Shown here: positions 1 to 59,816 of the stretch, piece by piece | Position numbering within the stretch: the stretch's first letter is position 1 | Layout of the letters: each line of letters begins with the position of its first letter | Source of the DNA: a virus | Length of the DNA: 59,816 nt | Direction: 5' to 3' (one strand) | Virus record (IMG/VR): IMGVR_UViG_3300002140_000076 | Made by a program: the position numbers and the translations under genes | The notes under the pieces: model-generated | Databases searched by the model: none | What the model was told of the DNA's origin: nothing | What the model saw: only the letters and a program-made list of their open reading frames with translations

Positions 1-70
1 TTTCGAGGGTGGGGGTACTGTTTTAAACTTTTTTGCTGGACTTTTTGGCGTTTATTCTAGCTATTATATC

Positions 71-84
71 CTATGCATGCATAG
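71..84. repeat. 14-bp perfect palindrome CTATGCATGCATAG, copy 1. It heads a roughly 40-bp direct repeat.
   Basis: Self-complementary 14-mer. It is followed by tattattgctatgcactgcataaca, which resembles the sequence after copy 2. The same site occurs at 59635..59648 in the right repeat. Confidence 0.9.
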
Positions 85-183
85 TATTATTGCTATGCAC
101 TGCATAACATCCTCGTCCGTTTATCGTGGTCGGCTCCCCTCGTTCCTTCGCTCATTTCCCCGCCCCCACATCGCAGCTATTTA

Positions 184-197
184 CTATGCATGCATAG
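184..197. repeat. 14-bp perfect palindrome CTATGCATGCATAG, copy 2
   Basis: Same 14-mer 113 bp downstream of copy 1, followed by tattaatcttattcactgcacaaca. Also present at 59748..59761. Confidence 0.9.
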
Positions 198-393
198 TAT
201 TAATCTTATTCACTGCACAACAAAAGCATCTACCATGGTAACTAATTATGCGCTCCAGGTAAACATAAAACGAAATGAAAAAGACTTGAAGAGATGCTCT
301 AATCCCTCCGCCTAATTAATCAAGCCTAAATATTCCGTATACTTATCGAGCCCAATGATAGCAACGGATACAGAGAGAATACAGAGATTCTGA

Positions 394-499
394 AATGTTA
401 AAGAATGTTAAAAGAATTACACCGATGGTGCACAATCCAAACACTATGCCTATCATTGTCCTGTCGCTAAGGGAAACACCCGACAGCAAAAATGTTAAA
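394..499 (+). promoter_or_regulatory. Three copies of AATGTTAAA in the leader before the first plus-strand ORF (394-402, 404-412, 491-499)
   Basis: Exact 9-mer seen three times. A hairpin, ctgtcg...cgacag, lies between the second and third copies. Confidence 0.35.
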
Positions 500-510
500 A
501 ATTTAACAAC

Positions 511-726
511 ATGAATAACTTAAAAGAAATAACAACACACAAAGCGGTACGTAACGGGAACATGATTGATATAATCGAAAAAGGTTTTGAAATCGAAGAC
601 TTGAAATTTACAGACGAGGTTCTATATTCTATATCATATGAAAGAAAGGATGACTTATTATATATATTCGATAACCTAACAGAAACGAACAGAATCCTAC
701 TAGCGGAGGCGAATGGGGAGTATTAA
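511..726 (+). CDS. Hypothetical early protein (71 aa)
   Basis: First ORF after the terminal-repeat leader, co-oriented with the following tiled ORFs. No motif recognised. Confidence 0.55.
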   Translation: MNNLKEITTHKAVRNGNMIDIIEKGFEIEDLKFTDEVLYSISYERKDDLLYIFDNLTETNRILLAEANGEY

Positions 727-795
727 ACAAGCTTAACTGACGAGTCCTAATGGACGAAACGCTGTGAAGCGTCTTAAGCAATTAAAAAAAACAAG

Positions 796-1368
796 ATGAA
801 AAAATTGACAATAAAACAACAAGCGAATAGAATCCAAAAGATATTGGATTTGGCTACAAAAACAGAAATTGAAAACGGAAAAAAATGGTACCTTGATGCG
901 TATAATTTTGCGCTTGAGGTTTCTATAGACTACGGTTTGACAGTGTCTCAAGTGTCCCAATTGATAAGCTTACTTTCACCTCAAAAAAAGTGGGAGCAAA
1001 ACAAATCAGACGTTGTCAATTTTTTAAACGGTGACACGGGGAGTATATTCTCAACCAAAAAAACACTATCTGAATGTGTAGCTGTTGTTGACCAAGGTTT
1101 CACAATACCACAAAACAGAATGAAAACTTTTGCATTCGCAAAATGCATTGAGGAAGCAAAGGACAACACTACAGACCCCGTTGTTATTGACAGACACGCA
1201 ATAAAAATAGCTTATGGACAAATGAATGCGAAGCCAATAATTATAACCGACTTAAGATATAGAGAATCTGAATTGGCTTATAGAATGGTAGCAAAAGAAA
1301 ACAAGTTAAGAGCGCACGAAGTACAAGCTATAACGTGGGTAGCTTACAAGAGAATAGTAAATAGATAA
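796..1368 (+). CDS. Hypothetical early protein (190 aa)
   Basis: Long ORF in the plus-strand tiling with an A-rich leader. No motif recognised with certainty. Confidence 0.65.
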   Translation: MKKLTIKQQANRIQKILDLATKTEIENGKKWYLDAYNFALEVSIDYGLTVSQVSQLISLLSPQKKWEQNKSDVVNFLNGDTGSIFSTKKTLSECVAVVDQGFTIPQNRMKTFAFAKCIEEAKDNTTDPVVIDRHAIKIAYGQMNAKPIIITDLRYRESELAYRMVAKENKLRAHEVQAITWVAYKRIVNR

Positions 1369-1387
1369 AACAAAACAAATAGAAAAA

Positions 1388-1732
1388 ATGAGAAAGTTAA
1401 CAGTAAACATTGGAATGAAGAACAATAGCAAAGGTACATTCAAAGAATTAACGAAGTACGTTGAGAATTTAAAAGAATACAAAGCAATTGAAGTATTGGT
1501 AACAGTAATGACGTACGAAGGTGAGGACGAATTGACAATGATAGCAACATTCGAGCATGGCTATAGTCGTGATTCAAAGGTATTAAGCGATTGGGAAAAT
1601 ATAGCTTCTGTATTGACTCAAGATTGTATTGCACTAAGCTCCGACACAATGGATGCGCTCGCATTCAGTCCTAATTTTAAGGAAAAGAAATTCAAATTTG
1701 ATAGTAATTTATTCGCAAACGGAAACATTTAG
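1388..1732 (+). CDS. Hypothetical early protein (114 aa)
   Basis: Tiled ORF preceded by aaatagaaaaaATG. Confidence 0.6.
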   Translation: MRKLTVNIGMKNNSKGTFKELTKYVENLKEYKAIEVLVTVMTYEGEDELTMIATFEHGYSRDSKVLSDWENIASVLTQDCIALSSDTMDALAFSPNFKEKKFKFDSNLFANGNI

Positions 1733-1737
1733 AAAAC

Positions 1738-1983
1738 ATGAAAAAATTCGAAAAGTTAATGGAAGAATACTTCACGATCAAGGATGATTTGTTGGAGTGG
1801 ACAGAATGCCACCACGATAGTATGCTGTATGATATTGATGGCTACTACGAAACGATGGATGAAGCGGTTGAGGATGGAGATGAAGAATATATTGAAAAAA
1901 TAACTGACCAATTAGAGGCTCAAGTGATAGCATTTAGAATTATCTTAAAGGGTTTGTCGATGGTTAATTATTATTACGCATAA
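1738..1983 (+). CDS. Small, strongly acidic early protein (81 aa)
   Basis: Starts 5 nt after the previous stop. Rich in D/E, for example DEAVEDGDEEYIEKITDQLE. Confidence 0.6.
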   Translation: MKKFEKLMEEYFTIKDDLLEWTECHHDSMLYDIDGYYETMDEAVEDGDEEYIEKITDQLEAQVIAFRIILKGLSMVNYYYA

Positions 1984-2039
1984 CAAAAACAATGGGGTGA
2001 AAGTCCCCTATTTAATAAACAAATTAAAAAACAAATATT

Positions 2040-2324
2040 ATGGGAAGACAAGTAGTAATATCCAATCGTAGTGTGTACCATAAGTACGCAGAAGTAACAA
2101 TAGAAATACCCGATGATATCAAAGATGATGATATCTCACAATGGTTATTCGATAATGAATTAGAATACACCGATACCTTGGATACAAGGTTAAGTGAAGC
2201 TGAATATAATTTCGGTCTTGGGATTGGTGGCGGTATGGATGAAACTGAATCCGAATCAGAAACAAGATACGATGTGGTTGATGAAGGAGTTAAAGGTAAA
2301 TTCACATTTGGAGGACATTTATAA
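2040..2324 (+). CDS. Small, strongly acidic early protein (94 aa)
   Basis: Tiled ORF with D/E-rich runs such as IPDDIKDDDISQW and DETESESETRYDVVDE. Confidence 0.6.
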   Translation: MGRQVVISNRSVYHKYAEVTIEIPDDIKDDDISQWLFDNELEYTDTLDTRLSEAEYNFGLGIGGGMDETESESETRYDVVDEGVKGKFTFGGHL

Positions 2325-2357
2325 ATCAATTTAAAAACAAATAAAAAAATAGAAATT

Positions 2358-2684
2358 ATGACAAATTTTAAAAATATAACAACGAGAGAAAAACTATCAT
2401 CTAGAGGTGGTGGGGTTGAGATTGACTTAACAAGTTTAGGTTTCAAAAACCACAAGATGAGCGCATACCAAAACTACTTAGGCGGTGGAATGCTGGGTAG
2501 CATTCAGTCGAATGACACGATACGTTCACAAGAGTCCAATGTAAGGCTTCAGCTTGAATTTAGCAATAGATTTAAGGAGCTGGACGAGATAGCAGAGGAG
2601 CTTGAGCTTTACTTCGCAGAGCGAATGGGTTTTGATCAAAATGGAATAGATGAGTTACAAGGAAGACCAAGTAGTGCGTACTAA
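2358..2684 (+). CDS. Hypothetical early protein (108 aa)
   Basis: Tiled ORF preceded by aaatagaaattATG. Confidence 0.6.
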   Translation: MTNFKNITTREKLSSRGGGVEIDLTSLGFKNHKMSAYQNYLGGGMLGSIQSNDTIRSQESNVRLQLEFSNRFKELDEIAEELELYFAERMGFDQNGIDELQGRPSSAY

Positions 2685-2758
2685 AATGAAATACTTAAAG
2701 GCAAAGCTTTACCAAGGCGGTGAAAAATTATATAACATAATCAGACAATTTTATTAAC

Positions 2759-2920
2759 ATGAAGAATTTTAAATTGATATACGAAGACTACGAGGGTAAT
2801 GAATTAGACTCAAAAAAATACGACTTTGAGGACTCCTTGGAGGCGCAAATATTCGCAAACAAATTGTTTGCCAATAGCAACATGAATGATTTAGCAATTA
2901 TAAAGGTAATAGAATACTAA
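2759..2920 (+). CDS. Small hypothetical protein (53 aa, below the ORF-track cutoff)
   Basis: Hand translation gives MKNFKLIYEDYEGNELDSKKYDFEDSLEAQIFANKLFANSNMNDLAIIKVIEY*. It fills an otherwise empty gap in the tiling. Confidence 0.4.
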   Translation: MKNFKLIYEDYEGNELDSKKYDFEDSLEAQIFANKLFANSNMNDLAIIKVIEY

Positions 2921-2933
2921 AAAAATAGAAAAC

Positions 2934-3164
2934 ATGAAAAGAATCGAAAAAATATATGCGACAATAATGTTTGTCATAGTGGGTTCGTTGGTGGTCGTAA
3001 ACTCAACCTCATGCAGTCAGAATACAAGCCTAGGCAACGCCTATTGGTCAGACTCGATAGATAACCCAATGAATGCTGAGTTTGTTAATGAGGTAGCGTT
3101 TAACGAGGGAATTGAATTTTACGAGGTAACGCAAAAAATGTTTAACAAGAGATATAAAAAGTAG
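2934..3164 (+). CDS. Putative small secreted lipoprotein (76 aa)
   Basis: N-terminus KRIEKIYATIMFVIVGSLVVVNSTSC has a charged start, a hydrophobic core and a Cys, as in a lipoprotein signal. Confidence 0.5.
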   Translation: MKRIEKIYATIMFVIVGSLVVVNSTSCSQNTSLGNAYWSDSIDNPMNAEFVNEVAFNEGIEFYEVTQKMFNKRYKK

Positions 3165-3169
3165 AAATT

Positions 3170-3388
3170 ATGACAAGTTTTGTAAAAAATGAAAAGTTAA
3201 GACTTATTGGTAACTTATTAAGGTCAAAGTTCAATGGTGCAAAGGCATCTGATATGTACCTTATATATTGGAACGACTACTTGACGATTGATAAGATGGC
3301 TGAAGACTACGGTGTTAACCCAGTGCAGTTGGAAGTAATTATTAACGAAGGAAGAAAACAATTTAATCAAAAAAAAGGAAGATTATGA
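3170..3388 (+). CDS. Small putative HTH protein (72 aa), sigma-70 region-4-like
   Basis: Segment YLTIDKMAEDYGVNPVQLEVIINEGRKQF has a helix-turn-helix pattern. The functional call is tentative. Confidence 0.4.
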   Translation: MTSFVKNEKLRLIGNLLRSKFNGAKASDMYLIYWNDYLTIDKMAEDYGVNPVQLEVIINEGRKQFNQKKGRL

Positions 3389-3660
3389 AGATGAATTTAA
3401 AAGATGTGGAATGGACGCTGATAAGTGAGATATTTCCGAATGGTGTACATATGCCGAATGCTGATGATACTGTACAGAGAATTAACAGTGAGTCAAATTT
3501 CGACCACTACAAAAAAAATATCATTAATCGATTTGGCGATTCTGATGTTATCATAGATAAAGACGCAGAGGTTTATAACAATTTCAAGATCGTAAACGCT
3601 GAGTTTGAAAGAGTTTCAAACATATTCATGGATTCAAAAAGAAGATATTATAATATATAA
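3385..3660 (+). CDS. Hypothetical early protein (91 aa)
   Basis: ATGA overlap with the preceding ORF, in the tiling. Confidence 0.55.
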   Translation: MKMNLKDVEWTLISEIFPNGVHMPNADDTVQRINSESNFDHYKKNIINRFGDSDVIIDKDAEVYNNFKIVNAEFERVSNIFMDSKRRYYNI

Positions 3661-3664
3661 CAAG

Positions 3665-3910
3665 ATGATAGTTTTATGTATCAACGACAACAGACTGCCT
3701 CCTGGTGCAAACGTCCAAGAGGGCAAAGAGTACGAGGTAATGGACCAATACAAGAACATGCTCGACCAAGTGGTCTATGTTATTAAGGGCGTTAATAACC
3801 AAGGTAGAACGAAGTTAGGCATGGAATGGAGAGGCTACAGAGCAGAACGATTCGTGCCGATCCAGACTGAAAAAATATTTAAACAAGAAAGTGAGTTTTT
3901 ATACAATTAA
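3665..3910 (+). CDS. Hypothetical early protein (81 aa). Start moved to the internal ATG.
   Basis: The ORF-track start at 3605 overlaps the previous gene by 56 nt. The ATG at 3665 (MIVLCINDN...) lies just after the previous stop. Confidence 0.5.
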   Translation: MIVLCINDNRLPPGANVQEGKEYEVMDQYKNMLDQVVYVIKGVNNQGRTKLGMEWRGYRAERFVPIQTEKIFKQESEFLYN

Positions 3911-3939
3911 AACACTATATTTACACAAAATCAAATCAA

Positions 3940-4122
3940 ATGAGCAAATTATTTTTACTTGGAAGGGTAGCAGGTCTACCTAAAACAGAGATTAAAGTCA
4001 CCACAGAATACATTGGAGATGGTAGCCATCCAAAATGGATGGGCAATAGTATCAAGGACTACAATATATTCACAAACTTCAACTACAAATTGTACGAGAA
4101 TATTAAAAAAAACAGAAATTAA
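3940..4122 (+). CDS. Hypothetical early protein (60 aa)
   Basis: Tiled ORF preceded by aaatcaaatcaaATG. Confidence 0.5.
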   Translation: MSKLFLLGRVAGLPKTEIKVTTEYIGDGSHPKWMGNSIKDYNIFTNFNYKLYENIKKNRN

Positions 4123-4137
4123 ATAAAGATAAATAGT

Positions 4138-4377
4138 ATGGAAAAAATAAAAGTATATTGGACAATGATAAACGGCAATAGCATTGATGTTGACGATATG
4201 GATATTCAGCATCTGAGAAATACATTGAAGATGATAATCGAAAATAAGGCAAGGGTTAATGTATCGAAGCAAAATTTTGAAATACATGGAGAGATAGCGC
4301 AAGATATGATTGATCAAGGATACCTTCAAGACCAAGAAGATTGGGATCCAAGGGATGACTTTAATTTTTTAAAATAA
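4138..4377 (+). CDS. Hypothetical early protein (79 aa)
   Basis: Tiled ORF. Confidence 0.55.
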   Translation: MEKIKVYWTMINGNSIDVDDMDIQHLRNTLKMIIENKARVNVSKQNFEIHGEIAQDMIDQGYLQDQEDWDPRDDFNFLK

Positions 4378-4388
4378 TAAATTATGAT

Positions 4389-4658
4389 ATGGACAACAGA
4401 CTCATCATTACCAAATCTGACAATTTCTTACTCATTGATGTCACAGACATCGCAGAAAAACTTATCGATTCAGATGAGTTATTCATATGGGATGGCGAAC
4501 ACAAGTCTCTCGTGGAGTACGTCTTCGACATCAGAAAAGCAATCAGAGAAGGTAATAAAATAGTATTGGCTGGAGGACATCTGCCAAAGAAAAAATTCTC
4601 AGAATCAGAGAAAGTATTAATCGATGGTTATTGGTACGTAAAGTACTCAGACCTTTAA
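4389..4658 (+). CDS. Hypothetical early protein (89 aa)
   Basis: Tiled ORF. Confidence 0.55.
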   Translation: MDNRLIITKSDNFLLIDVTDIAEKLIDSDELFIWDGEHKSLVEYVFDIRKAIREGNKIVLAGGHLPKKKFSESEKVLIDGYWYVKYSDL

Positions 4659-4669
4659 AAACAAATAAC

Positions 4670-4834
4670 ATGGGAAAATCAAAACAAATTTTTATAGAAA
4701 TCAGACAAGAAGATAGCCAAGCATTAGAGCTTGAGTTTGAATCAAGAATTAAAAATCGAAGACCTAAACAGTCAAGCACATCAACAATTATTTTAAAAAA
4801 TTTATTTAAAAACTTTAATCCAAAGAAAATATGA
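4670..4834 (+). CDS. Small hypothetical protein (54 aa). Start moved to the internal ATG.
   Basis: The ATG at 4670 (MGKSKQIF...) follows the previous stop. It has an ATGA overlap with the next ORF. Confidence 0.4.
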   Translation: MGKSKQIFIEIRQEDSQALELEFESRIKNRRPKQSSTSTIILKNLFKNFNPKKI

Positions 4835-5127
4835 AAGAGGAAATCTTTAATCAGTACGTATACGCAGTGTGCAAGGAAATGAAAGTAGACAACGTAGACT
4901 TTTTTGCAAAAACAAAGAAGCCAGATGTTGTAAAGGCGAGACATTTATTGTACTACCTATGCTTCAATAGACCAATGAGAACATATGAGATCCAAAAATT
5001 TATGAGTAACAATTATTACGAAACTGACCACTCAACTATAATCAGAGGGATAGATCGTATGAGCGAGGTCTTGAAAAAAGACAAAGACTACTCCAATCTT
5101 ATAAAAAAAATAAAAAAATATGTATAG
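4831..5127 (+). CDS. DnaA C-terminal (domain IV)-like HTH protein (98 aa)
   Basis: VVKARHLLYYLCFNRPMRTYEIQKFMSNNYYETDHSTIIRGIDRM resembles the DnaA DNA-binding domain pattern (...R..amYL...t..s...IG......dHsTV.ha...i). Confidence 0.5.
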   Translation: MKEEIFNQYVYAVCKEMKVDNVDFFAKTKKPDVVKARHLLYYLCFNRPMRTYEIQKFMSNNYYETDHSTIIRGIDRMSEVLKKDKDYSNLIKKIKKYV

Positions 5128-5533
5128 TTTAGAGGAAATATTTTTGATAGCATCAAATGATAGATACGCAAGTAAGATGGACTCAAGTTCATACGAATCT
5201 TCAATGCTGTATGGTATTAAGATAGTAAAGGATGAAACAACATCTGAGATACAGATATTCAGTACGTATGGAGACCACTACAAGGAGATTGACAAAGAAA
5301 GTTATGAAATATTTTTAAATAATGGTTGGAGATATGGAGTATATGTGTTATCTTTGGTGAACTATTGTGCAAATATAGACAGACTAGGTCAGTTGTTATC
5401 TTATCAGCTAAGTTTGGGTACAAAGATGAGCAAGAAGTCGATAATGTCCATCATGGAGGATAGAGACTACTTAATGGAGAAGAAAATGGAGGTAACAATT
5501 AAGTTTAACAATTTAAAATCAAATCAAAAATGA
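5120..5533 (+). CDS. Hypothetical early protein (137 aa)
   Basis: Tiled ORF overlapping both neighbours by a few nt. Confidence 0.55.
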   Translation: MYSLEEIFLIASNDRYASKMDSSSYESSMLYGIKIVKDETTSEIQIFSTYGDHYKEIDKESYEIFLNNGWRYGVYVLSLVNYCANIDRLGQLLSYQLSLGTKMSKKSIMSIMEDRDYLMEKKMEVTIKFNNLKSNQK

Positions 5534-5976
5534 AAAATTTATTAGTAGTAGTAGGATTAGCATTAAGCTATACAGCAAATGCACAATGGGTAACAAGAAC
5601 AGTAAACAATGATTTTGATGACCCTTACAGAATTGCATATACTCAAAGAGATGATATGCTTCTTAAGTTAGAGAATGTAGAGGGTAAAGTATGGGTATAC
5701 GTAAGTAATGGATATACGTGTGATGATGATTTAACAGTAGACATATCTTTCATAGTTAATGGAGTAGCCAAAAAGTACGCCTTCAGTGCGTTCACATCTA
5801 CTAACAGAGAGAGTGTATTCTTTATAAATGATCTGGCAAGTCAAAACTGTTTAGTTGACTTCAAAGAGTGTACCTCTGTAAAAATCAGAATAAATGATAC
5901 TACGTGTGGCTCTGAAATTTATCAGTTTAATATGTCTGGTAGTACATCAGCATTAAAGTTTATAATTAATGAGTAA
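5530..5976 (+). CDS. Putative secreted protein with a cleavable signal peptide (148 aa)
   Basis: N-terminus MKNLLVVVGLALSYTANAQ-W is a classic Sec signal with an A-x-A-type cleavage site. Confidence 0.6.
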   Translation: MKNLLVVVGLALSYTANAQWVTRTVNNDFDDPYRIAYTQRDDMLLKLENVEGKVWVYVSNGYTCDDDLTVDISFIVNGVAKKYAFSAFTSTNRESVFFINDLASQNCLVDFKECTSVKIRINDTTCGSEIYQFNMSGSTSALKFIINE

Positions 5977-6001
5977 AATAACAATTTAAAATCAAATCAA
6001 A

Positions 6002-6646
6002 ATGAGTAACGAAAAACAATTAACAACATTTGAGAAGCTATCAGCAATCAATGTTAACGACAGAGTAGAGAAGAAGAACGGACTAACATACCTCTCATGG
6101 GCATGGGCATGGTCAGAGGTGAAGAAGTCTTGTCCTGATGCCGTGTACTATATCAATGATACTGAGTACGATGATGACCTTGGATTTATGTGCCATACTC
6201 AAGTATGCATCGGTGGTGAGACATTAGAGATGTGGCTTCCAGTGATGGATGGGGCGAACAAGTCAATGAAGAAAAGAGCGTACAAGTACACGACTCGTTA
6301 TGGGGAGAAGTCAGTTGAGGGTGCAACCACTTTTGATATCAACAAAACTATCATGAGGTGTCTTGTTAAGAATCTTGCAATGTTTGGTTTAGGCATCTAC
6401 ATCTATGCAGGTGAAGATTTGCCAGAGGGCGAAGAGGCGGTTCAGACTGTGGCTAAAGAGATACAGAAAAAACCAGCTGGAAAGCTTACCCTAAAGCCAG
6501 GTGATGAGAATTGGGCAAAGGCATCTAAGTACGTTACCGAGAACAAAGCGGTAGGAGAGGAGCAATTAATTAATACGCTATCCTCCAAGTATTCAATCTC
6601 AGCTAAGTCAAAAGAAGAATTAATAAAACTAATTACTACGAAATGA
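6002..6646 (+). CDS. Rad52-like single-strand annealing protein (Sak / DUF1071 type)
   Basis: GLTYLSWAWAWSEVKKSCPDAVYY and EMWLPVMDGANKSM match my recollection of the Sak/DUF1071 signature. It is translationally coupled to a nuclease gene. Confidence 0.7.
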   Translation: MSNEKQLTTFEKLSAINVNDRVEKKNGLTYLSWAWAWSEVKKSCPDAVYYINDTEYDDDLGFMCHTQVCIGGETLEMWLPVMDGANKSMKKRAYKYTTRYGEKSVEGATTFDINKTIMRCLVKNLAMFGLGIYIYAGEDLPEGEEAVQTVAKEIQKKPAGKLTLKPGDENWAKASKYVTENKAVGEEQLINTLSSKYSISAKSKEELIKLITTK

Positions 6647-7377
6647 GCAAGGAAATAATAGAAAAGCTTCGCAATGACGAAGATTATTACGGAAAATTTG
6701 GTAAGCAGTTTTTATCTAATTCAGACATCGGATCATTATTAGGTAACCCACTTGACTTTGGAAAGCAAGAAGATGATAATGTAAACTACGCAAAGGGAAG
6801 ATACTTTCATCAATTAATATTAGAGCCTGAGAAGGCGATGGAGACGATATTTGTTGATGCGTCTACCCGTACTACTAAAATATATAAAGAAGCGGTTGAG
6901 GAGCTTAATTTAGGCTTCATTCTTTTAAGCAAAGAGGGCGAGGAGATTAGAGGTTGCGTTGACAACATGATTCAAAACTTTGAGTTCTTTGAGGGTATAC
7001 GTGAGGATGGCAATCAGTACGAGGTTCCAGCTATCAAGGAGATAAAAGGAAAGATGTGGAAGGGTAAGGCTGATATCGTTTGCAAGGATAAGCTTATTGA
7101 CCTTAAGACAACGAGCAACATCAACGACTTCAAATGGTCGGCAAGGAAGTACAACTATGATAGCCAATGCTACATCTACCAAGAACTCTTCGGTAAGCCA
7201 TTAGTATTCTACGTGGTAGACAAAACAGATGGTAGGTTAGGTATCTTTAGACCAACTGAAGAATTCATCAAGAGAGGTGAGGATAAAGTTGAGAGAGCAA
7301 TTGATGTATACGAAAAATTCTTTGGAGAAAATGCCACAGAAAAAATCGAAACATACTTCATTAACGAATATTTATAA
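6643..7377 (+). CDS. PD-(D/E)XK recombination exonuclease (YqaJ/RecB-like)
   Basis: GKADIVCKDKLIDLKTTSN fits the D...(D/E)xK nuclease core. It has an ATGA overlap with the annealing-protein gene, the classic exo plus SSAP pairing. Confidence 0.65.
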   Translation: MSKEIIEKLRNDEDYYGKFGKQFLSNSDIGSLLGNPLDFGKQEDDNVNYAKGRYFHQLILEPEKAMETIFVDASTRTTKIYKEAVEELNLGFILLSKEGEEIRGCVDNMIQNFEFFEGIREDGNQYEVPAIKEIKGKMWKGKADIVCKDKLIDLKTTSNINDFKWSARKYNYDSQCYIYQELFGKPLVFYVVDKTDGRLGIFRPTEEFIKRGEDKVERAIDVYEKFFGENATEKIETYFINEYL

Positions 7378-7464
7378 TACTTTTACATAGTTATCTCAGT
7401 TTAAGTTTCGGGGCTGGGTTAACTATTATTAATTCCGAAGCATAAATCAAATAAATATTTTATT

Positions 7465-7689
7465 ATGAATCAAGAAAAAGTTTTTGCGAATGGGTTTTCA
7501 TTCAAGAAAAATGCAGCTGCACCAGAATTTGTAGTTGGTAAACTGTCCATTAAAGCAGATGAGGCGGTTGAGTTCATCCAATCCCATGTTAAAAAGGGTT
7601 GGATCAACATTGATATCAAACAAGCAAAGAATGGAAACTACTATTGCGAGTTAGATACCTATGAACCAGTAGCTAAGGATGAATTTTAG
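7465..7689 (+). CDS. Hypothetical protein (74 aa), possibly a small OB-fold ssDNA-binding protein
   Basis: Sits directly after the exo/SSAP pair. The beta-rich pattern FVVGKLSIK...GWINIDIKQAKNGNYYCEL is suggestive. The function is a guess. Confidence 0.3.
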   Translation: MNQEKVFANGFSFKKNAAAPEFVVGKLSIKADEAVEFIQSHVKKGWINIDIKQAKNGNYYCELDTYEPVAKDEF

Positions 7690-7705
7690 CACTAAATAAC
7701 CTAAA

Positions 7706-7731
7706 GAAAGGGGGATTAATTTCCCCCTTTT
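7706..7731 (+). terminator. Hairpin terminator candidate after the recombination module
   Basis: gaaaggggga-ttaatt-tccccctttt has a G5/C5 stem plus A/T pairs and runs into T residues. Confidence 0.5.
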
Positions 7732-7766
7732 AAACCAAACAAAACACAAAATCCCCCCTCTCTACT

Positions 7767-7896
7767 TATATATATATAGAAATATATAACTTTATTATTT
7801 TTTCCCTACATAGGGGGAATAAAAAACAAGCATTTTCAACATAACAATTAGTAATCAGATAGTTAGGTATTAAAAATCAACATAAAATCAACATAA
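7767..7896 (+). promoter_or_regulatory. AT-rich module, copy 1: (TA)6, T-run, 17-mer AGCATTTTCAACATAAC (7829-7845), 33-nt spacer, 18-mer AACATAAAATCAACATAA (7879-7896). It abuts the primase ATG.
   Basis: The same blocks with the same 33-nt spacing recur at 58949..59083. Function (promoter or origin) is unknown. Confidence 0.6.
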
Positions 7897-7897
7897 G

Positions 7898-10330
7898 ATG
7901 ACATATAATGTAACAATTTTCAAGAACATAAAGGAGACGGATACACCGTTCTACCGAGACGTAAAGGTTCTCCTTGATAGGGTAAAGAACGGAGAGTCAA
8001 AGAATTTAGTTAAAAAAATACGTGCAGAAAAAGATAAGTCTGAGCGTAATGAATTAAAAAAATTACTTCCAGCGATTTGTTTTAGCGGTAAGTTTAATAA
8101 AAGAAATGATAGTTCATTGGTCGAGCATAGCGGATTGATATGTTTGGACTTTGATGGGTACGACAGAACCAGAGACTTACTTTTTGACAAGGATAAATTG
8201 TCAAAGGATAAGTTTGTATTCTCTGTGTTCGTATCTCCTTCAGGAAATGGGCTTAAGGTCTTGATGAAGATCCCGACAGAGGTCAACAACCACGTTAGCT
8301 ACTTCAACGCAATTGGCAAACACTTCAACTCACCACACTTTGATTCAGTGGTTAAGAATGTGTCTCGTGTATGTTACGAGTCGTTTGACCCTTTGATTTA
8401 CATCAACTATGATTCAAAGATATGGACTGTTCTTGATGATCCAGAGTATATCGAGGTAGTTAAGAATGTTGATGCGCCAACGATAGCAATAACAGATGAG
8501 AACAAGATAGTTGAGATTCTTGTGAAATGGTGGACAAAGAAGTATCCGATGGTAGATGGTCAGAGAAATCATAATGTATTTGTTTTGGCTATGGCGTTCA
8601 ATGATTATGGAATTGCAAAGTCATTAGCTGGTTATGTCTTGAACCAGTACTCAGACACCGACTTCCCAATTAGTGAGATATCTCGCACAATTGATTCCGC
8701 ATATGCAAATACAGGAAACTTTGGTTCTAAGTATTATGAGGATACTGAAAAAATAAGTGAGATAAAGTCACAACTTAACAATGGTGTATCAAAAAATGAT
8801 ATTCGCTATCAGTTAAAGGGGTCAGATATTGATAGCGAGATAATTGAATTAGTTCTAAATAGAATTGAGAATAGTGATTCATTGGATGTTTTTTGGACTA
8901 AAAACGATAAAGGTTTAGTTAAAATAATTCATCACAAATTCAAAACATTTCTTGAAGACAGTGGATTCTATAAGTTTTGTCCAGAGGGAGGAAAAAATTA
9001 TGTATTCGTAAAGGTTACAAATAATTTAGTTGACCACACTTCTGAGAAAGATATTAAGGATTTCATATTGAATTATCTTGAGACCATGGATGATATGGCT
9101 ATTTATAATTACTTCGCAGACCAGACGAGATTCTTTAAGGAAGATTTCTTGACTCTGTTGTCTACCATTGACATCTACTTCATAGAAGATACTAAGGATA
9201 CATCGTATTTGTACTATATTAATTGTGCAGTTAAGATTACTGAAAACACAGTAGAGCCAATTGACTACCTTGACTTAGGTGGTTACGTTTGGAAGGACCA
9301 TGTTGTTGATAGAGTTTTTGATATATGTGACGATAACTCATGCGATTACAAACAGTTCATTGGACGCATATGTGCTAACGATGAGGCTAGGGTAAAGACA
9401 TTGGAAAGTACCATTGGATTCTTGCTGCATGGTTATAAGAATTTATCATATTGTCCAGCTATAATTCTAAATGATGAGATGATTAGCGACAATCCAGAGG
9501 GTGGAACGGGTAAAGGATTATTCATGAGCGCAATAGGAAAAATGAAGAAGTTGGTTGTAATTGATGGCAAGGCATTTGCGTTTGAGAAATCATTCCCGTA
9601 TCAATTGGTATCAGCAGACACACAAGCTTTATGTTTTGATGATGTTAAGAAACACTTTGATTTTGAAAGATTGTTCAGTGTGGTAACAGAAGGTTTAACG
9701 CTTGAGAAGAAGAATAAAGATGCTATTAAGATCCCATTTAGCAGGTCTCCAAAGATCGCTATTACAACAAACTATGCCATCAAAGGTAGTGGTAACTCAT
9801 TTGCAAGACGTAAGTGGGAGGTTGAACTTCACCAGCACTACAGTAAGGATTATACTCCATTAGATGAGTTTGGGAAACATTTCTTTGCTGATTGGGATGA
9901 GTTTGAGTGGTGTCAGTTTGACAATTATATGATATCATGTCTTCAATTATATCTTGGTAAAGGACTGATTAAGGGTTCATTTGTTAATCTTGAAATTAGA
10001 AATTTATCAGCAGAGACATCACCTGATTTCATTGAGTGGTGTGGGTTAGTTAATGGTGCTGAGGCGAATCACGAGCTTAGAGTAGGTTTCAAGGTTAGGC
10101 TACAAGATGCCTATAATGAATTTATTTCTGAGTACCCTGATTATGCTCCAAAGTCAAGGTATAGCGTAAGCAGGATGAAGTTTGCAAAATGGGTATATGC
10201 ATATGCATTATTCATGACTGACGTAGCTCCTGAGATTGGAAGAGACATGCATGGTAAATGGATGTACATTAGGAGGTCATTGGGTGATTCGCCAAAAGTT
10301 TTAAGCAAATCGGTAATCAACGACAAATAA
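7898..10330 (+). CDS. Primase-helicase: VirE-N/BT4734-like primase-polymerase domain fused to a D5-like P-loop helicase (810 aa)
   Basis: The N-terminal part has SGLICLDFDGY and VFVSPSGNGLKVLMKIP, as in VirE_N/prim-pol. The central Walker A is NPEGGTGKGLF, with a Walker B-like LCFDDV typical of D5/P4-type SF3 helicases. Confidence 0.8.
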   Translation: MTYNVTIFKNIKETDTPFYRDVKVLLDRVKNGESKNLVKKIRAEKDKSERNELKKLLPAICFSGKFNKRNDSSLVEHSGLICLDFDGYDRTRDLLFDKDKLSKDKFVFSVFVSPSGNGLKVLMKIPTEVNNHVSYFNAIGKHFNSPHFDSVVKNVSRVCYESFDPLIYINYDSKIWTVLDDPEYIEVVKNVDAPTIAITDENKIVEILVKWWTKKYPMVDGQRNHNVFVLAMAFNDYGIAKSLAGYVLNQYSDTDFPISEISRTIDSAYANTGNFGSKYYEDTEKISEIKSQLNNGVSKNDIRYQLKGSDIDSEIIELVLNRIENSDSLDVFWTKNDKGLVKIIHHKFKTFLEDSGFYKFCPEGGKNYVFVKVTNNLVDHTSEKDIKDFILNYLETMDDMAIYNYFADQTRFFKEDFLTLLSTIDIYFIEDTKDTSYLYYINCAVKITENTVEPIDYLDLGGYVWKDHVVDRVFDICDDNSCDYKQFIGRICANDEARVKTLESTIGFLLHGYKNLSYCPAIILNDEMISDNPEGGTGKGLFMSAIGKMKKLVVIDGKAFAFEKSFPYQLVSADTQALCFDDVKKHFDFERLFSVVTEGLTLEKKNKDAIKIPFSRSPKIAITTNYAIKGSGNSFARRKWEVELHQHYSKDYTPLDEFGKHFFADWDEFEWCQFDNYMISCLQLYLGKGLIKGSFVNLEIRNLSAETSPDFIEWCGLVNGAEANHELRVGFKVRLQDAYNEFISEYPDYAPKSRYSVSRMKFAKWVYAYALFMTDVAPEIGRDMHGKWMYIRRSLGDSPKVLSKSVINDK

Positions 10331-10408
10331 CACGCTTATTTGGCGATTTAATTCAATGAAAATATAGTATAATTAGTGATTATTAATTAACAATTTAAAA
10401 CAAATAAA

Positions 10409-10696
10409 ATGAGAAGTTACAAAAAAGAATTAGAAGAAATTGCAAGTGATTTGTTAAATCAAAACGCTCATGCAGAAGGCAATGAGAATAAGCCGAATTA
10501 TTCCAAAAGAGATTTTATGAATGGGCTGATTATTTTTCAAACAGCATTGATGGATAAGATGTATGATAATCAAGATTACGATAAAATGGATATTGAGGAT
10601 AGAATAAAAATGACTGAAAGTTGTGGCTTTGCATTGAGAAACTTAATCCATACTTACACTGGATTAGACACACATAAGATTGAGGAGTTTCTTTAG
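10409..10696 (+). CDS. Hypothetical protein (95 aa)
   Basis: Tiled ORF preceded by the aacaatttaaaacaaataaaATG leader motif. Confidence 0.55.
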   Translation: MRSYKKELEEIASDLLNQNAHAEGNENKPNYSKRDFMNGLIIFQTALMDKMYDNQDYDKMDIEDRIKMTESCGFALRNLIHTYTGLDTHKIEEFL

Positions 10697-10813
10697 GGCA
10701 TCAGATAACACCTACGGCTATGAATTAAAGCCGTATAACAAATGATTGATTCAAAAAAAACAACCCCAACAACGGCTTTTATTTATAGCCATTGTTAGCA
10801 AACATTTAATAAT

Positions 10814-11095
10814 ATGATTGATTTTAAAAGTTACCACGAAAAAAACCCACAAATATGGGAGGCTTTTCAAAAATTTGCTCGCCAAGCAAAAGATAGAGGA
10901 TTTAAACATTACTCAGCCAATGGAATATTTGAAATAATTAGATGGCATACTGAAGTTTCAGCTAGAGATAATTTTAAAATTGGCAATAATTATAGACCTG
11001 ATTACGCTAGAAAAATGATGACTGATTTTCCAGATGAGTTTGATGGTTTTTTTAGAATTAGAGAGTTGAAAGCACCTAGAACTTATTGTTTATAA
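10814..11095 (+). CDS. Hypothetical protein (93 aa)
   Basis: Isolated ORF flanked by hairpin-containing spacers. Confidence 0.55.
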   Translation: MIDFKSYHEKNPQIWEAFQKFARQAKDRGFKHYSANGIFEIIRWHTEVSARDNFKIGNNYRPDYARKMMTDFPDEFDGFFRIRELKAPRTYCL

Positions 11096-11156
11096 CACCA
11101 AAACAAGAAAATGTTTTAATGTTTCTTGTTGACTGTTATGAGCCGTTTAAATGGCG

Positions 11157-11164
11157 TAACTTTG
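11157..11164 (+). promoter_or_regulatory. Bacteroidota-type -7 promoter box TAACTTTG upstream of the SNF2 helicase gene
   Basis: Matches TAnnTTTG. Located 44 nt before the ATG at 11208. Confidence 0.45.
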
Positions 11165-11190
11165 TCCAGTTTTTTGCGCAAAAAACTGGA
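11165..11190. promoter_or_regulatory. 26-bp perfect palindrome TCCAGTTTTTTGC/GCAAAAAACTGGA directly after the -7 box (operator or 5' UTR hairpin candidate)
   Basis: The sequence equals its own reverse complement over all 26 nt. Confidence 0.6.
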
Positions 11191-11207
11191 CATTTAAAAA
11201 TAAATAT

Positions 11208-12665
11208 ATGTTAGTGATTGATAGAAAGCTAGGGTATTCTGATGAAATGATGTATAGTTACTGTCAGATTCTTGCCTCAGTTGTGAATAAAACAATAGAC
11301 GTAAAGACTGGGAGAGGGAAGAACGTGACAATTACAAGAGTTCTTAAGCACTCTACTCATAAAGATGCTATTGAGAAAATAAACAATAGTGTTGATTATT
11401 ATAAAGAACTAATGGAAAAACCAAAATGTAAAGTAGAATTTAGAGACTATCAGAATGATATAATATCAAGGGGTAGTAGCTTAATGCTTAAGCATAGATT
11501 TGTGTATTTAGCAATGGAGGTTAGGACTGGTAAGACACTCACTAGTCTCGGTATAGCTAATTCAGTAGGAGCGACAAGCGTACTATTCGTAACTAAAAAG
11601 AAAGCGATAAGCAGCATACAGGATGATTATGATTTACTGCTTCCCTCGTATAGAATTGTGATTATAAATTACGAATCATTACATCTGGTAAATGATAGTT
11701 TTGATCTAATCATACTTGATGAAGCCCATGGCATGGGGGCTATACCTAAGCCAAGCAAAAGGGCGAAACAAGTCAAGGAGATGATCATGAAGAATGGTTA
11801 TCCATACGTAATACTTTTGTCAGGTACTCCGACTCCAGAGTCGTATAGTCAGATGTATCACCAGGTATATGGCATACGGAATAATCCATTCAGTGAGTTT
11901 AAAAACTTTTACAGATTCTGTGACAAGTATGTTAATGTGAAGGAGAGAAAGATAAATGGGCTAATGATTAAGGACTATAAAGATGGTCTGGAGTCGATCA
12001 TTAATGCGATGTCACCATACACAATAAACTATACGCAGAAGCAAGCTGGTTTCAAGGTTGATACTCGTGAGCATATCATGGAGGTAGAAATGAGTGATAC
12101 TGTTTATCGAATTGCTAAGAAGCTAAAGAAGGACCTTGTTGTTGAAGGTAAAGACGAAGTTATTCTTGCCGACACACCAGTGAAACTAATGATGAAGCTC
12201 CATCAGTTGTACTCAGGAACAATTAAGTTTGAGTCTGGAGCATCAATGATTATTGATCCATCAAAGGCTCAGTTTATATACGATAACTTCTGCAATGTAA
12301 AGATTGGTATCTTTTATAAATTTAAAGAGGAACTGAATGCACTCATGCAGATATACGGTAAGGAATACTTAACAACAGATCTTAGCGAGTTTGACACCAC
12401 TGATAAGTCAATAGCATTGCAGATAGTTTCTGGTCGTGAAGGCATAAGCCTAAAGAAAGCTGATGCGCTTGTGTACTTCAATATAGACTTTAGCGCAACT
12501 AGTTACTGGCAGAGCAGAGATAGGATGACTACCAAGGATAGATTGGAAAGCGATGTCTATTGGATATTCGCAAAAGGAGGAATAGAAAGGGATATATACA
12601 AAACAGTTATAGAGAAAAAAGATTATACATTAAATCATTTTAAAAAAAATAACACAAATGAATGA
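11208..12665 (+). CDS. SNF2/DEAD-like superfamily 2 helicase (485 aa)
   Basis: Motifs present: FRDYQNDII (motif Q/I region), MEVRTGKT (Walker A), LIILDEAHG (DEAH box) and LLSGTPTPES (motif III). Confidence 0.8.
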   Translation: MLVIDRKLGYSDEMMYSYCQILASVVNKTIDVKTGRGKNVTITRVLKHSTHKDAIEKINNSVDYYKELMEKPKCKVEFRDYQNDIISRGSSLMLKHRFVYLAMEVRTGKTLTSLGIANSVGATSVLFVTKKKAISSIQDDYDLLLPSYRIVIINYESLHLVNDSFDLIILDEAHGMGAIPKPSKRAKQVKEMIMKNGYPYVILLSGTPTPESYSQMYHQVYGIRNNPFSEFKNFYRFCDKYVNVKERKINGLMIKDYKDGLESIINAMSPYTINYTQKQAGFKVDTREHIMEVEMSDTVYRIAKKLKKDLVVEGKDEVILADTPVKLMMKLHQLYSGTIKFESGASMIIDPSKAQFIYDNFCNVKIGIFYKFKEELNALMQIYGKEYLTTDLSEFDTTDKSIALQIVSGREGISLKKADALVYFNIDFSATSYWQSRDRMTTKDRLESDVYWIFAKGGIERDIYKTVIEKKDYTLNHFKKNNTNE

Positions 12666-12939
12666 AGAAAACCAAATAAAAACAGTAGTTTTGTTAGGAA
12701 TTACTAACATAATGATACAATACATTGAAGATATATCATTTGACCACCCTAATTTAATTAGATACGGGTTAAAGAAATCGTTAAAAAATGCTGTATCTGA
12801 GATTGAGAAACAGCATGAGAGAATATTCATGGGATTAGAGGGTGAACAGAGAACAGGAGTCGCTGAACAGATTAATGATATATCATTAAAGTTTCACGAT
12901 TGGGTATTCAATGAGTTTAAATTTGATAATAATAAATAA
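12658..12939 (+). CDS. Hypothetical protein (93 aa)
   Basis: Overlaps the helicase stop by 8 nt, in the tiling. Confidence 0.5.
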   Translation: MNEENQIKTVVLLGITNIMIQYIEDISFDHPNLIRYGLKKSLKNAVSEIEKQHERIFMGLEGEQRTGVAEQINDISLKFHDWVFNEFKFDNNK

Positions 12940-12941
12940 TT

Positions 12942-13232
12942 ATGGAAAGCAAGAAAAACAAAAACGCAGGCAAGCACCCGTCATATGACAAGCTAAATAT
13001 GTCTGAAGAAAGACGCAAAAAGAAGTTGGCGTATGATAAGGAGTATGGAGCATCGGCTGCTAGAAAAAAGTATAGAGCTGAACTAAATGCCGCCAATAAA
13101 AAGGCAGGTACGTATGGCAATGGAGATGACAAGGATATGAGTCATGGCAAAAACGGGAAGCTAAGTAGTGAGCCTCAGTCTAAGAACAGAGCACGTAATG
13201 GTCAGAATGGTAAAACCACAAAAAAGAAATGA
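12942..13232 (+). CDS. Small, very basic, K/R/N-rich protein (96 aa)
   Basis: Tiled ORF with low-complexity basic composition. Confidence 0.5.
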   Translation: MESKKNKNAGKHPSYDKLNMSEERRKKKLAYDKEYGASAARKKYRAELNAANKKAGTYGNGDDKDMSHGKNGKLSSEPQSKNRARNGQNGKTTKKK

Positions 13233-13471
13233 CCGAACAGCAGATACAAAGCAAGAGGATTAAGCAATTAGAGGCAGAGGGGTACTACGTACTAAAACTG
13301 GTAAAGACCAACAAAAATGGGATACCCGACATAGTCGCTATAGCTCCAAATGCTGATGTAGTTTTCAGTGAGGTAAAAACGCTAAAAGGAAAGACATCAC
13401 CTCTTCAGGATTATAGACTGAAAGAGCTGAGTGAATACGGTTTTAAAACAGAAGTATATAGAGGTGAGTGA
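13229..13471 (+). CDS. VRR-NUC-type PD-(D/E)XK nuclease (80 aa)
   Basis: GIPDIVAIAPNADVVFSEVKTLKGKTSPLQ fits the D...ExK core and the VRR-NUC size. Has ATGA overlaps on both sides. Confidence 0.65.
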   Translation: MTEQQIQSKRIKQLEAEGYYVLKLVKTNKNGIPDIVAIAPNADVVFSEVKTLKGKTSPLQDYRLKELSEYGFKTEVYRGE

Positions 13472-14637
13472 CATATAAGTTATCTCAACCAAGTATAAAC
13501 CCTAATAATTTAAAAATGACTATACGAAAAAGATTAAAGCCAATGGAGGCTAGCGCACTAGGCTTAGAGTTAAAAATAGGTACGGATGGAAACGGTAAAT
13601 ATAGACTAAATAAAAATCAACTTATTCAACTAAAGGAACTTAGAAGCAAAGGAGTTATATCATCCTGCGAATCAAAAGACATAGATCCTACTACAGTAAA
13701 GCATCTATGGAAAAAGGATAAGGAGTCATCTGTGTTTGTGAAAAACCCACTATACATAGAGCCAGATATAAGAGATGCAATTGAAGACATGAAGATTCTT
13801 CATGATAGATCAATGAAAGAACAGAAGGATTATGCATTTAAGTATCCAGAGTTTAAGCATGAAAAATCAAACGATCCACACTGTTTGCTATTCGATGCAG
13901 CGGATATCCACATAGGAAAGATTTGCAGCTCTTTTGAGACTGGTGAGGACTACAACTCTCAGATTGCCGTTAAAAGAGTTAAAGAAGGATTAGATGGCAT
14001 ATTAAACAAAGCCAAGGGATTTAATTTTGATCAAGTAATATTTGTTGCTGGAAACGACATCCTTCATATTGACAACCCAAAACGAACAACAACAAGTGGG
14101 ACTGCGCAGGATACAGACGGGATGTGGTATGATAATTTCATGATGGCTAAGAGATTACTTATTGAGGTAATTGAAAAACTTCTAACCATAGCTGATGTTA
14201 AGGTTGTTTTTAATCCATCTAATCACGATTTTACCCATGGTTTTATGCTACTTGACTCTGTTTCAAGTTGGTTTCATAATTGCGAACAAGTCACATTCGA
14301 CAACGATATGAGACACAGAAAGTATACTGTTTATGGTCAGAACCTAATCGGAACAACACACATGGATGGCGCAAAGATTGATAAGCTCCATGGTCTTATG
14401 GCTGAAGAGGCTAGTGAACACTGGCATAACTGTAAGCATAGATATATTTATGGGCATCATATACACCATAAAACAAGTAAAGATTTCTTTAGCGTATGTA
14501 TAGAGACGCTCAGAAGTCCTAGCGGTACAGATGGATGGCATCATAGAAACGGATTTCAGCATGCCCCAAAAGCAATTGAGGCGTTTATACACCACCCAAC
14601 GCAGGGTCAGGTGTCAAGAATTACACACATATTTTAA
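13468..14637 (+). CDS. Calcineurin-like metallophosphoesterase (389 aa)
   Basis: Ordered motifs DAADIHIG (DxH), VAGNDILHID (GD/GND), NPSNHDF (GNHD-like) and YGHHIHH (GHxH). Confidence 0.7.
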   Translation: MTYKLSQPSINPNNLKMTIRKRLKPMEASALGLELKIGTDGNGKYRLNKNQLIQLKELRSKGVISSCESKDIDPTTVKHLWKKDKESSVFVKNPLYIEPDIRDAIEDMKILHDRSMKEQKDYAFKYPEFKHEKSNDPHCLLFDAADIHIGKICSSFETGEDYNSQIAVKRVKEGLDGILNKAKGFNFDQVIFVAGNDILHIDNPKRTTTSGTAQDTDGMWYDNFMMAKRLLIEVIEKLLTIADVKVVFNPSNHDFTHGFMLLDSVSSWFHNCEQVTFDNDMRHRKYTVYGQNLIGTTHMDGAKIDKLHGLMAEEASEHWHNCKHRYIYGHHIHHKTSKDFFSVCIETLRSPSGTDGWHHRNGFQHAPKAIEAFIHHPTQGQVSRITHIF

Positions 14638-14646
14638 TTAAACACA

Positions 14647-15204
14647 ATGGAAAAAATAGATAAAATTGAATTTCAGAAAAGAGATGCAAAAAGATTAAAG
14701 GGAATAATACAGGATACATTATGTATCGATGTATGTGAAAAGAAAAGAACTGAAGATATTGTTAATGCTAGAATAATATACTCACACATACTTCGTGAGA
14801 GGGGGCATAGTCTTTTATCAATAGGTCATTCAATAGAAAAAGATCACGCTACAATAATTCACTACCTGCGTAATATTGACGGGTGGAGGGCTAAGGATGC
14901 AGAATTTCTTAAAATATATAAAGATGTTCACGATAGATTTATTAGCACCACAGAAGACTTGATTGCCTTTTCTAATGAGGCAATTGAATCAGAAAGAATT
15001 GCGTCTTTAGAGGAGATTGCTATTGATTTAAAAATTAGTAATAGATTACTAATTGAAAGAACTGAGGAACTTGAAGGTGAGCTAAAAAAGTTTCAAAAGT
15101 TTGGTAAGATATATGATGTCGTTAATGAAAGAACAAGAGTTTCTGATAAGGAGTTGGTCCTGTGCGGAATAAAAGAATTCTATAATGGCTTGTATTTAAA
15201 ATAA
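14647..15204 (+). CDS. DnaA C-terminal (domain IV)-like HTH protein with a coiled-coil tail (185 aa)
   Basis: EDIVNARIIYSHILRERGHSLLSIGHSIEKDHATIIHYLRNI shows the same pattern as ORF 4831..5127. Confidence 0.5.
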   Translation: MEKIDKIEFQKRDAKRLKGIIQDTLCIDVCEKKRTEDIVNARIIYSHILRERGHSLLSIGHSIEKDHATIIHYLRNIDGWRAKDAEFLKIYKDVHDRFISTTEDLIAFSNEAIESERIASLEEIAIDLKISNRLLIERTEELEGELKKFQKFGKIYDVVNERTRVSDKELVLCGIKEFYNGLYLK

Positions 15205-15210
15205 AATTTA

Positions 15211-15218
15211 TATATTTG
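15211..15218 (+). promoter_or_regulatory. -7 promoter box TATATTTG, 3 nt before the ATG at 15222
   Basis: Matches TAnnTTTG. The spacing implies a leaderless or near-leaderless mRNA. Confidence 0.4.
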
Positions 15219-15221
15219 ACA

Positions 15222-15404
15222 ATGAAAAAAATATCAGCATTTGATTCAGAGCGATTAATCCGTATAAATATTCTTATGGATGGCATACATGACTCATGTA
15301 ACAATATCTACGAGCACCTTGTTGATGGTGAGTTCGATGACTTGATACCAGTCTTGAATGTCTTAATCGCTGAACTAAAGAGATTGAAGTCATCAGTAGA
15401 GTAG
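15222..15404 (+). CDS. Hypothetical protein (60 aa from the ATG). Last gene of the plus arm.
   Basis: The ORF-track start at 15216 is a TTG. The ATG at 15222 is the more likely start. A strong terminator follows. Confidence 0.5.
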   Translation: MKKISAFDSERLIRINILMDGIHDSCNNIYEHLVDGEFDDLIPVLNVLIAELKRLKSSVE

Positions 15405-15415
15405 TGGAAAGGGTA

Positions 15416-15448
15416 AGGGCAGTGATAACACCACTGCCCTTTTTTTTT
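15416..15448 (+). terminator. Rho-independent terminator at the convergence point of the two arms
   Basis: agggcagtg-ataacac-cactgccct forms a 9-bp GC-rich stem followed by T8. Confidence 0.8.
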
Positions 15449-15449
15449 A

Positions 15450-15587
15450 TCACTTCTTTGTCTTCATAACTCTTTTAGGAAGTTTCTCTGGGATCTTATC
15501 CCACTTCGCTTCTTGCTCCCATCTCTTAGCTATCTCTGGCTTATTCTTATACATAAACCTTTTCTGTGCTTCACTTTTAAACGGCAT
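15450..15587 (-). CDS. Small basic protein (45 aa), DUF3008-like
   Basis: Hand translation gives MPFKSEAQKRFMYKNKPEIAKRWEQEAKWDKIPEKLPKRVMKTKK*. The KSxAQxRFM...P..AK.W pattern matches my recollection of a common small phage protein family. Confidence 0.45.
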   Translation of the reverse strand: MPFKSEAQKRFMYKNKPEIAKRWEQEAKWDKIPEKLPKRVMKTKK

Positions 15588-15599
15588 AACTTTTAGTTT

Positions 15600-18500
15600 T
15601 TAATCAGTTAAAAGATTATAATCTATCATATCTGCTTCTCTTCTAATCTCTTTCTCGCTTTCAAGACTCTCCTTGTTTCTTGTTTCCATCATATCGTTAT
15701 AATTTAATGATTTTGAGCCACCTTTACTTACTTTTCCTTTTGTTTCCATCATATCGTTATAACTTATTGCCTTCCCTCTTGTTGATTTGTTTTCTTTCTT
15801 TGCGCCATTAATAGCATAATCTGAATAATTTAGGATTCTCATTATATCCTTTCTTGCATCATCATCACTACCAATAGCTGGATAGTTTTTATAGAACTTT
15901 TGAAGGGTTGGTCCTGGAACTCCTGCAAATTGAAGTGAAGAGAATATTAAATCATACCCATACTGCTCTTTTTTTGCTAAATCTTTAGTGTTTCTGTATT
16001 TAACTGCATTTTTACCTACCTCTTCTGATATTGAGATTATCCCTACGTTTCTTCCTACATTCCCAGCCCAAGGCTTATCCGTAAGTACGTCTGATATTAT
16101 ATTAATCATATCTCCAACAATAAAAAGTGCATTTAAGTTACCTACAACGGCAGCTCTTATCAAGTCATCCTCATCCTCTTCATCCCAGTCTGCTAAAAGT
16201 CCAGGCATACCACTTGCTACAAACTGGTACAGCACGGGCATCAACACATGGTACATAGCAAATACCCTTAGGTTCTCAGTGATAGTTCCCTTACCTGCTT
16301 TTCTGTCAAGTTTAAGAAGCTTTCTGCCTAAGTTTCTGACTGCCATTATTTCTTTTCTGAGGTACTGTTTTGGTGTAGTTAAGAACATACCAAATAGTCT
16401 GGTTAACGCTCCGCTTGTTTGGGTAATATCTTTGTCTTGTAAATCACCAGACTGCTGAGTTCTCTTTGTATCGCTTTCAAATTTACTAACTGCTATCTCA
16501 ATTGCTTGCGCTTCTGTCTTACCATTTTTTATTGCTTGCGCCTTATAGTATGAGTAGTTTGGAAGCCCCCCCACCATGATTGCAGTCATGTCCCCAAACT
16601 TAGTTGTATACATTAATGCGTTAACAATAAATTCTTTTGACCGAGATGGTATCAATCTTCTAGTACCATCATCAGAATATGTCTCAATATTTTTAGCTAT
16701 ACCGTTATACTTTCTATCTTGCAGATATACAGAGTTATCTCTTAACTCTTTCCATACCTTAGCCTGCTCAAATTTGTTTTTGGCTCCATATTTTAACCAA
16801 TTTACTAGACCTATATCAGCCATATATGTAAATGTTGAGGTTAGCTGTTTAACCATAACCACTGGAGATATTGCTAGTTTTGCCAGAATAAACCCTGAGT
16901 TTAGAGCATTGACAGCATGATCTAACATTCCCTTTTTAATGCCTCTATTTGCTATTGTATTTATCGAGTGGTCTATAAGCTTATATATTTTATCACCATA
17001 TATATTTTCTATTGCATGCTTAATATTCTTATTAGTGAATAGTCTATTTATATTTCTAATATTCACAGCAAATGCAGCATAATGCTCCATCTCAGCTACA
17101 TATGTAGCAAGAGCATCATTCCCGTTCATTTTTTTAATCGGCTTTGAACTAAGAACCTTACTCTTTGTTGAAGATGCGCTTACATAATTACTCATAAATG
17201 CGCTATCTTTCCCTATCATTGGATCAGAATCATTTTCTACTCCATCCCTGTAAACCTTACCTGCATAGAATTTATTATTTGGTAGGTTTGTTCTATTTAT
17301 TTTTTTATACGTCTCATTATATGTTTCATATAATTCTGGGAATAGTTCATTAACCTGCCAGTCAGCAAATTCTTTAACTTCTTTTGTAAGCTTAGACTCT
17401 ATTTGCTCCATCATGCTTTCAGCACTTTTTTTATTGGCTTCTTTTATTCGCTCAAGTTCAGCTTTTGACTCATTTCCTTCAACCAATTCTACTCCAAACA
17501 TTTCTATATTTTGGAATGCTCTTCTATTTGCAGGATCTTTATACATATTATACATATAATACATCTGATCTTGACTCCACATATCTATGTCTCCAAACTG
17601 ATTTGTTATCTCTACATTTACCTTTCTGTTTTGTCTAGCTAATTTACCCCATCTTTTTCCGTATATCTCTTGCATTTTTGTTTTTATCAATGTCTCGACA
17701 TACATTATTCTTTTTTTCTCAATTATTGTCGACTCATCCATTTTTTCAGTAACTACCTCTTGAGTTCTTCCCCCAAATAGATCACCTGGCAATGAAGATA
17801 TTCTATCCATTAAACCATCTAATGCTTCGGCTGTTCCAAATATATTCTTGGATAAAAAATTACCTAGCATATCTACATATTGGATTAGTACAAATCTTGA
17901 TTTTTTCTTAGCCGCCTCTCTATCTCTCTTATATTTTTGTTCAGATAGTTGTGATTTTGCACGTTCAGATTTTAGATCTATAGCATTACCAGTTATGTCC
18001 TCATATACATACTCAAAGTCTCTATCTCTTTTTTCGTTATCCTCTTTTATTTCATTTCTTAAATCTGTCCTACCAATATTAATAATACTTTCAAGAGAAT
18101 TACTTACAGAATCTAATAAACCAACTTTATTGATGCTATCGTTATCTAACTGAAGTGACGAATTGTATTCAATAGCAATTGATAGATCCTCGATTCTTGA
18201 TAAAGTTTTGTCATCTTGAAATTCCTGTTTAAGTAGATCCTCCATCTCGGTTTGATGAGCAACTATTAAGTCTTCAATTTCTTTATCAGTGGATTTTTCG
18301 CTTAATAATAATTCTGTTATTCCTTTAATTCTATCCTTTGCAGATAAATTAATTTTCTTTGCTTTAGGTTTGCCAGAAGATTTATCTACGTATTCATTTG
18401 TAAGTATATCAGTTATTTTTTTAGATAATGATAATACATTTCTTTTAGTTGAAAATTCTAGTACTTCGTTATATATATTATCAATATTATCTTGATTAGC

Positions 18501-21500
18501 AATTTCAATGGACCTAACCATATCCATTACGTCTTTCTTGGAATACTCATTGGTATCAATTGTCTTTCTAATAAAGTTTCTAAGTTCACGCTTAATAGCC
18601 AACAAGTCTCTCTTTCCTTTAGCCACACCAATTATTAATCTTCTAGCATCTCTTATCTTCTTAGCCATGTTTTTTGATGGTCTAATGTCGGAAGACTTCT
18701 GAAGATCACTTAGCATTTTTGCCTGCTGAGTAGATAGTCCTTTTCTGTTTAAGGTCTGTTTTGTACCTTTCTTTTTACTTCCAACTGTATAAGTGTTACT
18801 TTCATTAATATATTCTGGTTGTTTTTCAAGGAACTCAATAGTCTTATCTATTATATCTTGATTAGATAGAAGTGCAGACTTTGAATTATTTATACCAAGT
18901 TCTTTCTTTAGGTACTTATCGATGTTGTCAGCAGCCTTATCTTTTAGTTGTTTATTAGATTCATTTGCTTTATCTCTAAAATCTCTTACCTTTTCATTTA
19001 TTTCCTTAGTATTAAGTGGAGTTTTTGATTTTGAATTTTTATCTAAAAGTTCACCCTTAAACACCCTTACATCATTATTTATCTGAGTTGGATTTTTATA
19101 TGTTTCCTTTTGTTTTTTTGCAAATTCTTTTACCTTTTCGTCCAACTCAATTGCTGTCAATCTAGTATTTGAATTATTACTAGCTATCAATTTAGCTTTG
19201 AAATCAATAACTCTTTTGAATAGTTTAGCTCCAGATACAGCACCTCCATCTATATTCTTAAAGCTATTTGGCAGTTCATCAAATAGATTTATATTTATGC
19301 TCAAGGCACTATCAACATCTTTTGCGTTAAACCCTTTAAGTCTAATTAAATAGTCTCTAATCGCAACATCTCTAAAGTTGTTCTGTCTCGCTTCAGTAAT
19401 AACTTCGCTAACAGACTTTTGCTGTCTTGATGAGAAATTAATGGTTGGACCATCATCATTTATGTCATTAGGTATTATGCCATCTGCGCCCTCTACAAGT
19501 CCTCCTTGCTCCACGTTTAATATCTCAACATCTTGCTCAGTTATTGTTTCACCTGAATAAACTTTAGTTGATAATGTATTGATCAAGTCAATAACACTAT
19601 CATCCTTTTTCCCGAAGCTCTCTCCTAGATTTACGCCAAGTTTTTTGGCTAATGACTTAAAGAATTCTATGATTACATTTTTTGATGGCTTATCTAATGT
19701 TCTATATCCATACTCATTTGATGATAATAATCCAATTAACTCAGCCAATCTTTCTTCATTCTGAAGTTCACCTTGTTCGTTAATATACTTTTCTGCAAAT
19801 TTATCAATCGCCAATCCTAACTTGCTGTTTTTAGGCAGTGCTTTCCTAACTGATCCAACCATTTTTTTGGATATCGCCATTGCTAGATTCTCATCATTCT
19901 TCACTCTGTCAAGAAGTACAGCGTGAAATATTTCGTGCGCAACAGTTGACTTAGTTGCATTTGTAAGATTTATATGTATAACCTTTTCATTGCCATTATA
20001 GATATATGCTCCCCTTCCTTCTGCTCCTGCATATTTAACATACTCATCATTGCTATCATGCATGACTATCTTTAAATCTGGTAGTAACTTCTTAACAGCT
20101 TTAGCAGCTTTGGTTGCAATAGATATAATTAATTCTCTATTTCGTTGTTGTGCTGGGGAAAGGTCACCTTTATTTTTTGTATTTATGGTTATGTTTTCAC
20201 TAACATCATCACCAAAAAAGCTGGCTATATCTGATGCTTCTTGTTTAGTTTCCTTATCTAACTTTTTAGATACTTTTGCTTTTGTTCCTTTAAATTCACT
20301 AGCTTTTCTGCCGTCAGGCATTATGAAGTGCTTAGGTGCAAAATCACCCCATATAGATATAGCCGACATATTGCCGTACATTGTACCAAAACCATTTGAT
20401 ATCTGAGGTATACCATCCTGCTTAGTGCTCTCTCTCAGCCTAGCCATCTCATAATCAGTCAGTTCTCTTGAGATTTCTAATGACATTGTATCTTCATCAA
20501 CCTTGCCACCTTCTTTTTTAATCTCCGCTTTATTGAGTATTTTAACATCACTCGGTAATGCAGCAACAATATCAGCTTCCGTTAATCCTTTTTCCCCTTT
20601 TATCTCTAAACCAATGTTCAAAAACGTACCCTTCGGAATATTGTCAACCTTTACAGTACCAGTCTTACCCTTATATGTAGACCTTGTTTTAGTAGGTTCA
20701 GATATTATGGCTTTATACTCATCTTTTATTTCTTGAGATAAGTCTGATTTATCTATAAGCTCAGTAATTTCTTCTTGCGTATACTTGTCAAAGCTTGAGT
20801 TTAATTTATACAATTCATCATATCTACCCTTCATGCCTTTCAAGGCTTCTTTGTTTCTGATGTCATTTATTTTATCATATAAAGCCTTTAGATTAGTGAA
20901 TTTTGACTTTGGAATTACAGCCTCGTATCCCTTATCTCTATTGCCTATATACTTCTCAGAGAAGTCTTTCGTCATTACGTCACCATCAAACTCACGACTA
21001 TCATTAGGTGCTAACTCAGATGTCGTTTGAGCCCTAGTTTTACCACCCCATTGACCGACAACCATTTCAAAACCATTATTCCCAGCAACCTTAGTTATGT
21101 ATGCTAACTCAGTATTACTATCAAATGACTGCCCTGGGAATTCTTCCTCATGCATAGCCTTGGCTTCTTCTCTGAATCCTAAAGGATCAGAATTAGCATC
21201 GTATACTTTATCCTTAGCTACTTTTACTGAATACTGAGCGTTACCAGTAACCATTTGTTCTGAGTCATTCTGGTCCGTATAGTACATAGCAGCCCCACCA
21301 ATCTTACCTAGAGCAATCGATTCACCCTTAGATCCTTTAGTTGTTCCCGATGACTTCTTTACTTTATCGTATCCTTTTTTCCCTCTATGGAAGAATACAA
21401 AATTACCATCTGCATCCTCTGTAAGGTTAGCAAAATTTGATGAGTTTTCTTCATTTATACCAGCTCGTGATGTTGGTGCTAAAGCAGCTAGTTCTGCTTG

Positions 21501-24443
21501 TTTTAATTTTTCTAATTCTTCAAGTCTTTTATCTCGTTGTATTTGTTCTTCTTGTTTTTTCTTAACATCTTGTATTTCTTGACTTGACAAACCCTCTTCA
21601 TCAATAGAGATAGGTGCTAAAATATTTAAACCCTCATCTTCTATTATTTTATCATATTTCGCTTCTATATCAACCTCACTAGTTTGTGGTGCTGTTTTAG
21701 GTTCATCTATAATACTTTCTAATTGATTATTTAATTGATCAACACGAGCCTGCTTTTTTGTAACAAGCTTTGGATCAGATACTTTTATATCATCCATTAA
21801 ATTGTCTCTCTCGTATATTATTGCTAAAGCCCTCTTTCTTTGATCAGTAGTATAGTCAGTTGGTATGGATCTTGATTGACCTATAAGTTTTTTTGTTATT
21901 TCTAATTCCGAATCTGCCTCTTCTCTTGTAATTTCACCTTCATCAACTTGAATGTTTAATTTAGCCTCGTGCATCTCAATAAAGTTAGGATCATTTCTGA
22001 TTGCCTCAAATGTTTCAAATACACCATCTGGAAGAGTATTAGTCTTTTGTTTTGTTATAGCGTTTTTTACAGCACCTGGAACTCCCATTATAAATCCACC
22101 AATCATCTCGTCAACACCTGCCATCAACGCATCACTGAACCATTCAGTAAGTGTGTTAGGCGTTTCAAACATATCCTTGCCCTTCACATCATTATAAAGT
22201 TCTTTTAAGAAACTTTCAGTAAGCTCTTGCTCGACTCCAGTCTCAAACTCAGCTAGTCCTGCGGCTGTAATTGTAAGTGCTCCTCTAGCAAATGAACTCT
22301 TCACATCCTGCGCTATAAATTCAGAAAAAGTTTTTGCCGTTGTTGTGGCTGTAGACTTACCTATTGCTTTTGCTAGGTACTTGTTTAAAAGACCCTTTTG
22401 TGATATAACATTTCTGAATCCAATATCTTCAAGTCTACTAACAGCTAACGCCACTGGGACCTTAATCAGATACTTTTCACTTTCAGGCACATCGTCAAAT
22501 TCTGGATTATCAGCCATCTCTTTGTCCATTGCGCTAGCTGTGCTTGTAAATAGTTTAGCTTTTCTAACGAGACCACCTACTGCTCCAGGACCTCCAATCA
22601 TAGATGGTAATGACCCAGAAATACCTAATAAGGCTCTGCTCCATGTGCTTTCTTGTTGTAGGCTTAAATATGCCTCAGAAATATCGCTATCAGAAAAAGT
22701 ATCCATAAATCTATCAGCTAATGCTGTTCTCGTAACATCGACAATACCCAAAGAAACATCTGTTTTGTCTGCGGTATAAGAGTACCTGTTTCTTTGTCTT
22801 CCTTCTACTGCGTCTTTATAATTTTTGTTATATTTTATTGATTTTCTGACTAAGTCTAATACCTTTGAATTAGCTATGTCAAATGCAGTTTTTTCTGAAT
22901 CTAAGTTTATGAAATCCTGCACAGATGGTGATCCAAACATATCCTTTGCCATCATTAACGCCCTATCCTTGAGTGATTTTGTTATGGAATAGGCATCATT
23001 GGTATCTCCGCCAAGTATGGAAGTAATTTTTTCTAACGAATAGCCGTTTAGCCCCTTGCCTTTATATTTTTCTGGTATTAAGTTTTCCTCTTTAGCTACA
23101 CGAATAAGTTCTCTCTTGTACTCTTCCTTACTCATCCCAGCTGGTGCTCCCATTAGACCACTCCCATAAGTCACCAAATCTATAGTCTCACTTGCCATCT
23201 CTGCCGAAGAGCCAGCAAAGTTCTTCATGAATTCCTTCGTCATTCCTTGAAAAAGTGTGCCTTGTTTTGATTGCATCCTTGCGTATTCACCTGTAAGCCT
23301 ATCAAGTTTCGCTCCCTTGTATCTTAAAGTTTTATCTATATTATTAAGATTATTTCCCTTATCAATGATTTTTTGATACTCAGCACTCCATACGTTGAGC
23401 TTATCTAATAATTCAGGGTTGTTTTGTATTTCGCTAGGAGGCACACCTTTAAACTCATCCTCATATTGTTTTTCGTATTTGGATTTTAATATTGAAAATT
23501 TCTCCACCCGATCTTCAAAATATTTTACTTGATCATTCAATACCCTGACAGCCCTTAAGACTTCATCTTGACTCTGAACTCTTTGTTTAGCCTTATTTGC
23601 ACCATCAGTTGTTTTATTTTCTCTTAGGAATTTTTTTAATTCATTAGCTGATTCTTTTGAACTCGACCCCGACCAAGGATCAAGGTCAACATATAGAACT
23701 TTTTTATTTTGAGCTGTTACAGTCATAGCATCACCCATGCCAGTTTGCTCAAACTTAAAACCGTACTGACCATATTCATACTGCAACTTAGGCACTACAA
23801 ACTCTTCATTCTTCTCAATTAAATCACTATTAATTTCTTTTTGAGATTTTTCAAATTGGTCTGAAATATTTCCTGCTAGTATAGTCCCAGCATAGGGATC
23901 TCCATTAGGCATTTCCGCTGCCTGCTTTGCTTTTAGTTGATCCAAAGTCATTGGCGGTGGGTTCTCAGCAAAATATTTTGCATCAGCATCAGCTCTCTCC
24001 TTTTCAGGATCATACTTTAAAGGAGCTGTAAAGGTTGTTTTTTGTTTCCAATCGCTTTCATTGCTGCTATATGGATCCTTTGGGGTTACATTTTGAGATT
24101 CACGCTTTAAAGGAGCTGTAAAGGTTGTTTTCTGCTTCGGATCATTACCCCCTGTAAGGTCTTGATCTGTCCAAGGATTCTTTGAAGGCTTTGTAGCCTG
24201 CGATGAAGGCTTCGTAGAACCTTTTTTTTTTACAGGATTAGAATCAGCTTGTTGTTTTTTATTACCAACTAATACTTTAAAATCATCTATTGTTTTAGTG
24301 TACCCATTATTTTTAGATACGTTATACATAGTATTAATAGCCTCATTATTCGATGACATTAACAATTTGAATTCATCAAATGATTTTGAGTAACCTTCTT
24401 CTTTTGCCAAAGAATATAGTGTATTTAATGCTTCTTCGTTCAT
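15600..24443 (-). CDS. Giant internal-virion / ejection protein candidate (2947 aa), polyvalent type, with a zincin HExxH motif
   Basis: Uninterrupted 8.8-kb ORF in the last position of a T7-like structural order, where T7 gp16 sits. It has TVAHEIFHAVL (HExxH, 19923-19937), long coiled-coil K/E-rich stretches, a hydrophobic C-terminal region and short repeats at both termini. Confidence 0.8.
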   Translation of the reverse strand: MNEEALNTLYSLAKEEGYSKSFDEFKLLMSSNNEAINTMYNVSKNNGYTKTIDDFKVLVGNKKQQADSNPVKKKGSTKPSSQATKPSKNPWTDQDLTGGNDPKQKTTFTAPLKRESQNVTPKDPYSSNESDWKQKTTFTAPLKYDPEKERADADAKYFAENPPPMTLDQLKAKQAAEMPNGDPYAGTILAGNISDQFEKSQKEINSDLIEKNEEFVVPKLQYEYGQYGFKFEQTGMGDAMTVTAQNKKVLYVDLDPWSGSSSKESANELKKFLRENKTTDGANKAKQRVQSQDEVLRAVRVLNDQVKYFEDRVEKFSILKSKYEKQYEDEFKGVPPSEIQNNPELLDKLNVWSAEYQKIIDKGNNLNNIDKTLRYKGAKLDRLTGEYARMQSKQGTLFQGMTKEFMKNFAGSSAEMASETIDLVTYGSGLMGAPAGMSKEEYKRELIRVAKEENLIPEKYKGKGLNGYSLEKITSILGGDTNDAYSITKSLKDRALMMAKDMFGSPSVQDFINLDSEKTAFDIANSKVLDLVRKSIKYNKNYKDAVEGRQRNRYSYTADKTDVSLGIVDVTRTALADRFMDTFSDSDISEAYLSLQQESTWSRALLGISGSLPSMIGGPGAVGGLVRKAKLFTSTASAMDKEMADNPEFDDVPESEKYLIKVPVALAVSRLEDIGFRNVISQKGLLNKYLAKAIGKSTATTTAKTFSEFIAQDVKSSFARGALTITAAGLAEFETGVEQELTESFLKELYNDVKGKDMFETPNTLTEWFSDALMAGVDEMIGGFIMGVPGAVKNAITKQKTNTLPDGVFETFEAIRNDPNFIEMHEAKLNIQVDEGEITREEADSELEITKKLIGQSRSIPTDYTTDQRKRALAIIYERDNLMDDIKVSDPKLVTKKQARVDQLNNQLESIIDEPKTAPQTSEVDIEAKYDKIIEDEGLNILAPISIDEEGLSSQEIQDVKKKQEEQIQRDKRLEELEKLKQAELAALAPTSRAGINEENSSNFANLTEDADGNFVFFHRGKKGYDKVKKSSGTTKGSKGESIALGKIGGAAMYYTDQNDSEQMVTGNAQYSVKVAKDKVYDANSDPLGFREEAKAMHEEEFPGQSFDSNTELAYITKVAGNNGFEMVVGQWGGKTRAQTTSELAPNDSREFDGDVMTKDFSEKYIGNRDKGYEAVIPKSKFTNLKALYDKINDIRNKEALKGMKGRYDELYKLNSSFDKYTQEEITELIDKSDLSQEIKDEYKAIISEPTKTRSTYKGKTGTVKVDNIPKGTFLNIGLEIKGEKGLTEADIVAALPSDVKILNKAEIKKEGGKVDEDTMSLEISRELTDYEMARLRESTKQDGIPQISNGFGTMYGNMSAISIWGDFAPKHFIMPDGRKASEFKGTKAKVSKKLDKETKQEASDIASFFGDDVSENITINTKNKGDLSPAQQRNRELIISIATKAAKAVKKLLPDLKIVMHDSNDEYVKYAGAEGRGAYIYNGNEKVIHINLTNATKSTVAHEIFHAVLLDRVKNDENLAMAISKKMVGSVRKALPKNSKLGLAIDKFAEKYINEQGELQNEERLAELIGLLSSNEYGYRTLDKPSKNVIIEFFKSLAKKLGVNLGESFGKKDDSVIDLINTLSTKVYSGETITEQDVEILNVEQGGLVEGADGIIPNDINDDGPTINFSSRQQKSVSEVITEARQNNFRDVAIRDYLIRLKGFNAKDVDSALSININLFDELPNSFKNIDGGAVSGAKLFKRVIDFKAKLIASNNSNTRLTAIELDEKVKEFAKKQKETYKNPTQINNDVRVFKGELLDKNSKSKTPLNTKEINEKVRDFRDKANESNKQLKDKAADNIDKYLKKELGINNSKSALLSNQDIIDKTIEFLEKQPEYINESNTYTVGSKKKGTKQTLNRKGLSTQQAKMLSDLQKSSDIRPSKNMAKKIRDARRLIIGVAKGKRDLLAIKRELRNFIRKTIDTNEYSKKDVMDMVRSIEIANQDNIDNIYNEVLEFSTKRNVLSLSKKITDILTNEYVDKSSGKPKAKKINLSAKDRIKGITELLLSEKSTDKEIEDLIVAHQTEMEDLLKQEFQDDKTLSRIEDLSIAIEYNSSLQLDNDSINKVGLLDSVSNSLESIINIGRTDLRNEIKEDNEKRDRDFEYVYEDITGNAIDLKSERAKSQLSEQKYKRDREAAKKKSRFVLIQYVDMLGNFLSKNIFGTAEALDGLMDRISSLPGDLFGGRTQEVVTEKMDESTIIEKKRIMYVETLIKTKMQEIYGKRWGKLARQNRKVNVEITNQFGDIDMWSQDQMYYMYNMYKDPANRRAFQNIEMFGVELVEGNESKAELERIKEANKKSAESMMEQIESKLTKEVKEFADWQVNELFPELYETYNETYKKINRTNLPNNKFYAGKVYRDGVENDSDPMIGKDSAFMSNYVSASSTKSKVLSSKPIKKMNGNDALATYVAEMEHYAAFAVNIRNINRLFTNKNIKHAIENIYGDKIYKLIDHSINTIANRGIKKGMLDHAVNALNSGFILAKLAISPVVMVKQLTSTFTYMADIGLVNWLKYGAKNKFEQAKVWKELRDNSVYLQDRKYNGIAKNIETYSDDGTRRLIPSRSKEFIVNALMYTTKFGDMTAIMVGGLPNYSYYKAQAIKNGKTEAQAIEIAVSKFESDTKRTQQSGDLQDKDITQTSGALTRLFGMFLTTPKQYLRKEIMAVRNLGRKLLKLDRKAGKGTITENLRVFAMYHVLMPVLYQFVASGMPGLLADWDEEDEDDLIRAAVVGNLNALFIVGDMINIISDVLTDKPWAGNVGRNVGIISISEEVGKNAVKYRNTKDLAKKEQYGYDLIFSSLQFAGVPGPTLQKFYKNYPAIGSDDDARKDIMRILNYSDYAINGAKKENKSTRGKAISYNDMMETKGKVSKGGSKSLNYNDMMETRNKESLESEKEIRREADMIDYNLLTD

Positions 24444-24477
24444 TACTTTTTATTATTTAATTTTTTTTGTGTGCCAT

Positions 24478-26415
24478 TTAATGAGGTGCCATGCTATTGC
24501 CACCGCTACTCAGATTGAATTGACGAAACTTTTGCTCCGCTATTGTTAAAGACATATCTGTAGCTAATTCATTTAAGAAACTATCTCTTGTTTCTTGAGC
24601 TGATTTGTTATCTCTATTATTTACACTATATATAATTTTTCTTCCTGATGCCGTTGTAACTTCAAAATCAGTTTTGGACCCCTCTACAGCGGCAACTGAG
24701 CCTCCAAATTTCACTGCTTGATTATTAATACTCTGTAGAACGTATTTTACCTCCTTGTCCTTGAATGCTCCATACTGAAAACTGCCTTTATACCTAGGAG
24801 TATTTACTTCTTTAATGATTTTATCTCTGTATGTCTCACCACCTTGACCCTGTTCTCTAATTGCTCGTCCTGTTTTTTTCTCATAATAAGTTTGGTTTGC
24901 ACTACCTCCAGAAGCCGCTAATGCCTGCTCAGTATTATCTACTCCGTGTATTTGGTTTCCTGATATAACAAAGTCTCTATAAGGAATAGGTTCTCCATTA
25001 GCTTTTATCATCGGCACGGACCTGCTACCCTTCGGTACACTTCCATTCCCATCAAATTTCAGAATAACATAACCAGGTTTACTTTTTATGTCTACATCAT
25101 ATATACCTTGGTTTTGTGCGGCTTGCGTTCCTAATATTTGTTGTGTTGCGGAAATTTGTTCTGATTCGTTCCCATAATAAAGTTTACCCCAAGCACCTAC
25201 TGCTGAGTATTTATCTCTCCTCTCATCACTTCGTAACGCTTGCCACTGTTGCTGTTGTGGACGCTGAGGAGGAGTTGCTCCGCTAATTGCTTGCCCTTCA
25301 ATAGCGACATTAAGCGCACCTCTAAGAACAGTGATTAAACCTTCTTTTGCCTTGTCCCTATGAGCCTTACCTATTGCACTATCGAAATTAGGAACAACAT
25401 TACCGTCAACTTGATCAACTAAAATATGATTTTCGTCTTCTTCGCTAGCATCGAAAGTAAATGTATATTCTTTACCATTAGAAGCAAAACCACCTAAATT
25501 ATTAGTCAATAAAGAACTAATATTGTATACGTTTGATAATTGGCTTTCTGCCCAAAGGTTCTCAGTATCTTCTTGCATACCAATCAACTTCGCATCTTCC
25601 TTAGTAATGTATCCTTTTTTAACCATATCTGCAATATTAGACTCGCTTCTAAATGCAGCACCACTCATAGTAGTGATTAATCCCTTCTGATATAGTGTGC
25701 CTAACTTAGCGTCAATCGCTTGGAACTGACCAAATACTTCTGCTTTGGCTTTGGTTACAGCTGATGCCATATCATAAGCATCAAATTTCCCTTTGATTCT
25801 ATTTCTAAGATTATTTATACCAACTAACTTATTTGGATCAGTCTCAATTTTACCTGTCGCAGGATCTTTAAATCCAACTAGTACATTGCCTGTCTCATTA
25901 TTTATTACAATTTCTGAATTGTTGAAATTACCAAACCCCTCTGCTGACTCCATCAAGAAAGACTCAAGTTTTTGAGCTCCTGTAATCGGCTTACCATCAG
26001 GACCAACAGCTGTGCCTGGATTAGCCTTGTATCGTTCCATCTTATCAGCATATTCATTTTGATATTCTTGGGCTAGTGTCATCGCCTGGTCAAATCCATC
26101 TGTTAAATTTTGGCGCATTGTTATGTAGTCTTTTGGCTTCAGCTGACCACTCTTTAGTAAAGAATTCGCCATTAAAAGCTGTTGTTGAGCACCATCGCCC
26201 CCCTTTAATGCCCAGGTGTTCATATTTCCAGAGTCACCTGTTACTGTGTTCTTATAAGAGTTCATCGCTTCACGAGTAGCCCTATCTATCTCAGCCTTCT
26301 TCTCCTCACGTACACGAGCCTCTTCTTTAAGAATTCCTGAGAAGTTTGACCCAACCTCTGCCCAGTTTATCTGTTCAGAAGCATCTCTGCCTACATATCC
26401 TATCTTTGTTGCCAT
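24478..26415 (-). CDS. Internal-virion protein candidate (645 aa; gp15-like position)
   Basis: Placed between the membrane-anchored repeat protein and the giant protein. No catalytic motif seen. Confidence 0.6.
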   Translation of the reverse strand: MATKIGYVGRDASEQINWAEVGSNFSGILKEEARVREEKKAEIDRATREAMNSYKNTVTGDSGNMNTWALKGGDGAQQQLLMANSLLKSGQLKPKDYITMRQNLTDGFDQAMTLAQEYQNEYADKMERYKANPGTAVGPDGKPITGAQKLESFLMESAEGFGNFNNSEIVINNETGNVLVGFKDPATGKIETDPNKLVGINNLRNRIKGKFDAYDMASAVTKAKAEVFGQFQAIDAKLGTLYQKGLITTMSGAAFRSESNIADMVKKGYITKEDAKLIGMQEDTENLWAESQLSNVYNISSLLTNNLGGFASNGKEYTFTFDASEEDENHILVDQVDGNVVPNFDSAIGKAHRDKAKEGLITVLRGALNVAIEGQAISGATPPQRPQQQQWQALRSDERRDKYSAVGAWGKLYYGNESEQISATQQILGTQAAQNQGIYDVDIKSKPGYVILKFDGNGSVPKGSRSVPMIKANGEPIPYRDFVISGNQIHGVDNTEQALAASGGSANQTYYEKKTGRAIREQGQGGETYRDKIIKEVNTPRYKGSFQYGAFKDKEVKYVLQSINNQAVKFGGSVAAVEGSKTDFEVTTASGRKIIYSVNNRDNKSAQETRDSFLNELATDMSLTIAEQKFRQFNLSSGGNSMAPH

Positions 26416-26422
26416 GTGTTAA

Positions 26423-27247
26423 CTATATTGAAAATGGGTTAGAATACAAATCAAATATTGAATTGTTTACTGCGTATGGATTCGGCATACCTGGAGTTGC
26501 TGGATTGTTTACTGCGTATGGATTCGGAGCACTTGGAGGAGCAAATACTGAATTGTTTACTGAAAATGGGTTAGAATACAAATCAAATACTGAATTGCTT
26601 GATATATATGGATTTGGCATACCTTGACCTGCTGCTTTACCTTGTTGAGGTGCTGCTTCACCTGCACCAACAACACCTGTTACTACCTTAGATTTTGATT
26701 TAGGATATAGGCTTGGCATTGCTATTGCTTGCTGAGTTGTATTTGCCACACCTTGGATACCTGCCTGCAGTGCTTGCTGAGAAGCAAATCTCGCATCAGC
26801 AGCAGCCTGTTGATTTCCTTGAATCTCCATTGTGTCAAGCCCGACATTTATATCTCTTAGTCTTGAGTCTTCTTCAAGAATTGCATTCTCAATATTAGTT
26901 AAATCATTTGATTGTCTCTCAGCTATGTTAGCCTGACCCATCTGTTGACCTGCATATATTTGACCAGCAGCAGAGGCAGCTCCTCTATCGCTCTCAGCAG
27001 CAGCCTGAGTAATCATAGCTCCTTGAGCAAGTAGAGCCATTCTCTCTGCATTGTACGGCTCTTTCTTGATTGACATCTGCTCCGCATAGTTTACCTGCAA
27101 AGCTTTTCTAGCCTCGGCTAGTGCCTTATCCGCTTCATTCTGGAATTCGAGCTGTTTATTTTTCTCTTTATTTGCCTGAGCAAACGATACAGCAGTTGTC
27201 CCTGCCTGTATAACTAAACCTGCAATGCCTGCTATTAATCCTGCCAT
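26423..27247 (-). CDS. Internal-virion protein candidate (274 aa) with an N-terminal hydrophobic helix, a Q/A-rich middle and a C-terminal N/P-rich repeat array
   Basis: N-terminus MAGLIAGIAGLVIQAGTTAVSFA. The C-terminus has repeated NPYAVNN and S(V/I)FDLYSNPFS(V/I) units, mirrored by DNA repeats at 26430-26597. Confidence 0.65.
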   Translation of the reverse strand: MAGLIAGIAGLVIQAGTTAVSFAQANKEKNKQLEFQNEADKALAEARKALQVNYAEQMSIKKEPYNAERMALLAQGAMITQAAAESDRGAASAAGQIYAGQQMGQANIAERQSNDLTNIENAILEEDSRLRDINVGLDTMEIQGNQQAAADARFASQQALQAGIQGVANTTQQAIAMPSLYPKSKSKVVTGVVGAGEAAPQQGKAAGQGMPNPYISSNSVFDLYSNPFSVNNSVFAPPSAPNPYAVNNPATPGMPNPYAVNNSIFDLYSNPFSI

Positions 27248-27759
27248 TGTAATTTTTTATTTAAAATGATGTGTTCAGGAAGGTCGAGATAGTCTTCAGT
27301 ATAAACCTCTTTCTCCGCCTCTTCAACTGTTTCTTTATCTGTTTTATATACGCAAACCCATACGCAATCTTCATGCATATAGGCAACTCTTTGTGTTCCA
27401 ATTTCAGTCATAACCTTCATTGGAGCTTTTATTCTTTTAATTTCTCCATTATCAGCTAATATAGACATCTCTCCTGACATAAAAAATGACGGATGATTTG
27501 TCTTATGTATGAAGCTAACAACTAACGATCCCTTTGGCATAAGTATTTCTCTTGTATATAAACCATCCTGAATATGATGCTCCAGAGGAAACACCTCAGC
27601 CATCTCATCAGTATTGTGATTTATTGCTCCATCTATATTTTTAATGGTATCTTTAAAATCAGAAATAGCTTCCCAAAGTATACCTCTGTCTACTGATATA
27701 AACTTTAGTAAGTCTTCAGGATTCTCTTTTTTCTTTCTGAACAAGTTAAATACTCCCAT
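27235..27759 (-). CDS. Hypothetical virion-module protein (174 aa)
   Basis: Tiled in the structural operon and preceded by a TATCTTTG box. Confidence 0.6.
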   Translation of the reverse strand: MGVFNLFRKKKENPEDLLKFISVDRGILWEAISDFKDTIKNIDGAINHNTDEMAEVFPLEHHIQDGLYTREILMPKGSLVVSFIHKTNHPSFFMSGEMSILADNGEIKRIKAPMKVMTEIGTQRVAYMHEDCVWVCVYKTDKETVEEAEKEVYTEDYLDLPEHIILNKKLQWQD

Positions 27760-27767
27760 ACGTATCG

Positions 27768-27775
27768 CAAAGATA
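27768..27775 (-). promoter_or_regulatory. -7 promoter box TATCTTTG (CAAAGATA on the plus strand)
   Basis: Matches TAnnTTTG, 8 nt upstream of the ATG at 27759. Confidence 0.4.
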
Positions 27776-27781
27776 AGAAAT

Positions 27782-28609
27782 TTAAGGAAACGATTTCATA
27801 ACTTCTGACTCAACTGTGAACAATTCTGTCTTATTTGTGTTTGAGTTTGTGATATCAAACACACAATAGTGTCCTAACACACCATGCGACTCAGCTACTG
27901 AGTTCTTAATGTATAAGAAGTACGCATCATTAATAGGGATTGGTATAGTTGTTGGAGCTGGTGTTACCACTGGAATAAATGTATTCCCATCAGTGTTTAT
28001 AACTATCTCGTTTATACCTGCCCTAAGATTTATGTTGACTGCTGTAATTTGACCAGCTAGTGACGGTGTGCCGTAGTTTGGTGGCAATGAAAAGTACATC
28101 ATATCGCCAATACTTATAATGTTTCCTATGCTGATATTTGTAGAAAATGATATAGTTGCTGTGTTTACACCAAATGTAACTGTCGCACTCTTACCAATAC
28201 CATTCAATGATCGCAATGCGTACTCAGATGTTTGAGATGGGACTGTTCCAGTATTACGAACAAAACCATACCATGACTGCTCCTTTTTCTCAAACCACGA
28301 TGCATCTATAAATCCTGAGTCTTGAATATCAGTAATTAAATTAGCTTGCCAAGAATTATCACCCTCAAGGTTTATTGTTTTAAATAACTTGTTCTCTAAT
28401 GGCAAGTCATTAAATACGCTTTTCAGTGTTGAGTTGTACTGAATCCCATAGAAGTTATTTCTTATGTTGTTTACGTTGTGTCTATATAAATTACCACCCT
28501 TAAAAGTATAGAAGTAGTTATTCATACCTATCATCCAATCAGGAGTATACGAGTAGAAAGATGGGAATCCCTGCGCCCATTCCGAATATGTCAATGTGTA
28601 ATCTGCCAT
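27782..28609 (-). CDS. Hypothetical structural protein (275 aa)
   Basis: Tiled in the structural operon. Confidence 0.6.
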   Translation of the reverse strand: MADYTLTYSEWAQGFPSFYSYTPDWMIGMNNYFYTFKGGNLYRHNVNNIRNNFYGIQYNSTLKSVFNDLPLENKLFKTINLEGDNSWQANLITDIQDSGFIDASWFEKKEQSWYGFVRNTGTVPSQTSEYALRSLNGIGKSATVTFGVNTATISFSTNISIGNIISIGDMMYFSLPPNYGTPSLAGQITAVNINLRAGINEIVINTDGNTFIPVVTPAPTTIPIPINDAYFLYIKNSVAESHGVLGHYCVFDITNSNTNKTELFTVESEVMKSFP

Positions 28610-28619
28610 TTTATTTTAT

Positions 28620-29561
28620 TTATGGACATGTTAATAATTGTGATACAACTCCATTCCCAACTTCAATAATATAGTTTTGGCTAGGATGCTGAACGAGATA
28701 ATACCCATCCGCTAAAACATATTCGCCATTAGGATCTGAAAATACCCAATCAAAAAGCCCAGGAACCCCGTATACTTCTGGACTGCTAACTGGGACATTA
28801 TAAGCTGTATATAGTATCGGATTATTGCAGAAATTCTGATCAGGAGGCGAACTATAAACGGCAGAAATCCCAAATCCAGTTAAAGATATAGGGCATGATA
28901 CTTCTAATTGAAATTCACTTGTTAAATCACATAGACTTGCAATTTCAAACATTAACATATCTGGAGAAGTTGTTATTTTTGGTACTACCATTCTACCTGC
29001 TACATAGTTTACCGTTGATACATCACTAGCAGCAACTGATATTGATTGAGTCGCTCCTGTTGTGAAGAAAGATAACCCATCATAATAAAATGATGGGACA
29101 GATGGGAATGTTACTCCAGTTATCGAACAGGAAGGGGTAAATGGAGATACAAATGTAAAATTAGCAGGAGATGATGATGCGTGGTATCCAGCCATAGGTT
29201 CACTTAACTCATTGTATGTAACATTGTTATATATTGCTCTCACACCTAAAGGTTGATTCCCAAAAGACACACCTCCAACAGTAGACTTGAAGGTTATAAC
29301 AACAGCCCCAATGCTGGTGGAATTTATGTCTGTACTAATTGAGTACACTCCTTCCGCTGTATCATTTGCTATTAATATTTGGTCGCAATCTAAGTGGCAT
29401 GCTGCACATTCCTCTGCAGGAGATAATACACAGCCAATCTGCTGCCTTGATATAACACCATCGGAATAATATCCATCAGGTGCACACGATGTAAGATTTA
29501 CATTTGTATATACAGCTGCTGAGTTCGCTAATGTATTTCCGTCTAAATAATAAGTTGCCAT
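28620..29561 (-). CDS. Hypothetical Cys-rich structural protein (313 aa)
   Basis: Both termini carry an A(P)DGYY...G...C module (N-terminal CAPDGYYSDGVISRQQIGC, C-terminal LADGYYLVQHP...LLTCP). Confidence 0.6.
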   Translation of the reverse strand: MATYYLDGNTLANSAAVYTNVNLTSCAPDGYYSDGVISRQQIGCVLSPAEECAACHLDCDQILIANDTAEGVYSISTDINSTSIGAVVITFKSTVGGVSFGNQPLGVRAIYNNVTYNELSEPMAGYHASSSPANFTFVSPFTPSCSITGVTFPSVPSFYYDGLSFFTTGATQSISVAASDVSTVNYVAGRMVVPKITTSPDMLMFEIASLCDLTSEFQLEVSCPISLTGFGISAVYSSPPDQNFCNNPILYTAYNVPVSSPEVYGVPGLFDWVFSDPNGEYVLADGYYLVQHPSQNYIIEVGNGVVSQLLTCP

Positions 29562-29580
29562 TTATTTTATTTTTAATTAA

Positions 29581-32500
29581 TTAAGATGGGCAGTCAAATG
29601 TGCTAGTTGATTGAATTGTTGCATCTACAACTGCATATGAAATTGATATAGATGAAATTGTTCCATATTTGTCAACTCCCGTTCCGCCTCCTGCTCCTAT
29701 TTTATATTTAACTACATCACCTACGCTAAACGATGATGTAAGCAATGCAATCTGCTCTACGGCTGTTGTGCAATCTATAATTTTATAAGTTGGAGGGCTA
29801 GGTTCTGGTCCACCCTCACATATACAGCATACATCATGAGCTGAATCATCATCAAAACATAAATTTATTTGAGTTTTTTCTCTGTAATCCCATATTAAAT
29901 ACAAATATGAACCAACCGATGGCATTATAAAATCAGCATAATAAGCTGTATTCCCACTTGTTGGAGGGATTATTGGAGTTAAATTATTAGAAGCTAAAAT
30001 TAATGAGTTAATATCTGTAGCATTATTCGCATACAAAGTATTTGTTCTTAAGTATTTAAACTTATCTTGAGATTGATCAAAGTTAAAATTATCTGATCCA
30101 TATGTATTATTTAGCATTGTGACTGTGGCTCCATTTATAGGTATCACCCCACCACCTTGTGGTCCAGTTACTAAGTTGTATTGAGCTACTACTGGAGATG
30201 TGCCTGCTGGAAATATTATTGTATCGCTATGAATTGGAGATATAAATGTTCCAGAAGTCCATCTATATTGATTCGTGGTTTGTAATCCTTGCTCACTATT
30301 ACTAGTCAGTGTGACAAGTATAATTGTTATATCATCAGCATCAGGACAGTTTACAGTATAAGACATGGCTACGCTTCCAGTTGTAGATATTGTCAACTCA
30401 GCCAAAGAAACATTTACTAAGTTTTTCAATATAGTTAACGTGCCACTTGTAGTAACGGGTCCAGTTGTATATGTTATTCCGTTATATGTTACTGTTATAG
30501 TAGCTGTTCCAGTTAATAATGTTATATTGTAATCTATATCTACATTCCCAACTAAGTTGCCTAAATCAATAGATTGATTAAATACAGCAGCTTCACTTTC
30601 TATATCTATGACGGTAGTTATACCACAATCAGTAGCTATGCTATCTTGAGGAATTGGCGTATCATTTGAAGATAATACATACTCATTCATGTATGGGTCA
30701 AATCCGCCAATCTTTTGCGTATTGAACGATTCATTAAACAAGTCTCTGAACCAAGTTCTCATTCCTTGATTTGATATTGGGGTCAACTGATCATTAGAAT
30801 ATGAAGAGCCTTTTAACTGTATTACAGCCCCACGTTTTGCATCTGTAAAGTATTTATCTGCTCCCCATTGGACAAAGCTTTCAGGGTTATGTGATATTCC
30901 GTATTCTTCAATTCTAGCCACTTGCTGACCAAGTATCTCTGGCACAGCCATAAGCGTACTTTGTACGCCTGGGCTTTGAAGTATTGTTTTTCCTTGAAGC
31001 ACATAAGATATTTTATCCTCTTGTAAAGCAAGGATATCAGTCTCTCTGGCAAACATCTTATTTATAGGACCAAATGATTGGTCAAGTGATTTATAATTAA
31101 GTAAGCCAAGGTTAAACTCATTGAGCCTATTTATATTTGACTCTTCATTGTATATACCACTATATGTTATGTCGTAATATCTTCTTGTTCTTCTATAGTC
31201 AAGATCTGTTGTAGCATAAACTCTATTACCTAATGATAATGCCTTGCCTATAATTGAGTCTTGTATTTTATAACTTTCTACTCCATTTCCAAAAGCATAG
31301 CAGTTAAAAAAATCAGTATTAATAATGGCTGGCGTGTTTGTAGCTATATCCTGGTCTTGCTTATTACCCATATGCTCACCATCGCTATTTATATCAAATA
31401 CCTCAGATGATTCGTACCAAATATTTGGAGCTGCATCTAATGGTTTTGTCTCAAATACAACGCTTGCTCCTGCTCTAATTATAACAATTTGAACTGAGTT
31501 GTATGTAACCTTTTTTCCTTTTGTGTACCCAAGTATACCATTCATAACCAACTGATACGGACTAAAAAAATGGAAAAAAACATCTAATGAGTTGCAAATA
31601 CCAACAGTTGGATTTACTATAGGGTCATAGTACGCTACTGGAGCAGGACCACTAGTCGAAGACGATGTTGAATTGCTGCCATTTAATGTTAATGCAACAT
31701 TATCTCCATCCCACCATTCTTTAAAACTATTGTAATCTTGAGATGCTGTTAGTGTGTTTTCGTATTCATAATGTTTACCAGCAACATTATACTTCCCTTC
31801 CCTATCACTTTTAAAATTGAGGTATATTGATGACCCAGCTGGAATTGGGATGGGGATAATTACGCCTGGGTTATTCGGGTCTACAGTAGATACTGGATAG
31901 GATACATTAGCACAAGGTGCGTTGGTAGTATTGTTTTTCTTTATTCCGTATGTTATATAATTTGGTATGCCCCCAGTATTGTTAATATCTGTACTAAAAT
32001 TATTTGATTGAATCTTAATATACACTCCAGTTGGAACGGGAATTGGATTTCCATATTGATCTTGTGGAGCTGGATCTAAAAAGTCAGCAGCGTATGCTTG
32101 TTTATCAAGAACAGATGTATACGTACAAGTATTTAAAGCTCCAGTAGTATCAACTTTTACAATAAGCTCATCGCCCACTTCAACCTTCTGAGAGTTCTGT
32201 CCTTCAAGAAGGAAATAGTCAGCTCCAGTTATTGAGTCTCTAACAAAAAAATTAGAGTATATTACTTCATATAACTCTTTATCAGGCTTTACCACAAATT
32301 TATACCTCTTAGCCCAATATGGTGCTTCTTGAATGGCTGGAATTGTTACCTGTATTCTATTTTGATATTCTGATGCTGAGCATGGTACGTGTATAGCGTT
32401 ATACTTGCTTACTAACGGAGTTGATGATCTATTAAATTCATCCATATACACCATTCCAACCTCATAACCTCTATTGCTGTGAAGGCTGGTTGGGTTTCCG

Positions 32501-34230
32501 TTCTCTGAATATATCGCTTGAGCATCCTCCATTTTGTAGTATGCGTATACGTTCTTCGTAATTGTTGTGAATAATGGATCGTCAACATATCGAATTGCTG
32601 GAATCTGAAGAGAAATTGTATCACTACCAGGGCTAGAAAATATCTGAATTGGCTGCCCAGCTGCTGATATTCCACTTTCATACTTATAAACCGTTGGACC
32701 TCCTCCTGCGAGGGTTTGTTCTATTAAGCAGTTAAATATATCTGTAAAAGTAGTACCAGAGCAAGAATTTGCAACAGTTTGTATCGTCCCTGGAGGGTTA
32801 GGTAAAGCTGTCCCAATCTTTTCAACAAAGTCAGGATCTATTGATAAATCATAAACGCTATTAAAGTCTTGCTGCAGAATATATGAAAAATTTATAGTTG
32901 TTGGCTGTTGCTTATCTATTGGAGATGGAAGGTCACCGTTGTACTGAGCCCAAGTATATCTTATTTCAAATGAAATAATTCCACCAGACACAAGGCTTTG
33001 ATTTGCTACTGAGAAATCAAAGTTTACTTTAGAACTGGGTACTGAAACCGACCCATTAATTGAATAATTTGCACTAGAAAAAGAATGACTTATTTCTACT
33101 TCTCCAACTTCAGCTGACAATAACTCTGCACTATACTCTAATCTTGTTGAGGCTCCATACTGATCAATTAAATCATATCCATCTACGTAGTTTCCGTACA
33201 TCATTCTGTTTCCCATAACAGTTTGAGACTTAGATAATAATGGGACATTGTCGTATAGTCTTAGTATTTCCGACTCACTAAGTATTGTAAATATTTTACT
33301 ATTTTCAAACTGAAAACTATAATTAGTATTATTAGATAAACCATCCTTTAATTTGTTTACCTTATCAATTACTCTAATTATAGGGGAGTCCATCTCTTTA
33401 AATAGTAAATCAATAGACTTCACTAATGGTCCTCCTGAGTTATAAGTTACAGAAGCCATATTGGAAATGCCTTTCATTCCATCATTTAAAGCTGTTGCTG
33501 AATTATAAGAGAAATAATTTGGTATAAATGCTGGCTTACTCCACTGAGATGTTGCTGAGTATTCTCCATCTGCGTACTTGTATCTATACGCAAAACAAAT
33601 AAACCTATCCTCAAGATAATTATCTTGACTAGAGGTAGCCATTGGCGTAACACCTGGAGCAGCCACTGGTGGTTTTTTAATAACAAGTATTGACTCGTAA
33701 GAAAACTGATCTACTCCAGCTATTGGGTTGGCGTAGTTATTATTTATATTTATCTGTCTTGGAGGATTATAGTCATCTGTCCAATACAATAAATTTTCAA
33801 CTTTATCAACACCAGTTATCAGATACTTATCACTAAAGTTTAAGGTGCTACTTGTGGATGTTCCATCTTGTAGACTTATTAAGTGATATATAAGAACAAA
33901 TGTATTTACATTGTATGATACAACTAAATCTATTTTTCCAGTAGGAGATGGTGCAAAGTTTTCATCATGGACAAACCAATAGATTGTCTCATTCGTGCCG
34001 TCATCAAATGCCCCTATACATTTAGCTGAAGAGCTTAATGGAGTTCCGTTATATTCAAGTTGGGTAAGCCCCGTATTACCCTTAGCGTTTTCTATAACGC
34101 CTTGTTCGGATTCTTCGGTTGAACCCATCCTAACATTCAAGGCATCGATATATTCCCCATTTGGAACAAGGCGTTCATCAACACTCTTGTTCATTTTGCC
34201 TAACGAAAAACTTCTAGTTAAATTTGCCAT
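29581..34230 (-). CDS. Very large structural protein (1549 aa), a tail nozzle / tubular-protein-B-position candidate
   Basis: 4.6-kb ORF immediately downstream of the adaptor-position genes in a T7-like order. The function is inferred from position only. Confidence 0.6.
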   Translation of the reverse strand: MANLTRSFSLGKMNKSVDERLVPNGEYIDALNVRMGSTEESEQGVIENAKGNTGLTQLEYNGTPLSSSAKCIGAFDDGTNETIYWFVHDENFAPSPTGKIDLVVSYNVNTFVLIYHLISLQDGTSTSSTLNFSDKYLITGVDKVENLLYWTDDYNPPRQININNNYANPIAGVDQFSYESILVIKKPPVAAPGVTPMATSSQDNYLEDRFICFAYRYKYADGEYSATSQWSKPAFIPNYFSYNSATALNDGMKGISNMASVTYNSGGPLVKSIDLLFKEMDSPIIRVIDKVNKLKDGLSNNTNYSFQFENSKIFTILSESEILRLYDNVPLLSKSQTVMGNRMMYGNYVDGYDLIDQYGASTRLEYSAELLSAEVGEVEISHSFSSANYSINGSVSVPSSKVNFDFSVANQSLVSGGIISFEIRYTWAQYNGDLPSPIDKQQPTTINFSYILQQDFNSVYDLSIDPDFVEKIGTALPNPPGTIQTVANSCSGTTFTDIFNCLIEQTLAGGGPTVYKYESGISAAGQPIQIFSSPGSDTISLQIPAIRYVDDPLFTTITKNVYAYYKMEDAQAIYSENGNPTSLHSNRGYEVGMVYMDEFNRSSTPLVSKYNAIHVPCSASEYQNRIQVTIPAIQEAPYWAKRYKFVVKPDKELYEVIYSNFFVRDSITGADYFLLEGQNSQKVEVGDELIVKVDTTGALNTCTYTSVLDKQAYAADFLDPAPQDQYGNPIPVPTGVYIKIQSNNFSTDINNTGGIPNYITYGIKKNNTTNAPCANVSYPVSTVDPNNPGVIIPIPIPAGSSIYLNFKSDREGKYNVAGKHYEYENTLTASQDYNSFKEWWDGDNVALTLNGSNSTSSSTSGPAPVAYYDPIVNPTVGICNSLDVFFHFFSPYQLVMNGILGYTKGKKVTYNSVQIVIIRAGASVVFETKPLDAAPNIWYESSEVFDINSDGEHMGNKQDQDIATNTPAIINTDFFNCYAFGNGVESYKIQDSIIGKALSLGNRVYATTDLDYRRTRRYYDITYSGIYNEESNINRLNEFNLGLLNYKSLDQSFGPINKMFARETDILALQEDKISYVLQGKTILQSPGVQSTLMAVPEILGQQVARIEEYGISHNPESFVQWGADKYFTDAKRGAVIQLKGSSYSNDQLTPISNQGMRTWFRDLFNESFNTQKIGGFDPYMNEYVLSSNDTPIPQDSIATDCGITTVIDIESEAAVFNQSIDLGNLVGNVDIDYNITLLTGTATITVTYNGITYTTGPVTTSGTLTILKNLVNVSLAELTISTTGSVAMSYTVNCPDADDITIILVTLTSNSEQGLQTTNQYRWTSGTFISPIHSDTIIFPAGTSPVVAQYNLVTGPQGGGVIPINGATVTMLNNTYGSDNFNFDQSQDKFKYLRTNTLYANNATDINSLILASNNLTPIIPPTSGNTAYYADFIMPSVGSYLYLIWDYREKTQINLCFDDDSAHDVCCICEGGPEPSPPTYKIIDCTTAVEQIALLTSSFSVGDVVKYKIGAGGGTGVDKYGTISSISISYAVVDATIQSTSTFDCPS

Positions 34231-34231
34231 A

Positions 34232-35155
34232 TTATTTTAGCCACTTATTTTGACCCCTCATATTCATTAATAATCTTCCTGGGTGGATATTACTAATTCT
34301 TATTTTAGCATTTCTTAACAATGCGGTCTTTCTTTTTCTAACTCTATTTATAACATACTCTTGAACATTAAGTTTAGAGCTTAATAAAGCGTACTCAATA
34401 GCAGCATATATATAATCTTCAAACATTTTATTTACAGTAACTATGCTATCGTCACCATTCTCCATCCCGTCTGATACATACTCAAGAACAACTAACTCAC
34501 CTTGTATTCCTGAGCTGAAGTTAATTACACCGCCTTTTTTATTGATGCTAAATGTAGGATTAGCATTAGCTGTCTCAGTGTTTAATCCGAAACTTCCACC
34601 AATACTTTTAGAGAAATACCAAACCCCGTTATCATTATACCCAGACATACCGTTATACGGTGATAAGCTGTTTAAATATATAGTTGGCTGTATAGTAAAT
34701 ATTCTGTCGTAATCTAATTGCGAGAACTGAGGAGACAATGCGTTTCCATCTTGGTCAAATAATATCTTGCCAGTGTTATCTTGCAAGTATGCCGATGACC
34801 AGTTTGTTTGTATGTTCTCACTTAACGGATAAAGTATGCCTTGTTTTTCAATAGAGATTCTAACCCAATTTACATAGTCTGACGGCAAGATAAATCTCAA
34901 CTGATCATCAACACTAAGCTCTAGTATTTTAATTTCTTTAAATGCATCATAGTTCAATTCTTGTATTGCTCTCTTTGCATGGAATAGTATCTTAAATCTT
35001 TCCTCATTGTTCACCAAGCTATGGTTTCCAGAGTACATCAACATAAAGTTATTTACTACATCATATAGAGATACATACTGAAATGAACCCCAATTAGCAT
35101 CTTCAGGCTGAAGACCCCCATTCTCATAATACTGATACTGCGATATATAACTCAT
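34232..35155 (-). CDS. Structural protein (307 aa), an adaptor / tubular-protein-A-position candidate
   Basis: Only 1 nt from the next gene. Inferred from position. Confidence 0.5.
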   Translation of the reverse strand: MSYISQYQYYENGGLQPEDANWGSFQYVSLYDVVNNFMLMYSGNHSLVNNEERFKILFHAKRAIQELNYDAFKEIKILELSVDDQLRFILPSDYVNWVRISIEKQGILYPLSENIQTNWSSAYLQDNTGKILFDQDGNALSPQFSQLDYDRIFTIQPTIYLNSLSPYNGMSGYNDNGVWYFSKSIGGSFGLNTETANANPTFSINKKGGVINFSSGIQGELVVLEYVSDGMENGDDSIVTVNKMFEDYIYAAIEYALLSSKLNVQEYVINRVRKRKTALLRNAKIRISNIHPGRLLMNMRGQNKWLK

Positions 35156-35161
35156 AAACTA

Positions 35162-36142
35162 TTATTGTTGAGATTGATTGTCAACCTGTTCTAGGCTTTG
35201 TCCAAACTGAACTGCACCAACTTCACGTATTGACATACCTGCATACTGAAGAATTTTACTAACCAAGTCAGGTTCGCAATCTAATGATAATTCAAAATCC
35301 TGATAGTCAGGTTGTGATTGATCAAATGTAGGCTCTCCATTTGTTAAGGAAACGAATGTCCACTTCGGAGCTTTTGGGTATCGTATGTACTGAGATACCA
35401 CTTGACCAATATTATTTATTGTAGATGGAAATGCTGTAAGAGTAATTGCTTCTTCCGTATAAGCAGGGTATGTCAGTGTTGGCTTAGTTAGCTTTGAACT
35501 ATTCAACATTGTTATCTTGTTGTGAGAAACTTTCTCTACTTCGCTCGTCTTGTCATCATATACACTATACGATATACCTGGTACATTCCAAGGAGTTAAA
35601 GTTATGATGCTGGCAGTCGTTGTAATGGACGTTTGACTATTTACTAATGCAACAGTCACATATTGAGTAATACCTCCGCTAACAAGCCCTATGATGTCTC
35701 CAGCTTGAACTCCATTTGTTTGAAATGTAGCATTTGAGTCAATTAATTCAAGACCAGCACCAATAGCCGTTGTAACTCCACTTGTAATTAAATCAGAATA
35801 TACTAATACTTTGTTCAGTAAGTAGTAGTCATCACCAGTTGTTGTAGGGGATGGAAGGTAATATGTATTGTTAATTGTTGGTTGAAGTGTGCTTAAACTC
35901 AACGGGCTTGTGACAGAAAAAATATCAATCAACTCCTCTATCCCTTTAGTGATATTGGCATATCCTTCGCCAGACTGCCTAGCGTTCTCCTTGTTTATCT
36001 GATAGTTATACTGATAAAAATACGTCTCGAACAAATCTAACTGCGACTGCTTTGCAAATAAATTGAAATCAGAAGGAGAAATGTACCCGTAATTATTTTT
36101 ATTAAGTATAGATAATACTGTATTTCTAACTGAGTTAATCAT
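35162..36142 (-). CDS. Hypothetical structural protein (326 aa)
   Basis: Tiled ORF with its own TATCTTTG box upstream. Confidence 0.6.
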   Translation of the reverse strand: MINSVRNTVLSILNKNNYGYISPSDFNLFAKQSQLDLFETYFYQYNYQINKENARQSGEGYANITKGIEELIDIFSVTSPLSLSTLQPTINNTYYLPSPTTTGDDYYLLNKVLVYSDLITSGVTTAIGAGLELIDSNATFQTNGVQAGDIIGLVSGGITQYVTVALVNSQTSITTTASIITLTPWNVPGISYSVYDDKTSEVEKVSHNKITMLNSSKLTKPTLTYPAYTEEAITLTAFPSTINNIGQVVSQYIRYPKAPKWTFVSLTNGEPTFDQSQPDYQDFELSLDCEPDLVSKILQYAGMSIREVGAVQFGQSLEQVDNQSQQ

Positions 36143-36159
36143 CTATAAAACATTTTTTA

Positions 36160-36167
36160 CAAAGATA
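36160..36167 (-). promoter_or_regulatory. -7 promoter box TATCTTTG
   Basis: CAAAGATA on the plus strand, 17 nt upstream of the ATG at 36142 and just downstream of a terminator. Confidence 0.45.
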
Positions 36168-36169
36168 GC

Positions 36170-36205
36170 AAAAAAAAAGACCCAATCATTTTTTGGATTG
36201 GGTCT
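36170..36205 (-). terminator. Rho-independent terminator after ORF 36230..36976
   Basis: The minus strand reads agacccaatc-caaaaaat-gattgggtct, a 10-bp stem, followed by T9. Confidence 0.8.
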
Positions 36206-36229
36206 TGTATTTTAATTGTTTTTCAGATA

Positions 36230-36976
36230 TTATAATAGTTTTTCAAGAATTTTATAAGTATCTAAACCACTGTCTGATTGCAAATATGACACAACAATAT
36301 CCATTGGATTTTCTCCGTATGGAATGTTTAGCATTTTTGTTTTGTTTGAATCTATATTAAACCACACTTCCTTGTTGCTCTTTCTGAACGTAAGGAATCC
36401 TTTTTCAAAAATTAAAGAAACAGTTGATTGAAACTTTAATGCTGGGTCATTTACAGCACTTAGGAATGTACGTGGATCATTTTTAGCAAATACCAAGATA
36501 TCTCTTTTTAATTCAGCTGTAGACATCTTAGTTACATCTCTATTAAATAATACTCTTGATACCATCTCTAATTGGTCAACACTAAGTTGTCTTGCTTCAA
36601 TAAGAGCATCAACTTCAATATTTAATTTGTCAACCTCTACTGAGGCATCTTTCTCCTCATTAACCTCAATGAATTTAACTCCATTCAGTGGGTGATAATA
36701 AAGAAATTGTTGCAGAACTGGATTAGTTCTTGGAACAGATAAGAACCCATCCTCAAAAGTAACTGGCTCTAAAATTGCATTCCCATCTTGTTCATCCTCA
36801 AAAGGAGTTTTTTGGTTTCTAGCATAGCGTAATGCTCTGTTAGTCCCAGACTCTTCATCAAAATATAATAATGGAAATTGCGCTGAGTGTCTCGTTGGAA
36901 TCAAAAATGATAAAGGAGCTTCAGACTTTGTTAATTTGTAAACCTTGTCGGTTAATACTTTTTTTTGTGCTTTCAT
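36230..36976 (-). CDS. Hypothetical head-associated protein (248 aa)
   Basis: A stand-alone transcription unit between two terminators, directly after the capsid gene. Confidence 0.6.
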   Translation of the reverse strand: MKAQKKVLTDKVYKLTKSEAPLSFLIPTRHSAQFPLLYFDEESGTNRALRYARNQKTPFEDEQDGNAILEPVTFEDGFLSVPRTNPVLQQFLYYHPLNGVKFIEVNEEKDASVEVDKLNIEVDALIEARQLSVDQLEMVSRVLFNRDVTKMSTAELKRDILVFAKNDPRTFLSAVNDPALKFQSTVSLIFEKGFLTFRKSNKEVWFNIDSNKTKMLNIPYGENPMDIVVSYLQSDSGLDTYKILEKLL

Positions 36977-36993
36977 TTGATATAATTAAAATT

Positions 36994-37029
36994 TAAAAAA
37001 ATAAGGGGGCAGACTGCCCACCCCCTTTT
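36994..37029 (-). terminator. Rho-independent terminator after the major capsid gene
   Basis: The minus strand reads aaaagggggtgggcagtctgcccccttattttttt, a GC-rich hairpin plus a T-run. Confidence 0.65.
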
Positions 37030-37040
37030 ATTAATTCCTC

Positions 37041-38462
37041 TTAGTTTTGGAACAAGAAGAAGTTGTTTGCACCTAGTGTACATACTGCTCTTTCAGACAA
37101 GAAGTTAACCTCCATTGCATCAAGATCAGATGTTTCTGCACCACCTGCTGAACCTGTAATCCAAGTTTTGTAACGGCGATCTTCAGTTTCTGAAGCTCTG
37201 TAACGTACATGTAAGAATGGACGTTTTGCGTTCTTACCAAGGATTTGGTCATAAACAGTTGTAGATCCAGCTGGAACTAACAATCCGTTTACTTTACCTG
37301 AACCAGCTGCTGTTGGCAAACCACCACGCATTGTTGGATCGTTCAAGTATTTCCAATCAGATTTGTAGAAATCGTAACCTCTACGGAATCCTGAGAACCC
37401 TAAGTTCAAAGCCATTTCTTTGTCGTTTTCAAACAAACCATAAGAAGTACCGCCTGCTCCATAAGAGTTTTGTGCAGCTAACATATCATCGATGCTAAAG
37501 CTAAATGCTCTATCAACAAATAATGCGTTTTCTTCAATTGATCCTTGTTTGTCAAGACGAGATACGATAGCATCGAAGTCAGCCAATGTTGTTGGATAAC
37601 CACCACCCCATACGTTTCCACGTTGGTTTACCGAATAGAATACACCTTCAGAACCTTTGTTACCAACATCACCAGCAGTTGCCGCAGCACCTGAACCAGT
37701 TTCAGCAGGAACAGCTTCGATCATTGCAGTTTCCAAGTAGTCATCGAAACGCAAACGAGTTTCGTGCTCTGACTTCATGTACCACAAATAACCATTAGCA
37801 CCATTCTCAGTTGTTACTTCAACCCATCCGATTTGAGCCATATCAGAACCTGATACTGCATACTTATCTTTGATGATGATTGGAGAGTTCTCGAAGATCT
37901 CATCGTCAGCTTCCAAAGAACCCTGCATTCCATTTGTTCCTTTTTTGAACTCAGAACCATAGATGAAAATTGACCATTTATCTGTAGCTGTTGCATTTGT
38001 GATACCAGCTGCATTGTAGAATGCTACATCAAAAGTACCAGCTGTAGTGTTTACTGCTGTTACGATTGCTTTGTAGTTAGCTCCACCTGCGTTAGCTGTG
38101 ATCATAAGTGTTTGACCAGCACGAACCGCAATAGCACCTGATGCAGCTGGGTTCAATGTGTCATTAACTGTGAATGTCGCAACATCTGAGTTTGTAAGAA
38201 CTGTAGTTGTACAGTCAACATACTTAGTATGTAAACGACCTTGTTCTGCCCATTTGATAAGGTCAGAGTTAGTCGGCATCTCTGCTCCTACCATACGTAA
38301 GAAAGAAGATACTGTTCTGTTACCATATCTTTCGAATTCTTTTTCGTAAGTATCTGGTAAATATTGATTTAAGAAATCAAAATTACTAATGTAATTTGAC
38401 TTCAAAGGAACTTGTTGTGCACTTGGCTGCAATTGGTATCCTGGTACTGCTTGTACTGACAT
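37041..38462 (-). CDS. Major capsid protein candidate (473 aa)
   Basis: Follows the scaffold-like gene in the portal-scaffold-capsid order. Size fits HK97-fold capsid proteins. A strong terminator lies directly downstream. Confidence 0.7.
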   Translation of the reverse strand: MSVQAVPGYQLQPSAQQVPLKSNYISNFDFLNQYLPDTYEKEFERYGNRTVSSFLRMVGAEMPTNSDLIKWAEQGRLHTKYVDCTTTVLTNSDVATFTVNDTLNPAASGAIAVRAGQTLMITANAGGANYKAIVTAVNTTAGTFDVAFYNAAGITNATATDKWSIFIYGSEFKKGTNGMQGSLEADDEIFENSPIIIKDKYAVSGSDMAQIGWVEVTTENGANGYLWYMKSEHETRLRFDDYLETAMIEAVPAETGSGAAATAGDVGNKGSEGVFYSVNQRGNVWGGGYPTTLADFDAIVSRLDKQGSIEENALFVDRAFSFSIDDMLAAQNSYGAGGTSYGLFENDKEMALNLGFSGFRRGYDFYKSDWKYLNDPTMRGGLPTAAGSGKVNGLLVPAGSTTVYDQILGKNAKRPFLHVRYRASETEDRRYKTWITGSAGGAETSDLDAMEVNFLSERAVCTLGANNFFLFQN

Positions 38463-38480
38463 AATTTTTCTTTTTAGTTT

Positions 38481-39581
38481 TTATTTTTTACTCCTAATTT
38501 TTAGACCTCGACCTGAGTCTTGTCCAATCTCCCTAATTGTCGTTCCCCCCTTAGCAATATTTTGAGGTACATTCTGCTCAGACATGTTTATGTTTTTAGT
38601 CTTACGCATAACGTCATCAACTGCTGCTGATTTGCCTTGCTTATAAAAGAACTCGGCAAATTTCTCAGGGTTCATTGCGACTGACAATGCTTTGTGGTAT
38701 CCTACAGGATCGACTAAGAGACCATCTTCACCTAAAAACTTCTTCGTAAAGTTTGAAGGATCACTATGAATCTTATTCATCTCAGCTGCATCACCTGGGG
38801 TAAAAACAAGTTTGTTATCGTCAAGCGTGAACTCAAAACCTTTGAACTCACTTCCGAATACTTCACTAGTCTTTTCTTTAAACCACTGCTCCTTACGTTG
38901 CATTTGCTCACCCAAAGACATTGACTCTTTAACATACTGGTTGTATTCCTCGATCTTTTGTTTATCTTCATTAGAAACAGAAGCACCCATTGACTCAACA
39001 GGAGCTTTGTACTTTTCCTTTTCAGATTCAAAATAATCTTTGGCTTTAGCAACCATTTTCTTTTTAGCTAATCTAGCTTTTTTAATTGTGCTATCATCGT
39101 CAAGGTCTTCATCATAATCATATTCATCCATCATAGATTCAATATCATCTTGATCCAACCCCTTTTCGGTAATAGTCAAATACTCTTTTAACAAGCTGTC
39201 TGGACTTACTTCATCTAAATCTCTATTTAGTTTTACAAAGTCTTCAATCCCACGCCCTGTTTCTTTTTTATATTTGAAATAAGCAGAGACATCTCCAGGT
39301 AGCTCTTCAGCTTCCTCTCTTTCTCTAGTTAATTCTTCTATAGAGTTGATCTCTTTTCCGTATCTATTTTTAATAAATGAAAGAACGTCTTCTTCTTTAA
39401 TCTCATAGCCATCATTAGGCTCATCAAGACTTATTTTCTCATCGGCATCGACATTATCTTCGCCCACACTATCCGAACCGTCATCATTAAACTCGCTATC
39501 ATGCTTATCTAATAAAACTTGTTCAACCTCTTGCATTGATTTCTGTTCAACACCATCTAATTCTCTTACTTTAATTTCCAT
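38481..39581 (-). CDS. Scaffolding protein candidate (366 aa)
   Basis: Very acidic and helical (DDGSDSVGEDNVDADE, DEYDYDEDLDDD). Lies between the portal and capsid genes. Confidence 0.65.
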   Translation of the reverse strand: MEIKVRELDGVEQKSMQEVEQVLLDKHDSEFNDDGSDSVGEDNVDADEKISLDEPNDGYEIKEEDVLSFIKNRYGKEINSIEELTREREEAEELPGDVSAYFKYKKETGRGIEDFVKLNRDLDEVSPDSLLKEYLTITEKGLDQDDIESMMDEYDYDEDLDDDSTIKKARLAKKKMVAKAKDYFESEKEKYKAPVESMGASVSNEDKQKIEEYNQYVKESMSLGEQMQRKEQWFKEKTSEVFGSEFKGFEFTLDDNKLVFTPGDAAEMNKIHSDPSNFTKKFLGEDGLLVDPVGYHKALSVAMNPEKFAEFFYKQGKSAAVDDVMRKTKNINMSEQNVPQNIAKGGTTIREIGQDSGRGLKIRSKK

Positions 39582-39600
39582 ATTGAATTTAATTTAATTA

Positions 39601-39608
39601 CAAAGTTA
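39601..39608 (-). promoter_or_regulatory. -7 promoter box TAACTTTG before the scaffold gene
   Basis: CAAAGTTA on the plus strand, 19 nt upstream of the ATG at 39581. Confidence 0.4.
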
Positions 39609-39636
39609 CTTAAAAAAATATTTCCCTTTTAAAATC

Positions 39637-42072
39637 CTATCTAGGATTGAATTCTGCTAAGTCAAATCCATCAAGACTATCCTCGTTTGATTCAAAGTTC
39701 AATGGTGGCAAATTATTTTTTCGTTGGTTAATTAATTTTGATTGTTGAGTATTCTGAATACCAATCCTTTTATCCTTAGCTTTCTCTTTATCTTCTTCTC
39801 TTTTATTTTGAGCAGTTACCTCTATCCCTCTAAGTTGCATATTAAGATTAAACTCTTCTTGCATCAACTGAGATTTCAGCATAGCTTCTTGTTTCATTTT
39901 TTCTATTTCAAAAGATATCTCAGCTTGCTTAAACTGCATCTTAGATTGAGTTTCCATTTGAATTTTCTGCATAGATGCTTCTGCCGCCATCTGTTGTGAT
40001 TGTTGTTGAAGCTGACCCTGCATTTCCTGTTGTTGCTTAGCGATCTTCTCTTCTCTATCCTGCTTAGCTTTCCGTTTAAGCTTAAGCAATTGGTTAGCAA
40101 GCTTAATATTTCTCATCTCACGAATATCAATAGCATCCTCAAGATTAATATCGCCTTTAGATAAAGCCATATTTATATTCTGTTCAAGCTGAGATCTTTG
40201 CTCTTCATCTGGAGATACTTCGATAAAAATACCAAAGTCATGGATATATAAGTCTTTAATGCTATTAAGAATATTTATGTTGTATTTTCCGATCTGATTT
40301 ATGAACTCATCTTTAAAGTCAGCGTATTCTAATATATCAGCAATTCTATACGTTAATGCTTCAGCTAATGTTCTATAGATATATAGACTTGAATCAAGAA
40401 TATGTCTAGTAGCTGTATTTGAATTCAGCGCAGCTAACTTTTGGATACCAACTAATGCATTAGGATCTGGCATACTTCCATCTCTAGCTTCATTAAGACC
40501 CGTCACCTGTCTTATCTGATTAAGGTAATGGTTATAGTTTCCTAACAGCATCTGAGTTTTTGCAGCTCCAGAGTTTGCTGTAAGCTGAGTAATTGGAACT
40601 TTTGCATTATTGTAATCGCCATCTTGAGTGTACGATCTACCAATAACGCTACCTGTCTGGAAGTATAATCTTAATGCGTCCTCTGGACTATACGCTGCAC
40701 CTGTACCGAGGTCAACTTCATTTAAACCATCAGCATCAATAAATACCCCATCAGGAACAACTCTTGATATTACCTGTTGAAGTTTTAGGTGAGTCATCTG
40801 AATCAAATCAGCAAATGGGATCATTCTTCTCGTAAGAGACTCAATAACACCTTTGTACATTCTTGGTGCACAAGCTACATAATTCGCCATTGCATACTGA
40901 CTAGCTGACTTAGGTCGAACCATATTCTCAGCCATCTTCCACTTCAATAGGTAGTTAGTTCCCATTACCATGACTCCCTCATACCATACATCGATAACTT
41001 TAGAAACCTTTTCAAAGTTTCCTTCCTCCATCATTTCAGTAGGTGGGTTGAATGAGTCATCCTTCTCAACCATGTTTGTATTTCCAGAATCAGTAATCTT
41101 TTTCTTGTATACAACATTCTTTGTTGTCTTATAGTTAAAGTATAATAACGTAGCTGTATCATTGTTAAATATATCATTCTGATACATCTGAGATGTATTA
41201 TAGTAGTCTGCCCAGCTCTGACTATATTTTGAAATTTCTTTCAAGTCATCACTTGTTAAGGTTGTATCTATTTTTCTAAGCTCATTTACAGATACTGTCT
41301 TTACCTCACCCCAATAGAAACAATCCTTGAAGTTTGGGTCTTCAGTATAACTATATACAACATTTGCTGGATCAACATAAGATATTTTTACTCCGTCACC
41401 CATTAAGAATTCATGCTTCGCTATCCCTATACCAAGTACAGTAATATCATAGTCAATCCTTTTTCTGATGTCATCATAATGACTGGCATCAAATAATGTA
41501 TTTATAGCAGTTTCCTCAGCAATCTCAATTGCAGGCTTATAGTTAAGCTGCATATACAATGAAAGTTCTTCGTCTGTGCTAGGGAGATCATCTGGATCAG
41601 TCATAAAGGGATTAGCCCCAGTCTTATCCATAATATTTTGAAGAATAGGCTTGGCAACCATCTGTCCCTCAATCATATCTTGATAAGAGCTTCTATTATT
41701 TTGAGACATCGCATCTTGAGCGTATGCCTTAACTTTAAATAATCTATCAGACATTCCGTTTACGACAATGTCAATAAATTTAGGAAGCACAGGAATTGGT
41801 GTCCAATCTAAATTAAGATAAGACAAGTCACCATCTACAGATAATTCATTCTTATATTTCGCAATCGACTGCTCTCCACGAGCATATAATCTTAATCTAT
41901 GAAATTCTTTCCATTGACTATAGTATCTGCTACCACTTCCGTCTTTTTTAAACCACTCATATTGAATGGCTTGACCAATCTGAAGACCGAATTCATCGCT
42001 TGATTTCACTGAGTCTGAGGCAAACTGATCAGGAAACGCTGAAGATGTAATGTTTATTTTAACGTCTTTCAT
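39637..42072 (-). CDS. Portal protein candidate (811 aa) with a Q-rich coiled-coil C-terminus
   Basis: ATGA-coupled to the terminase-like gene upstream, with the scaffold gene downstream. The C-terminal tail reads KQQQEMQGQLQQQSQQMAAEASMQ. Confidence 0.7.
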   Translation of the reverse strand: MKDVKINITSSAFPDQFASDSVKSSDEFGLQIGQAIQYEWFKKDGSGSRYYSQWKEFHRLRLYARGEQSIAKYKNELSVDGDLSYLNLDWTPIPVLPKFIDIVVNGMSDRLFKVKAYAQDAMSQNNRSSYQDMIEGQMVAKPILQNIMDKTGANPFMTDPDDLPSTDEELSLYMQLNYKPAIEIAEETAINTLFDASHYDDIRKRIDYDITVLGIGIAKHEFLMGDGVKISYVDPANVVYSYTEDPNFKDCFYWGEVKTVSVNELRKIDTTLTSDDLKEISKYSQSWADYYNTSQMYQNDIFNNDTATLLYFNYKTTKNVVYKKKITDSGNTNMVEKDDSFNPPTEMMEEGNFEKVSKVIDVWYEGVMVMGTNYLLKWKMAENMVRPKSASQYAMANYVACAPRMYKGVIESLTRRMIPFADLIQMTHLKLQQVISRVVPDGVFIDADGLNEVDLGTGAAYSPEDALRLYFQTGSVIGRSYTQDGDYNNAKVPITQLTANSGAAKTQMLLGNYNHYLNQIRQVTGLNEARDGSMPDPNALVGIQKLAALNSNTATRHILDSSLYIYRTLAEALTYRIADILEYADFKDEFINQIGKYNINILNSIKDLYIHDFGIFIEVSPDEEQRSQLEQNINMALSKGDINLEDAIDIREMRNIKLANQLLKLKRKAKQDREEKIAKQQQEMQGQLQQQSQQMAAEASMQKIQMETQSKMQFKQAEISFEIEKMKQEAMLKSQLMQEEFNLNMQLRGIEVTAQNKREEDKEKAKDKRIGIQNTQQSKLINQRKNNLPPLNFESNEDSLDGFDLAEFNPR

Positions 42073-44315
42073 CTAATTATCTCGCTTATTGTTCCTTTAT
42101 TACTATACCTTGCAAAGTTAATCTTTATTTTTGATTGTTTTTTCTGCGGTAGGTAAAGATTTTTCTGTGTAGCCATTATAGCTAGCCCAGAACTAATAGA
42201 CGCATCATGCTTTGTTCTGTCTGAAATATCAAACTTAGCCCAATCTTCTAATGTCCTAATAAATATCATATCTCCCATATCTCCCACATCTCTATACGTT
42301 CCGTCATTATCCATGCCTACGTACTTTTCTATGTATGATTCTATAGCTGATGCGTGAGCTTGTTTAATATCCTCACTAGAGTTAGGTATTCCACCCAGTT
42401 CTTTTTCTGTCTTAGATAGATTTGTGTAATGTTTATCTGGTCTGTTCATACAAAAACCCCTATATCCTCTATTTTTAAAATGGTAAAGAAGTCTAGGTTT
42501 ATTGTTCTCAATAAGTATCGGCATACCATAAAAAACACAAGCCATCAATACGTCTTCATAGAATATCTCAGCAGTCTGTGGTCTAGCTATATATTCCAAG
42601 AAAAAAGTATTAACTGGAGCTTCATCCATATGGTATGTAGTTAACCCATGAAGAGCACCATTAGATCCTCCTCCTCCAACCACACCTGATATGTCGTAGC
42701 TATCACACCCAAACGCTCCTATATGATCATTTCCTGGAAACTTAATCCCATTCTTAACTATGATCTTATTTTGCATGTGTGCTTTTGGATTCCAGCTTAT
42801 ATAAAATCTTCCACTATTATTTGGACTAAATATTACCTTAGTATCATTTATGCCATCCTTCCAAGAAAATGAACCTCTGGTTACGTGATGGTCTTTTATT
42901 AATGAGTCATTATAGTCAATTTGCTGGTATATCTTTGTTAAGTTGAATAGGGATAGTTTGCTCTCGTCTCTAAATGCATGAGACTCTGTTCTAGGAAACT
43001 GTCTATAGAATTCATTTAATGCATCAGCATCGTTCTTTAGCGAATCTACCTCAGCCTCCCAATAGTCAATAGCACCATTGTGTATCATCTCATTGTCAAT
43101 ACCAAGTACAGGTTTCTCAGGTCTACGGAACACTGGCATACCATATCTATCAATAAAGCCCTCCATATTCCATTCCATCGGAATGAACAACGAGTACAGA
43201 CCACTCTTAGTCTGACCATTCATATTGCGATTATTTACATTTGAATCCTCATATAGCTTCTTGAAGTTATCTCCACCCTTTGACAATGCATTTGATGTCG
43301 AACCCATCATACACTTGCCAATAATTTTAGATCCTAAACGTAGACAGGTCTTTGTTACCCTCCAGTTATTAAGAATATTATTTGGCTTAATCCACTTGCC
43401 ACTTTCGTCATGAACCAGTAGTAGCAATTTCTCACCATCATAGCTATTATCATCTGTATTTTTCCAATCTATTGTTGTGTCAAGACCCTCGACATCATCA
43501 GCCTCTTGGGTATACATATTTTTTTTAGTAATCTTTGATGCAGGAATTCTAAACGCCAATTCAGTCTTTGGCTTATCCATACCATCTTTTATAGGTTTAA
43601 AGAAGAATGGAAGCCTATTTGTTATAGGGACAACCTTATCGGTAAACATCTTCTTAGCATCAGCCCCTGTCTTTGAAAGTATGCCAACCCTTGCATCTTT
43701 AGCAAGCGTTCCTATGTTAGAACACTCAGAAGAACTCATAAACGAAAATCCTGAACGTCTAATCTTCAAGTAGTCTATGCCGAATGATCTATTATCTGCT
43801 CTGCATGCTTCCCAGTAGATGTAAAGAACTCTGTTTGCTTCTCGATAATCTGGGTATCCAATATCTATACTAGCCCATTGTAGGTACATATAATGAGCTC
43901 CAGTGATGTAAGTTGGAACTCCATTATTCATAAACCAAACACCATCCTCTCTTTTGTCAAATTCAGACTCTATGTAATCAACCCATCTATCCTTAAACTC
44001 TGACGGCTTCTCATTCCACTGAAATATTGATTGAATCTTTGATAGCTCATTAGGTAGTTCAGATCTTTCCCAATACTGATCCTTCTTGACTGAACTTCTT
44101 TGTATATATTCTTTTGGAGTTTTTGGTAACGCAACAACAAGACCCTGTATTGATACTATATCTCCAATCTCACCTGTCTTAGATATAACAATAACATCAT
44201 ACTTCTTGTCGTATCCATACGCCCAAGACTTAGCCTTATTCTTGCTTGATATAACACTATTAGGTATTACATTCTCAAGCTGTATATATAAACTATTTTG
44301 ATCTTCGTTCTGCAA
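42069..44315 (-). CDS. terL: Terminase large subunit candidate (748 aa)
   Basis: Has a P-loop-like KIRRSGFSF, a Walker B-like LLLLVHDESG, a coupling-motif-like MMGSTSN and a C-terminal acidic nuclease-like GAFGCDSYD. Lies immediately upstream of the portal gene. Confidence 0.7.
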   Translation of the reverse strand: MQNEDQNSLYIQLENVIPNSVISSKNKAKSWAYGYDKKYDVIVISKTGEIGDIVSIQGLVVALPKTPKEYIQRSSVKKDQYWERSELPNELSKIQSIFQWNEKPSEFKDRWVDYIESEFDKREDGVWFMNNGVPTYITGAHYMYLQWASIDIGYPDYREANRVLYIYWEACRADNRSFGIDYLKIRRSGFSFMSSSECSNIGTLAKDARVGILSKTGADAKKMFTDKVVPITNRLPFFFKPIKDGMDKPKTELAFRIPASKITKKNMYTQEADDVEGLDTTIDWKNTDDNSYDGEKLLLLVHDESGKWIKPNNILNNWRVTKTCLRLGSKIIGKCMMGSTSNALSKGGDNFKKLYEDSNVNNRNMNGQTKSGLYSLFIPMEWNMEGFIDRYGMPVFRRPEKPVLGIDNEMIHNGAIDYWEAEVDSLKNDADALNEFYRQFPRTESHAFRDESKLSLFNLTKIYQQIDYNDSLIKDHHVTRGSFSWKDGINDTKVIFSPNNSGRFYISWNPKAHMQNKIIVKNGIKFPGNDHIGAFGCDSYDISGVVGGGGSNGALHGLTTYHMDEAPVNTFFLEYIARPQTAEIFYEDVLMACVFYGMPILIENNKPRLLYHFKNRGYRGFCMNRPDKHYTNLSKTEKELGGIPNSSEDIKQAHASAIESYIEKYVGMDNDGTYRDVGDMGDMIFIRTLEDWAKFDISDRTKHDASISSGLAIMATQKNLYLPQKKQSKIKINFARYSNKGTISEIIR

Positions 44316-44574
44316 ATCCTTGTTTTGTATATGTCTTACTTACTGGTCCTGATGCTGACTCTATAGCTTCTTTCTCGGACTCTATCCTACTTAGTATCTC
44401 AAATGCATCAAATATAGCAAGCTTCTTAGTAGCCGCTGCGTTTTTTAGTCTATCCGCTGACAATGCATCTTCGGGGTCAATCTTTATAATAGACTCCTTC
44501 GCAACTTTTATTAATTGCTCAACAGCCGCATGACCAGCTTCAATTATCTTTAACTTTATTTCCTTTGAATCCAT
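44293..44574 (-). CDS. Small helical protein (93 aa), a possible terminase small subunit
   Basis: Overlaps the terL start. The call rests on position only. Confidence 0.35.
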   Translation of the reverse strand: MDSKEIKLKIIEAGHAAVEQLIKVAKESIIKIDPEDALSADRLKNAAATKKLAIFDAFEILSRIESEKEAIESASGPVSKTYTKQGFAERRSK

Positions 44575-45151
44575 CGCAAAATAATTTAGGTATAACCATA
44601 CTTATATGGTGGTCGTACATTCTATAAAGTTTCTCTCCGTCAACATTAAACTCATACTCAGTCCCAGGCATAAAAGTAACCAAGTCACCTGGCATAACCC
44701 CCTTGCTTTTTAAGTAATCATTCGGGTACTTCATCTCACCTATAAGCGGCTCTTCACTTAATGGTTTAAATATATATGAATCAACTGGGGGAATAGGTTT
44801 AATGAAGCAATATCTATCGTATGCATTCCACTCGTCTCCATTGTAATACATAAAGAACTGTTCGGTATCAACAAAGAATAGGTCATCCTTGAAATAGCTT
44901 CTGCCACTTCTTTGGTTTCCTCTCATGTCATTATAGAACTTAAATACATTATGGTGAACAAGAAGTATATCTCCAGATTTTATATGACCATCATATCCAA
45001 TCGGAACATCTATAACCTCTGCATATCTATTTGAGAATTTATGGTCCTCCTCGGATGTGCTTACAATGAGATCTACGTTACCAATTTTTTTGATATTACT
45101 ATATCTCTTGCCATCAAGTGGTTTGACTATAAAGTCAAATGGTGATTTCAT
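44540..45151 (-). CDS. Hypothetical protein (203 aa) with two tandem GroES/Cpn10-like sequence patterns
   Basis: The first half has FIVKPLDGKR...YAEVIDVP...IKSGDILLVHH. The second half has CFIKPIPP...IGEM...VMPGDLVTFMPGTEYEFNVDGEKLYRMYDHHISMV. Both resemble the Cpn10 pattern (hVKp...G.hh......a.Vh.vG.....hk.GD.Vhh). The call is tentative. Confidence 0.3.
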   Translation of the reverse strand: MKSPFDFIVKPLDGKRYSNIKKIGNVDLIVSTSEEDHKFSNRYAEVIDVPIGYDGHIKSGDILLVHHNVFKFYNDMRGNQRSGRSYFKDDLFFVDTEQFFMYYNGDEWNAYDRYCFIKPIPPVDSYIFKPLSEEPLIGEMKYPNDYLKSKGVMPGDLVTFMPGTEYEFNVDGEKLYRMYDHHISMVIPKLFCDGFKGNKVKDN

Positions 45152-45198
45152 TAATTTAATTTAATTTATACAACCACTAAGATACCACTTATATGGTA

Positions 45199-45423
45199 CT
45201 AGAAGTTTATATTGTACTCTATAGATACTGGGACTGTATCTGTGAATTCTTTCCACAACAGTATCTCGTCATTTTTCTCAATCCAAATCTTTATATACAT
45301 TGTATTGATATCTAACTTTATCAGGTGTATTTTATAAGACGAGCCAAGCACCTGCTGACCCACTATGTAGTGCATCGCTCCAGACTTGTAGTCTGGTCCT
45401 ATAGATATTTTTCTAATATCCAT
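45199..45423 (-). CDS. Hypothetical protein (74 aa)
   Basis: Tiled ORF, 1 nt from the upstream fibre-like gene. Confidence 0.5.
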   Translation of the reverse strand: MDIRKISIGPDYKSGAMHYIVGQQVLGSSYKIHLIKLDINTMYIKIWIEKNDEILLWKEFTDTVPVSIEYNINF

Positions 45424-45424
45424 A

Positions 45425-46219
45425 TTAGTTTAATTTCTGTATATAAATTGAAGCGGAAGGAATGGACGACCATGCAGAAGCTGATTGAGTAATTAAACTA
45501 CCCTGATTTACTCCTGCTAAATCTCTCATTATCTCAAAAGTACCAACTGTTGCAGGAGATGTAACCTCTATAAGTTCAGATGTTTCTAAAGGTAACATTT
45601 CATTTGTATTAGTTAAATCAACTCCTTTTGTTATTCCATGCTGTAAAGAATTAACTAAAAATCTATATAAAAAACGACAAAAACCACCATTACTACCTAT
45701 TCTTTGAACATTTGCATATCCGCTTAAGAAATAAGTACCAACTTCATTAAATCGAATAAGTCCATATTCATCAATTTGCACAGGATCAGAAACAGTACCT
45801 TGCGCAGATCCAAATGTTACCTGAAGAGGAACTCCTAATCCAGAAGGAATCTGATTAACAAAAGATGACGCTTTTAACACTGAGGTTAAATTTACTGGCT
45901 GTACAGGAATATCAATCCATTCTACATTTGTTCCAACAGACGATAAGACCTGACCAGTTGTTCCTGAAAGTCCACTTTCATCTGTTAATGTTCCAATAAC
46001 AGCTAATTCAGAGAATGTACTAACCCCAGATAGTGTGATATCTTGAGCTGATGTATTTCCAACAGACAAGACTTCATCTAAAGTAGATGCTGGAGTTAAT
46101 CCAACTATATCAGATATTAAATAGTTACTTGTTACTCCAGATCCATCTTCATCAGTTCCTATAACTTTATCTAATAAGCTTGGAGTTTGATCTAATGGGT
46201 ACGTACTAATCTTTGCCAT
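45425..46219 (-). CDS. Tail fibre-like protein (264 aa)
   Basis: The N-terminus MAKISTYPLD is shared with ORF 50149..50871. It also has the fibre-typical motif SGLSGTTGQVLSSVGTNVEWIDIP. Confidence 0.6.
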   Translation of the reverse strand: MAKISTYPLDQTPSLLDKVIGTDEDGSGVTSNYLISDIVGLTPASTLDEVLSVGNTSAQDITLSGVSTFSELAVIGTLTDESGLSGTTGQVLSSVGTNVEWIDIPVQPVNLTSVLKASSFVNQIPSGLGVPLQVTFGSAQGTVSDPVQIDEYGLIRFNEVGTYFLSGYANVQRIGSNGGFCRFLYRFLVNSLQHGITKGVDLTNTNEMLPLETSELIEVTSPATVGTFEIMRDLAGVNQGSLITQSASAWSSIPSASIYIQKLN

Positions 46220-46466
46220 TTTCTTTTTCTTTTTCTACGTATTCAGAATTTTTTACTTCTCCTGTTTGAATATTAATAACTGAATCCTTTCCATATTTCT
46301 CAATAAGTAAAGCTTCCTCTGTAGAGTATACTTTTTTCAATTCATCTACTTCTTTCATCAATGAGCTTTGTGCCATAACTGTATCAGCAAGCTTCATTTT
46401 TGTTTCATTAAAATCACTTACTAATTTTCTAAATGACTCTAACTCTTGTTCTGATAATTTTATCAT
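46206..46466 (-). CDS. Small coiled-coil protein (86 aa)
   Basis: Overlaps the start of the downstream fibre gene and is preceded by a TATCTTTG box. Confidence 0.5.
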   Translation of the reverse strand: MIKLSEQELESFRKLVSDFNETKMKLADTVMAQSSLMKEVDELKKVYSTEEALLIEKYGKDSVINIQTGEVKNSEYVEKEKENGKD

Positions 46467-46496
46467 AATAATTTATTTAATTTGAATTTAATATCA

Positions 46497-46504
46497 CAAA
46501 GATA
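46497..46504 (-). promoter_or_regulatory. -7 promoter box TATCTTTG, within the 14-nt block ATCACAAAGATAAT shared with 50888..50901
   Basis: CAAAGATA on the plus strand, 30 nt upstream of the ATG at 46466. Confidence 0.45.
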
Positions 46505-46535
46505 ATACAATATTTCTTTTACTTATTTTATACAC

Positions 46536-47081
46536 CTACTTTAAAATATAAATTAATAATCCACTGAAAATTGCACTACCTATTAAGGCTAAGTTTTTTT
46601 GTCGCTTAAACTTTTTTAAATCTCTGTCCCTATCCTCAATATCTATTTGCAGAGAGTTTGTCTCTATTTCTTGAAACTCGATGATTTCCTTTAAACCGAG
46701 TATCGTTTTGTCCTGCATGAATACAACGCTTTCTAATGTCTTAACTTGCATCCGTTGCACTTCGATAAGGCTATCCTGAGTAACAACTATTGTAATGGTA
46801 TCTTTGCGCTCTTTTGCTTGTAAGATTTGAGTAACTAAATTGGTATTTTCCCGTTTAAGCGGTTTTAATTCCGCACGTTTAATTTCGGTCTTTGCCTCTA
46901 TTTCCTTAACCTCTTCTTTGCGCTCTTTAATCTTCTCCTTTATAACCTTGTCTTGTATTGGTTTTTCACATTGCTTACAGTTGGAAATATAACCCAACAA
47001 AAAAACCACACAAAATAATATGAACCATCTTAAAGTGTTCATTGTCCATTTTATCTTATATAAACCAGTTGACCTCATCAT
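46536..47081 (-). CDS. Membrane-anchored coiled-coil protein (181 aa; alternative start at 47042), a unimolecular-spanin-like candidate
   Basis: The N-terminus has the signal-like RWFILFCVVFLLGYISNC with a Cys. The centre is a charged coiled coil. The C-terminus has a TM helix, LALIGSAIFSGLLIYILK. Confidence 0.5.
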   Translation of the reverse strand: MMRSTGLYKIKWTMNTLRWFILFCVVFLLGYISNCKQCEKPIQDKVIKEKIKERKEEVKEIEAKTEIKRAELKPLKRENTNLVTQILQAKERKDTITIVVTQDSLIEVQRMQVKTLESVVFMQDKTILGLKEIIEFQEIETNSLQIDIEDRDRDLKKFKRQKNLALIGSAIFSGLLIYILK

Positions 47082-47091
47082 AATGTTATAT

Positions 47092-47099
47092 CAAAATTA
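47092..47099 (-). promoter_or_regulatory. -7 promoter box TAATTTTG
   Basis: CAAAATTA on the plus strand, 10 nt upstream of the ATG at 47081. Confidence 0.35.
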
Positions 47100-47132
47100 A
47101 GTAATTAAAGTTTTCTAAAATCTACATCAATT

Positions 47133-47468
47133 TTATCTTTTTCTGCACTCCCCTAGTACCTTTGATAAACTACCTCCTGTGTATTGACGATATCCACTAC
47201 TATCAAGATAGTAGCCAACATCTGCTTCTGTACCGCCACAGATATCAGAGTAGAGGGTTCCACTTGTTTCATCATGGAAATATGTAGAAGTTCTCTTTTC
47301 GTCACAAATTACTTTCACATCATCTGCATATATAAATGTGTATTCAACGCATGTAATCGCAGGAGGTGTTGTTTTTCCACTTATTTTAGAAATGGAGCTT
47401 TTTAATGTTGGTCCTACTTTAGATATTGATTCAAATAAAACACCAGATACTTTAGTAATATCAGCCAT
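47133..47468 (-). CDS. Hypothetical protein (111 aa)
   Basis: Tiled ORF downstream of a fibre gene. Confidence 0.5.
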   Translation of the reverse strand: MADITKVSGVLFESISKVGPTLKSSISKISGKTTPPAITCVEYTFIYADDVKVICDEKRTSTYFHDETSGTLYSDICGGTEADVGYYLDSSGYRQYTGGSLSKVLGECRKR

Positions 47469-47495
47469 ATATTTATTGTTTATTTTAAATATGCT

Positions 47496-48599
47496 TTATA
47501 GTTCTACCCAAGTATTATCAGGCTGGAATCTTATTATGACACCTCCAGTAATATCTGAAATATTATGCCCTATCAATCTAACAACCTCACCAGTTGCTGT
47601 TGGAGCTGTTTCTGTAATATCTCCAGCTGAACCAACACTGGATGTTTCTATATATAAAGGTGCGCCTACTGTGACTGAACCAGCTTGTGCATGTTCTTTT
47701 GTTATAATAATTCCATCTAGTAATACTGCAAGTGATCCTGCAGCACTAACCGTATCTAATGCAATGCCTAATAGTGGGGTAGAAGATGCTGTGGCATTAG
47801 CATCTGCTAATTCCCAAGTCCCATTTGATCTCAGATAAAGTAGTTGTCCTTTTGTTATGTCTTCTCCAGCAGTACATTTTTCTAAAGTTTGTCCATTGTA
47901 TTTAAAACTAGATACCCAACCACTTTCAATTGCAGGTAGGTCTGTTATTGAACTAATACCGTCCGCTGGAGTGTACCCAAATGCTGTCCCATCTGCATTA
48001 CCCGCATATAGTGAAGTTCCAGTAAAGCTGAGATTATTGTTAGTGGTTTTAATAGTACCATTTACCTCCAATTTAGCTCCAGGTGTTATTGTGCCAACTC
48101 CTACATTACCAGAATCTAAAATTGCCAATTTATTAGAGTTACCAACTCTAATATAAACAGCACCTCCAGCGTCTGTGTTTAAAATTGTTTCATTATTATA
48201 TTTTAAGAATGAGAAATTAGTAAAATCAGCAGTGATATTGCCAAACCATATACCACGACCAACTGCATTTGGCGTTGCAGGTTGTCCAATCCTTATTCTA
48301 TTTGATGTTGCTGAAGTTGGATTTGTTATAAAATCTCCATTTACCTCTAATTTAGCTCCAGGTGTAGCGGTATTAATCCCTACATTAGTTCCATTGTCAA
48401 ATATTTGAGAGTTCCCTACCGATGTTGCTCCAGTAAACTTAGACACGTAGTTTGTTGTGCCTGTACCCGAAACATAACTAGACAAACTAACCCAAGCTAC
48501 ATTTGTGCCGTTAGACGAAAGAACTTGACTGCTCGACCCTATTGATCCAGAAGAATCTTTCAAGCCAGCCTGTACCTCTATATTATTTTTAAACTTCAT
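47496..48599 (-). CDS. Tail fibre-like protein (367 aa)
   Basis: The N-terminus has GLKDSSGSIGSSSQVLSSNGTNVAWVSL. There is an internal duplicated unit, G(I/V)(N/G)T(A/I)TPGAKLEVNG. Confidence 0.65.
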   Translation of the reverse strand: MKFKNNIEVQAGLKDSSGSIGSSSQVLSSNGTNVAWVSLSSYVSGTGTTNYVSKFTGATSVGNSQIFDNGTNVGINTATPGAKLEVNGDFITNPTSATSNRIRIGQPATPNAVGRGIWFGNITADFTNFSFLKYNNETILNTDAGGAVYIRVGNSNKLAILDSGNVGVGTITPGAKLEVNGTIKTTNNNLSFTGTSLYAGNADGTAFGYTPADGISSITDLPAIESGWVSSFKYNGQTLEKCTAGEDITKGQLLYLRSNGTWELADANATASSTPLLGIALDTVSAAGSLAVLLDGIIITKEHAQAGSVTVGAPLYIETSSVGSAGDITETAPTATGEVVRLIGHNISDITGGVIIRFQPDNTWVEL

Positions 48600-48602
48600 T
48601 CA

Positions 48603-50123
48603 TTATGCTATTTTTTGAGCTAATACTCTAATTGGATTTGTTGGAGCTGAAGCAAATGTTATAGCTGCTTGTGTTGTAGATGTTCTAGACACATCAGCGT
48701 AAACAGTTTCTCCTGTAACAGTATCAACAAGCTGAATCATTACATCATTTGCTGTAGATGCTGTGAATGAATAAGTAATAGTGCCACTTACAGATATTGT
48801 AGTTGCGTATGATGATGTTGCACTAGTTCCAGATTGTGATATTGTTACTGTATCAGTTCCTGCGTTTGTTGTTATAGCTACACCTGAACCAGCTGCAAAT
48901 GTTAACGTATCATTATTGTTACCAGCAACAACAGTAGACTGACCCGATACTGCGACATTTTTAAATATAGACTGGGAAGAACCCAAGTCAGTATTCGTTA
49001 CAGTAGCAGTTCCGTTACTATACGAAACACTTGTACCTGTACCTGCGTTTACATTCCCAATACCAACGACAGATAATGACGCAACATCAATATTGTTTTG
49101 AACAGTTGTCCAATCAGCCAAAGTTGTTGGAGAGTCAATCTCAGCGATTATTACATCACCAACCCTAACCTGCTCAGTGAAAAACAATCCATCTACCGTA
49201 ACCGTATATGTCCAACCTTTCTTTATACCTGCAATTGGAGTAGAGTCAAGATTAGGGGTATTAGTAGCTGCATTATATCCTCCTTGATATATTAATCCTC
49301 CAGCAACTGAAGAGTCAACATAAGCCTTTACAGCTGCCGATGTAGGTAATGCTGTATCAACATCATTATTAGCTATGCCTTCTGATGAAGTAATTACAGC
49401 TACTGGGTTAATCATTGCAAAGTCAACTGCGCCTGCTGCTATTGTTGTGGTAATTGAAGTCGTTCCCGTCCCTGTTACATCTCCAGTAAGAGTTACTGTT
49501 TGAGGAGTATTAACTGGAATGGTAACAGTCTTTAGGTTTAAAGATGTTAGGTGACCAGTTGAATTAGTTGTAACGCTATCAACGGCAGTAAATGTTCCTC
49601 CTGACGCTGGGGATGTAGACGATGTTGTGTCAGACCTAGATGTGGTATTGTGGGCAACAGTTAATGTGTCAGTTGCACTCGCTGTAGTAGTTATATACGT
49701 ACCTCCAGCAATTGTTGCAGTGTCACCCGAACCAATAGTTTGAGGAGTCCCAGCACTACCTGTCAATGTCCAACCAGAGTAACTGCTGACAGCTGCCCAT
49801 GTATTATCACCTCGTAAGAAAGTTAATGAACTTGGAGTCCCAGTTGCACTCAAAGATGCTGTAAGAGTGCCTGATGTTGTGATTGGACCACCTGCTATAC
49901 TAACAAATGTGCTTGAGCCACCACCAACACTAGTTACCGTTCCTCCACCTCCACCAGTAAGTTCTATCCATACTGATCCATTATAATACTTAAACGTATT
50001 ACTTGTAGTATTGATTATGATTTGACCAAGGTATCCAGCTGGATCAGATCCTAGCTGCTGAAGGGAGGCATTCTGTAATTGATTCCCTTCTAAGGATATA
50101 TTGTTTAAATATTTAATAGCCAT
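48603..50123 (-). CDS. Tail fibre-like protein (506 aa), T/S/G-rich
   Basis: The N-terminus is LEGNQLQNASLQQLGSDPAGYLGQIIINTTSNTFKYYNGSVWIEL, followed by a G5 hinge and long T/S/G-rich beta-type sequence. Confidence 0.65.
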   Translation of the reverse strand: MAIKYLNNISLEGNQLQNASLQQLGSDPAGYLGQIIINTTSNTFKYYNGSVWIELTGGGGGTVTSVGGGSSTFVSIAGGPITTSGTLTASLSATGTPSSLTFLRGDNTWAAVSSYSGWTLTGSAGTPQTIGSGDTATIAGGTYITTTASATDTLTVAHNTTSRSDTTSSTSPASGGTFTAVDSVTTNSTGHLTSLNLKTVTIPVNTPQTVTLTGDVTGTGTTSITTTIAAGAVDFAMINPVAVITSSEGIANNDVDTALPTSAAVKAYVDSSVAGGLIYQGGYNAATNTPNLDSTPIAGIKKGWTYTVTVDGLFFTEQVRVGDVIIAEIDSPTTLADWTTVQNNIDVASLSVVGIGNVNAGTGTSVSYSNGTATVTNTDLGSSQSIFKNVAVSGQSTVVAGNNNDTLTFAAGSGVAITTNAGTDTVTISQSGTSATSSYATTISVSGTITYSFTASTANDVMIQLVDTVTGETVYADVSRTSTTQAAITFASAPTNPIRVLAQKIA

Positions 50124-50148
50124 AATTTATTTTTTTACTTATTTTTTT

Positions 50149-50871
50149 TTAATTGCAAAATGCTTGTCCTGAAAATTGAGATGTAAACGAAATAGTACAC
50201 TGGTTCAAATCATCATATGTTACATTACCAAATACAGATGTTCCAGCAGAATCTACTACGCTTACGGAACAATACTTATTTAGGTTGTGTGGTATGACCC
50301 AAGTAGAAGAAGCTACGTTTTGAGTATACACAAAGTTTTTATCCCCTTCAATTGGTATTATTGAATCAGCCTGAAAAAGCGATATAAGGTAATCCTTCCC
50401 ATCCACAAGACCCCCAGAAGACCCCATGTGAGTTAAACCTATATTATAAAAATCTAACTCAGTAATGTCTTGAGTGGAACTATCCCACATATATATAGCC
50501 CAATTTGAAATATTCTCCGCATCAGTCACAAGAACATACGATCCAATTAATGGGTTCGTATAGAACGTATGTACATCAGAAGAATTTGAATACATACTAA
50601 GCATCCAAGTTGTAATGCTTGAAAACAGAACAGTATTCCCTATCGATGGATTAAATGAAATCGTACTAGGTTCTCTATCCTCTCCAACCAATACATCCTG
50701 ATAGGTATATCTTAGAGACTGAGATTGGATACTAGCAGAAGAATTCAAATACGCAGCAACCTTATCAACAGTAAAGTTTTTAGTAGCACCATAAGACTGA
50801 GCATCTGACCCAATCCATTTATCGTCTCCTTTTATATCTTTGTCTAACGGGTATGTGCTTATTCTTGCCAT
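50149..50871 (-). CDS. Tail fibre / adaptor-like protein (240 aa)
   Basis: The N-terminus MARISTYPLDKD...WIGSD is paralogous to MAKISTYPLDQT...VIGTD of ORF 45425..46219. Confidence 0.6.
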   Translation of the reverse strand: MARISTYPLDKDIKGDDKWIGSDAQSYGATKNFTVDKVAAYLNSSASIQSQSLRYTYQDVLVGEDREPSTISFNPSIGNTVLFSSITTWMLSMYSNSSDVHTFYTNPLIGSYVLVTDAENISNWAIYMWDSSTQDITELDFYNIGLTHMGSSGGLVDGKDYLISLFQADSIIPIEGDKNFVYTQNVASSTWVIPHNLNKYCSVSVVDSAGTSVFGNVTYDDLNQCTISFTSQFSGQAFCN

Positions 50872-50891
50872 TTAGATTCTTAATTTAATCA

Positions 50892-50899
50892 CAAAGATA
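50892..50899 (-). promoter_or_regulatory. -7 promoter box TATCTTTG
   Basis: CAAAGATA on the plus strand, 20 nt upstream of the ATG at 50871 and just downstream of a terminator. Confidence 0.45.
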
Positions 50900-50920
50900 A
50901 TGCTTTAAATTAAATATTTT

Positions 50921-50953
50921 AAAAATAAAAAACCCCACATTTTACTGTGGGGT
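50921..50953 (-). terminator. Rho-independent terminator after the lysis cassette
   Basis: The minus strand reads accccaca-gtaaaa-tgtggggt followed by ttttttattttt. Confidence 0.7.
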
Positions 50954-51005
50954 AATAAAACATACATCAAAACAATTAATTAATAACAATTATACAAATA
51001 TAATA

Positions 51006-51593
51006 TTAATTTTCTTTAATACAACAAACAGATATTAAATCTTTTTTTCCTTTAAAAGCTGGAACAAGAATGTTCCAATAAAAAAACGCATCATTCATAA
51101 CCATACAACCAACCGACCAGCCGCCAATAATCCAAGTCAATAGCTTACTTTTATTGGTGTAGCTATTAAAGTGAATATTCGTGTACGCAATTTCTTCATA
51201 AACCTTGCCCTTTTCATCGCTTTTAAGGTCTTTATTTCCGTCACGGTAATACTTCATAGGTTTGACTTGTCTAAGTGCGCCCATCTTGCCTCTATGGAGT
51301 CCGTATTGATAAGTATCATAATACCACTCGTCAAACTTTATTATAGCAGTTCCTTTGCTGTTCCATTTTTTAAAGTTAAGTAAACCGTATGTCCCTGAAT
51401 TGGTTGTGCATGAAGTGACGGCTCGACACTTATAACCGTTCATAAAATACAACTTGTCATCGTACTTGTTCGGCTCATCTTCGTTAGATCTAACAAACAA
51501 AAGCCAGTAACCTTTCGGTATATCCTTGAACCCATTTGTTTTTCGAGCCGAATTTATCAAGTCAGCATCTGAATAGTTCCTTACGTTTGTCAT
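51006..51593 (-). CDS. Putative endolysin (195 aa) with a YkuD / L,D-transpeptidase-like H...SxGC motif
   Basis: NIHFNSYTNKSKLLTWIIGGWSVGCMVMND resembles the His...Ser-x-Gly-Cys catalytic signature. It lies directly downstream of a holin-like gene. Confidence 0.45.
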   Translation of the reverse strand: MTNVRNYSDADLINSARKTNGFKDIPKGYWLLFVRSNEDEPNKYDDKLYFMNGYKCRAVTSCTTNSGTYGLLNFKKWNSKGTAIIKFDEWYYDTYQYGLHRGKMGALRQVKPMKYYRDGNKDLKSDEKGKVYEEIAYTNIHFNSYTNKSKLLTWIIGGWSVGCMVMNDAFFYWNILVPAFKGKKDLISVCCIKEN

Positions 51594-51595
51594 AC

Positions 51596-52048
51596 CTATT
51601 TTTGCAATTTTTCCTTAATGTTTTTTAATTTCATTAAAGCACCTATTGACTCCATTGCTCTTGACGATAAACTTTTACCTGTAAGAATTTTGAATCGAAT
51701 ATTTATTATCATAGCCTCATAAACCGTTATAAGCAATGCTGCAAATCTAGTAACGATAAAATGCTTAGATCCAAAAAATGACAATAGATGAATATCTGTT
51801 GGATACATCAAAACCAATATAGCAAGGTAGGCAATTACGAATTTAAAAAAAAATTGTCCAGAATCCTTATACATTTCGCATTTTGTACCTCTGCTTTTTT
51901 TGGACCTATGAACAATAAGTACATCAAGAGTGAATCTAAATGTTATTATTAATAACACAACCAGTAAGGTTGCATAAATCGGTGCATAAAAAGCCAAAAG
52001 TGAGGTCATAAGACCTGCAGAAAAGTTGAAAAAAATAGTTGTTTTCAT
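51596..52048 (-). CDS. Holin candidate (150 aa, multi-pass membrane protein)
   Basis: Three to four hydrophobic helices (GLMTSLLAFYAPIYATLLVVLLIITF, FFFKFVIAYLAILVLMY, FAALLITVYEAMIINI) and a charged C-terminus. Lies next to the lysin candidate. Confidence 0.6.
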   Translation of the reverse strand: MKTTIFFNFSAGLMTSLLAFYAPIYATLLVVLLIITFRFTLDVLIVHRSKKSRGTKCEMYKDSGQFFFKFVIAYLAILVLMYPTDIHLLSFFGSKHFIVTRFAALLITVYEAMIINIRFKILTGKSLSSRAMESIGALMKLKNIKEKLQK

Positions 52049-52200
52049 TACTGTTCTTTCAATGCGTTGAGTTCAGCGTATATCTTTAAAAGTTGCGCTT
52101 CCTTTTCTGCAATTTGCTCTTCTAATGTTGGTCCGTCTATTTCGATAAATTTAACTTCAAAGAGTCCATTATCATCGTACATTTCTTGTCTTACTTGCAT
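52048..52200 (-). CDS. Small coiled-coil ORF (50 aa, below the track cutoff)
   Basis: Hand translation gives MQVRQEMYDDNGLFEVKFIEIDGPTLEEQIAEKEAQLLKIYAELNALKEQ*. It has a TAATG overlap with the holin start. Confidence 0.4.
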   Translation of the reverse strand: MQVRQEMYDDNGLFEVKFIEIDGPTLEEQIAEKEAQLLKIYAELNALKEQ

Positions 52201-52206
52201 GTTGTT

Positions 52207-52905
52207 TTATTGTTTTTGAATTAATATAGCTGGATAAGGACCTGAAGAAAAAGTGTTTACAGCAGCAACAGCTGGAGCACCACTTGAATAAACTGATGCA
52301 AGTTGTCTAAAACCTGAAACATTAAGAAGACTGGCAACTCCAATAGGTATTAAGTCACTGGCAGCGTGACCAGCAACCCCCACTGTACAATCAGCTTGAA
52401 AAGCCAACCAATAGACTTCACCAGCCGAAAAGTTAAATGTATTTACTGCTGATTTAAGACCGCTTGTAGACATGTCTAAATCAGCTGAAGCATATAGCAA
52501 CGAGCCTGGTCTACCATCGTTTACATTTGGGTTAGCATTGTCATATACCGATATTCTTCCTAATCCACTTGCGACTGTATTTTGAATATTAACACTAAAA
52601 GATACCGAAGTCAAATTAACCATTGGTATATATTGAATGTATAATATTTCATCAACAACCATTGTCTTCAATTGTAGATTACCTCCCGTTACTGCTGCCG
52701 TTGTTGGAAAGTTAAATAACCCTCCTACATTAGGGCTATTCAGTCCACTTAACACACTACCCACAGCAAAATCTTTTATCTCTTGACCTGTTACGCTATT
52801 ACTTGAAAATAAACCGCCCCCCAAATCTACAGATACCTCAACTAAGTCAGTAGCAGATAAGCTAGACCCTTTAGGTATTAATTCACTTATTTTTTTGTTT
52901 GCCAT
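52207..52905 (-). CDS. Tail fibre-like protein (232 aa)
   Basis: The N-terminus MANKKISELIPKGSSLSATDLVEV is a common fibre N-terminal pattern. It lies in the fibre cluster. Confidence 0.55.
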   Translation of the reverse strand: MANKKISELIPKGSSLSATDLVEVSVDLGGGLFSSNSVTGQEIKDFAVGSVLSGLNSPNVGGLFNFPTTAAVTGGNLQLKTMVVDEILYIQYIPMVNLTSVSFSVNIQNTVASGLGRISVYDNANPNVNDGRPGSLLYASADLDMSTSGLKSAVNTFNFSAGEVYWLAFQADCTVGVAGHAASDLIPIGVASLLNVSGFRQLASVYSSGAPAVAAVNTFSSGPYPAILIQKQ

Positions 52906-52907
52906 TT

Positions 52908-53042
52908 TTATTCTATTACTCTATTAATACCATCCTCTGTAACCCTTACATTAGAGTCTTCAGTGACCCTGTAGATACCCAAGTTTAACCCATTTATATT
53001 AATAAATGGTATGCCGTTTCCTATGCCAATTCCTAGTCCCAT
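52908..53042 (-). CDS. Tiny ORF (44 aa, below the track cutoff)
   Basis: Hand translation gives MGLGIGIGNGIPFININGLNLGIYRVTEDSNVRVTEDGINRVIE*. It exactly fills the gap between two genes. Confidence 0.3.
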   Translation of the reverse strand: MGLGIGIGNGIPFININGLNLGIYRVTEDSNVRVTEDGINRVIE

Positions 53043-53046
53043 AATA

Positions 53047-53310
53047 TTACCAAAGAGCTACAATGTCGCTAGCAACTGTACCAGTAGAGAAAACACGCAA
53101 TACTTGTATAGGTAAAAATGAACCACCATATATGTTTTTAAAAGTAACATCATCACCAGCAACTGTTAAAACTCTTAAGTCACCACCAGTTCCAACGTAT
53201 AAAACACACCCCTCGTTAGGTGTCTCTAAAGAACCTGGGTTTGGTATGTCTACAGTGTCACTCAAGACAACTGGTACAGCTCTATTGATTTGTAATTTTT
53301 GATTTGCCAT
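53047..53310 (-). CDS. Small beta-rich structural protein (87 aa)
   Basis: Tiled ORF in the fibre cluster, with the pattern LYVGTGGDLRVLTVAGDDVTFKNIYGGSFLPIQVLRVFSTGT. Confidence 0.55.
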   Translation of the reverse strand: MANQKLQINRAVPVVLSDTVDIPNPGSLETPNEGCVLYVGTGGDLRVLTVAGDDVTFKNIYGGSFLPIQVLRVFSTGTVASDIVALW

Positions 53311-53311
53311 G

Positions 53312-53331
53312 TTTATTTATTTATTTATTTA
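53312..53331. repeat. (TTTA)5 tetranucleotide repeat forming the whole intergenic spacer
   Basis: Read directly. On the coding strand it is (TAAA)5, containing the stop of 53329..54231 and ending 1 nt before the next ATG. Confidence 0.9.
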
Positions 53332-54231
53332 AAAATGTTCTACGATTCTTACTCTATTAATAGTAGCTGAATCAGCAATGCCTGTTCTTAGTATTGCAAA
53401 AATAATGTATAAATCAGCAGTTGGATCAATAGTAACTTGACTTCTAACGTTTTGTGATGCACCAAGATCATTACTGGCTTGATAATTAAAATTATAACCG
53501 TATATTGTATTTCCAATTTTTTGAAAATCTCTTATATTTCTTGTCCACCCTCCATCATTTTGTTGATTAGCACCAGTTCCAATTCTAGTTGCGCCAATTA
53601 ATGAATTGGTTGTATTAACATAAACTTGTGATTGTACTATGCCAGAAGTACCAACTCTATATGTACCCCATGATGTCTCTAAAATTGAATTAGTTGCAAG
53701 TGTATTTGCAGGAACTAAAATACTACCAGAAATTTGTGATGTGGAACCATTTCCTCCTGTAGTGGTTGTCCCCTCTACAATAGATCCTAAGTTTGCTAAC
53801 CCAGCAACTACCCCATTTACACCAGGTACACCTTGTATACCTTGTGGTCCAGCAGCTCCTTGACTTGCTAATAAAGCCCAGTCAGTAGTATTAATATCTG
53901 GAGTTACAGCTGAAGAAGTTGGATTAATGCAAAACCAAGATGCACCACCAAAACTTACAGCATCATCTAAAACATATGATGTGCCTCCAACAAAAGCTCC
54001 TTGCCAGTTTAACCCAGCTGGTCCTACTGCACCGTCTACCCCCTGAATACCTTGAGCACCTGTTTGTCCTACTGGACCTTGAGGACCCTGAGCACCAGCA
54101 GGTACAGTATCTAATATGTCTTGCATTGTATACGGCTCAGTCTCAGAGTTTATCTGTGCTGATTTCTTCTCTACTAGATTTACAGTATCTGCAATTCCAA
54201 TGAATCTTGTTGTTAATGGTATATTTGCCAT
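53329..54231 (-). CDS. Collagen-like tail fibre protein, paralog B (300 aa)
   Basis: Has G-X-Y runs GAQGPQGPVGQTGAQGIQGVDGAVGPAG and GAAGPQGIQGVPGVNG flanking a W..G.F....Y..DD.V..GG..W carbohydrate-binding-like unit. The N-terminal ~145 aa are closely paralogous to paralog A, identical from about residue 31. Confidence 0.8.
   Translation of the reverse strand: MANIPLTTRFIGIADTVNLVEKKSAQINSETEPYTMQDILDTVPAGAQGPQGPVGQTGAQGIQGVDGAVGPAGLNWQGAFVGGTSYVLDDAVSFGGASWFCINPTSSAVTPDINTTDWALLASQGAAGPQGIQGVPGVNGVVAGLANLGSIVEGTTTTGGNGSTSQISGSILVPANTLATNSILETSWGTYRVGTSGIVQSQVYVNTTNSLIGATRIGTGANQQNDGGWTRNIRDFQKIGNTIYGYNFNYQASNDLGASQNVRSQVTIDPTADLYIIFAILRTGIADSATINRVRIVEHF
53822..54146. repeat. 325-bp near-identical direct repeat, copy 1 (partner at 54971..55295)
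   Basis: Constant offset of 1149 bp. Only one mismatch was noticed by eye (agcagctcc versus aacagctcc). Confidence 0.9.
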
Positions 54232-54236
54232 GCTTA

Positions 54237-54252
54237 TTTATTTATTTATTTA
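54237..54252. repeat. (TTTA)4 tetranucleotide spacer
   Basis: Read directly. It spans the stop of 54250..55380 and runs towards the ATG of 53329..54231. Confidence 0.9.
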
Positions 54253-55380
54253 TACGTACTTAGTAGCTCTTGCCATCTCAACAACTGAACTATCGTTTAT
54301 ATCTGATAATGCAATAGTAAATAGTAAGTAATTATTTACAGTATGATCAAATGCAACAGGTGTGGTATTTGGCATTCCTGCGTAGTCTGTTAGATTTGAA
54401 GTAGTTGCAGGATAAACAGTTAATGTGTTTGATGATATACGAGCAGTTCTAATTCCTTGAACAACAAGATTTGATCCACCGCCACTACCTCCGTTTAAAG
54501 TAAATAAAGCTATTGTAGTTCCTCCACCAGTTGGACTTGTACTTAGCATAACTCCACAAGTATGATTACCTGATTGCCCTGTTTTATGATACCTTGCAAC
54601 AAACTCAAGCATACCGCCTGTAGCATTAAATGTATATGCAGGGATAAGAATAGTTTGAGAAATTGTGGCAGCAAGTGTGCCTGTTACAGCAGTTCCGTCT
54701 GTTACCTTTAAACCAACTACCATTGGGTTTGATGGATTGGCATGAACAATTGGATTAGCAGGATCAGTTGTGTCTACGAATATGTTTGATCCTGGAACTA
54801 TTGACTCAACAAGACCCAAATCGCCCGAAACAAGTACAGAATCACCGTTAATTGTTTTTATATTTGTTCCAGAAACAAGGTCGTCTTGTTTCCCGTTAAG
54901 CTCACTTTGTAGATCTGTTTGATTGCTTAAAGTCCCTGTAATGCCACCCCAAACAGGTGCTAATGATACACCAGGTACACCTTGTATACCTTGTGGTCCA
55001 ACAGCTCCTTGACTTGCTAATAAAGCCCAGTCAGTAGTATTAATATCTGGAGTTACAGCTGAAGAAGTTGGATTAATGCAAAACCAAGATGCACCACCAA
55101 AACTTACAGCATCATCTAAAACATATGATGTGCCTCCAACAAAAGCTCCTTGCCAGTTTAACCCAGCTGGTCCTACTGCACCGTCTACCCCCTGAATACC
55201 TTGAGCACCTGTTTGTCCTACTGGACCTTGAGGACCCTGAGCACCAGCAGGTACAGTATCTAATATGTCTTGCATTGTATACGGCTCAGTCTCAGCATTA
55301 ATCTGTGCTGATTTTCTCTCCGTTAAGTCTACGCTCTCTGAGATTCCAATGAATCTTGTTGTTACTGGTATGTTTGCCAT
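54250..55380 (-). CDS. Collagen-like tail fibre protein, paralog A (376 aa)
   Basis: The N-terminal ~145 aa are closely paralogous to paralog B, with the same collagen and carbohydrate-binding-like block. The C-terminal domain is unrelated. Confidence 0.8.
   Translation of the reverse strand: MANIPVTTRFIGISESVDLTERKSAQINAETEPYTMQDILDTVPAGAQGPQGPVGQTGAQGIQGVDGAVGPAGLNWQGAFVGGTSYVLDDAVSFGGASWFCINPTSSAVTPDINTTDWALLASQGAVGPQGIQGVPGVSLAPVWGGITGTLSNQTDLQSELNGKQDDLVSGTNIKTINGDSVLVSGDLGLVESIVPGSNIFVDTTDPANPIVHANPSNPMVVGLKVTDGTAVTGTLAATISQTILIPAYTFNATGGMLEFVARYHKTGQSGNHTCGVMLSTSPTGGGTTIALFTLNGGSGGGSNLVVQGIRTARISSNTLTVYPATTSNLTDYAGMPNTTPVAFDHTVNNYLLFTIALSDINDSSVVEMARATKYV
54971..55295. repeat. 325-bp near-identical direct repeat, copy 2
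   Basis: See 53822..54146. Confidence 0.9.
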
Positions 55381-55381
55381 G

Positions 55382-55401
55382 TTTATTTATTTATTTATTT
55401 A
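55382..55401. repeat. (TTTA)5 tetranucleotide spacer
   Basis: Read directly. It contains the stop of ORF 55395..55574 and precedes the ATG at 55380. Confidence 0.9.
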
Positions 55402-55574
55402 TTTTTATAATATAAAATCTTGTTAATCAATAAGTTAGGGTCATTGAGACTTTCTTTTCTTTTTTGACACCCACACGGCTTCTTTGTTACCTCCGAAACC
55501 TTTTCAACTACAGCCTTTATTCCTGTTAGTTGTGTAATTTTTTCAATCGTATCTCCTAATCCTTTTGATTCCAT
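55395..55574 (-). CDS. Small conserved-looking protein (59 aa, below the track cutoff)
   Basis: Hand translation gives MESKGLGDTIEKITQLTGIKAVVEKVSEVTKKPCGCQKRKESLNDPNLLINKILYYKNK*. The GLGDTI.K.T..TGI....CGC..R pattern is familiar to me from small phage ORFs. Confidence 0.45.
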   Translation of the reverse strand: MESKGLGDTIEKITQLTGIKAVVEKVSEVTKKPCGCQKRKESLNDPNLLINKILYYKNK

Positions 55575-55578
55575 TTTA

Positions 55579-55586
55579 CAAAGATA
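55579..55586 (-). promoter_or_regulatory. -7 promoter box TATCTTTG, 4 nt before the ATG at 55574
   Basis: CAAAGATA on the plus strand. Implies a leaderless-type mRNA. Confidence 0.35.
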
Positions 55587-55587
55587 A

Positions 55588-55725
55588 CTATTTTCCTTGA
55601 CCCTTATATTTTTTCGTATAATTCTTAGATGACTTCATGGATGACTCTTTCGTCTTAGCATGTACGCCTGGTCTGCTTACTTTTTTTGTTGCAAGTTTTG
55701 CGATAGTGTTTGATTTTACAGCCAT
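55588..55725 (-). CDS. Tiny basic protein (45 aa)
   Basis: Hand translation gives MAVKSNTIAKLATKKVSRPGVHAKTKESSMKSSKNYTKKYKGQGK*. Confidence 0.4.
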   Translation of the reverse strand: MAVKSNTIAKLATKKVSRPGVHAKTKESSMKSSKNYTKKYKGQGK

Positions 55726-55859
55726 TACTTTTTCTTTTTATGCACTAAAGGTTTACTAGTATTAGTATGAATTTTACCTGTGTGTAGTTTAGTACCCATT
55801 TTATGAGTAGCACCCTTCCACTCTTTTCCATCTTTTGTGTAATGTTTTACGCCTTTCAT
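55725..55859 (-). CDS. Tiny basic His/Lys-rich protein (44 aa)
   Basis: Hand translation gives MKGVKHYTKDGKEWKGATHKMGTKLHTGKIHTNTSKPLVHKKKK*. It has a TAATG overlap with the next ORF. Confidence 0.4.
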   Translation of the reverse strand: MKGVKHYTKDGKEWKGATHKMGTKLHTGKIHTNTSKPLVHKKKK

Positions 55860-55865
55860 AATATT

Positions 55866-56138
55866 TTAACAATTCCATTTTTTTAATGCTAGAGCCTTTC
55901 TTGTTGGTTTCCCCTTCTCATCTTTCATTGATCCAGGCATACCAGACATTCTAGCGCAAAAGCTTTTACGTCTTTTTGCATCCTTGCTTCCAGCTTTTAA
56001 TTTGGAAGGCTTAGTAGTTACAGCCATCTTTAGATTACTACCTGGATTATCTTTTTTATAACTAGCAACTCCCTTAGCGTTCAATCCTCCAGATGGGCTC
56101 TTCCCCTCTTTTCTTGTCCAAGCTGGTGTATTAGCCAT
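55866..56138 (-). CDS. Small basic protein (90 aa)
   Basis: ORF-track ORF, K/R-rich (KRRKSFCARMSGMPG...KGKPTRKALALKKWNC), tiled with its neighbours. Confidence 0.55.
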   Translation of the reverse strand: MANTPAWTRKEGKSPSGGLNAKGVASYKKDNPGSNLKMAVTTKPSKLKAGSKDAKRRKSFCARMSGMPGSMKDEKGKPTRKALALKKWNC

Positions 56139-56139
56139 A

Positions 56140-56352
56140 TTACTTATTTTTATATCTTGGTAATTTAGTTTTGTTTGCTAATGTTGCAAGACCTGGCACT
56201 CTAACGGGATTAATCGTATCTTGCTTCTTTCTGATCTCACTCCACTTCATTACGTCTTTAGTTTTAAAGTTCTCAGCATCAAAATTAGGCACTGTTCCTT
56301 TCAATGCATCACCCTTTACGTAGTCAGGTTTTTTTTCGTTATCTGTGCTCAT
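56140..56352 (-). CDS. Small basic protein (70 aa), paralog of 56349..56522
   Basis: Shares VPNFDAENFK(T/N)K and a 31-nt exact DNA repeat (56262-56292 versus 56462-56492) with the upstream ORF. Confidence 0.55.
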   Translation of the reverse strand: MSTDNEKKPDYVKGDALKGTVPNFDAENFKTKDVMKWSEIRKKQDTINPVRVPGLATLANKTKLPRYKNK

Positions 56353-56522
56353 CGATATTCGTTTTTAATTTTCTTTACTAATTTTACAGCACCCTGAAAT
56401 TTATCAGTATTAATCTTATCTTGACCCTCTCTGATCTTACCCCAATCCCTTACAACTTTATTTTTAAAGTTCTCAGCATCAAAATTAGGCACAATTCCAT
56501 TAACGTAGTTAGAATTTTTCAT
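56349..56522 (-). CDS. Small basic protein (57 aa, below the track cutoff), paralog of 56140..56352
   Basis: Hand translation gives MKNSNYVNGIVPNFDAENFKNKVVRDWGKIREGQDKINTDKFQGAVKLVKKIKNEYR*. It has an ATGA overlap with the next ORF. Confidence 0.5.
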   Translation of the reverse strand: MKNSNYVNGIVPNFDAENFKNKVVRDWGKIREGQDKINTDKFQGAVKLVKKIKNEYR

Positions 56523-56536
56523 GTTTTTAAATTTTA

Positions 56537-56555
56537 TAACTTTGCATCAAAGGTA
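56537..56555. promoter_or_regulatory. Back-to-back divergent -7 boxes: TAACTTTG (plus, 56537-56544) and TACCTTTG (minus, 56548-56555)
   Basis: Both match TAnnTTTG inside the 52-bp spacer between the divergent ORFs 56349..56522 and 56575..57030. Confidence 0.45.
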
Positions 56556-56574
56556 CAAATAAATTTAATTTAAT

Positions 56575-57030
56575 ATGGGTAACAAAAGAACTCCTCCTCC
56601 ACAGGACTACATGAAATATTGGAGAGTGGTAAGATACTACGTTAAGATAAAATACAAGCTGTCAACGGCAGACTTAGATATGTTACTATTCCTTTTCTCA
56701 GAGAATTACTTTAACAAGTCAAAATTCTTAGAATTTAACGAGCTCACATCTTGGGATCCTAATAGATTTTATAGACTCCTAAAACAAGGATGGATAGTAA
56801 AGTTTCGTGAAAGAAAAGGAAGAGAGGCTACCCTATACGAGATATCATACAAGGGGAAGAGAATGGTTCAAAGTGTTTACGACAAATTGAATGGTGACGA
56901 GATATCCGAAAACAGATCAGTAAACCCTATGTTCCTAAAAAATGTCAACTACGAGGATAAGGTCTATAGAAACTTCATCAAGAAGATGAACGAAACTACA
57001 AGACAACAACAACGTCTCTCTCAACAATAA
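56575..57030 (+). CDS. Putative winged-helix DNA-binding protein (151 aa), the only plus-strand gene inside the minus arm
   Basis: DLDMLLFLFSENYFNKSKFLEF...FYRLLKQGWIVKFRERKGREATLYEISYKGKRMV has an HTH plus beta-wing pattern, as in MarR-like proteins. The function is tentative. Confidence 0.45.
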   Translation: MGNKRTPPPQDYMKYWRVVRYYVKIKYKLSTADLDMLLFLFSENYFNKSKFLEFNELTSWDPNRFYRLLKQGWIVKFRERKGREATLYEISYKGKRMVQSVYDKLNGDEISENRSVNPMFLKNVNYEDKVYRNFIKKMNETTRQQQRLSQQ

Positions 57031-57253
57031 TTGTATAGGTGTCACCGTTAACAACCATTGTGTAACCTGCTCTAGTGTCATAGTATATTGAGTCTCCTTC
57101 ATGGATAACCTCAACGTCCGTTCCAGGCTTTACAACTAATCCTTTTTTATAACGCATTTGATTTACGTCATCTGATGACAATAACAACCCAGAGGAGTGC
57201 TTAACCTCCTCTTCGATTGTCTTAATCAATATATATTTTCCAATTGGCTTCAT
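56996..57253 (-). CDS. groS: Co-chaperonin GroES / Cpn10 (85 aa)
   Basis: KPIGKYILIKTIEEEVKHSSGLLL...KGLVVKPGTDV..IHEGDSIYY...GYTMVVNGDTYTIIVERDVVVVL follows the Cpn10 pattern. It lies 3 nt downstream of groEL. Confidence 0.8.
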   Translation of the reverse strand: MKPIGKYILIKTIEEEVKHSSGLLLSSDDVNQMRYKKGLVVKPGTDVEVIHEGDSIYYDTRAGYTMVVNGDTYTIIVERDVVVVL

Positions 57254-57256
57254 GTC

Positions 57257-58846
57257 TTATTTTGCTTCATATGTTCGTGCCATTGTGATAATGGCGTTTG
57301 TTGATAATATTGTAACGGCAACAGATACAGCATTCTCAAGGGCTGACTTGGTTACCTTTAACGGGTCAATTATCCCCATTTTATACATACTTCCCCAATC
57401 AAGATTCTTTAGATCATAACCGTAGTCAATGTCACTCAATAGGATAGCCTCAGAGTCCTCATCCTTCACCTCAATACCTGCATTTAGCCATATCTGTTTC
57501 AGAGGCGCACGTAGTGCGCTCGATAGTATTTTTTGTGCAATTGTCCCTGTGAGACCCAACGACTCTTTGTAAAGAGCCACCCCTCCACCTGGTACGATGC
57601 CCTCTTCAAGTGCTGACCGAACTGCGCAAACAGCATCATCAACTCTATCGTAAAGCTCTTTCTGTTCTAGGTCAGTATTACCACCAACGTAGATCACACC
57701 AACACCACCAGTAAGTGATGCTATTCTTGATAGGATAAATTCTTTGTCAGCCTTCTTGTTTGTATTGTTGTATGCGTCTCTCAGCTCAGATACTCTTTCT
57801 GATACCATAGCAGACTGCTCAGTGTTCTCTTTTACGATGACAGATGAGTCACGCCCAACTATTACCTTAGCCGCATGACCCAAATCTGATACTGACATTA
57901 TGCTCAGATCGTCACCTGTCTTCTCAGAGAAGTATGTTGCGTTTACTGACAATGCTATGTCCTGCATCAGCTCGTGTTGTTTGTAACCGAAGTTTGGTGG
58001 GGCAATAGCACATACCTTTAGACCATTCTTCATCACGTTTGCTGCAAGAGTATTAATCACATTCTGTGAGCATGGTGCGATGATCAGTAATCTCTTACCC
58101 TCATTTATGATTGGTTTCAGTATGTTCTCAATGCTAAGTAAATTACTTATCTCAGCGTCACTAACAAGCACATAGGTGTCCTCAAGCATACACTCATCCT
58201 TACGGTGATCGTTGATGAATAGGTTTGAGGTATAGCCCCTGTCAATCTTTAAACCGTCAGTTGTCTCGTAGTACGTGTCAGATGTCTGTGAGTTAGCAAT
58301 TGTAACGACCCCTGTTTTACCCACCTTAGAGTACACCTCAGAGATGATCGCACCTATCTTGGTGTCATTGTTCGCTGAGATGATTGCAACGTCTCTAAGG
58401 GTCTTCCCTGACACCTTCTTTGAAGTCTTCTTTAGATTACTTATGATTGACTTGGTCTCTGACACAAGATCACGGAGCACCTCAGTCTTATTCTCGTTAG
58501 ATGTGATCAGCTCAAAGCCAGCCTTAACAAGTGCCTCTGTCAGCACGATTGATGTTGTTGTACCATCACCAGCAGATGTAGCTGTACGATCAGCCGCCTC
58601 TTTCATCATCCTTACCGCAAGGTTCTCAACTGGGTCTAATAGCTCAACAGCCTTAGCGACAGTGACACCATCCTTAGTTACCGTAATACCATGTGTGTGA
58701 TGTGGGCTCTCAATTAGTACCGTCTGTCCCGATGGACCCAACGTAGACTTAACTGCTGAAGCGATAGCTTCGATGCCCTTAAATAATTTCTCACGAGCCT
58801 CCTCGTTAAACTTTAAGTCCTTTGGAGAATATCCTAACTCTGACAT
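57257..58846 (-). CDS. groL: Chaperonin GroEL / Cpn60 (529 aa), lacking the C-terminal GGM tail
   Basis: The N-terminus KDLKFNEEAREKLFKGIEAIASAVKSTLGPSGQTVLIE...ITVTKDGVTVAKAVEL...AGDGTTTSIVLTEAL is the canonical GroEL equatorial-domain signature. GIIDPLKVTKSALENA lies near the C-terminus. Confidence 0.92.
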   Translation of the reverse strand: MSELGYSPKDLKFNEEAREKLFKGIEAIASAVKSTLGPSGQTVLIESPHHTHGITVTKDGVTVAKAVELLDPVENLAVRMMKEAADRTATSAGDGTTTSIVLTEALVKAGFELITSNENKTEVLRDLVSETKSIISNLKKTSKKVSGKTLRDVAIISANNDTKIGAIISEVYSKVGKTGVVTIANSQTSDTYYETTDGLKIDRGYTSNLFINDHRKDECMLEDTYVLVSDAEISNLLSIENILKPIINEGKRLLIIAPCSQNVINTLAANVMKNGLKVCAIAPPNFGYKQHELMQDIALSVNATYFSEKTGDDLSIMSVSDLGHAAKVIVGRDSSVIVKENTEQSAMVSERVSELRDAYNNTNKKADKEFILSRIASLTGGVGVIYVGGNTDLEQKELYDRVDDAVCAVRSALEEGIVPGGGVALYKESLGLTGTIAQKILSSALRAPLKQIWLNAGIEVKDEDSEAILLSDIDYGYDLKNLDWGSMYKMGIIDPLKVTKSALENAVSVAVTILSTNAIITMARTYEAK

Positions 58847-58873
58847 AATTCTTTATTTGATTTAATTTTTTTT

Positions 58874-58881
58874 CAAAGATA
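58874..58881 (-). promoter_or_regulatory. -7 promoter box TATCTTTG upstream of groEL
   Basis: CAAAGATA on the plus strand, 27 nt upstream of the ATG at 58846. Confidence 0.45.
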
Positions 58882-58948
58882 CTATTATTTCTTTAAGTAA
58901 TAAGAGATTCCGAAAATATAGAAATGTTGGTTTTTTCCTATATATATA

Positions 58949-59083
58949 TATATTAATTTATATAATAATATTATTTTTTTTTTAAAATTCTAAGTAAGTA
59001 AAATGAGCATTTTCAACATAACCACTGATGTTCAAGTAGTTACAAAAGCAGAATGAACATAAAATCAACATAAATTAGCATAA
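58949..59083 (+). promoter_or_regulatory. AT-rich module, copy 2: (TA)7, T-run, 17-mer AGCATTTTCAACATAAC (59016-59032), 33-nt spacer, 18-mer AACATAAAATCAACATAA (59066-59083)
   Basis: Same blocks, order, orientation and 33-nt spacing as 7767..7896. Confidence 0.6.
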
Positions 59084-59109
59084 AGAGATGAAACTTAACA
59101 CATTTTAAC

Positions 59110-59147
59110 AAAAAAAAGAGCAGATTATTAGTCTACTCCTATTTTTT
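59110..59147. terminator. Bidirectional terminator-like hairpin flanked by A8 and T6
   Basis: aaaaaaaa-gagcagat-tatt-agtctactc-ct-atttttt, an imperfect 8-9 bp stem. On the minus strand it follows ORF 59161..59340 and is followed by T8. Confidence 0.5.
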
Positions 59148-59160
59148 AAAGTGTGTTTTT

Positions 59161-59340
59161 CTAGTCCAATTGGTCAATTCCAAGAAACTTCTCTCTAATC
59201 TCTGCCTGAATTATGCCATCCGCAATCATCGATACTTTCTTTTCACGCTTTAAAAAATGCTTTAACTCTACAGCTTTTTGAATTCCTGTCATACCAAGTT
59301 CTTTCTTTGGTCCCATCATTTTATTTTTCATCTTCTCCAT
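59161..59340 (-). CDS. Small hypothetical protein (59 aa, below the track cutoff)
   Basis: Hand translation gives MEKMKNKMMGPKKELGMTGIQKAVELKHFLKREKKVSMIADGIIQAEIREKFLGIDQLD* with no internal stops. Confidence 0.4.
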   Translation of the reverse strand: MEKMKNKMMGPKKELGMTGIQKAVELKHFLKREKKVSMIADGIIQAEIREKFLGIDQLD

Positions 59341-59474
59341 TTATAATTTATACTAAATAATCCTAAATACAATACAAACTCATTATAATCATGATCATCA
59401 TCAGAAGGGTAATACGACCATCCAAAAAGAATACTCGTTTCTAACAATAATCCGATACTTAATTCCCAATTCAT
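59328..59474 (-). CDS. Small hypothetical protein (48 aa), the first ORF of the minus arm
   Basis: Hand translation gives MNWELSIGLLLETSILFGWSYYPSDDDHDYNEFVLYLGLFSINYKWRR*. A TATCTTTG box lies 3 nt upstream. Confidence 0.35.
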   Translation of the reverse strand: MNWELSIGLLLETSILFGWSYYPSDDDHDYNEFVLYLGLFSINYKWRR

Positions 59475-59477
59475 ATA

Positions 59478-59485
59478 CAAAGATA
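59478..59485 (-). promoter_or_regulatory. -7 promoter box TATCTTTG at the head of the minus arm
   Basis: CAAAGATA on the plus strand, 3 nt upstream of the ATG at 59474 and about 80 bp from the right terminal repeat. Confidence 0.4.
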
Positions 59486-59564
59486 AAAAAAAATATTAGA
59501 TGTCTATAGTATTTGGGTTCTATGTACCTGTGGGGAGAATTGACGAAAAAGGAAACGACATTTA

Positions 59565-59816
59565 TTTCGAGGGTGGGGGTACTGTTTTAAACTTTTTTGC
59601 TGGACTTTTTGGCGTTTATTCTAGCTATTATATCCTATGCATGCATAGTATTATTGCTATGCACTGCATAACATCCTCGTCCGTTTATCGTGGTCGGCTC
59701 CCCTCGTTCCTTCGCTCATTTCCCCGCCCCCACATCGCAGCTATTTACTATGCATGCATAGTATTAATCTTATTCACTGCACAACAAAAGCATCTACCAT
59801 GGTAACTAATTATGCG
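59565..59816. repeat. Right copy of the 252-bp direct terminal repeat
   Basis: Base-for-base identical to 1..252 by visual comparison. Confidence 0.95.

Follow-up and report, generated by a model that had tools for sequence, protein, structure and literature searches.

A duplicated iteron module, a candidate replication origin, beside the primase-helicase gene in a phage family of marine and freshwater metagenomes

Two loci in the phage genome IMGVR_UViG_3300002140_000076 carry the same module of short phased repeats (iterons), a conserved central element and DNA of very low duplex stability. One lies directly before the gene of a primase-SF3 helicase (module 1) and the other beside groEL (module 2), and the duplication is far beyond chance. 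We give about an even chance to the reading that the module is a duplicated iteron-type replication origin, which the adjacent primase-SF3 helicase would bind by analogy with systems discussed below. Most likely the module also carries a rightward promoter besides its candidate role as an origin. A first-pass annotation had raised both possibilities, i.e. an origin or a promoter for a dedicated factor. In the following, the window is the whole stretch of 59,816 nucleotides that was analysed.

The window is a complete phage genome of approximately 59.6 kb with a terminal repeat of 252 bp, and the host is probably a Flavobacterium-like bacterium. Early and replication genes are on one strand and late genes on the other, with a giant ORF (15600-24443, minus strand, 2947 aa) at the point of convergence. 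Pfam and PHROG scans of 30 ORFs found the primase-SF3 helicase and an SNF2 helicase in the replication block, together with three recombination genes, a Sak annealing protein (6002-6646), a PDDEXK exonuclease (6643-7377) and a VRR-NUC nuclease (13229-13471). GC skew tracks gene orientation and gave no independent signal for an origin. No tRNA gene was found in the window, and its sole match to Rfam 15 is Hammerhead_1 at 731-779.

The blocks that the first-pass annotation had described at the two loci were all recovered. The 17-mer AGCATTTTCAACATAAC is present at 7829-7845 and 59006-59022, with no third site even at three mismatches, and the 18-mer AACATAAAATCAACATAA at 7879-7896 and 59056-59073. 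They are separated by 33 nt in each copy, and the whole block (7829-7896 and 59006-59073) has exactly two occurrences. The heptamer AACATAA occurs three times per copy as claimed, and alone it is not enriched genome-wide (23 found against 22.7 expected). The (TA)n tracts and T-runs are likewise present in both copies (Table 1). Copy 1 ends 1 nt before the ATG of the primase-helicase gene, and copy 2 faces away from groEL and is followed by a six-codon ORF and a hairpin. As this hairpin was called on the minus strand, it is probably the terminator of the ORF at 59161-59340 (minus strand). A repeat search pairs the two copies over 83 nt at 73% identity and over 42 nt at 79%. Furthermore, a profile derived from relatives matches exactly two sites in the window, which are the two modules.

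Table 1. Positions of the two modules and of neighbouring features in the window.
Feature	Position	Strand	Remarks
Hairpin after upstream ORF 7465-7689	7707..7730	+	Left boundary of module 1; the order hairpin, then module is also found in relatives
Module 1 low-stability tract	7767..7812		(TA)6 at 7767-7778, AT-rich DNA, T-run at 7798-7803; candidate DNA-unwinding element
Module 1 upstream iteron pair	7828..7845	+	AAGCATTT and TCAACATAA (the 17-mer); aligns with ATCGACATTATCGACA of relatives
Module 1 central element	7848..7865	+	TTAGTAATCAGATAGTTA; degenerate form of the family consensus cTGATAATCAgtaAgTTA
Module 1 tandem iterons	7877..7907	+	TCAACATAA at 7877-7885 and 7888-7896 (the 18-mer); degenerate TGACATATA at 7899-7907
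Primase-helicase gene, 810 aa	7898..10330	+	Candidate iteron binder and replication initiator; Pfam BT4734-like_N, PriCT_1, DUF5906
groEL	57257..58846	-	Adjoins module 2, which points away from it
-7 box TATCTTTG of the divergent groEL promoter	58874..58881	-	Host type; borders module 2 from outside; conserved in relatives
Module 2 single inverted iteron	58923..58931	-	Reverse complement ACCAACATT; between the AT tract and groEL
Module 2 low-stability tract	58939..58988		(TA)7 at 58939-58952, AT-rich DNA, T10 at 58974-58983
Module 2 upstream iteron pair	59005..59022	+	GAGCATTT and TCAACATAA (the 17-mer)
Module 2 central element	59025..59042	+	CTGATGTTCAAGTAGTTA; degenerate, two mismatches to the IHF-type core
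Module 2 tandem iterons	59054..59083	+	TGAACATAA at 59054-59062, TCAACATAA at 59065-59073, degenerate TTAGCATAA at 59075-59083
Six-codon ORF (59088-59108) and hairpin (59116-59140)	59088..59140		Downstream of module 2; tRNA-Arg(TCT) in the same slot in 16/54 relatives

The unit that repeats is in fact an iteron of 9 nt, TCAACATAA. Two iterons at a spacing of 9 bp make up the 17-mer, and two at a spacing of 11 bp the 18-mer. In both modules a third, degenerate iteron follows 10 bp further on, and in module 1 it overlaps the start codon of the primase. Each module in the window has five iteron-like copies. Inverted iterons to the left of the AT tract are absent from module 1 and represented by a single copy in module 2.

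The spacer of 33 nt is not free sequence, as it holds a conserved central element in both modules. The family form of this element is TGATAATCA-N-AGTTA, from which both copies in the window have degenerated. Positions 7853-7865 (AATCAGATAGTTA) match the IHF consensus WATCARNNNNTTR exactly, and of 72 unique regions upstream of the primase, 30 have an exact match, compared with 1.4 in shuffled sequences. An IHF-replaceable host factor exists in Bacteroides (PMC2034462). The left half of the element, TGAT, is also conserved, which suggests a palindromic operator. In relatives the element is mostly placed at -46/-45 relative to the primase ATG. The segment TAAGTTA was considered as a -7 box and rejected, the TA positions not being conserved.

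With windows of 30, 50 and 80 bp the tract of module 2 is the least stable DNA of the genome, and that of module 1 is the third least stable 30-bp window. Relatives have (TA)n, (TAG)n, (TAC)n or (ATT)n at the equivalent place.

Conservation in relatives was checked next to the same two genes. The module is present at both loci in MW202828 and in most of approximately 160 relatives from IMG/VR; among the IMG/VR loci it was found at the primase in 63 of 80 and at groEL in 61 of 80, and the relative L165 has it too. With the family profile, exactly two copies were found in the window and exactly two in MW202828, the two genomes that are complete. The full family form consists of an inverted iteron pair, about 76 bp of AT-rich low-complexity DNA, direct iterons, the central element and again direct iterons. 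The inverted upstream pair was found in 35 of 60 unique modules, including copies of module 1 without a leftward gene. The gap between inverted and direct iterons clusters at 55-79 bp with a mode of 76-79 bp; it is 79% A+T, and its sequence differs completely between lineages. The spacing of the downstream iterons is 11 bp in 82 of 100 intervals of relatives and that of the upstream iterons 9 bp in 41 of 44. The iteron of relatives has the core [CT][GA]ACA[CT] and is mostly ATCGACAY. Its copy number is two or three among close relatives, and L165 (91% identical) has three full copies. Two relatives, L054 and L064, lack module 1.

The family to which the window belongs is abundant in marine and freshwater metagenomes. 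A protein search returned more than 4,800 relatives of the primase-helicase, and in IMG/VR there are 179 loci with the primase and 377 with groEL. When the flanks were compared with deposited phages by near and distant DNA searches, no match was obtained, and the module itself gave only matches at chance level (E around 1). No cultured phage with a near DNA match or a full-length primase match was found.

The gene next to module 1 encodes a plausible iteron binder. The match to DUF5906 has a score of 27.4 bits, just below the cut-off of 27.6. The alignment of homologues contains GGTGKG, CFDDV and ITTN, which we take to be Walker A, Walker B and motif C of SF3 helicases. Identity is lower over the C-terminal 171 aa (54-78%) than over the whole protein (69-91%). 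In an AlphaFold model of the C-terminus, a strand-helix-helix-hairpin order is seen at about aa 732-790 with a pLDDT of 85-94. A Foldseek search with this part gave many winged-helix proteins among the best matches, none of them significant (best E = 1.1). On the basis of the order of secondary structure and these non-significant matches, the C-terminus is predicted to be winged-helix-like. The helicase core was modelled poorly (pLDDT around 30) and excluded from the fold search. A profile of the primase family gave only spurious matches in PDB, with no similarity to any solved initiator. Changes in the iterons and in the C-terminal helix showed no clear co-variation, and this line was dropped, since single modules contain iterons of mixed type and phylogeny confounds the pattern.

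Two DnaA-domain-IV-like proteins, encoded at 4831-5127 and 14647-15204, had been put forward as binders of the 17-mer and 18-mer. Both retain a recognition helix of the DnaA type, DH[S/A]TII[H/R], as well as an Arg that lines up with the ARPRQ segment of DnaA from E. coli. A specificity for DnaA-box-like sites is therefore expected, and the iterons are not DnaA boxes, so these proteins were set aside. For the DnaA box TTATCCACA there are 14 matches with one mismatch genome-wide, against 20.7 expected, and none of them in the modules.

The comparison lends support to the origin suggested earlier, as the module is conserved at both loci across the family, with rigidly phased iterons, an inverted pair beyond the AT-rich tract in relatives, the least stable DNA of the genome and an adjacent primase-SF3 helicase with a predicted winged-helix-like C-terminus. 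From this anatomy, conservation, duplex stability and gene context we infer binding, melting and origin activity.

The promoter suggested earlier can be placed within module 2 in those relatives where a tRNA follows. In 16 of 54 relatives a tRNA-Arg starts at -8 to +54 nt from the end of module 2, and in L085 it begins right after the second iteron. With this gene directly downstream and groEL divergent on the other side, a rightward promoter is needed within the module. Promoters of the primary sigma factor in Bacteroidetes have a -7 box TAnnTTTG and a TTG near -33 (PMC9723704). No TAnnTTTG box was found on the plus strand in or near either module, and clear TATCTTTG boxes precede groEL and other minus-strand genes. 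As the early genes on the plus strand have no host-type -7 box, those units need some unusual promoter. The dedicated factor of the first-pass annotation was not recovered, as no RNA polymerase or sigma factor was found among the 30 ORFs scanned.

All of this may be read as purely transcriptional control, i.e. a rightward promoter with operator arrays for a phage regulator, which would loop across the AT-rich DNA and use the central palindrome as a second operator, with no role in replication. We regard this as possible, if somewhat doubtful. The fixed place before a start codon or tRNA, the constant orientation and the gap of about 76 bp fit a looped promoter-operator equally well as an origin, and the tightness of the gap suggests a constraint on phasing. 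The promoter required inside the module, the lack of a host-type box for the early genes and the hairpin that precedes module 1 point the same way. Additionally, relatives have solitary, operator-like central palindromes in early leader regions downstream of host-type -7 boxes. On the other hand, neither module has such a box of its own, and L054 and L064 express the primase without module 1. In 32 of 54 unique lineages module 2 has nothing behind it but the hairpin of a convergent gene and is intact all the same, so that expression of a downstream gene in the same orientation cannot be the sole reason for its retention. A short site that recurs five to eight times, in both orientations and around the least stable DNA of the genome, is more typical of origins than of operators. 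There is also no candidate for the regulator; PHROG and Pfam scans of the small early ORFs as sigma factor, regulator or HU were uninformative.

We consider it very unlikely that the module is a promoter read by a dedicated RNA polymerase or sigma factor of the phage. One version would have a virion polymerase, as in N4 or crAss-like phages, injected with the DNA and reading the palindrome as a DNA hairpin. The strand-split layout with a giant ORF at the convergence point resembles that of N4, plus-strand units lack host-type promoters where minus-strand genes have TATCTTTG boxes, and the central element can be drawn as a stem of 4-5 bp with a loop of 3 nt. The palindrome shows no compensatory change, however (the outer pair is C-G 13, C-A 12, T-A 11 and T-G 11 times), it is degenerate in both copies of the window, and there are no more than two copies per genome. 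The scans of 30 ORFs gave no polymerase or sigma factor, and the giant protein has no sequence match in Pfam or PDB, which leaves its role as a virion polymerase unsupported rather than excluded.

A role at the RNA level is scarcely credible. Here the module would be the 5' leader of the primase mRNA and part of a tRNA precursor, acting as a site for a translational repressor or as a regulatory fold. A start site near AGTTA would place the downstream iterons in the transcript, and in L085 the tRNA follows the second iteron directly. According to PMC6847099, translation in Bacteroidetes is initiated without Shine-Dalgarno sequences, which an A-rich leader would suit. Against this, the inverted iterons and the AT tract are upstream of plausible starts and are conserved on the DNA in both orientations. 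No covariance model of Rfam 15 matches either module, and the fold of 59040-59152, downstream in module 2, is no better than that of shuffled sequence (z = 0.04). The reading of the central palindrome as a hairpin or RNA structure was rejected for want of covariation, an Rfam match and a stable fold.

It is highly improbable that the module serves packaging or recombination, i.e. as a site recognised by terminase near the genome end or as a boundary for exchange of the early cassette. The terminal repeat starts about 490 bp from module 2, and on the circular map, where they are 8.3 kb apart, the modules bracket a variable early region (about 8.3 kb). An IHF-like core with short repeated sites and a tRNA as neighbour also superficially recalls attP. 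No integrase was found, however, in the scanned ORFs of the window or in the annotation of MW202828, and no genome end is near module 1. A different conserved element, GGGGTGGGGG, coincides with the boundary of the terminal repeat.

For the origin reading the following mechanism is proposed. The primase-SF3 helicase would bind the iterons through its variable, predicted winged-helix-like C-terminal domain. The phased arrays, i.e. the 9-bp pair, the central element and the 11-bp tandem, would build up an oligomer beside the (TA)n/T-rich tract, and this tract, among the easiest DNA of the genome to melt, would act as unwinding element. Where the family form is complete, the opposed iteron pair some 76 bp away across the tract could allow two helicase rings to be loaded facing apart, as has been proposed for the Rep proteins of SaPIs (PMC9371898). 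The central element may bind an architectural or regulatory protein, either a host factor of the IHF/HU type or a phage repressor, which could introduce a bend between the two blocks of iterons. The helicase would then recruit the host replisome; this is proposed because neither the replication block on the plus strand nor the MW202828 annotation showed a recognisable DNA polymerase.

The embedded promoter and leader would serve the primase-helicase at module 1 and, in many relatives, the tRNA-Arg at module 2. The initiator would then bind at the promoter of its own gene and also regulate that gene. The second copy could be a second origin; alternatively, as proposed for SPP1 oriR, it could halt forks once protein is bound and so bring about a change to concatemer replication driven by recombination. 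For this change the Sak protein, the exonuclease and the VRR-NUC nuclease would be required, and the phage encodes all three. A more specific version would have a two-site replicator in a widespread group of uncultured Flavobacteriia podoviruses, where the module is origin and promoter in one, a self-loading helicase assembles on iterons around a microsatellite unwinding element, transcription inside the module (of the primase leader or a tRNA precursor) activates or primes initiation, and the second copy is a programmed fork barrier at which theta replication gives way to concatemer synthesis driven by recombination. In this combined form the proposal is unlikely.

The closest architecture is that of the SaPI origins, in which an AT-rich region has at least two iterons of 5-6 nt to either side, those on one side opposed to those on the other, and which the Rep/PriRep SF3 helicases bind with their C-terminal winged helix (PMC9371898). 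The phage modules likewise have short iterons, opposed across the AT-rich region in the 35 modules of the family with an inverted pair, and the neighbouring gene is a fused primase-SF3 helicase whose variable C-terminus is predicted to resemble a winged helix. Unlike the SaPI origin, which is immediately downstream of rep, the phage module is upstream of the candidate initiator gene and occurs twice per genome. Its central element splits the right-hand iterons into the 9-bp pair and the 11-bp tandem, and in the window the left-hand iterons are lost (module 1) or single (module 2). The phage module would also double as a promoter region, its host is probably Flavobacterium-like, and the primase-helicase has no detectable sequence similarity to the Rep proteins.

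[quoted passage not shown] For oriR it is proposed there that the bound site stalls forks and switches to recombination-driven concatemer replication. The phage resembles SPP1 in having two matching loci of direct repeats with an AT-rich element, one at the candidate initiator gene and the other far from it. It differs in that oriL is inside gene 38, whereas the phage module is upstream of the gene, and the inverted iterons of the relatives are not described for SPP1 in the account of PMC6316719. Counterparts of gp38, the loader gp39 and the DnaB-type helicase gp40 were not recognised by Pfam and PHROG in the 30 ORFs, where a primase-SF3 helicase is found instead. The annealing protein, 5'-3' exonuclease and junction-resolving nuclease of the phage would fit the events proposed for SPP1 after fork stalling at the second site.

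The alpha primase-helicase of satellite phage P4 recognises short iterons at two loci, ori and crr, through a C-terminal DNA-binding domain. There crr is an enhancer-like repeat and not a full duplicate of ori. The phage, with a candidate multifunctional primase-helicase and short iterons at two separate loci, may be analogous, although its primase-helicase has no sequence or significant fold match to alpha.

In iteron plasmids such as P1 (repA/incC) and pSC101, the promoter of the initiator gene lies within the iterons, and an IHF site is often present as well. Plasmid Rep proteins are winged-helix proteins existing as dimers and monomers, without helicase activity, and make use of DnaA boxes. 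As in iteron plasmids (general review in PMC4980987), the phage modules combine phased direct repeats, an AT-rich region and a candidate site for a bending protein, and the control region of the candidate initiator overlaps the iterons. Unlike in iteron plasmids, the modules have no DnaA boxes.

To our knowledge, neither the replication nor the gene timing of this phage family has been described, nor any origin-binding initiator. The module offers a defined, phased iteron of 9 nt, a candidate unwinding element, a candidate binding domain and a conserved central site for a second factor. If the origin reading fails, what is left is a promoter-operator region that is unusual and well defined, in a phylum where the transcription signals of phages are poorly known. 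If it is true, the family would be a second phage example, after SPP1, of two matched origin-like loci, and the SaPI type of architecture, with a self-loading helicase and opposed iterons, would be extended to lytic phages of Bacteroidota.

The first-pass annotation had listed a series of ordered blocks for a non-coding module before the primase-helicase gene (module 1) and for a copy beside groEL (module 2). On direct reading of the sequence each of these blocks is present at both loci, and the 17-mer and the 18-mer are separated by a spacer of 33 nt in either copy. A repeat search pairs the two copies over 83 nt at 73% identity and over another 42 nt at 79%. The 17-mer has no further copy in the window when up to 3 mismatches are allowed, and the same search for the 18-mer returned elsewhere a single match with 3 mismatches. 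The heptamer AACATAA is part of the blocks but by its count shows no genome-wide enrichment (23 occurrences versus 22.7 expected); the signal is the ordered blocks, not the heptamer by itself. Module 1 ends 1 nt before the primase-helicase ATG. Module 2 is directed away from groEL; a 6-codon ORF and then a hairpin come after it.

Positions of the module elements and of other features in the genome
Feature	Position	Remarks
(TA)6	7767-7778	module 1
(TA)7	58939-58952	module 2
T-runs	7798-7803; 58974-58983	module 1; module 2
17-mer AGCATTTTCAACATAAC	7829-7845; 59006-59022	
18-mer AACATAAAATCAACATAA	7879-7896; 59056-59073	
Inverted iteron	58923-58931	one left in module 2; none in module 1
Weak duplex, module 2	58939-58988	
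Weak duplex, module 1	7767-7796	
(TTTA)n tract	55384-55436	adjoined by TTGTTAATCAATAAGTTA
Primase-helicase gene	7898-10330	810 aa; domains BT4734-like_N, PriCT_1, DUF5906
groEL	57257-58846 (-)	
DnaA-domain-IV proteins	4831-5127; 14647-15204	DnaA C-terminal helix-turn-helix
AATGTTAAA, three copies	395-413; 491-499	non-coding
Terminal repeat	1-252; 59565-59816	identical
45-nt direct repeats	65-109; 178-222	within terminal repeat, each with palindrome CTATGCATGCATAG
Hammerhead_1 match	731-779 (+)	between early ORFs 511-726 and 796-1368
300-nt duplication	53818-54117; 54967-55266	100% identity; in minus-strand ORFs 53329-54231, 54250-55380
2947-aa ORF	15600-24443 (-)	
Small leftward unit	59161-59480 (-)	ORFs 59161-59340, 59328-59480; own TATCTTTG box at 59485
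Hairpin	59116-59140	

The exact 252-bp terminal repeat shows the window to be a complete phage genome. Rightward genes from about 500 to 15,400 carry early and replication functions, and leftward genes from 58,846 to 15,600 encode groEL/groES and structural proteins; when the map is closed into a circle, some 8.3 kb separates the modules, with the early genes between them. Besides the primase-helicase and the two DnaA-domain-IV proteins, products of the rightward block are a Sak annealing protein, a PDDEXK exonuclease, an SNF2-type helicase, a VRR-NUC nuclease and an exonuclease; no DNA polymerase was recognised in this block. Bacteroidetes-type -7 boxes (TATCTTTG; consensus as in PMC9723704) are clear before leftward genes, groEL included, and together with a primase N-terminus weakly related to Flavobacterium elemoviruses they point to a host in the Flavobacteriia. 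On the plus strand no box of this type was found in the two modules, nor ahead of the first early gene.

Other features of the genome were also recorded. The terminal repeat starts at TTTCGAGGGTGGGGGT, and relatives show a similar GGGGTGGGGG at the matching place, right of module 2; this element may be a physical end mark or a packaging signal. The match to the type I hammerhead ribozyme (Rfam Hammerhead_1) scored 34.3 bits against a gathering score of 34. The 300-nt duplication within neighbouring ORFs suggests recent gene conversion between paralogues. The 2947-aa ORF, placed where the two gene blocks converge, has no sequence match in Pfam or PDB, and its counterpart in the relative MW202828 is 3859 aa.

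MW202828, the nearest deposited genome (a podovirus found in a spring, circular, 60.85 kb, primase identity 68%), carries the same module at both places, before the primase gene and beside groEL. IMG/VR contains 179 relatives by primase and 377 by groEL. Scanned with a profile of the module core, 63 of 80 primase loci and 61 of 80 groEL loci gave one copy, and each complete genome gave exactly two. In the alignment with relatives the 17-mer resolves into two short iterons at 9-bp spacing, ATCGACATTATCGACA in most relatives and AAGCATTT-TCAACATAA in the window, and the 18-mer is two iterons at 11-bp spacing, with a third or fourth copy frequent. This spacing is rigid: upstream, 41 of 44 intervals measure 9 bp, and downstream, 82 of 100 measure 11 bp. 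The iteron core varies by lineage (CGACA, CAACA, TAACA, CGTCA, AGCA) and is similar in both modules of one genome. The relative L165 (primase identity 91%) has an identical 17-mer and three full tandem copies, versus two in the window. On the primase side the start codon comes directly after the last iteron, and the reading frame nearly always opens with ATGACA, an iteron-like core. Just 5' of the first early ORF (511), AATGTTAAA resembles an inverted iteron (TTAACAT).

In relatives the module opens with an iteron pair in the opposite orientation, e.g. AATGTCGAATGTCGAA, followed by a pyrimidine-rich YYCCTATA, simple-sequence DNA of the type (TA)n, (TAG)n, (TAC)n or (ATT)n, and a T-rich stretch. 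The inverted pair is found in 35 of 60 unique modules, and in 14 of 22 on the primase side, where no gene runs leftward that it could regulate. Distances from this pair to the first direct iteron cluster at 55-79 bp (mode 76-79); the stretch between has 79% A+T and a sequence unrelated from lineage to lineage. By nearest-neighbour energies, the weak duplex of module 2 is the least stable of the genome at 30-, 50- and 80-bp windows, and that of module 1 is the third least stable 30-bp window. The second is the (TTTA)n tract, where the adjoining sequence resembles the central element of the modules and iterons are absent.

This central element, with the consensus cTGATAATCAgtaAgTTA, lies in the 33-nt spacer and is degenerate in both copies of the window (TTAGTAATCAGATAGTTA, CTGATGTTCAAGTAGTTA). 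A maintained hairpin was ruled out, since the outer positions vary independently (C-G 13, C-A 12, T-A 11, T-G 11). The best-conserved portion, the right half plus TTA, fits the IHF consensus WATCARNNNNTTR, which is matched exactly in 30 of 72 unique primase-upstream regions versus 1.4 in shuffles, mostly at -46/-45 relative to the ATG. Bacteroides has a host factor that can be replaced by E. coli IHF (PMC2034462). The left half, TGAT, is conserved too, and relatives have solitary, more symmetric copies (GTAACTnnCTGATAATCAGnnAGTTAC) in their early non-coding regions. The element is therefore a candidate site for a bending protein or, alternatively, a candidate palindromic operator. The palindrome GTAACTnnCTGATAATCAGnnAGTTAC is found solitary and in tandem in L122 (about 1000-1400), L085, L107, L110 and L159, in uniform orientation and in some cases 3' of a host-type -7 box; these copies look like operators of a conserved regulator.

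An origin or a phage-specific promoter had been proposed at first, and the best-supported reading takes both together: a duplicated iteron-type replication origin with a rightward promoter or leader, which we hold with about even confidence. In the main rival, possible yet clearly less probable, the module is purely transcriptional, a promoter-operator region with looping between opposed arrays; the fixed gap of about 76 bp, the constant orientation and the set distance to the start codon agree with it just as well. Three further readings are each judged unlikely: a promoter for a dedicated phage polymerase, an element acting at the RNA level, and a packaging or recombination site.

Downstream contexts of the groEL-side module were counted over 54 unique instances. 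An A-run and hairpin, the terminator of a convergent gene, follows in 32, the window among these; tRNA-Arg(TCT) follows in 16, beginning -8 to +54 nt from the module end, and other features in 6. As groEL diverges on the other side, these tRNA genes need a promoter inside the module, and since the tRNA of L085 starts directly after the second iteron, the start site must be no further right than the downstream iterons. Most lineages with no co-oriented gene after the module still have it intact, so its function cannot be solely expression of a downstream gene. Module 1 is absent altogether from the primase loci of L054 and L064, where the ATG is about 20 nt 3' of the upstream hairpin; it is therefore not strictly needed for primase expression, and one copy can be lost. 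In the window the small leftward unit runs toward module 2, with the hairpin 59116-59140 at its end.

Two kinds of protein were considered as binders. In the alignment of primase-helicase homologues we take GGTGKG, CFDDV and ITTN to be the Walker A, Walker B and C motifs that mark an SF3 helicase. The last 171 residues are 54-78% identical, versus 69-91% for the whole protein, and residues 732-790 or so were modelled as strand-helix-helix-beta-hairpin (pLDDT 85-94, two AlphaFold runs). No sequence match was found among solved structures. Among the top Foldseek matches of the C-terminus are many DNA-binding proteins of the winged-helix type (Fur-family regulators, forkhead, FtsK gamma, Cdt1, BlaI/MecI, viral F-112 and F93), none significant (best E 1.1). 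The model is suggestive of a winged helix, a candidate iteron binder. The DnaA-domain-IV proteins, small and hardly more than that domain, had been suggested as binders of the 17-mer and 18-mer, which the comparison does not support. Both retain the DnaA recognition helix (DHSTIIR, DHATIIH; E. coli DHTTVLH) and an Arg that lines up with the E. coli DnaA segment ARPRQ, the DnaA-box likeness of the iteron reverse complement TTATGTTGA is limited to TTAT, and the genome has no DnaA-box cluster. For these reasons we infer that they target DnaA-box-like sites, not the iterons, and possibly act on the host chromosome rather than the phage.

SaPI origins have six to twelve iterons of 5-6 nt around a central AT-rich region, at least two on each side in opposite directions. 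The protein that binds them is a self-loading SF3 helicase, Rep or fused PriRep, which does so through its C-terminal winged helix and presumably places one hexamer on either side (PMC9371898). In its full family form the module matches this anatomy point by point. However, it lies upstream of the initiator gene whereas the SaPI origin lies downstream, the left-hand iterons are reduced in the window's own modules, and the winged helix is here a prediction. The duplication resembles oriL and oriR of SPP1, which share a similar organisation (direct repeats together with an unwinding element rich in A+T) and are both bound by gp38; the proposal for oriR is that forks stalling there set off recombination-dependent synthesis of concatemers by way of an annealing protein, exonuclease and junction resolvase (PMC6316719). 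The phage encodes counterparts of these three but no recognised gp38, gp39 or gp40 homologues, and no similarity to P4 alpha was found here. Given these differences, we would say that the module works like the SaPI and SPP1 systems, and do not file it as a member of any one. It is a real, conserved and useful find, yet a familiar kind of element.

What the first reader, a model, noticed from the sequence alone, without database searches (positions are those of the whole stretch)
15600..24443. 2947-aa giant protein: ejection protein of polyvalent type with an embedded zincin motif
This single ORF takes up about 15% of the genome. It occupies the gp16-like last position of the internal-virion gene series, after a membrane-anchored 274-aa protein and a 645-aa protein. 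It contains a clear HExxH (AHEIFHAV, 19923-19937), long charged coiled-coil regions, and a hydrophobic C-terminal third (for example VFAMYHVLMPVLYQFVASGMPGLLADW followed by the acidic run DEEDEDD). It has no recognisable lytic transglycosylase. Giant virion-packaged proteins that combine a metallopeptidase with other effector domains have been described as polyvalent proteins injected with the DNA. The domain content of this one is largely unassigned.
Basis: partly seen in the sequence, partly recalled or inferred. Interest (0 to 1): 0.7.

Follow-up and report, generated by a model that had tools for sequence, protein, structure and literature searches.

The report
Giant modular phage cargo protein
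The last gene of this phage's particle-building operon encodes a 2,947-residue modular protein with a conserved zinc-protease domain and a newly recognised ADP-ribosyltransferase-like domain; it is probably packed in the virion and injected into the host, and its rear half is swapped as a cassette between near-identical phages.

Summary
The ORF (15600-24443, minus strand, 2947 aa) and the HExxH at 19923-19937 are real.

- **Family.** The protein belongs to an uncurated family of 1.7-4.6 k-aa proteins from Bacteroidota podophage-like contigs. Some members carry ART-PolyVal, LPD23/38, MuF_C, RadC, SNF2 or GNAT domains, so the polyvalent reading holds.
- **Zincin.** The motif sits in a conserved zincin domain. 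H1503, E1504, H1507 and E1564 are invariant. The model has the canonical fold topology. The best structural matches are weak; anthrax lethal factor ranks first.
- **New domain.** Residues 995-1170 form a conserved domain with an invariant His and Tyr and a conserved acidic residue. Its model best matches the ADP-ribosyltransferase AcrIF11 and phage PolyVal ARTs.
- **Cassette swap.** A contig about 99% identical in DNA carries an unrelated rear half without the zincin, so the zincin-E-F half is a swappable cassette.
- **Translocation hints.** The giant and both upstream partner proteins have no cysteine (about 24 expected in the giant). The 274-aa, 645-aa, giant gene trio is conserved.
- **Limits.** Packaging and ejection are inferred, not shown. 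There is no homology to T7 gp16. The 'hydrophobic C-terminal third' is really one conserved helical hairpin.

Verdict: a new variant of a known kind.

The parts
15600..24443 (-). Whole ORF, 2947 aa: giant modular (polyvalent-type) protein
   Evidence: ORF list and translation. There are 62 giant homologues.
24258..24443 (-). Module A, aa 1-62: N-terminal leader made of two ~30-aa repeats (consensus MNEEAL..Y.L....GY.K....F..L). Always at the extreme N terminus.
   Evidence: Present in 35 of 62 homologues, up to 68% identical even where the rest has diverged. Within the window it occurs only in this ORF. A role as an incorporation signal is inferred.
23862..24257 (-). Low-complexity linker, aa 63-194, with PVKKK (aa 70-74) and two KQKTTFTAPLK repeats (aa 103-113 and 133-143)
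   Evidence: Sequence. A PVK-KK motif recurs after the leader in many homologues.
21654..23861 (-). Module B, aa 195-930: conserved scaffold domain with Gly/Ala-rich amphipathic segments (FW.GA..GLAES.PAMIG; AGAQEAVGGFIMG). Function unknown.
   Evidence: Conserved in 33 homologues. No Pfam or PDB match.
21462..21653 (-). Charged linker, aa 931-994. It contains an indel relative to contig L055.
20934..21461 (-). Module C1, aa 995-1170: ART-fold (ADP-ribosyltransferase-like) payload domain. H1019 (21387-21389) and Y1055 (21279-21281) are invariant. Position 1126 (21066-21068) is always E or D.
   Evidence: Alignments A5 and A6. AF2 pLDDT 81. Foldseek PDB top hit is 6kyf, AcrIF11 (prob 0.98, E 5.9e-3), followed by MbcT and tankyrases. 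BFVD matches polyvalent proteins and a PolyVal ART. 359 clusters found in 1.84 billion representatives.
20274..20933 (-). Module C2, aa 1171-1390: accompanies C1 in a subset of homologues. Function unknown.
15605..20287 (-). Swappable 3' cassette, aa ~1386-2947 (modules D-E-F). It is replaced by an unrelated 4.35-kb sequence in a contig that is otherwise 97-100% identical.
   Evidence: blastn of L055 against the window. Protein comparison with P0001.
19494..20273 (-). Module D, aa 1391-1650: zincin-like metallopeptidase (gluzincin pattern). HExxH is at 19923-19937 (H1503, E1504, H1507). The third ligand is E1564 (19752-19754), inside the NEE motif.
   Evidence: Invariant columns in A2. AF2 pLDDT is 76 overall and 79-96 per ten-residue block over the zincin core (residues 31-220 of the model): helix, three strands, HExxH helix, Glu helix. 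Foldseek top hits are anthrax LF, M61, MATCAP, SPRTN and IrrE, all weak. 20 of 20 IMG/VR copies keep the motifs.
19074..19466 (-). Module E, aa 1660-1790: small conserved domain, preceded by SRQQK (aa 1672-1676, nt 19416-19430). Function unknown.
17634..18866 (-). Module F1, aa 1860-2270: charged C-terminal core domain, first part
   Evidence: It is a remote homologue of the alternative F' cassette (hhalign probability 91.5%).
15774..17633 (-). Module F2, aa 2271-2890: the most widespread conserved core. Also present in Tenacibaculum phage Gundel_1 gp74, the MW202828 giant, prophage proteins and a MuF_C/SNF2 polyvalent protein.
   Evidence: No Pfam or PDB match.
16086..16265 (-). Conserved hydrophobic helix / acidic loop (DWDEEDEDD, aa 2752-2760) / hydrophobic helix hairpin, aa 2727-2786
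   Evidence: Kyte-Doolittle peaks. Family consensus. The same hallmark occurs in F'. Two of 12 members give weak T4SS_pilin hits, best E 6e-4.
15603..15773 (-). C-terminal tail, aa 2891-2947, with two YNDMMET repeats
24478..26415 (-). 645-aa partner protein, no cysteine, immediately upstream
   Evidence: A homologue lies directly upstream of the giant in 6 of 6 IMG/VR loci where upstream DNA is held, and in MW202828 and L055. Cys count.
26423..27247 (-). 274-aa partner protein with an N-terminal hydrophobic anchor, no cysteine, and C-terminal NPY/SNPF repeats
   Evidence: PHROG 13764, 'virion structural protein'. Sequence. A homologue is detected in 4 of those 6 loci.
15415..15441 (.). GC-rich hairpin with a T-run, in the convergent intergenic region downstream of the giant gene
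   Evidence: one found, 0.2 expected in shuffles.

Best explanation
The ORF encodes a polyvalent-type giant cargo protein of a Bacteroidota podophage related to Elemovirus and Pervagoviridae.

Shown:
- The protein is a mosaic of independently conserved modules. In order: a two-repeat N-terminal leader (A), a 700-aa scaffold domain (B), an ART-fold payload (C1 plus C2), a gluzincin-type metallopeptidase (D), a small domain (E), and a ~1000-aa C-terminal core (F1 and F2) with a conserved hydrophobic hairpin around an acidic loop.
- The D-E-F half is exchanged as one cassette between near-identical phages.

Inferred mechanism:
- The protein is made late, together with the 274-aa membrane-anchored and 645-aa proteins. 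All three are packed inside the capsid.
- At infection they are extruded, at least partly unfolded, through the portal and tail ahead of or with the DNA.
- The A, B and F scaffold parts provide incorporation and envelope passage.
- The zincin cuts the polyprotein, or possibly a host target. Candidate junction sites are motifs such as SRQQK.
- The ART-like domain ADP-ribosylates a host protein, for take-over or counter-defence.
For: Family and mosaicism:
- 62 homologues of 1.7-4.6 k aa share different subsets of the modules. Among 14 of them scanned, Pfam finds ART-PolyVal, LPD38, LPD23, MuF_C, SNF2/Helicase_C, RadC and GNAT.
- In 45 IMG/VR contigs, many of 55-65 kb, the order is A-B-D-[variable insert, up to ~1240 aa]-E-F1-F2.

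Zincin:
- H1503, E1504, H1507 and E1564 are invariant. 20 of 20 further copies keep HExxH and an acidic EE motif about 55 residues later, NEE in 17.
- The AF2 topology fits the MPTase core described by Iyer et al. 2017.
- Most of the top Foldseek hits are zincins. Single members give weak Tox-MPTase, M13 and DUF5700 Pfam hits.

ART:
- The model has pLDDT 81. The best PDB match is AcrIF11, with prob 0.98. BFVD matches polyvalent proteins and PolyVal ARTs.
- H1019, Y1055 and an acidic residue at 1126 are conserved. AcrIF11 uses H20/Y46 and D146/E147.

Delivery (indirect):
- It is the last gene of the structural operon. The 274-aa, 645-aa, giant trio is conserved.
- Order in the window: a protein whose near-identical homologue in L055 carries a crAss_MUZ_C hit, then a 174-aa protein, a TM protein, a second protein, and the giant. 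This parallels the gene order MUZ (muzzle gene, gp44, from my own knowledge), C1, C2, giant cargo in crAss001.
- The giant has 0 Cys where about 24 are expected. 122 of 168 homologues and both partner proteins also have none. Avoidance of cysteine is typical of proteins moved unfolded through narrow channels or the periplasm (my inference).
- Domains fused in homologues (helicase, RNase, GNAT, ART) act on cytoplasmic targets.

Cassette swap.
Against: - There are no direct virion data for this protein or for any sequence-detectable homologue. The 'structural protein' labels on elemo gp18 and Gundel gp74 are annotations of unknown basis.
- phi40:1 gp101, which is verified by MS/MS and sits at the same position, shows no similarity to any module tested (B, D, F1, F2), even by profile.
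- Neither enzymatic domain reaches a curated family threshold. Pfam is empty for the window protein. No PDB Foldseek hit has E<=1e-3 for D or C1. hhalign finds no link between C1 and ART-PolyVal.
- I could not inspect whether H, Y and E superpose on the ART catalytic residues.
- A 95-99% identical relative lacks the zincin altogether. Self-processing by D therefore cannot be obligatory for the family.
- The hydrophobic helices are borderline as transmembrane segments.
Confidence: 0.6

Rival explanations
1. A purely mechanical ejectosome or internal-core protein, functionally like T7 gp16. It would form the trans-envelope channel. Its zincin would replace the missing lytic transglycosylase by cutting cell-wall peptides or envelope proteins. 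No cytoplasmic effector role.
For: - Last position after a membrane-anchored protein and a second protein.
- Conserved hydrophobic hairpin in F2, with weak T4SS_pilin-like hits.
- No lytic transglycosylase found.
- Cysteine-free.
Against: - A near-identical phage has no zincin in this gene, so the zincin is not needed for penetration.
- The closest folds are lethal factor, MATCAP and SPRTN-type proteases, not cell-wall peptidases.
- An ART-like domain here, and helicase, RNase and GNAT domains in homologues, make sense only in the cytoplasm.
- No similarity to gp16 or to any solved ejectosome protein.
Confidence: 0.15
2. A late-expressed protein that is not packaged. It would act in the producing cell, for example in host manipulation, superinfection exclusion or assembly scaffolding.
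For: Nothing here shows packaging directly. There is no homology to any MS-verified virion protein.
Against: - Conserved placement at the end of the virion operon, directly after proteins with 'virion structural' PHROG matches.
- Family-wide absence of cysteine.
- Architecture and fused domains typical of injected polyvalent proteins.
Confidence: 0.1
3. An external virion component, such as a fibre, decoration or adhesin, whose enzymatic domains act on the cell surface.
For: Large size. It lies downstream of tail-fibre-like genes.
Against: - No Pfam match to any Ig-like, collagen-like or lectin family.
- The two AF2 models cover only D and C1; D is mostly helical and C1 is a mixed α/β enzyme fold.
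- ART, helicase, RNase and GNAT modules need cytoplasmic substrates.
Confidence: 0.05
4. A virion-packaged RNA polymerase of the N4 gp50 or crAss gp66 type.
For: - Giant size.
- Position after cargo-like genes, as in crassviruses.
- N4-type vRNAPs are also fused to lethal-factor-like MPTases.
Against: - No DxDxD motif anywhere.
- No sequence or profile hit to any PDB polymerase for the whole protein or for modules B, C1, D and F2.
- No Pfam RNA-polymerase hit.
Confidence: 0.03

Closest known systems
Polyvalent proteins of phages and conjugative elements (Iyer, Burroughs, Anand, de Souza, Aravind 2017, PMC5512222)
   Same: A very large single polypeptide that strings together unrelated enzymatic and unknown domains, with a zincin-like MPTase as a hub domain. 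It is encoded beside virion genes. Homologues carry the family's signature Pfam domains: ART-PolyVal, LPD23, LPD38, MuF_C and RadC.
   Different: The window protein itself matches none of the curated polyvalent Pfam domains. Its scaffold (leader A, B, E, F) is none of the described anchors (MuF, portal, N4 RNAP, ArdC-N or DarB). Its ART-like domain is not detectably related to ART-PolyVal by profile comparison.
Phage N4 virion RNA polymerase gp50, and P1 DarB/DdrB
   Same: Giant capsid-packaged, injected proteins. The N4 protein carries an MPTase related to anthrax lethal factor. Lethal factor is also the best structural match of module D.
   Different: No polymerase, methylase or helicase module here. 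No sequence similarity.
T7 internal core proteins gp14, gp15 and gp16
   Same: Three consecutive genes, the first membrane-anchored and the last the largest, lying beside the tail genes. A role in channel formation is plausible.
   Different: No homology. No lytic transglycosylase. Here the three genes follow the fibre-like gene and end the operon. The giant is more than twice the size of gp16 (my knowledge) and carries effector-type enzymes.
crAss001 cargo proteins (Bayfield et al. 2023, PMC10172136)
   Same: A Bacteroidota podophage. In crAss001 the genes for a TM-containing cargo protein C1 (gp45), cargo protein C2 (gp46) and giant, largely helical cargo proteins (gp47, gp49, gp50) are consecutive and follow the muzzle gene (gp44, from my own knowledge; not in the passages read). 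These cargo proteins must partly unfold to be ejected. In the window, the near-identical homologue of the 275-aa protein has a crAss_MUZ_C Pfam hit.
   Different: The crAss giants are RNA-polymerase subunits. No sequence similarity to them was detected, and there is no DFDxD motif.
AcrIF11 and T4 Alt (phage ADP-ribosyltransferases)
   Same: C1 has its best solved-structure match in AcrIF11. It has conserved His, Tyr and acidic residues, like those required for AcrIF11 activity. Alt is a packaged, injected ART (text).
   Different: About 8% sequence identity to AcrIF11. C1 is embedded in a 2947-aa protein rather than standing alone. Its target and activity are unknown.

Membership tests
Polyvalent proteins (Iyer et al. 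2017) | One polypeptide with two or more unrelated effector or enzymatic domains | tested here: met
   Zincin domain plus ART-fold domain, together with at least five further conserved modules.
Polyvalent proteins (Iyer et al. 2017) | Encoded by a phage or conjugative element next to packaging or virion genes | tested here: met
   Complete phage genome. Last gene of the TerL, portal, capsid and tail block.
Polyvalent proteins (Iyer et al. 2017) | Contains domains of the curated polyvalent network (MPTase-PolyVal, ART-PolyVal, LPDs and others) | tested here: inconclusive
   The window protein has no Pfam hit at E<=0.1. Its homologues do carry ART-PolyVal, LPD23, LPD38, MuF_C and RadC.
Polyvalent proteins (Iyer et al. 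2017) | Delivered into the recipient cell together with the DNA | not testable with these tools
   Indirect hints only: synteny and cysteine avoidance.
Zincin-like metallopeptidase (gluzincin type) | HExxH on a helix and a third-ligand Glu on a later helix, both conserved | tested here: met
   H1503, E1504, H1507 and E1564 are invariant in 21 sequences and kept in 20 of 20 IMG/VR copies. In the model, helices at residues 111-124 and 169-184 carry them.
Zincin-like metallopeptidase (gluzincin type) | Core of an N-terminal helix and a three-stranded sheet before the active-site helix | tested here: met
   AF2 model: H41-60, E68-73, E89-93, E98-103, then H111-124.
Zincin-like metallopeptidase (gluzincin type) | Significant similarity to a known zincin structure or curated family | tested here: inconclusive
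   Most of the top Foldseek hits are zincins, but with E 0.055-1.2 and none <=1e-3. Pfam gives only sub-threshold Tox-MPTase4 (1e-4), M13 and DUF5700 hits in single members. MPTase-PolyVal was not hit.
ADP-ribosyltransferase fold, H-Y-E (diphtheria-toxin-like) class | ART fold | tested here: inconclusive
   Best PDB match is AcrIF11, 6kyf (prob 0.98, E 5.9e-3, TM 0.43/0.52), followed by MbcT and tankyrases with poor E-values. In BFVD a PolyVal ART scores E 1.1e-3 and polyvalent proteins score 1e-5 to 1e-4.
ADP-ribosyltransferase fold, H-Y-E (diphtheria-toxin-like) class | Conserved His, Tyr and catalytic Glu/Asp in the right strands | tested here: inconclusive
   H1019 and Y1055 are invariant and position 1126 is always E or D. 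They lie at a strand end, within a strand and at a strand start in the model. Superposition on the catalytic residues could not be inspected.
ADP-ribosyltransferase fold, H-Y-E (diphtheria-toxin-like) class | Membership of Pfam ART-PolyVal (PF18760) | tested here: not met
   No Pfam hit. hhalign of C1 against ART-PolyVal domains taken from homologues gives probability 0.4%. Ten proteins carry both domains at separate places.
T7 gp16-like internal virion protein | Sequence homology to gp16, or an N-terminal lytic transglycosylase | tested here: not met
   No Pfam, PHROG or PDB match.
T7 gp16-like internal virion protein | Present inside the virion and ejected | not testable with these tools
   No data.
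Virion RNA polymerase (N4 gp50 or crAss gp66 type) | Catalytic DxDxD/DFDxD motif, or similarity to the T7-like polymerase core | tested here: not met
   No DxDxD. No PDB or Pfam polymerase hit.

The most novel reading that the evidence does not exclude
The family is a previously undescribed plug-and-play injection platform of Bacteroidota podophages.
- A cysteine-free scaffold (leader A, B, F or F') would thread through the tail and envelope together with the 274-aa and 645-aa partners.
- It would carry interchangeable effector cassettes.
- The zincin would cut at junction motifs such as [GS]R[EQ]QK to release them.
- The ART-like module would found a new ADP-ribosyltransferase family (about 360 clusters at 50% identity) that disables a host defence or takes over host machinery, as AcrIF11 does for CRISPR.
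- Whole half-gene cassette swaps between 99%-identical phages would be the signature of an arms race.
Probability: 0.2. Interest if true: 0.75.

Novelty: new variant of a known kind. Interest (0 to 1): 0.55.

Why it matters
Injected phage proteins decide the first minutes of infection. Only a few have been studied (T4 Alt, P1 Dar proteins, N4 and crAss polymerases).

This family is common in 55-65 kb marine and freshwater Bacteroidota phage contigs, and no module of the window protein is covered by Pfam (PHROGs gave only an E = 0.067 hit). It offers three things to work on:
- A natural experiment: two alleles of the rear half, with and without the zinc protease, in otherwise 99%-identical genomes. 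This bears on what the protease is for.
- A new ART-like domain family, structurally nearest to an anti-CRISPR enzyme, as a candidate counter-defence or take-over effector.
- A long, cysteine-free protein as a model for how 300-kDa cargo is threaded through a short tail.

Cultured Elemovirus phages carry a homologue (gp18), so these questions can be tested experimentally.

Tried and rejected
- **Curated libraries, whole protein.** Pfam, PHROGs and PDB sequence searches gave nothing useful. The only hits were Gp_dh_C (E 0.13) and a tape-measure PHROG (E 0.067), treated as chance.
- **Profile searches of modules against PDB.** Modules D, C1, F2 and B gave only noise: designed helical proteins, the HA2 coiled coil, ribosomal L3.
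- **F2 = LPD38?** hhalign probability 0.6%; rejected.
- **C1 = DUF3293?** In elemo gp18, DUF3293 lies at aa 1323-1392 and C1 at aa 2087-2235. They are separate domains.
- **C1 = divergent ART-PolyVal?** Rejected at profile level, although the structures resemble each other.
- **Homology to MS-verified phi40:1 gp101, and of the 645-aa protein to gp100.** None by BLASTP; for gp101 also none with module HMMs or hhalign (modules B, D, F1, F2).
- **Hop from Gundel gp74 to Cellulophaga phages.** It found only itself. phi46:3 has no giant in the region inspected, nt 22000-52000.
- **Stand-alone ~1100-aa F proteins.** These would have suggested a split gene. They are truncated gene calls: the ORF in L003 is 4149 aa.
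- **The search for related loci.** It failed with the F2 alignment and with the single sequence. A hand-made degenerate DNA pattern for KRTQQSxDLQD worked instead.
- **Literature.** No paper on the elemo phages was found in the library.
Full report
**1. The observation**

The window is a complete phage genome. Its first and last 252 bases are identical. TerL, portal, capsid and tail genes lie on the minus strand, and a replication module lies on the plus strand.

The ORF at 15600-24443 (minus strand) is 2947 codons with no internal stop. It makes up 14.8% of the window. It starts 34 nt after the stop of a 645-aa ORF. A GC-rich hairpin with a T-run lies downstream of it in the convergent intergenic region.

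The single HExxH, AHEIFHAV, is at aa 1503-1507, nt 19923-19937. The protein has only 14 histidines, so 0.005 such motifs are expected by chance.

Only three 19-residue windows exceed a Kyte-Doolittle mean of 1.4. Charged stretches exist, but coiled coils were not tested.

**2. Relatives and modular anatomy**

Curated libraries say almost nothing about the protein itself. A search of the 5.8-billion-protein collection found 62 relatives of 1661-4577 aa. Local BLASTP against them divides the query into modules that occur in different combinations:

| Module | Residues | Note |
|---|---|---|
| A | 1-62 | N-terminal leader |
| B | 195-930 | scaffold domain |
| C | 995-1400 | payload (C1 and C2) |
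| D | ~1400-1645 | carries the HExxH |
| E | 1660-1790 | small domain |
| F1, F2 | 1860-2890 | C-terminal core |

Fourteen relatives were scanned with Pfam. They contain ART-PolyVal, LPD38, LPD23, MuF_C, SNF2/Helicase_C, RadC and GNAT domains. This is the repertoire of the polyvalent proteins of Iyer et al. 2017.

Among cultured phages only two giants share parts:
- Flavobacterium Elemovirus gp18 (3694 aa; D then C1, in the reverse order).
- Tenacibaculum phage Gundel_1 gp74 (2482 aa; F1 and F2 plus a sub-threshold, GNAT-like hit).

The closest genome by capsid protein, MW202828 (72% identity), has a 3859-aa giant with A, E and F but no detectable B or D.

**3. The zincin**

In an alignment of 21 D modules the invariant columns include H1503, E1504, H1507 and E1564, and E1563 is nearly invariant. 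The pattern is HExxH followed by NEE 57 residues later, the gluzincin arrangement.

AF2 was run with this alignment (pLDDT 76 overall; ten-residue blocks across the core are 79-96). It predicts an N-terminal helix, three strands, the HExxH helix, two inserted helices, and the helix bearing the Glu. That is the MPTase core as described in PMC5512222.

Foldseek against the PDB ranks anthrax lethal factor first (E 0.055, prob 0.82). An M61 peptidase, MATCAP, SPRTN and IrrE follow. No hit reaches 1e-3. Individual members give sub-threshold Pfam hits to Tox-MPTase4, M13 and DUF5700.

In IMG/VR contigs, 20 of 20 complete D modules keep both motifs. I conclude that D is a real, selectively maintained zincin of a lineage not covered by curated families. 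Catalysis and metal binding remain untested.

**4. A second enzyme-like domain**

Residues 995-1170 (C1) are conserved in a subset of giants. H1019, Y1055, E1062, Y1081, D1082, D1086, N1110, W1132 and R1137 are invariant, and position 1126 is always E or D. Pfam and PDB sequence searches are empty.

An exhaustive HMM search of 1.84 billion representatives found 359 clusters. Nearly all of the 150 listed lie inside proteins of more than 1,000 aa (up to 4,518 aa), at variable positions.

The AF2 model (pLDDT 81, pTM 0.79) gave these structural matches:
- Best in the PDB is 6kyf (prob 0.98, E 5.9e-3). MbcT and tankyrases follow with poor scores.
- 6KYF is AcrIF11, an ADP-ribosyltransferase. In its homologue AcrIF11Pae2, activity needs H20/Y46 and D146/E147.
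- In BFVD the model matches 'large polyvalent protein associated domain' proteins (1e-5 to 1e-4), a 'PolyVal ADP-ribosyltransferase' (1.1e-3) and a MuF fusion.

Profile comparison with the ART-PolyVal domains of the homologues is negative, and ten proteins carry both domains. C1 is therefore best described as a new ART-fold family with an H-Y-E/D pattern. I could not check the residue superposition.

**5. The scaffold**

- **Module A.** Two ~30-aa repeats, always at the extreme N terminus. It is the most widely retained piece, up to 68% identical.
- **Modules B and F.** No Pfam or PDB relatives.
- **F2 hairpin.** F2 contains a family-wide hairpin of two hydrophobic helices around DWDEEDEDD (aa 2727-2786). 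Two of 12 members give weak T4SS_pilin hits there.

**6. Cassette swap**

P0001 is 95% identical to aa 1-1390 and then unrelated. It has no HExxH. At DNA level its contig compares with the window as follows:

| Window region | Identity to the P0001 contig (L055) |
|---|---|
| 29869-20288 | 97.5-99% |
| 20287-15605 (4.68 kb) | no similarity; replaced by 4.35 kb |
| 15604-15486 | 100% |

The replacement, F', is shared by many other giants. It is a remote homologue of F1 (hhalign probability 91.5%) and has the same W-D-acidic hairpin. The window protein is therefore [A-B-C] joined to [D-E-F].

In 45 IMG/VR contigs found with a KRTQQSxDLQD pattern, the order is A-B-D-[variable insert]-E-F1-F2. None has C. 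So D travels with E-F, the payload slot usually lies between D and E, and the zincin is dispensable for the family's core function.

**7. Evidence on delivery**

All of this is indirect.
- The 645-aa homologue lies directly upstream of the giant in 6 of 6 IMG/VR loci with upstream DNA, in MW202828 and in L055. The 274-aa homologue was detected in 4 of those 6 loci and is present in L055.
- The 274-aa protein has an N-terminal hydrophobic anchor and matches a 'virion structural protein' PHROG.
- The near-identical homologue of the 275-aa protein two genes further upstream has a crAss_MUZ_C hit. The order muzzle-like, TM protein, second protein, giant recalls crAss001, where the cargo genes C1 (gp45), C2 (gp46) and the giant cargo genes follow the muzzle gene. 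Those cargo proteins must partly unfold to be ejected.
- The giant has no cysteine, where about 24 are expected from the other ORFs of this genome. 122 of 168 giant relatives and both partner proteins also have none. I read this as adaptation to transit in an unfolded state, an inference from general knowledge of secreted proteins.
- Against: the MS/MS-verified protein at the same position in Cellulophaga phage phi40:1, gp101, shows no similarity to the modules tested, even by profile.

**8. Mechanism, rivals and verdict**

The most likely account, at about 0.6:
- The protein is a packaged, ejected polyvalent cargo protein.
- Its scaffold serves incorporation and passage.
- Its zincin processes the chain or a host target.
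- Its ART-like domain modifies a host protein.

The motif [GS]R[EQ]QK is three-fold enriched in the giants and often lies at the start of a conserved module, such as E in the window. It is a candidate cleavage site, unproven.

Rivals:

| Rival | Confidence |
|---|---|
| Purely mechanical gp16-like channel protein | 0.15 |
| Unpackaged late protein | 0.10 |
| External fibre or decoration | 0.05 |
| Virion RNA polymerase (no DxDxD, no polymerase hits) | 0.03 |

**9. Comparison and novelty**

It works like, and is related to, polyvalent proteins. The window protein matches none of the curated domains, uses a different scaffold, and carries an ART-like domain of a new family. I rate it a new variant of a known kind.

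Noticed in passing
window 1-252 and 59565-59816: The first and last 252 bases are identical. The window is therefore a complete phage genome, either circularly assembled or with a direct terminal repeat.
   Followed up: partly
window 15605-20287, compared with locus L055 9521-13870: A metagenomic contig is 97.5-100% identical on both sides but has an unrelated 4.35-kb sequence in place of the 3' 4.68 kb of the giant gene. This is a clean cassette exchange inside one gene between near-identical phages.
   Followed up: yes
window 15600-27247 (giant, 645-aa and 274-aa ORFs): All three proteins have no cysteine, where about 24 are expected in the giant alone. 122 of 168 giant homologues also have none. 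Histidine is also very rare in the giant (14 of 2947 residues).
   Followed up: partly
window 27782-28609 (275-aa ORF, minus strand): Its ~99%-identical homologue in L055 has a precomputed Pfam hit to crAss_MUZ_C, the C-terminal domain of the crassvirus muzzle protein. The tail of this non-crass podophage may therefore share a part with crassviruses.
   Followed up: no
window 19416-19430 (SRQQK, aa 1672-1676) and homologues: The motif [GS]R[EQ]QK is about three-fold enriched in the giant proteins (31 observed, 9.4 expected from shuffles). It often lies at the N-terminal edge of a conserved module such as E. It may be a processing site.
   Followed up: partly
window 26423-27247 (274-aa ORF): The C-terminal part carries repeated short motifs (MPNPY..N/S..FDLYSNPF). 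The homologous virion protein gp099 of phi40:1 ends in a similar NPF motif.
   Followed up: no
window 24015-24047, 24105-24137, 24222-24236 and 15681-15761: Short exact repeats lie in the linker and tail of the giant: KQKTTFTAPLK twice and YNDMMET twice. A PVKKK motif after the leader recurs in many homologues.
   Followed up: no
locus L003 1013-13462; public proteins P0073, P0075, P0090: Proteins of about 1100-1150 aa in the public collection that looked like stand-alone F modules are truncated gene calls. The ORF in L003 is 4149 aa.
   Followed up: yes
locus L006 (MW202828.1) 741-12320: The 3859-aa giant of the closest GenBank genome is annotated 'reticulocyte binding/rhoptry protein'. This is almost certainly a spurious low-complexity match.
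   Followed up: no
window 29581-34230 (1549-aa ORF): This is the second-largest gene. It has a strong PHROG match to a 'virion structural protein' (E 2e-225) but no Pfam domain. It has 17 cysteines, in contrast to the giant.
   Followed up: no
window 15415-15441: A 10-bp GC-rich hairpin followed by a T-run lies between the convergent giant gene and the replication module. It is a candidate terminator.
   Followed up: no

Follow-up and report, generated by a model that had tools for sequence, protein, structure and literature searches.

The locus described here raises the question of whether a phage of about 60 kb brings its own complete chaperonin system, a GroEL ring together with a GroES lid, and what such a system would fold. 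The locus lies in a viral DNA of 59,816 nt (IMG/VR record IMGVR_UViG_3300002140_000076), the whole of which is referred to as the window. An exact terminal overlap of 252 bp reduces the window to a unit genome of 59,564 bp, and PHROGs identified genes for the large terminase, for the portal and for virion structural proteins. It is thus a complete phage genome of the size assumed in the initial annotation. Relatives of the large terminase and the capsid protein were phages of Flavobacteriia only, and the window phage is aquatic and kin of the Flavobacteriia podophages. No tRNA was found in the window. The two chaperonin genes are:

57257–58846, minus strand: groEL, 529 aa, 57.1 kDa, group I chaperonin (Cpn60), tail-less, ATPase site intact

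56996–57253, minus strand: groES, 85 aa, 9.5 kDa, Cpn10 with the G-L-L-L mobile loop kept and the 9-aa roof β-hairpin deleted

The larger gene product had been described as a full-length 529-aa Cpn60 with a canonical ATP-site motif and no C-terminal GGM tail, and this is borne out by the ORF coordinates, the profile matches and the C-terminus. The protein matched the Pfam family Cpn60_TCP1 (PF00118) over residues 28–522 with 167.8 bits (cut-off 34.3, E 4.7e-49) and the PHROG family phrog_5725, 'chaperonin groEL', at 1e-133. In a phmmer search, its residues 8–521 aligned with residues 2–521 of E. coli GroEL (1aon) with an E-value of 2e-98. The NCBIfam subfamily models NF009487 (471 against a cut-off of 352) and NF000592 (461 against 397) were passed; the equivalog model TIGR02348 was failed at 451 bits with a cut-off of 582.1. 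Judged from these scores, the window GroEL is a divergent member of group I and not an orthologue-grade copy of a cellular GroEL.

The sequence motif SAGDGTTTS is present in the window GroEL, and the nucleotide-binding and catalytic set is complete (GDGTTT loop, T30-P33, K51, D52, D398, the GGG at 414–416, and D495). When 72 GroELs of the same clade were compared, T30, L31, G32, P33, K51, D52, G53, D87, G88, T89-T91, I150, S151, D398, G414, G416 and D495 were invariant, the one exception in the ATP site being position 415, which is G, A or S. The hydrophobic groove of the apical domain, which binds both substrate and GroES, was checked at Y199, Y203, F204, L234, L237, L259, V263 and V264. Here the replacements L234E, Y203L, V263A and V264A are fixed throughout the clade, Y199, F204 and L237 are retained, and L259 is replaced by I or V. 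The cavity wall is also altered, with E252P, E255S, D359K and E304K and a deletion of D253. The window protein ends in ...ITMARTYEAK without GGM repeats, and none of the 72 clade GroELs carries a GGM tail. The positions of the inter-ring contacts (K105, A109, E434, R452, E461, S463, V464) are variable and unconserved in the clade. Inter-ring contacts of the E. coli type and GGM tails are not universal among group I chaperonins.

The 85-aa Cpn10 that had been proposed to follow groEL was likewise confirmed, with a match of 41.8 bits to Pfam Cpn10 (PF00166; cut-off 21.1, E 1.1e-10) and of 6.5e-14 to phrog_3188, 'co-chaperonin GroES'. It fell short of every NCBIfam model for GroES, the best score being 40 bits with a cut-off of 120, so this protein is divergent as well. 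In the AlphaFold2 model (pLDDT 81) the loop of residues 16–30 is disordered and of low pLDDT, and Foldseek aligned the model with the Cpn10 chains 1wnr, 1p3h and 4pj1 at a TM-score of 0.71 and a probability of 1.00. The mobile loop segment S21-G22-L23-L24-L25 aligns with G24-I25-V26-L27 of E. coli GroES; in the clade, SGL(L/I)L is kept, with G22 and L23 invariant and L25 nearly so, and the mobile loop is 2 aa longer. Relative to the E. coli, Thermus and actinobacterial proteins, 9 residues are deleted at the roof hairpin, a deletion common to the whole clade and to Elemovirus and in agreement with the viral 'no dome loop' clusters of PMC5649160. Of 84 relatives, 78 have a GroES of precisely 85 aa. 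The dN/dS values of 0.084 for groEL and 0.059 for groES indicate that purifying selection on both genes is strong.

The genes are arranged with groEL first and groES second on the minus strand, separated by a gap of 3 nt (57254–57256). Upstream of groEL is an AT-rich intergenic region of 314 nt (58847–59160), where two elements were located:

58874–58881, minus strand: TATCTTTG box fitting the TAnnTTTG consensus; distance to the groEL start codon 27 nt

59116–59140, minus strand: terminator-like hairpin, a 9-pair stem followed by the T-run TTTTTTGTTA, a consensus match only

The 3-nt spacing and the promoter-like box that had been assigned to this gene pair were thereby both recovered. TAnnTTTG is the Bacteroidota-type −7 promoter element. 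The TATCTTTG octamer occurs 15 times in the window where 4.8 occurrences are expected, and none of 100 shuffles reached 15. Furthermore, 65 of 69 distinct relatives have a TAnnTTTG element no more than 60 nt from the groEL start, usually 15–29 nt upstream of it, as compared to ca. 5% by chance, and the block AAAGAAATAATAGTATCTTTG is kept in L118 and L119, two relatives with 87% identity in which the flanks diverge. The 27 nt from the box to the groEL ATG contain no Shine-Dalgarno sequence. A separate promoter for groES was considered and rejected: in 51 relatives the spacer is 70 nt or longer, and the 62 nt before groES are free of a TAnnTTTG box in every one of them. The hairpin stands after the upstream minus-strand ORF (59161–59340) and divides that unit from the groEL promoter region. 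Control by the host heat-shock response was also rejected since no CIRCE element was found, even with 3 mismatches allowed, and no Rfam family was detected across positions 55000–59816 at E-values up to 0.1. The lack of CIRCE and the phage-type promoter suggest that the operon is expressed independently of host heat-shock control. A scan for sigma-70-type promoters was uninformative (8 sites, against 12.0 in shuffled sequences), as expected since the cultured relatives infect Bacteroidota.

A search of 50,697 phage records with the nucleotide sequence of the operon gave no match, so its relatives are visible at the protein level only. At that level they are numerous. GroEL relatives were found on at least 377 IMG/VR contigs and formed more than 120 protein clusters at 67–91% identity, many of them on contigs of 56–68 kb. 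Identities are 59–97% within the clade and 58–97% among the sampled cellular GroELs, whereas the clade shares only 33–42% with any sampled cellular GroEL. In a neighbor-joining tree the clade GroELs form a monophyletic group set off by a long branch. We place the pair in an old, large and virus-specific clade of ~60-kb aquatic phages.

These data also bear on whether the genes were recently copied unmodified from a host, a case that the initial annotation had named as its refutation, or are bacterial DNA or an assembly chimera. The GC content of groEL is about 8 points above the genome mean and some relatives come from entries designated bacterial MAGs, which could point in that direction. However, the GC excess is common to 83 of 83 relatives, in which both GC and GC3 of groEL lie above the rest of the genome, and we reject it as a transfer signal; it may instead reflect selection for high expression. 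A scan of GTDB genomes recovered true cellular GroELs at 34–40% identity only, and the close relatives found there were confined to contigs of less than 13 kb, with the same phage gene neighbors, in MAGs of inconsistent and incompatible taxonomy. Dozens of 56–68-kb contigs contain this operon in their interior, and the window genome closes on itself. Recent acquisition is scarcely credible in view of these results, and we reject it on the basis of the cellular identities and the tree.

The initial annotation had further considered phage GroEL homologs to be rare. That premise did not hold, as 260 phage records contain a GroEL homologue and the annotations of several cultured phages list both partners, which are carried by Elemovirus, Immutovirus, Callevirus and one crAss-like phage. 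Virioplankton 'GroEL>GroES' clades (GroEL>GroES-1 and -2) were already known from Marine et al. 2017 (PMC5649160); they are aquatic, distinct from cellular GroEL, and share with the window the reversed gene order, a roof-less GroES, structural proteins resembling those of Cellulophaga podophages, and a conserved downstream ORF of unknown function. Judged by its sequence, the window pair has the features of these clades and differs from them in nothing essential. In GenBank, the 'uncultured virus' entries AQM32675.1 (P0071) and ASN63425.1 (P0205) are members of the clade as well, 72% identical to the window GroEL and 74% identical to the window GroES, respectively. What the window adds to the published clades is a complete genome of 59.6 kb and a compact form of the operon with 3 nt between the genes.

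The nearest genome in GenBank is Caudoviricetes sp. ctfjg026 (MW202828.1), a circular sequence of 60,850 bp from Manatee Spring. Its GroEL>GroES layout is that of the window, with both chaperonins annotated and a convergent 'repressor' gene, and identities are 62% for GroEL, 55% for GroES, 75% for the large terminase and 72% for the structural protein. It differs in its freshwater-spring source and represents another species-level lineage. Among cultured phages, the Elemovirus isolates vB_FspP_elemoA-F, which are Flavobacterium podophages of ~60 kb, carry a 'chaperonin groEL' directly followed by a 'co-chaperonin GroES'. The Elemovirus GroES is also roof-less with SGL followed by a hydrophobic residue, and the large terminase and capsid-like protein are 46% and 49% identical to those of the window. 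The Elemovirus GroEL, however, is only 38–39% identical and forms a separate long branch, with P33Y, G88S and T91C as differences next to the ATP site and with L234 kept.

More distant comparisons are T4 gp31 and RB49 CocO, which likewise are roof-less lids of Cpn10 fold that presumably give the capsid protein a larger cage (PMC5649160). T4 brings only the lid and uses host GroEL as the ring, whereas the window phage encodes the ring too. The chaperonins EL gp146, OBP gp246 and AR9 gp228 also belong to the Cpn60 superfamily and show ATP-dependent chaperone activity (PMC7185714, PMC9598537), but their phages are giants with genomes above 200 kb, and they function without a co-chaperonin. EL gp146 is ca. 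26% identical to the window GroEL, with a match to 6tmt of 8e-35 as compared to 2e-98 for E. coli GroEL. The operon is genuine but unexceptional within a group that is already known, and carries little weight as a discovery because its type, gene order, roof-less GroES and link to podophages were published in 2017 and such genes are routinely annotated, including in cultured Flavobacterium phages. Its value is practical: it offers a compact and complete example with a 3-nt gap, no inserted cargo and a clear list of clade-fixed changes, which could guide expression, cryo-EM and client-capture work.

As clients, the initial annotation had proposed a capsid protein of 473 aa or two giant proteins of 1549 and 2947 aa. 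The former is encoded elsewhere in the genome:

37041–38462, minus strand: putative major capsid protein, 473 aa, 51.5 kDa, candidate chaperonin client

Its gene follows those of the large terminase, the portal and a 366-aa ORF, and the protein matched phrog_13704, 'virion structural protein', at 4.6e-103. Pfam gave no match for this protein or for the 366-, 2947-, 1549-, 645- and 506-aa proteins, so the capsid assignment is based on PHROGs, synteny and homology to the structural proteins of Cellulophaga phage phi38:1 and Elemovirus, with which it shares 42–49% identity. The cage of E. coli GroEL/ES encapsulates proteins up to roughly 60 kDa. The 1549- and 2947-aa proteins, with masses of 170 and 331 kDa, are far above this limit, which leaves the 51.5-kDa protein as the sole plausible caged client. 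By analogy as well as by size, the chaperonin probably serves this putative capsid protein. Chaperonin genes also occur in phi38:1 and Elemovirus, whose structural proteins match at 42% or more, a co-occurrence that is confounded by shared ancestry.

We consider it probable that the operon provides a phage-dedicated, co-transcribed GroEL, catalytically intact as far as its residues tell, together with its own GroES lid, with the capsid protein as the most plausible client. In the mechanism that we infer, one transcript from the TAnnTTTG promoter would encode GroEL and then GroES. The GroEL subunits would assemble into a heptameric ring that binds ATP and a non-native phage protein, after which the phage GroES would dock via its G-L-L-L mobile loop on the co-diverged apical groove. 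The resulting cage, with no GroES roof hairpin, no GGM tails and a re-charged wall, would be roomier and differently lined. Such a chamber might suit a phage protein that is poorly handled by the host machine, most plausibly the 51.5-kDa capsid protein, in parallel to T4 gp31 and gp23. This reading was already put forward for the GroEL>GroES clade by Marine et al. 2017 (PMC5649160). The literature that was searched, an incomplete collection, yielded no biochemistry on a phage GroEL and GroES pair or on the Elemovirus chaperonin, and no expression, assembly, ATPase or client data for the clade.

The earlier proposal of a self-contained pair fits the data on linkage, selection and groove changes, although the rarity and newness from which it started do not stand. 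All 84 clade loci with both genes have GroEL followed by GroES on one strand. These loci were retrieved by their GroEL, and none was seen that keeps GroES after loss of GroEL. Pairwise distances of the two proteins are correlated (Mantel r 0.72, reached in 0 of 999 permutations; partial r 0.55 when a neighboring gene is controlled for). The neighboring unrelated gene itself gives 0.65, and since 0.72 is only modestly higher, most of the correlation may be due to shared ancestry; mirror-tree analysis is thus a weak indication of co-evolution. The clade-invariant replacements L234E, V263A and V264A in the groove and the 2-aa longer loop suggest mutual adaptation, although the lost hydrophobic groove residues could also mean weaker substrate binding rather than tuned pairing. 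Both the constant linkage and these changes argue against mixed pairing, in which the phage GroES would act mainly on host GroEL, or the phage GroEL would borrow host GroES, or both, giving two separate ways to take over the host machine instead of a closed pair. The generic nature of the mobile-loop motif, a glycine and three hydrophobic residues, would allow such pairing, and Foldseek recovered gp31 (1g31) as a weaker match of the GroES model. Moreover, roof-less lids on host GroEL are the classical phage solution, as in T4 gp31, and in viromes GroES-only viruses outnumber those carrying GroEL (PMC5649160). We regard mixed pairing as unlikely. That GroEL would need no lid at all, the 85-aa protein having another role, is suggested by EL gp146, OBP gp246 and AR9 gp228, which are all of the characterised phage chaperonins, three of three, and work without a co-chaperonin (PMC9598537), and by the inter-ring contacts, which are unconserved here as in the single-ring chaperonins of OBP and AR9. 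This reading is very improbable, as the window GroEL is far closer to cellular GroELs (PDB matches of 1e-98 to 1e-109) than to EL gp146, and the 85-aa protein is a bona fide Cpn10 fold with a conserved loop motif, a low dN/dS and constant linkage to groEL.

A dedicated ring and lid must also be weighed against a general proteostasis function, in which the operon would supply more folding capacity or replace a host chaperonin that is shut off or overloaded, with many clients. Marine et al. raised this possibility (PMC5649160), and both the phage-type promoter without CIRCE and the raised GC and GC3 of groEL, if they mean selection for expression, are compatible with it. The clade-invariant remodeling of cavity lining, lid and tails fits a specialised client better, and the chaperonin genes of Elemovirus and phi38:1 point the same way, though with the confounding noted above. 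We judge a general booster to be quite improbable.

A bolder version of the dedicated-pair reading, which we put forward as a tentative and somewhat doubtful possibility, would have a tail-less and possibly single ring without E. coli-type inter-ring contacts that, in contrast to all phage chaperonins studied to date, strictly needs its own roof-less lid and forms an open-topped or enlarged cage for one capsid protein, with expression maybe coupled to a MarR-like regulator. If such a structurally distinct, lid-dependent machine exists, it would be the first characterised virus-encoded GroEL/GroES pair. The regulator would be encoded by the neighboring gene:

56575–57030, plus strand: convergent 151-aa gene, predicted MarR-like winged helix-turn-helix; its 3'-terminal 35 nt (56996–57030) run into the 3' end of groES

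The 151-aa protein had no match in Pfam, PHROGs or NCBIfam, and tblastn gave no match to its ORF in Elemovirus. It was modeled by AlphaFold2 with a pLDDT of 88.8, and the top 50 Foldseek matches of the model in the PDB were all winged-helix repressors of the MarR/SlyA/SarA type (best E 5.8e-4, TM-scores 0.45–0.5). Its counterpart in MW202828 is labelled 'repressor protein', and a role as a regulator is possible. The gene is a conserved neighbor of the operon: a homologue was found in 79 of 80 IMG/VR loci, the overlap with groES is 32–39 nt in 71 of 84 clade loci, and its dN/dS is 0.037.

The phage GroEL-GroES pair is real and was correctly described in the initial annotation, whose ORF positions were reproduced exactly (both on the minus strand, 3 nt apart). 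The features of the region are as follows.

57257-58846, minus strand: groEL, 529 aa, Pfam Cpn60_TCP1
56996-57253, minus strand: groES, 85 aa, Pfam Cpn10
56575-57030, plus strand: 151-aa ORF convergent with groES, 3' ends overlapping by 35 nt at 56996-57030
58874-58881, minus strand: TATCTTTG box, 27 nt upstream of the groEL ATG
59140-59116, minus strand: terminator-like hairpin, ending the preceding unit
53329-54231 and 54250-55380: adjacent tail-fibre-like paralogues, both phrog_5073

The 529-aa product matched Pfam Cpn60_TCP1 over its full length (167.8 bits, cut-off 34.3, E 4.7e-49) and the 85-aa product matched Cpn10 (41.8 bits, cut-off 21.1, E 1.1e-10). These matches, together with those to two dedicated phage families in PHROGs (GroEL to phrog_5725, 1e-133; GroES to phrog_3188, 6.5e-14), bear out the Cpn60 and Cpn10 identities. 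In NCBIfam, GroEL scored above the cut-off of two subfamily models and below that of the equivalog TIGR02348 (451 vs 582), and GroES fell under all cut-offs, scores that reflect the divergence of the pair. The ATP-site motif and the missing GGM tail noted earlier were also recovered: window GroEL contains the SAGDGTTTS loop and ends in ...NAIITMARTYEAK, without GGM repeats.

A complete phage genome makes up the window. Its two ends, 1-252 and 59565-59816, form an exact direct repeat, reflecting either self-closing of the assembly or a terminal repeat of the genome; the unit genome is therefore 59,564 bp and complete. Among its predicted products are a large terminase, a portal, virion structural proteins, a primase/helicase, a helicase and an exonuclease. 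Relatives of the large terminase and the 473-aa structural protein were found only in Flavobacteriia phages, including Elemovirus (46% and 49% identity, respectively), Cellulophaga phi38:1 (37% and 42%) and Tenacibaculum and Maribacter phages, with the single exception of the uncultured genome MW202828.1 (75% and 72%).

The operon might have been a recent, unmodified host acquisition, and close GroEL relatives do occur in GTDB (185,579 species genomes). These lie only on contigs of <13 kb (L003-L013), in MAGs labeled Aliivibrio, Aureispira, Parvibaculum, Saprospiraceae, Chthoniobacterales, TMED88 and Bacteroidetes, one 'Aliivibrio' MAG containing five separate phage contigs with the operon. 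Since the genes on these contigs have the same phage neighbors, they represent mis-binned phage DNA, and public MAGs are contaminated by this phage group. Genuine chromosomal GroELs in GTDB were only 34-40% identical to window GroEL. In a trimmed alignment the clade, comprising the window and related aquatic-phage GroEL>GroES loci, showed 59-97% internal identity and 33-42% identity to cellular GroELs, which share 58-97% across phyla. In the tree the clade was monophyletic, with a long branch of its own, and Elemovirus branched apart from it, likewise on a long branch. With such low identity to cellular GroELs and a monophyletic clade, a recent host copy was rejected; the scan, the identity matrix and the tree gave no sign of the acquisition that the initial annotation had allowed for. 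The GC content of groEL (43.5%) exceeds that of the genome (35.7%), with a GC3 of 42% vs about 30% in structural genes. This excess, found in 83/83 relatives (mean 6.2 points), could be due to amino-acid composition or selection for expression.

Phage GroELs had been considered rare, which proved incorrect: tblastn detected homologs in 260 of 50,697 phage records, including Vibrio, Flavobacterium, Cellulophaga, Pseudomonas, Bacteroides and crAss-like phages. The cultured or named phages in which both partners are annotated include Elemovirus (GroEL then GroES), Immutovirus (GroES then GroEL), Callevirus (Cpn10, one ORF, then GroEL) and crAss-like cr111_1, and Cpn10 is in the core protein list of 'Pervagoviridae' (PMC8776804). 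In MW202828.1, the nearest GenBank genome, both chaperonin genes are annotated in the layout of the window. A metagenome protein collection contained >120 GroEL clusters (67-91% identity, many from 56-68 kb contigs) and a comparable GroES series, nearly all of 85 aa. At least 377 IMG/VR contigs encode a relative, the exact window GroEL occurs in IMG on 73 contigs as 'chaperonin GroEL', and the ENA contig L117 is 99.7% identical over groEL. The operon belongs to the virioplankton group published by Marine et al. 2017 (PMC5649160), who described clades 'GroEL>GroES-1/-2' with reversed gene order, GroES clusters without a roof hairpin, a recurrent unknown downstream ORF and structural proteins matching Cellulophaga podophages, and who proposed capsid folding inside an enlarged cavity. 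The interpretation of the pair is plausible, yet already published and not new. The literature searched, with incomplete coverage, contained no biochemical work on a GroEL+GroES pair from any phage; such biochemistry is the only avenue left here.

We compared 72 distinct clade sequences, using E. coli residue numbering. The nucleotide-site residues T30, L31, G32, P33, K51, D52, G53, D87, G88, T89-T91, I150, S151, D398, G414, G416 and D495 were invariant. The apical groove retains Y199, F204 and L237 and carries clade-fixed changes (L234 to E, Y203 to L, V263 and V264 to A); charge changes in the cavity wall were E252P, deletion of D253, E255S, D359K and E304K. Positions of E. coli inter-ring contacts were variable, and none of the 72 sequences had a GGM tail. 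GroES lacks nine roof-hairpin residues and retains a Gly followed by a hydrophobic tripeptide (SGLLL), within a loop extended by 2 aa; its model is a Cpn10 barrel (TM 0.71 to 1wnr) with the loop disordered. Comparison with a relative sharing 91% amino-acid identity gave dN/dS values of 0.084 (GroEL), 0.059 (GroES) and 0.037 (151-aa ORF). Pairwise distances of GroEL and GroES were correlated (r = 0.72, reached in 0/999 permutations); the correlation with a neighboring gene was 0.65 and the partial r 0.55, which lends weak extra support to co-adaptation.

The operon, a divergent member of both families, would be expected to work like the bacterial GroEL/ES system, and its products are probably a dedicated ring-plus-lid pair with a remodeled, probably roomier chamber. 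Any statement on the pairing specificity, assembly, ring number or client of the pair is inferred. The suggested self-contained folding machine fits the conserved gene order of the pair, but the idea is not new. Among the clients proposed, the 51.5-kDa (473-aa) putative capsid protein is a plausible candidate by size and by analogy to T4 gp31/gp23, but the 170-kDa and 331-kDa proteins are too large, exceeding the encapsulation limit of GroEL. The operon is unlike the biochemically studied phage chaperonins EL gp146, OBP gp246 and AR9 gp228, which have no co-chaperonins (PMC9598537); EL gp146, the only one of these compared directly, is about 26% identical to window GroEL.

All 84 related loci with both genes have groEL ahead of groES on the same strand, and 78 of them encode a GroES of exactly 85 aa. 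Spacer length varies between -44 and 1,862 nt, the window representing the compact form; long spacers contain unrelated cargo ORFs, and the spacer is an insertion hot spot within the operon. Same-strand cargo was seen in relatives L003, L053, L055-L058, L062, L071, L073, L078, L087, L088 and L098 and included, by eye, 185-aa 2OG-oxygenase-like, MazG-like, HNH-like, 281-aa AsnA/aaRS-like and small Cys-rich or membrane proteins. A homolog of the clade-restricted 151-aa ORF converges on groES nearly everywhere in the clade, with a 3' overlap of 32-39 nt in 71/84 loci, most commonly exactly 35 nt. The window ORF had no match in Pfam, PHROG or NCBIfam. The top 50 PDB matches of its AF2 model (pLDDT 88.8) were all MarR/SlyA/SarA-type winged-helix repressors (best E 5.8e-4, TM about 0.45-0.5), moderate support for a predicted DNA-binding regulator. 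The ORF may act as a regulator or by antisense coupling to the chaperonin operon.

The upstream box reported for the operon was confirmed, with no Shine-Dalgarno sequence between it and the groEL ATG. It fits the Bacteroidota -7 promoter consensus TAnnTTTG. The octamer TATCTTTG occurs 15 times in the window vs 4.8 expected (0/100 shuffles reach 15) and is likely the main promoter -7 box of the phage. Of 69 distinct relatives, 65 have a TAnnTTTG box no more than 60 nt from the groEL start (about 5% expected), mostly 15-29 nt upstream. Such a box is missing ahead of groES in all 51 relatives whose groEL-groES spacer measures 70 nt or more, which argues for co-transcription of groEL and groES. 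No CIRCE element or tRNA was found in the window, and no Rfam family in the region scanned around the operon (55000-59816). Exact minus-strand octamer copies at 27768, 36160, 50892, 55579 and 58874 lie 4-27 nt before five minus-strand ORF starts; two of them are so close (4-8 nt) that the mRNAs would be leaderless or nearly so.

The 314-nt AT-rich intergenic region upstream of groEL contains an (AT)n run (about 58945-58965) and one copy of an 83-nt repeat (59000-59082; 73% identity to 7823-7905) that includes AACATAAAATCAACATAA. The other copy stops at the primase/helicase gene start, and the two may represent one plus-strand element with a regulatory or origin-like role. Within the tail-fibre-like paralogues, 53818-54117 and 54967-55266 form a 100% identical 300-nt direct repeat, which suggests recent gene conversion or duplication. 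A string of very small lysine-rich ORFs (44-90 aa; 55395-56522, minus strand), also retained in relatives L117-L119, includes a paralogue pair (56140-56352 and 56349-56522; 138-nt repeat, 78% identity) and a 90-aa ORF whose L117 counterpart matched Pfam DUF6321. Imperfect periodic repeats of 42-48 nt (62-84% identity) at 26426-26634 run across the 3' end of one minus-strand ORF (645 aa) and the 5' end of another (274 aa).
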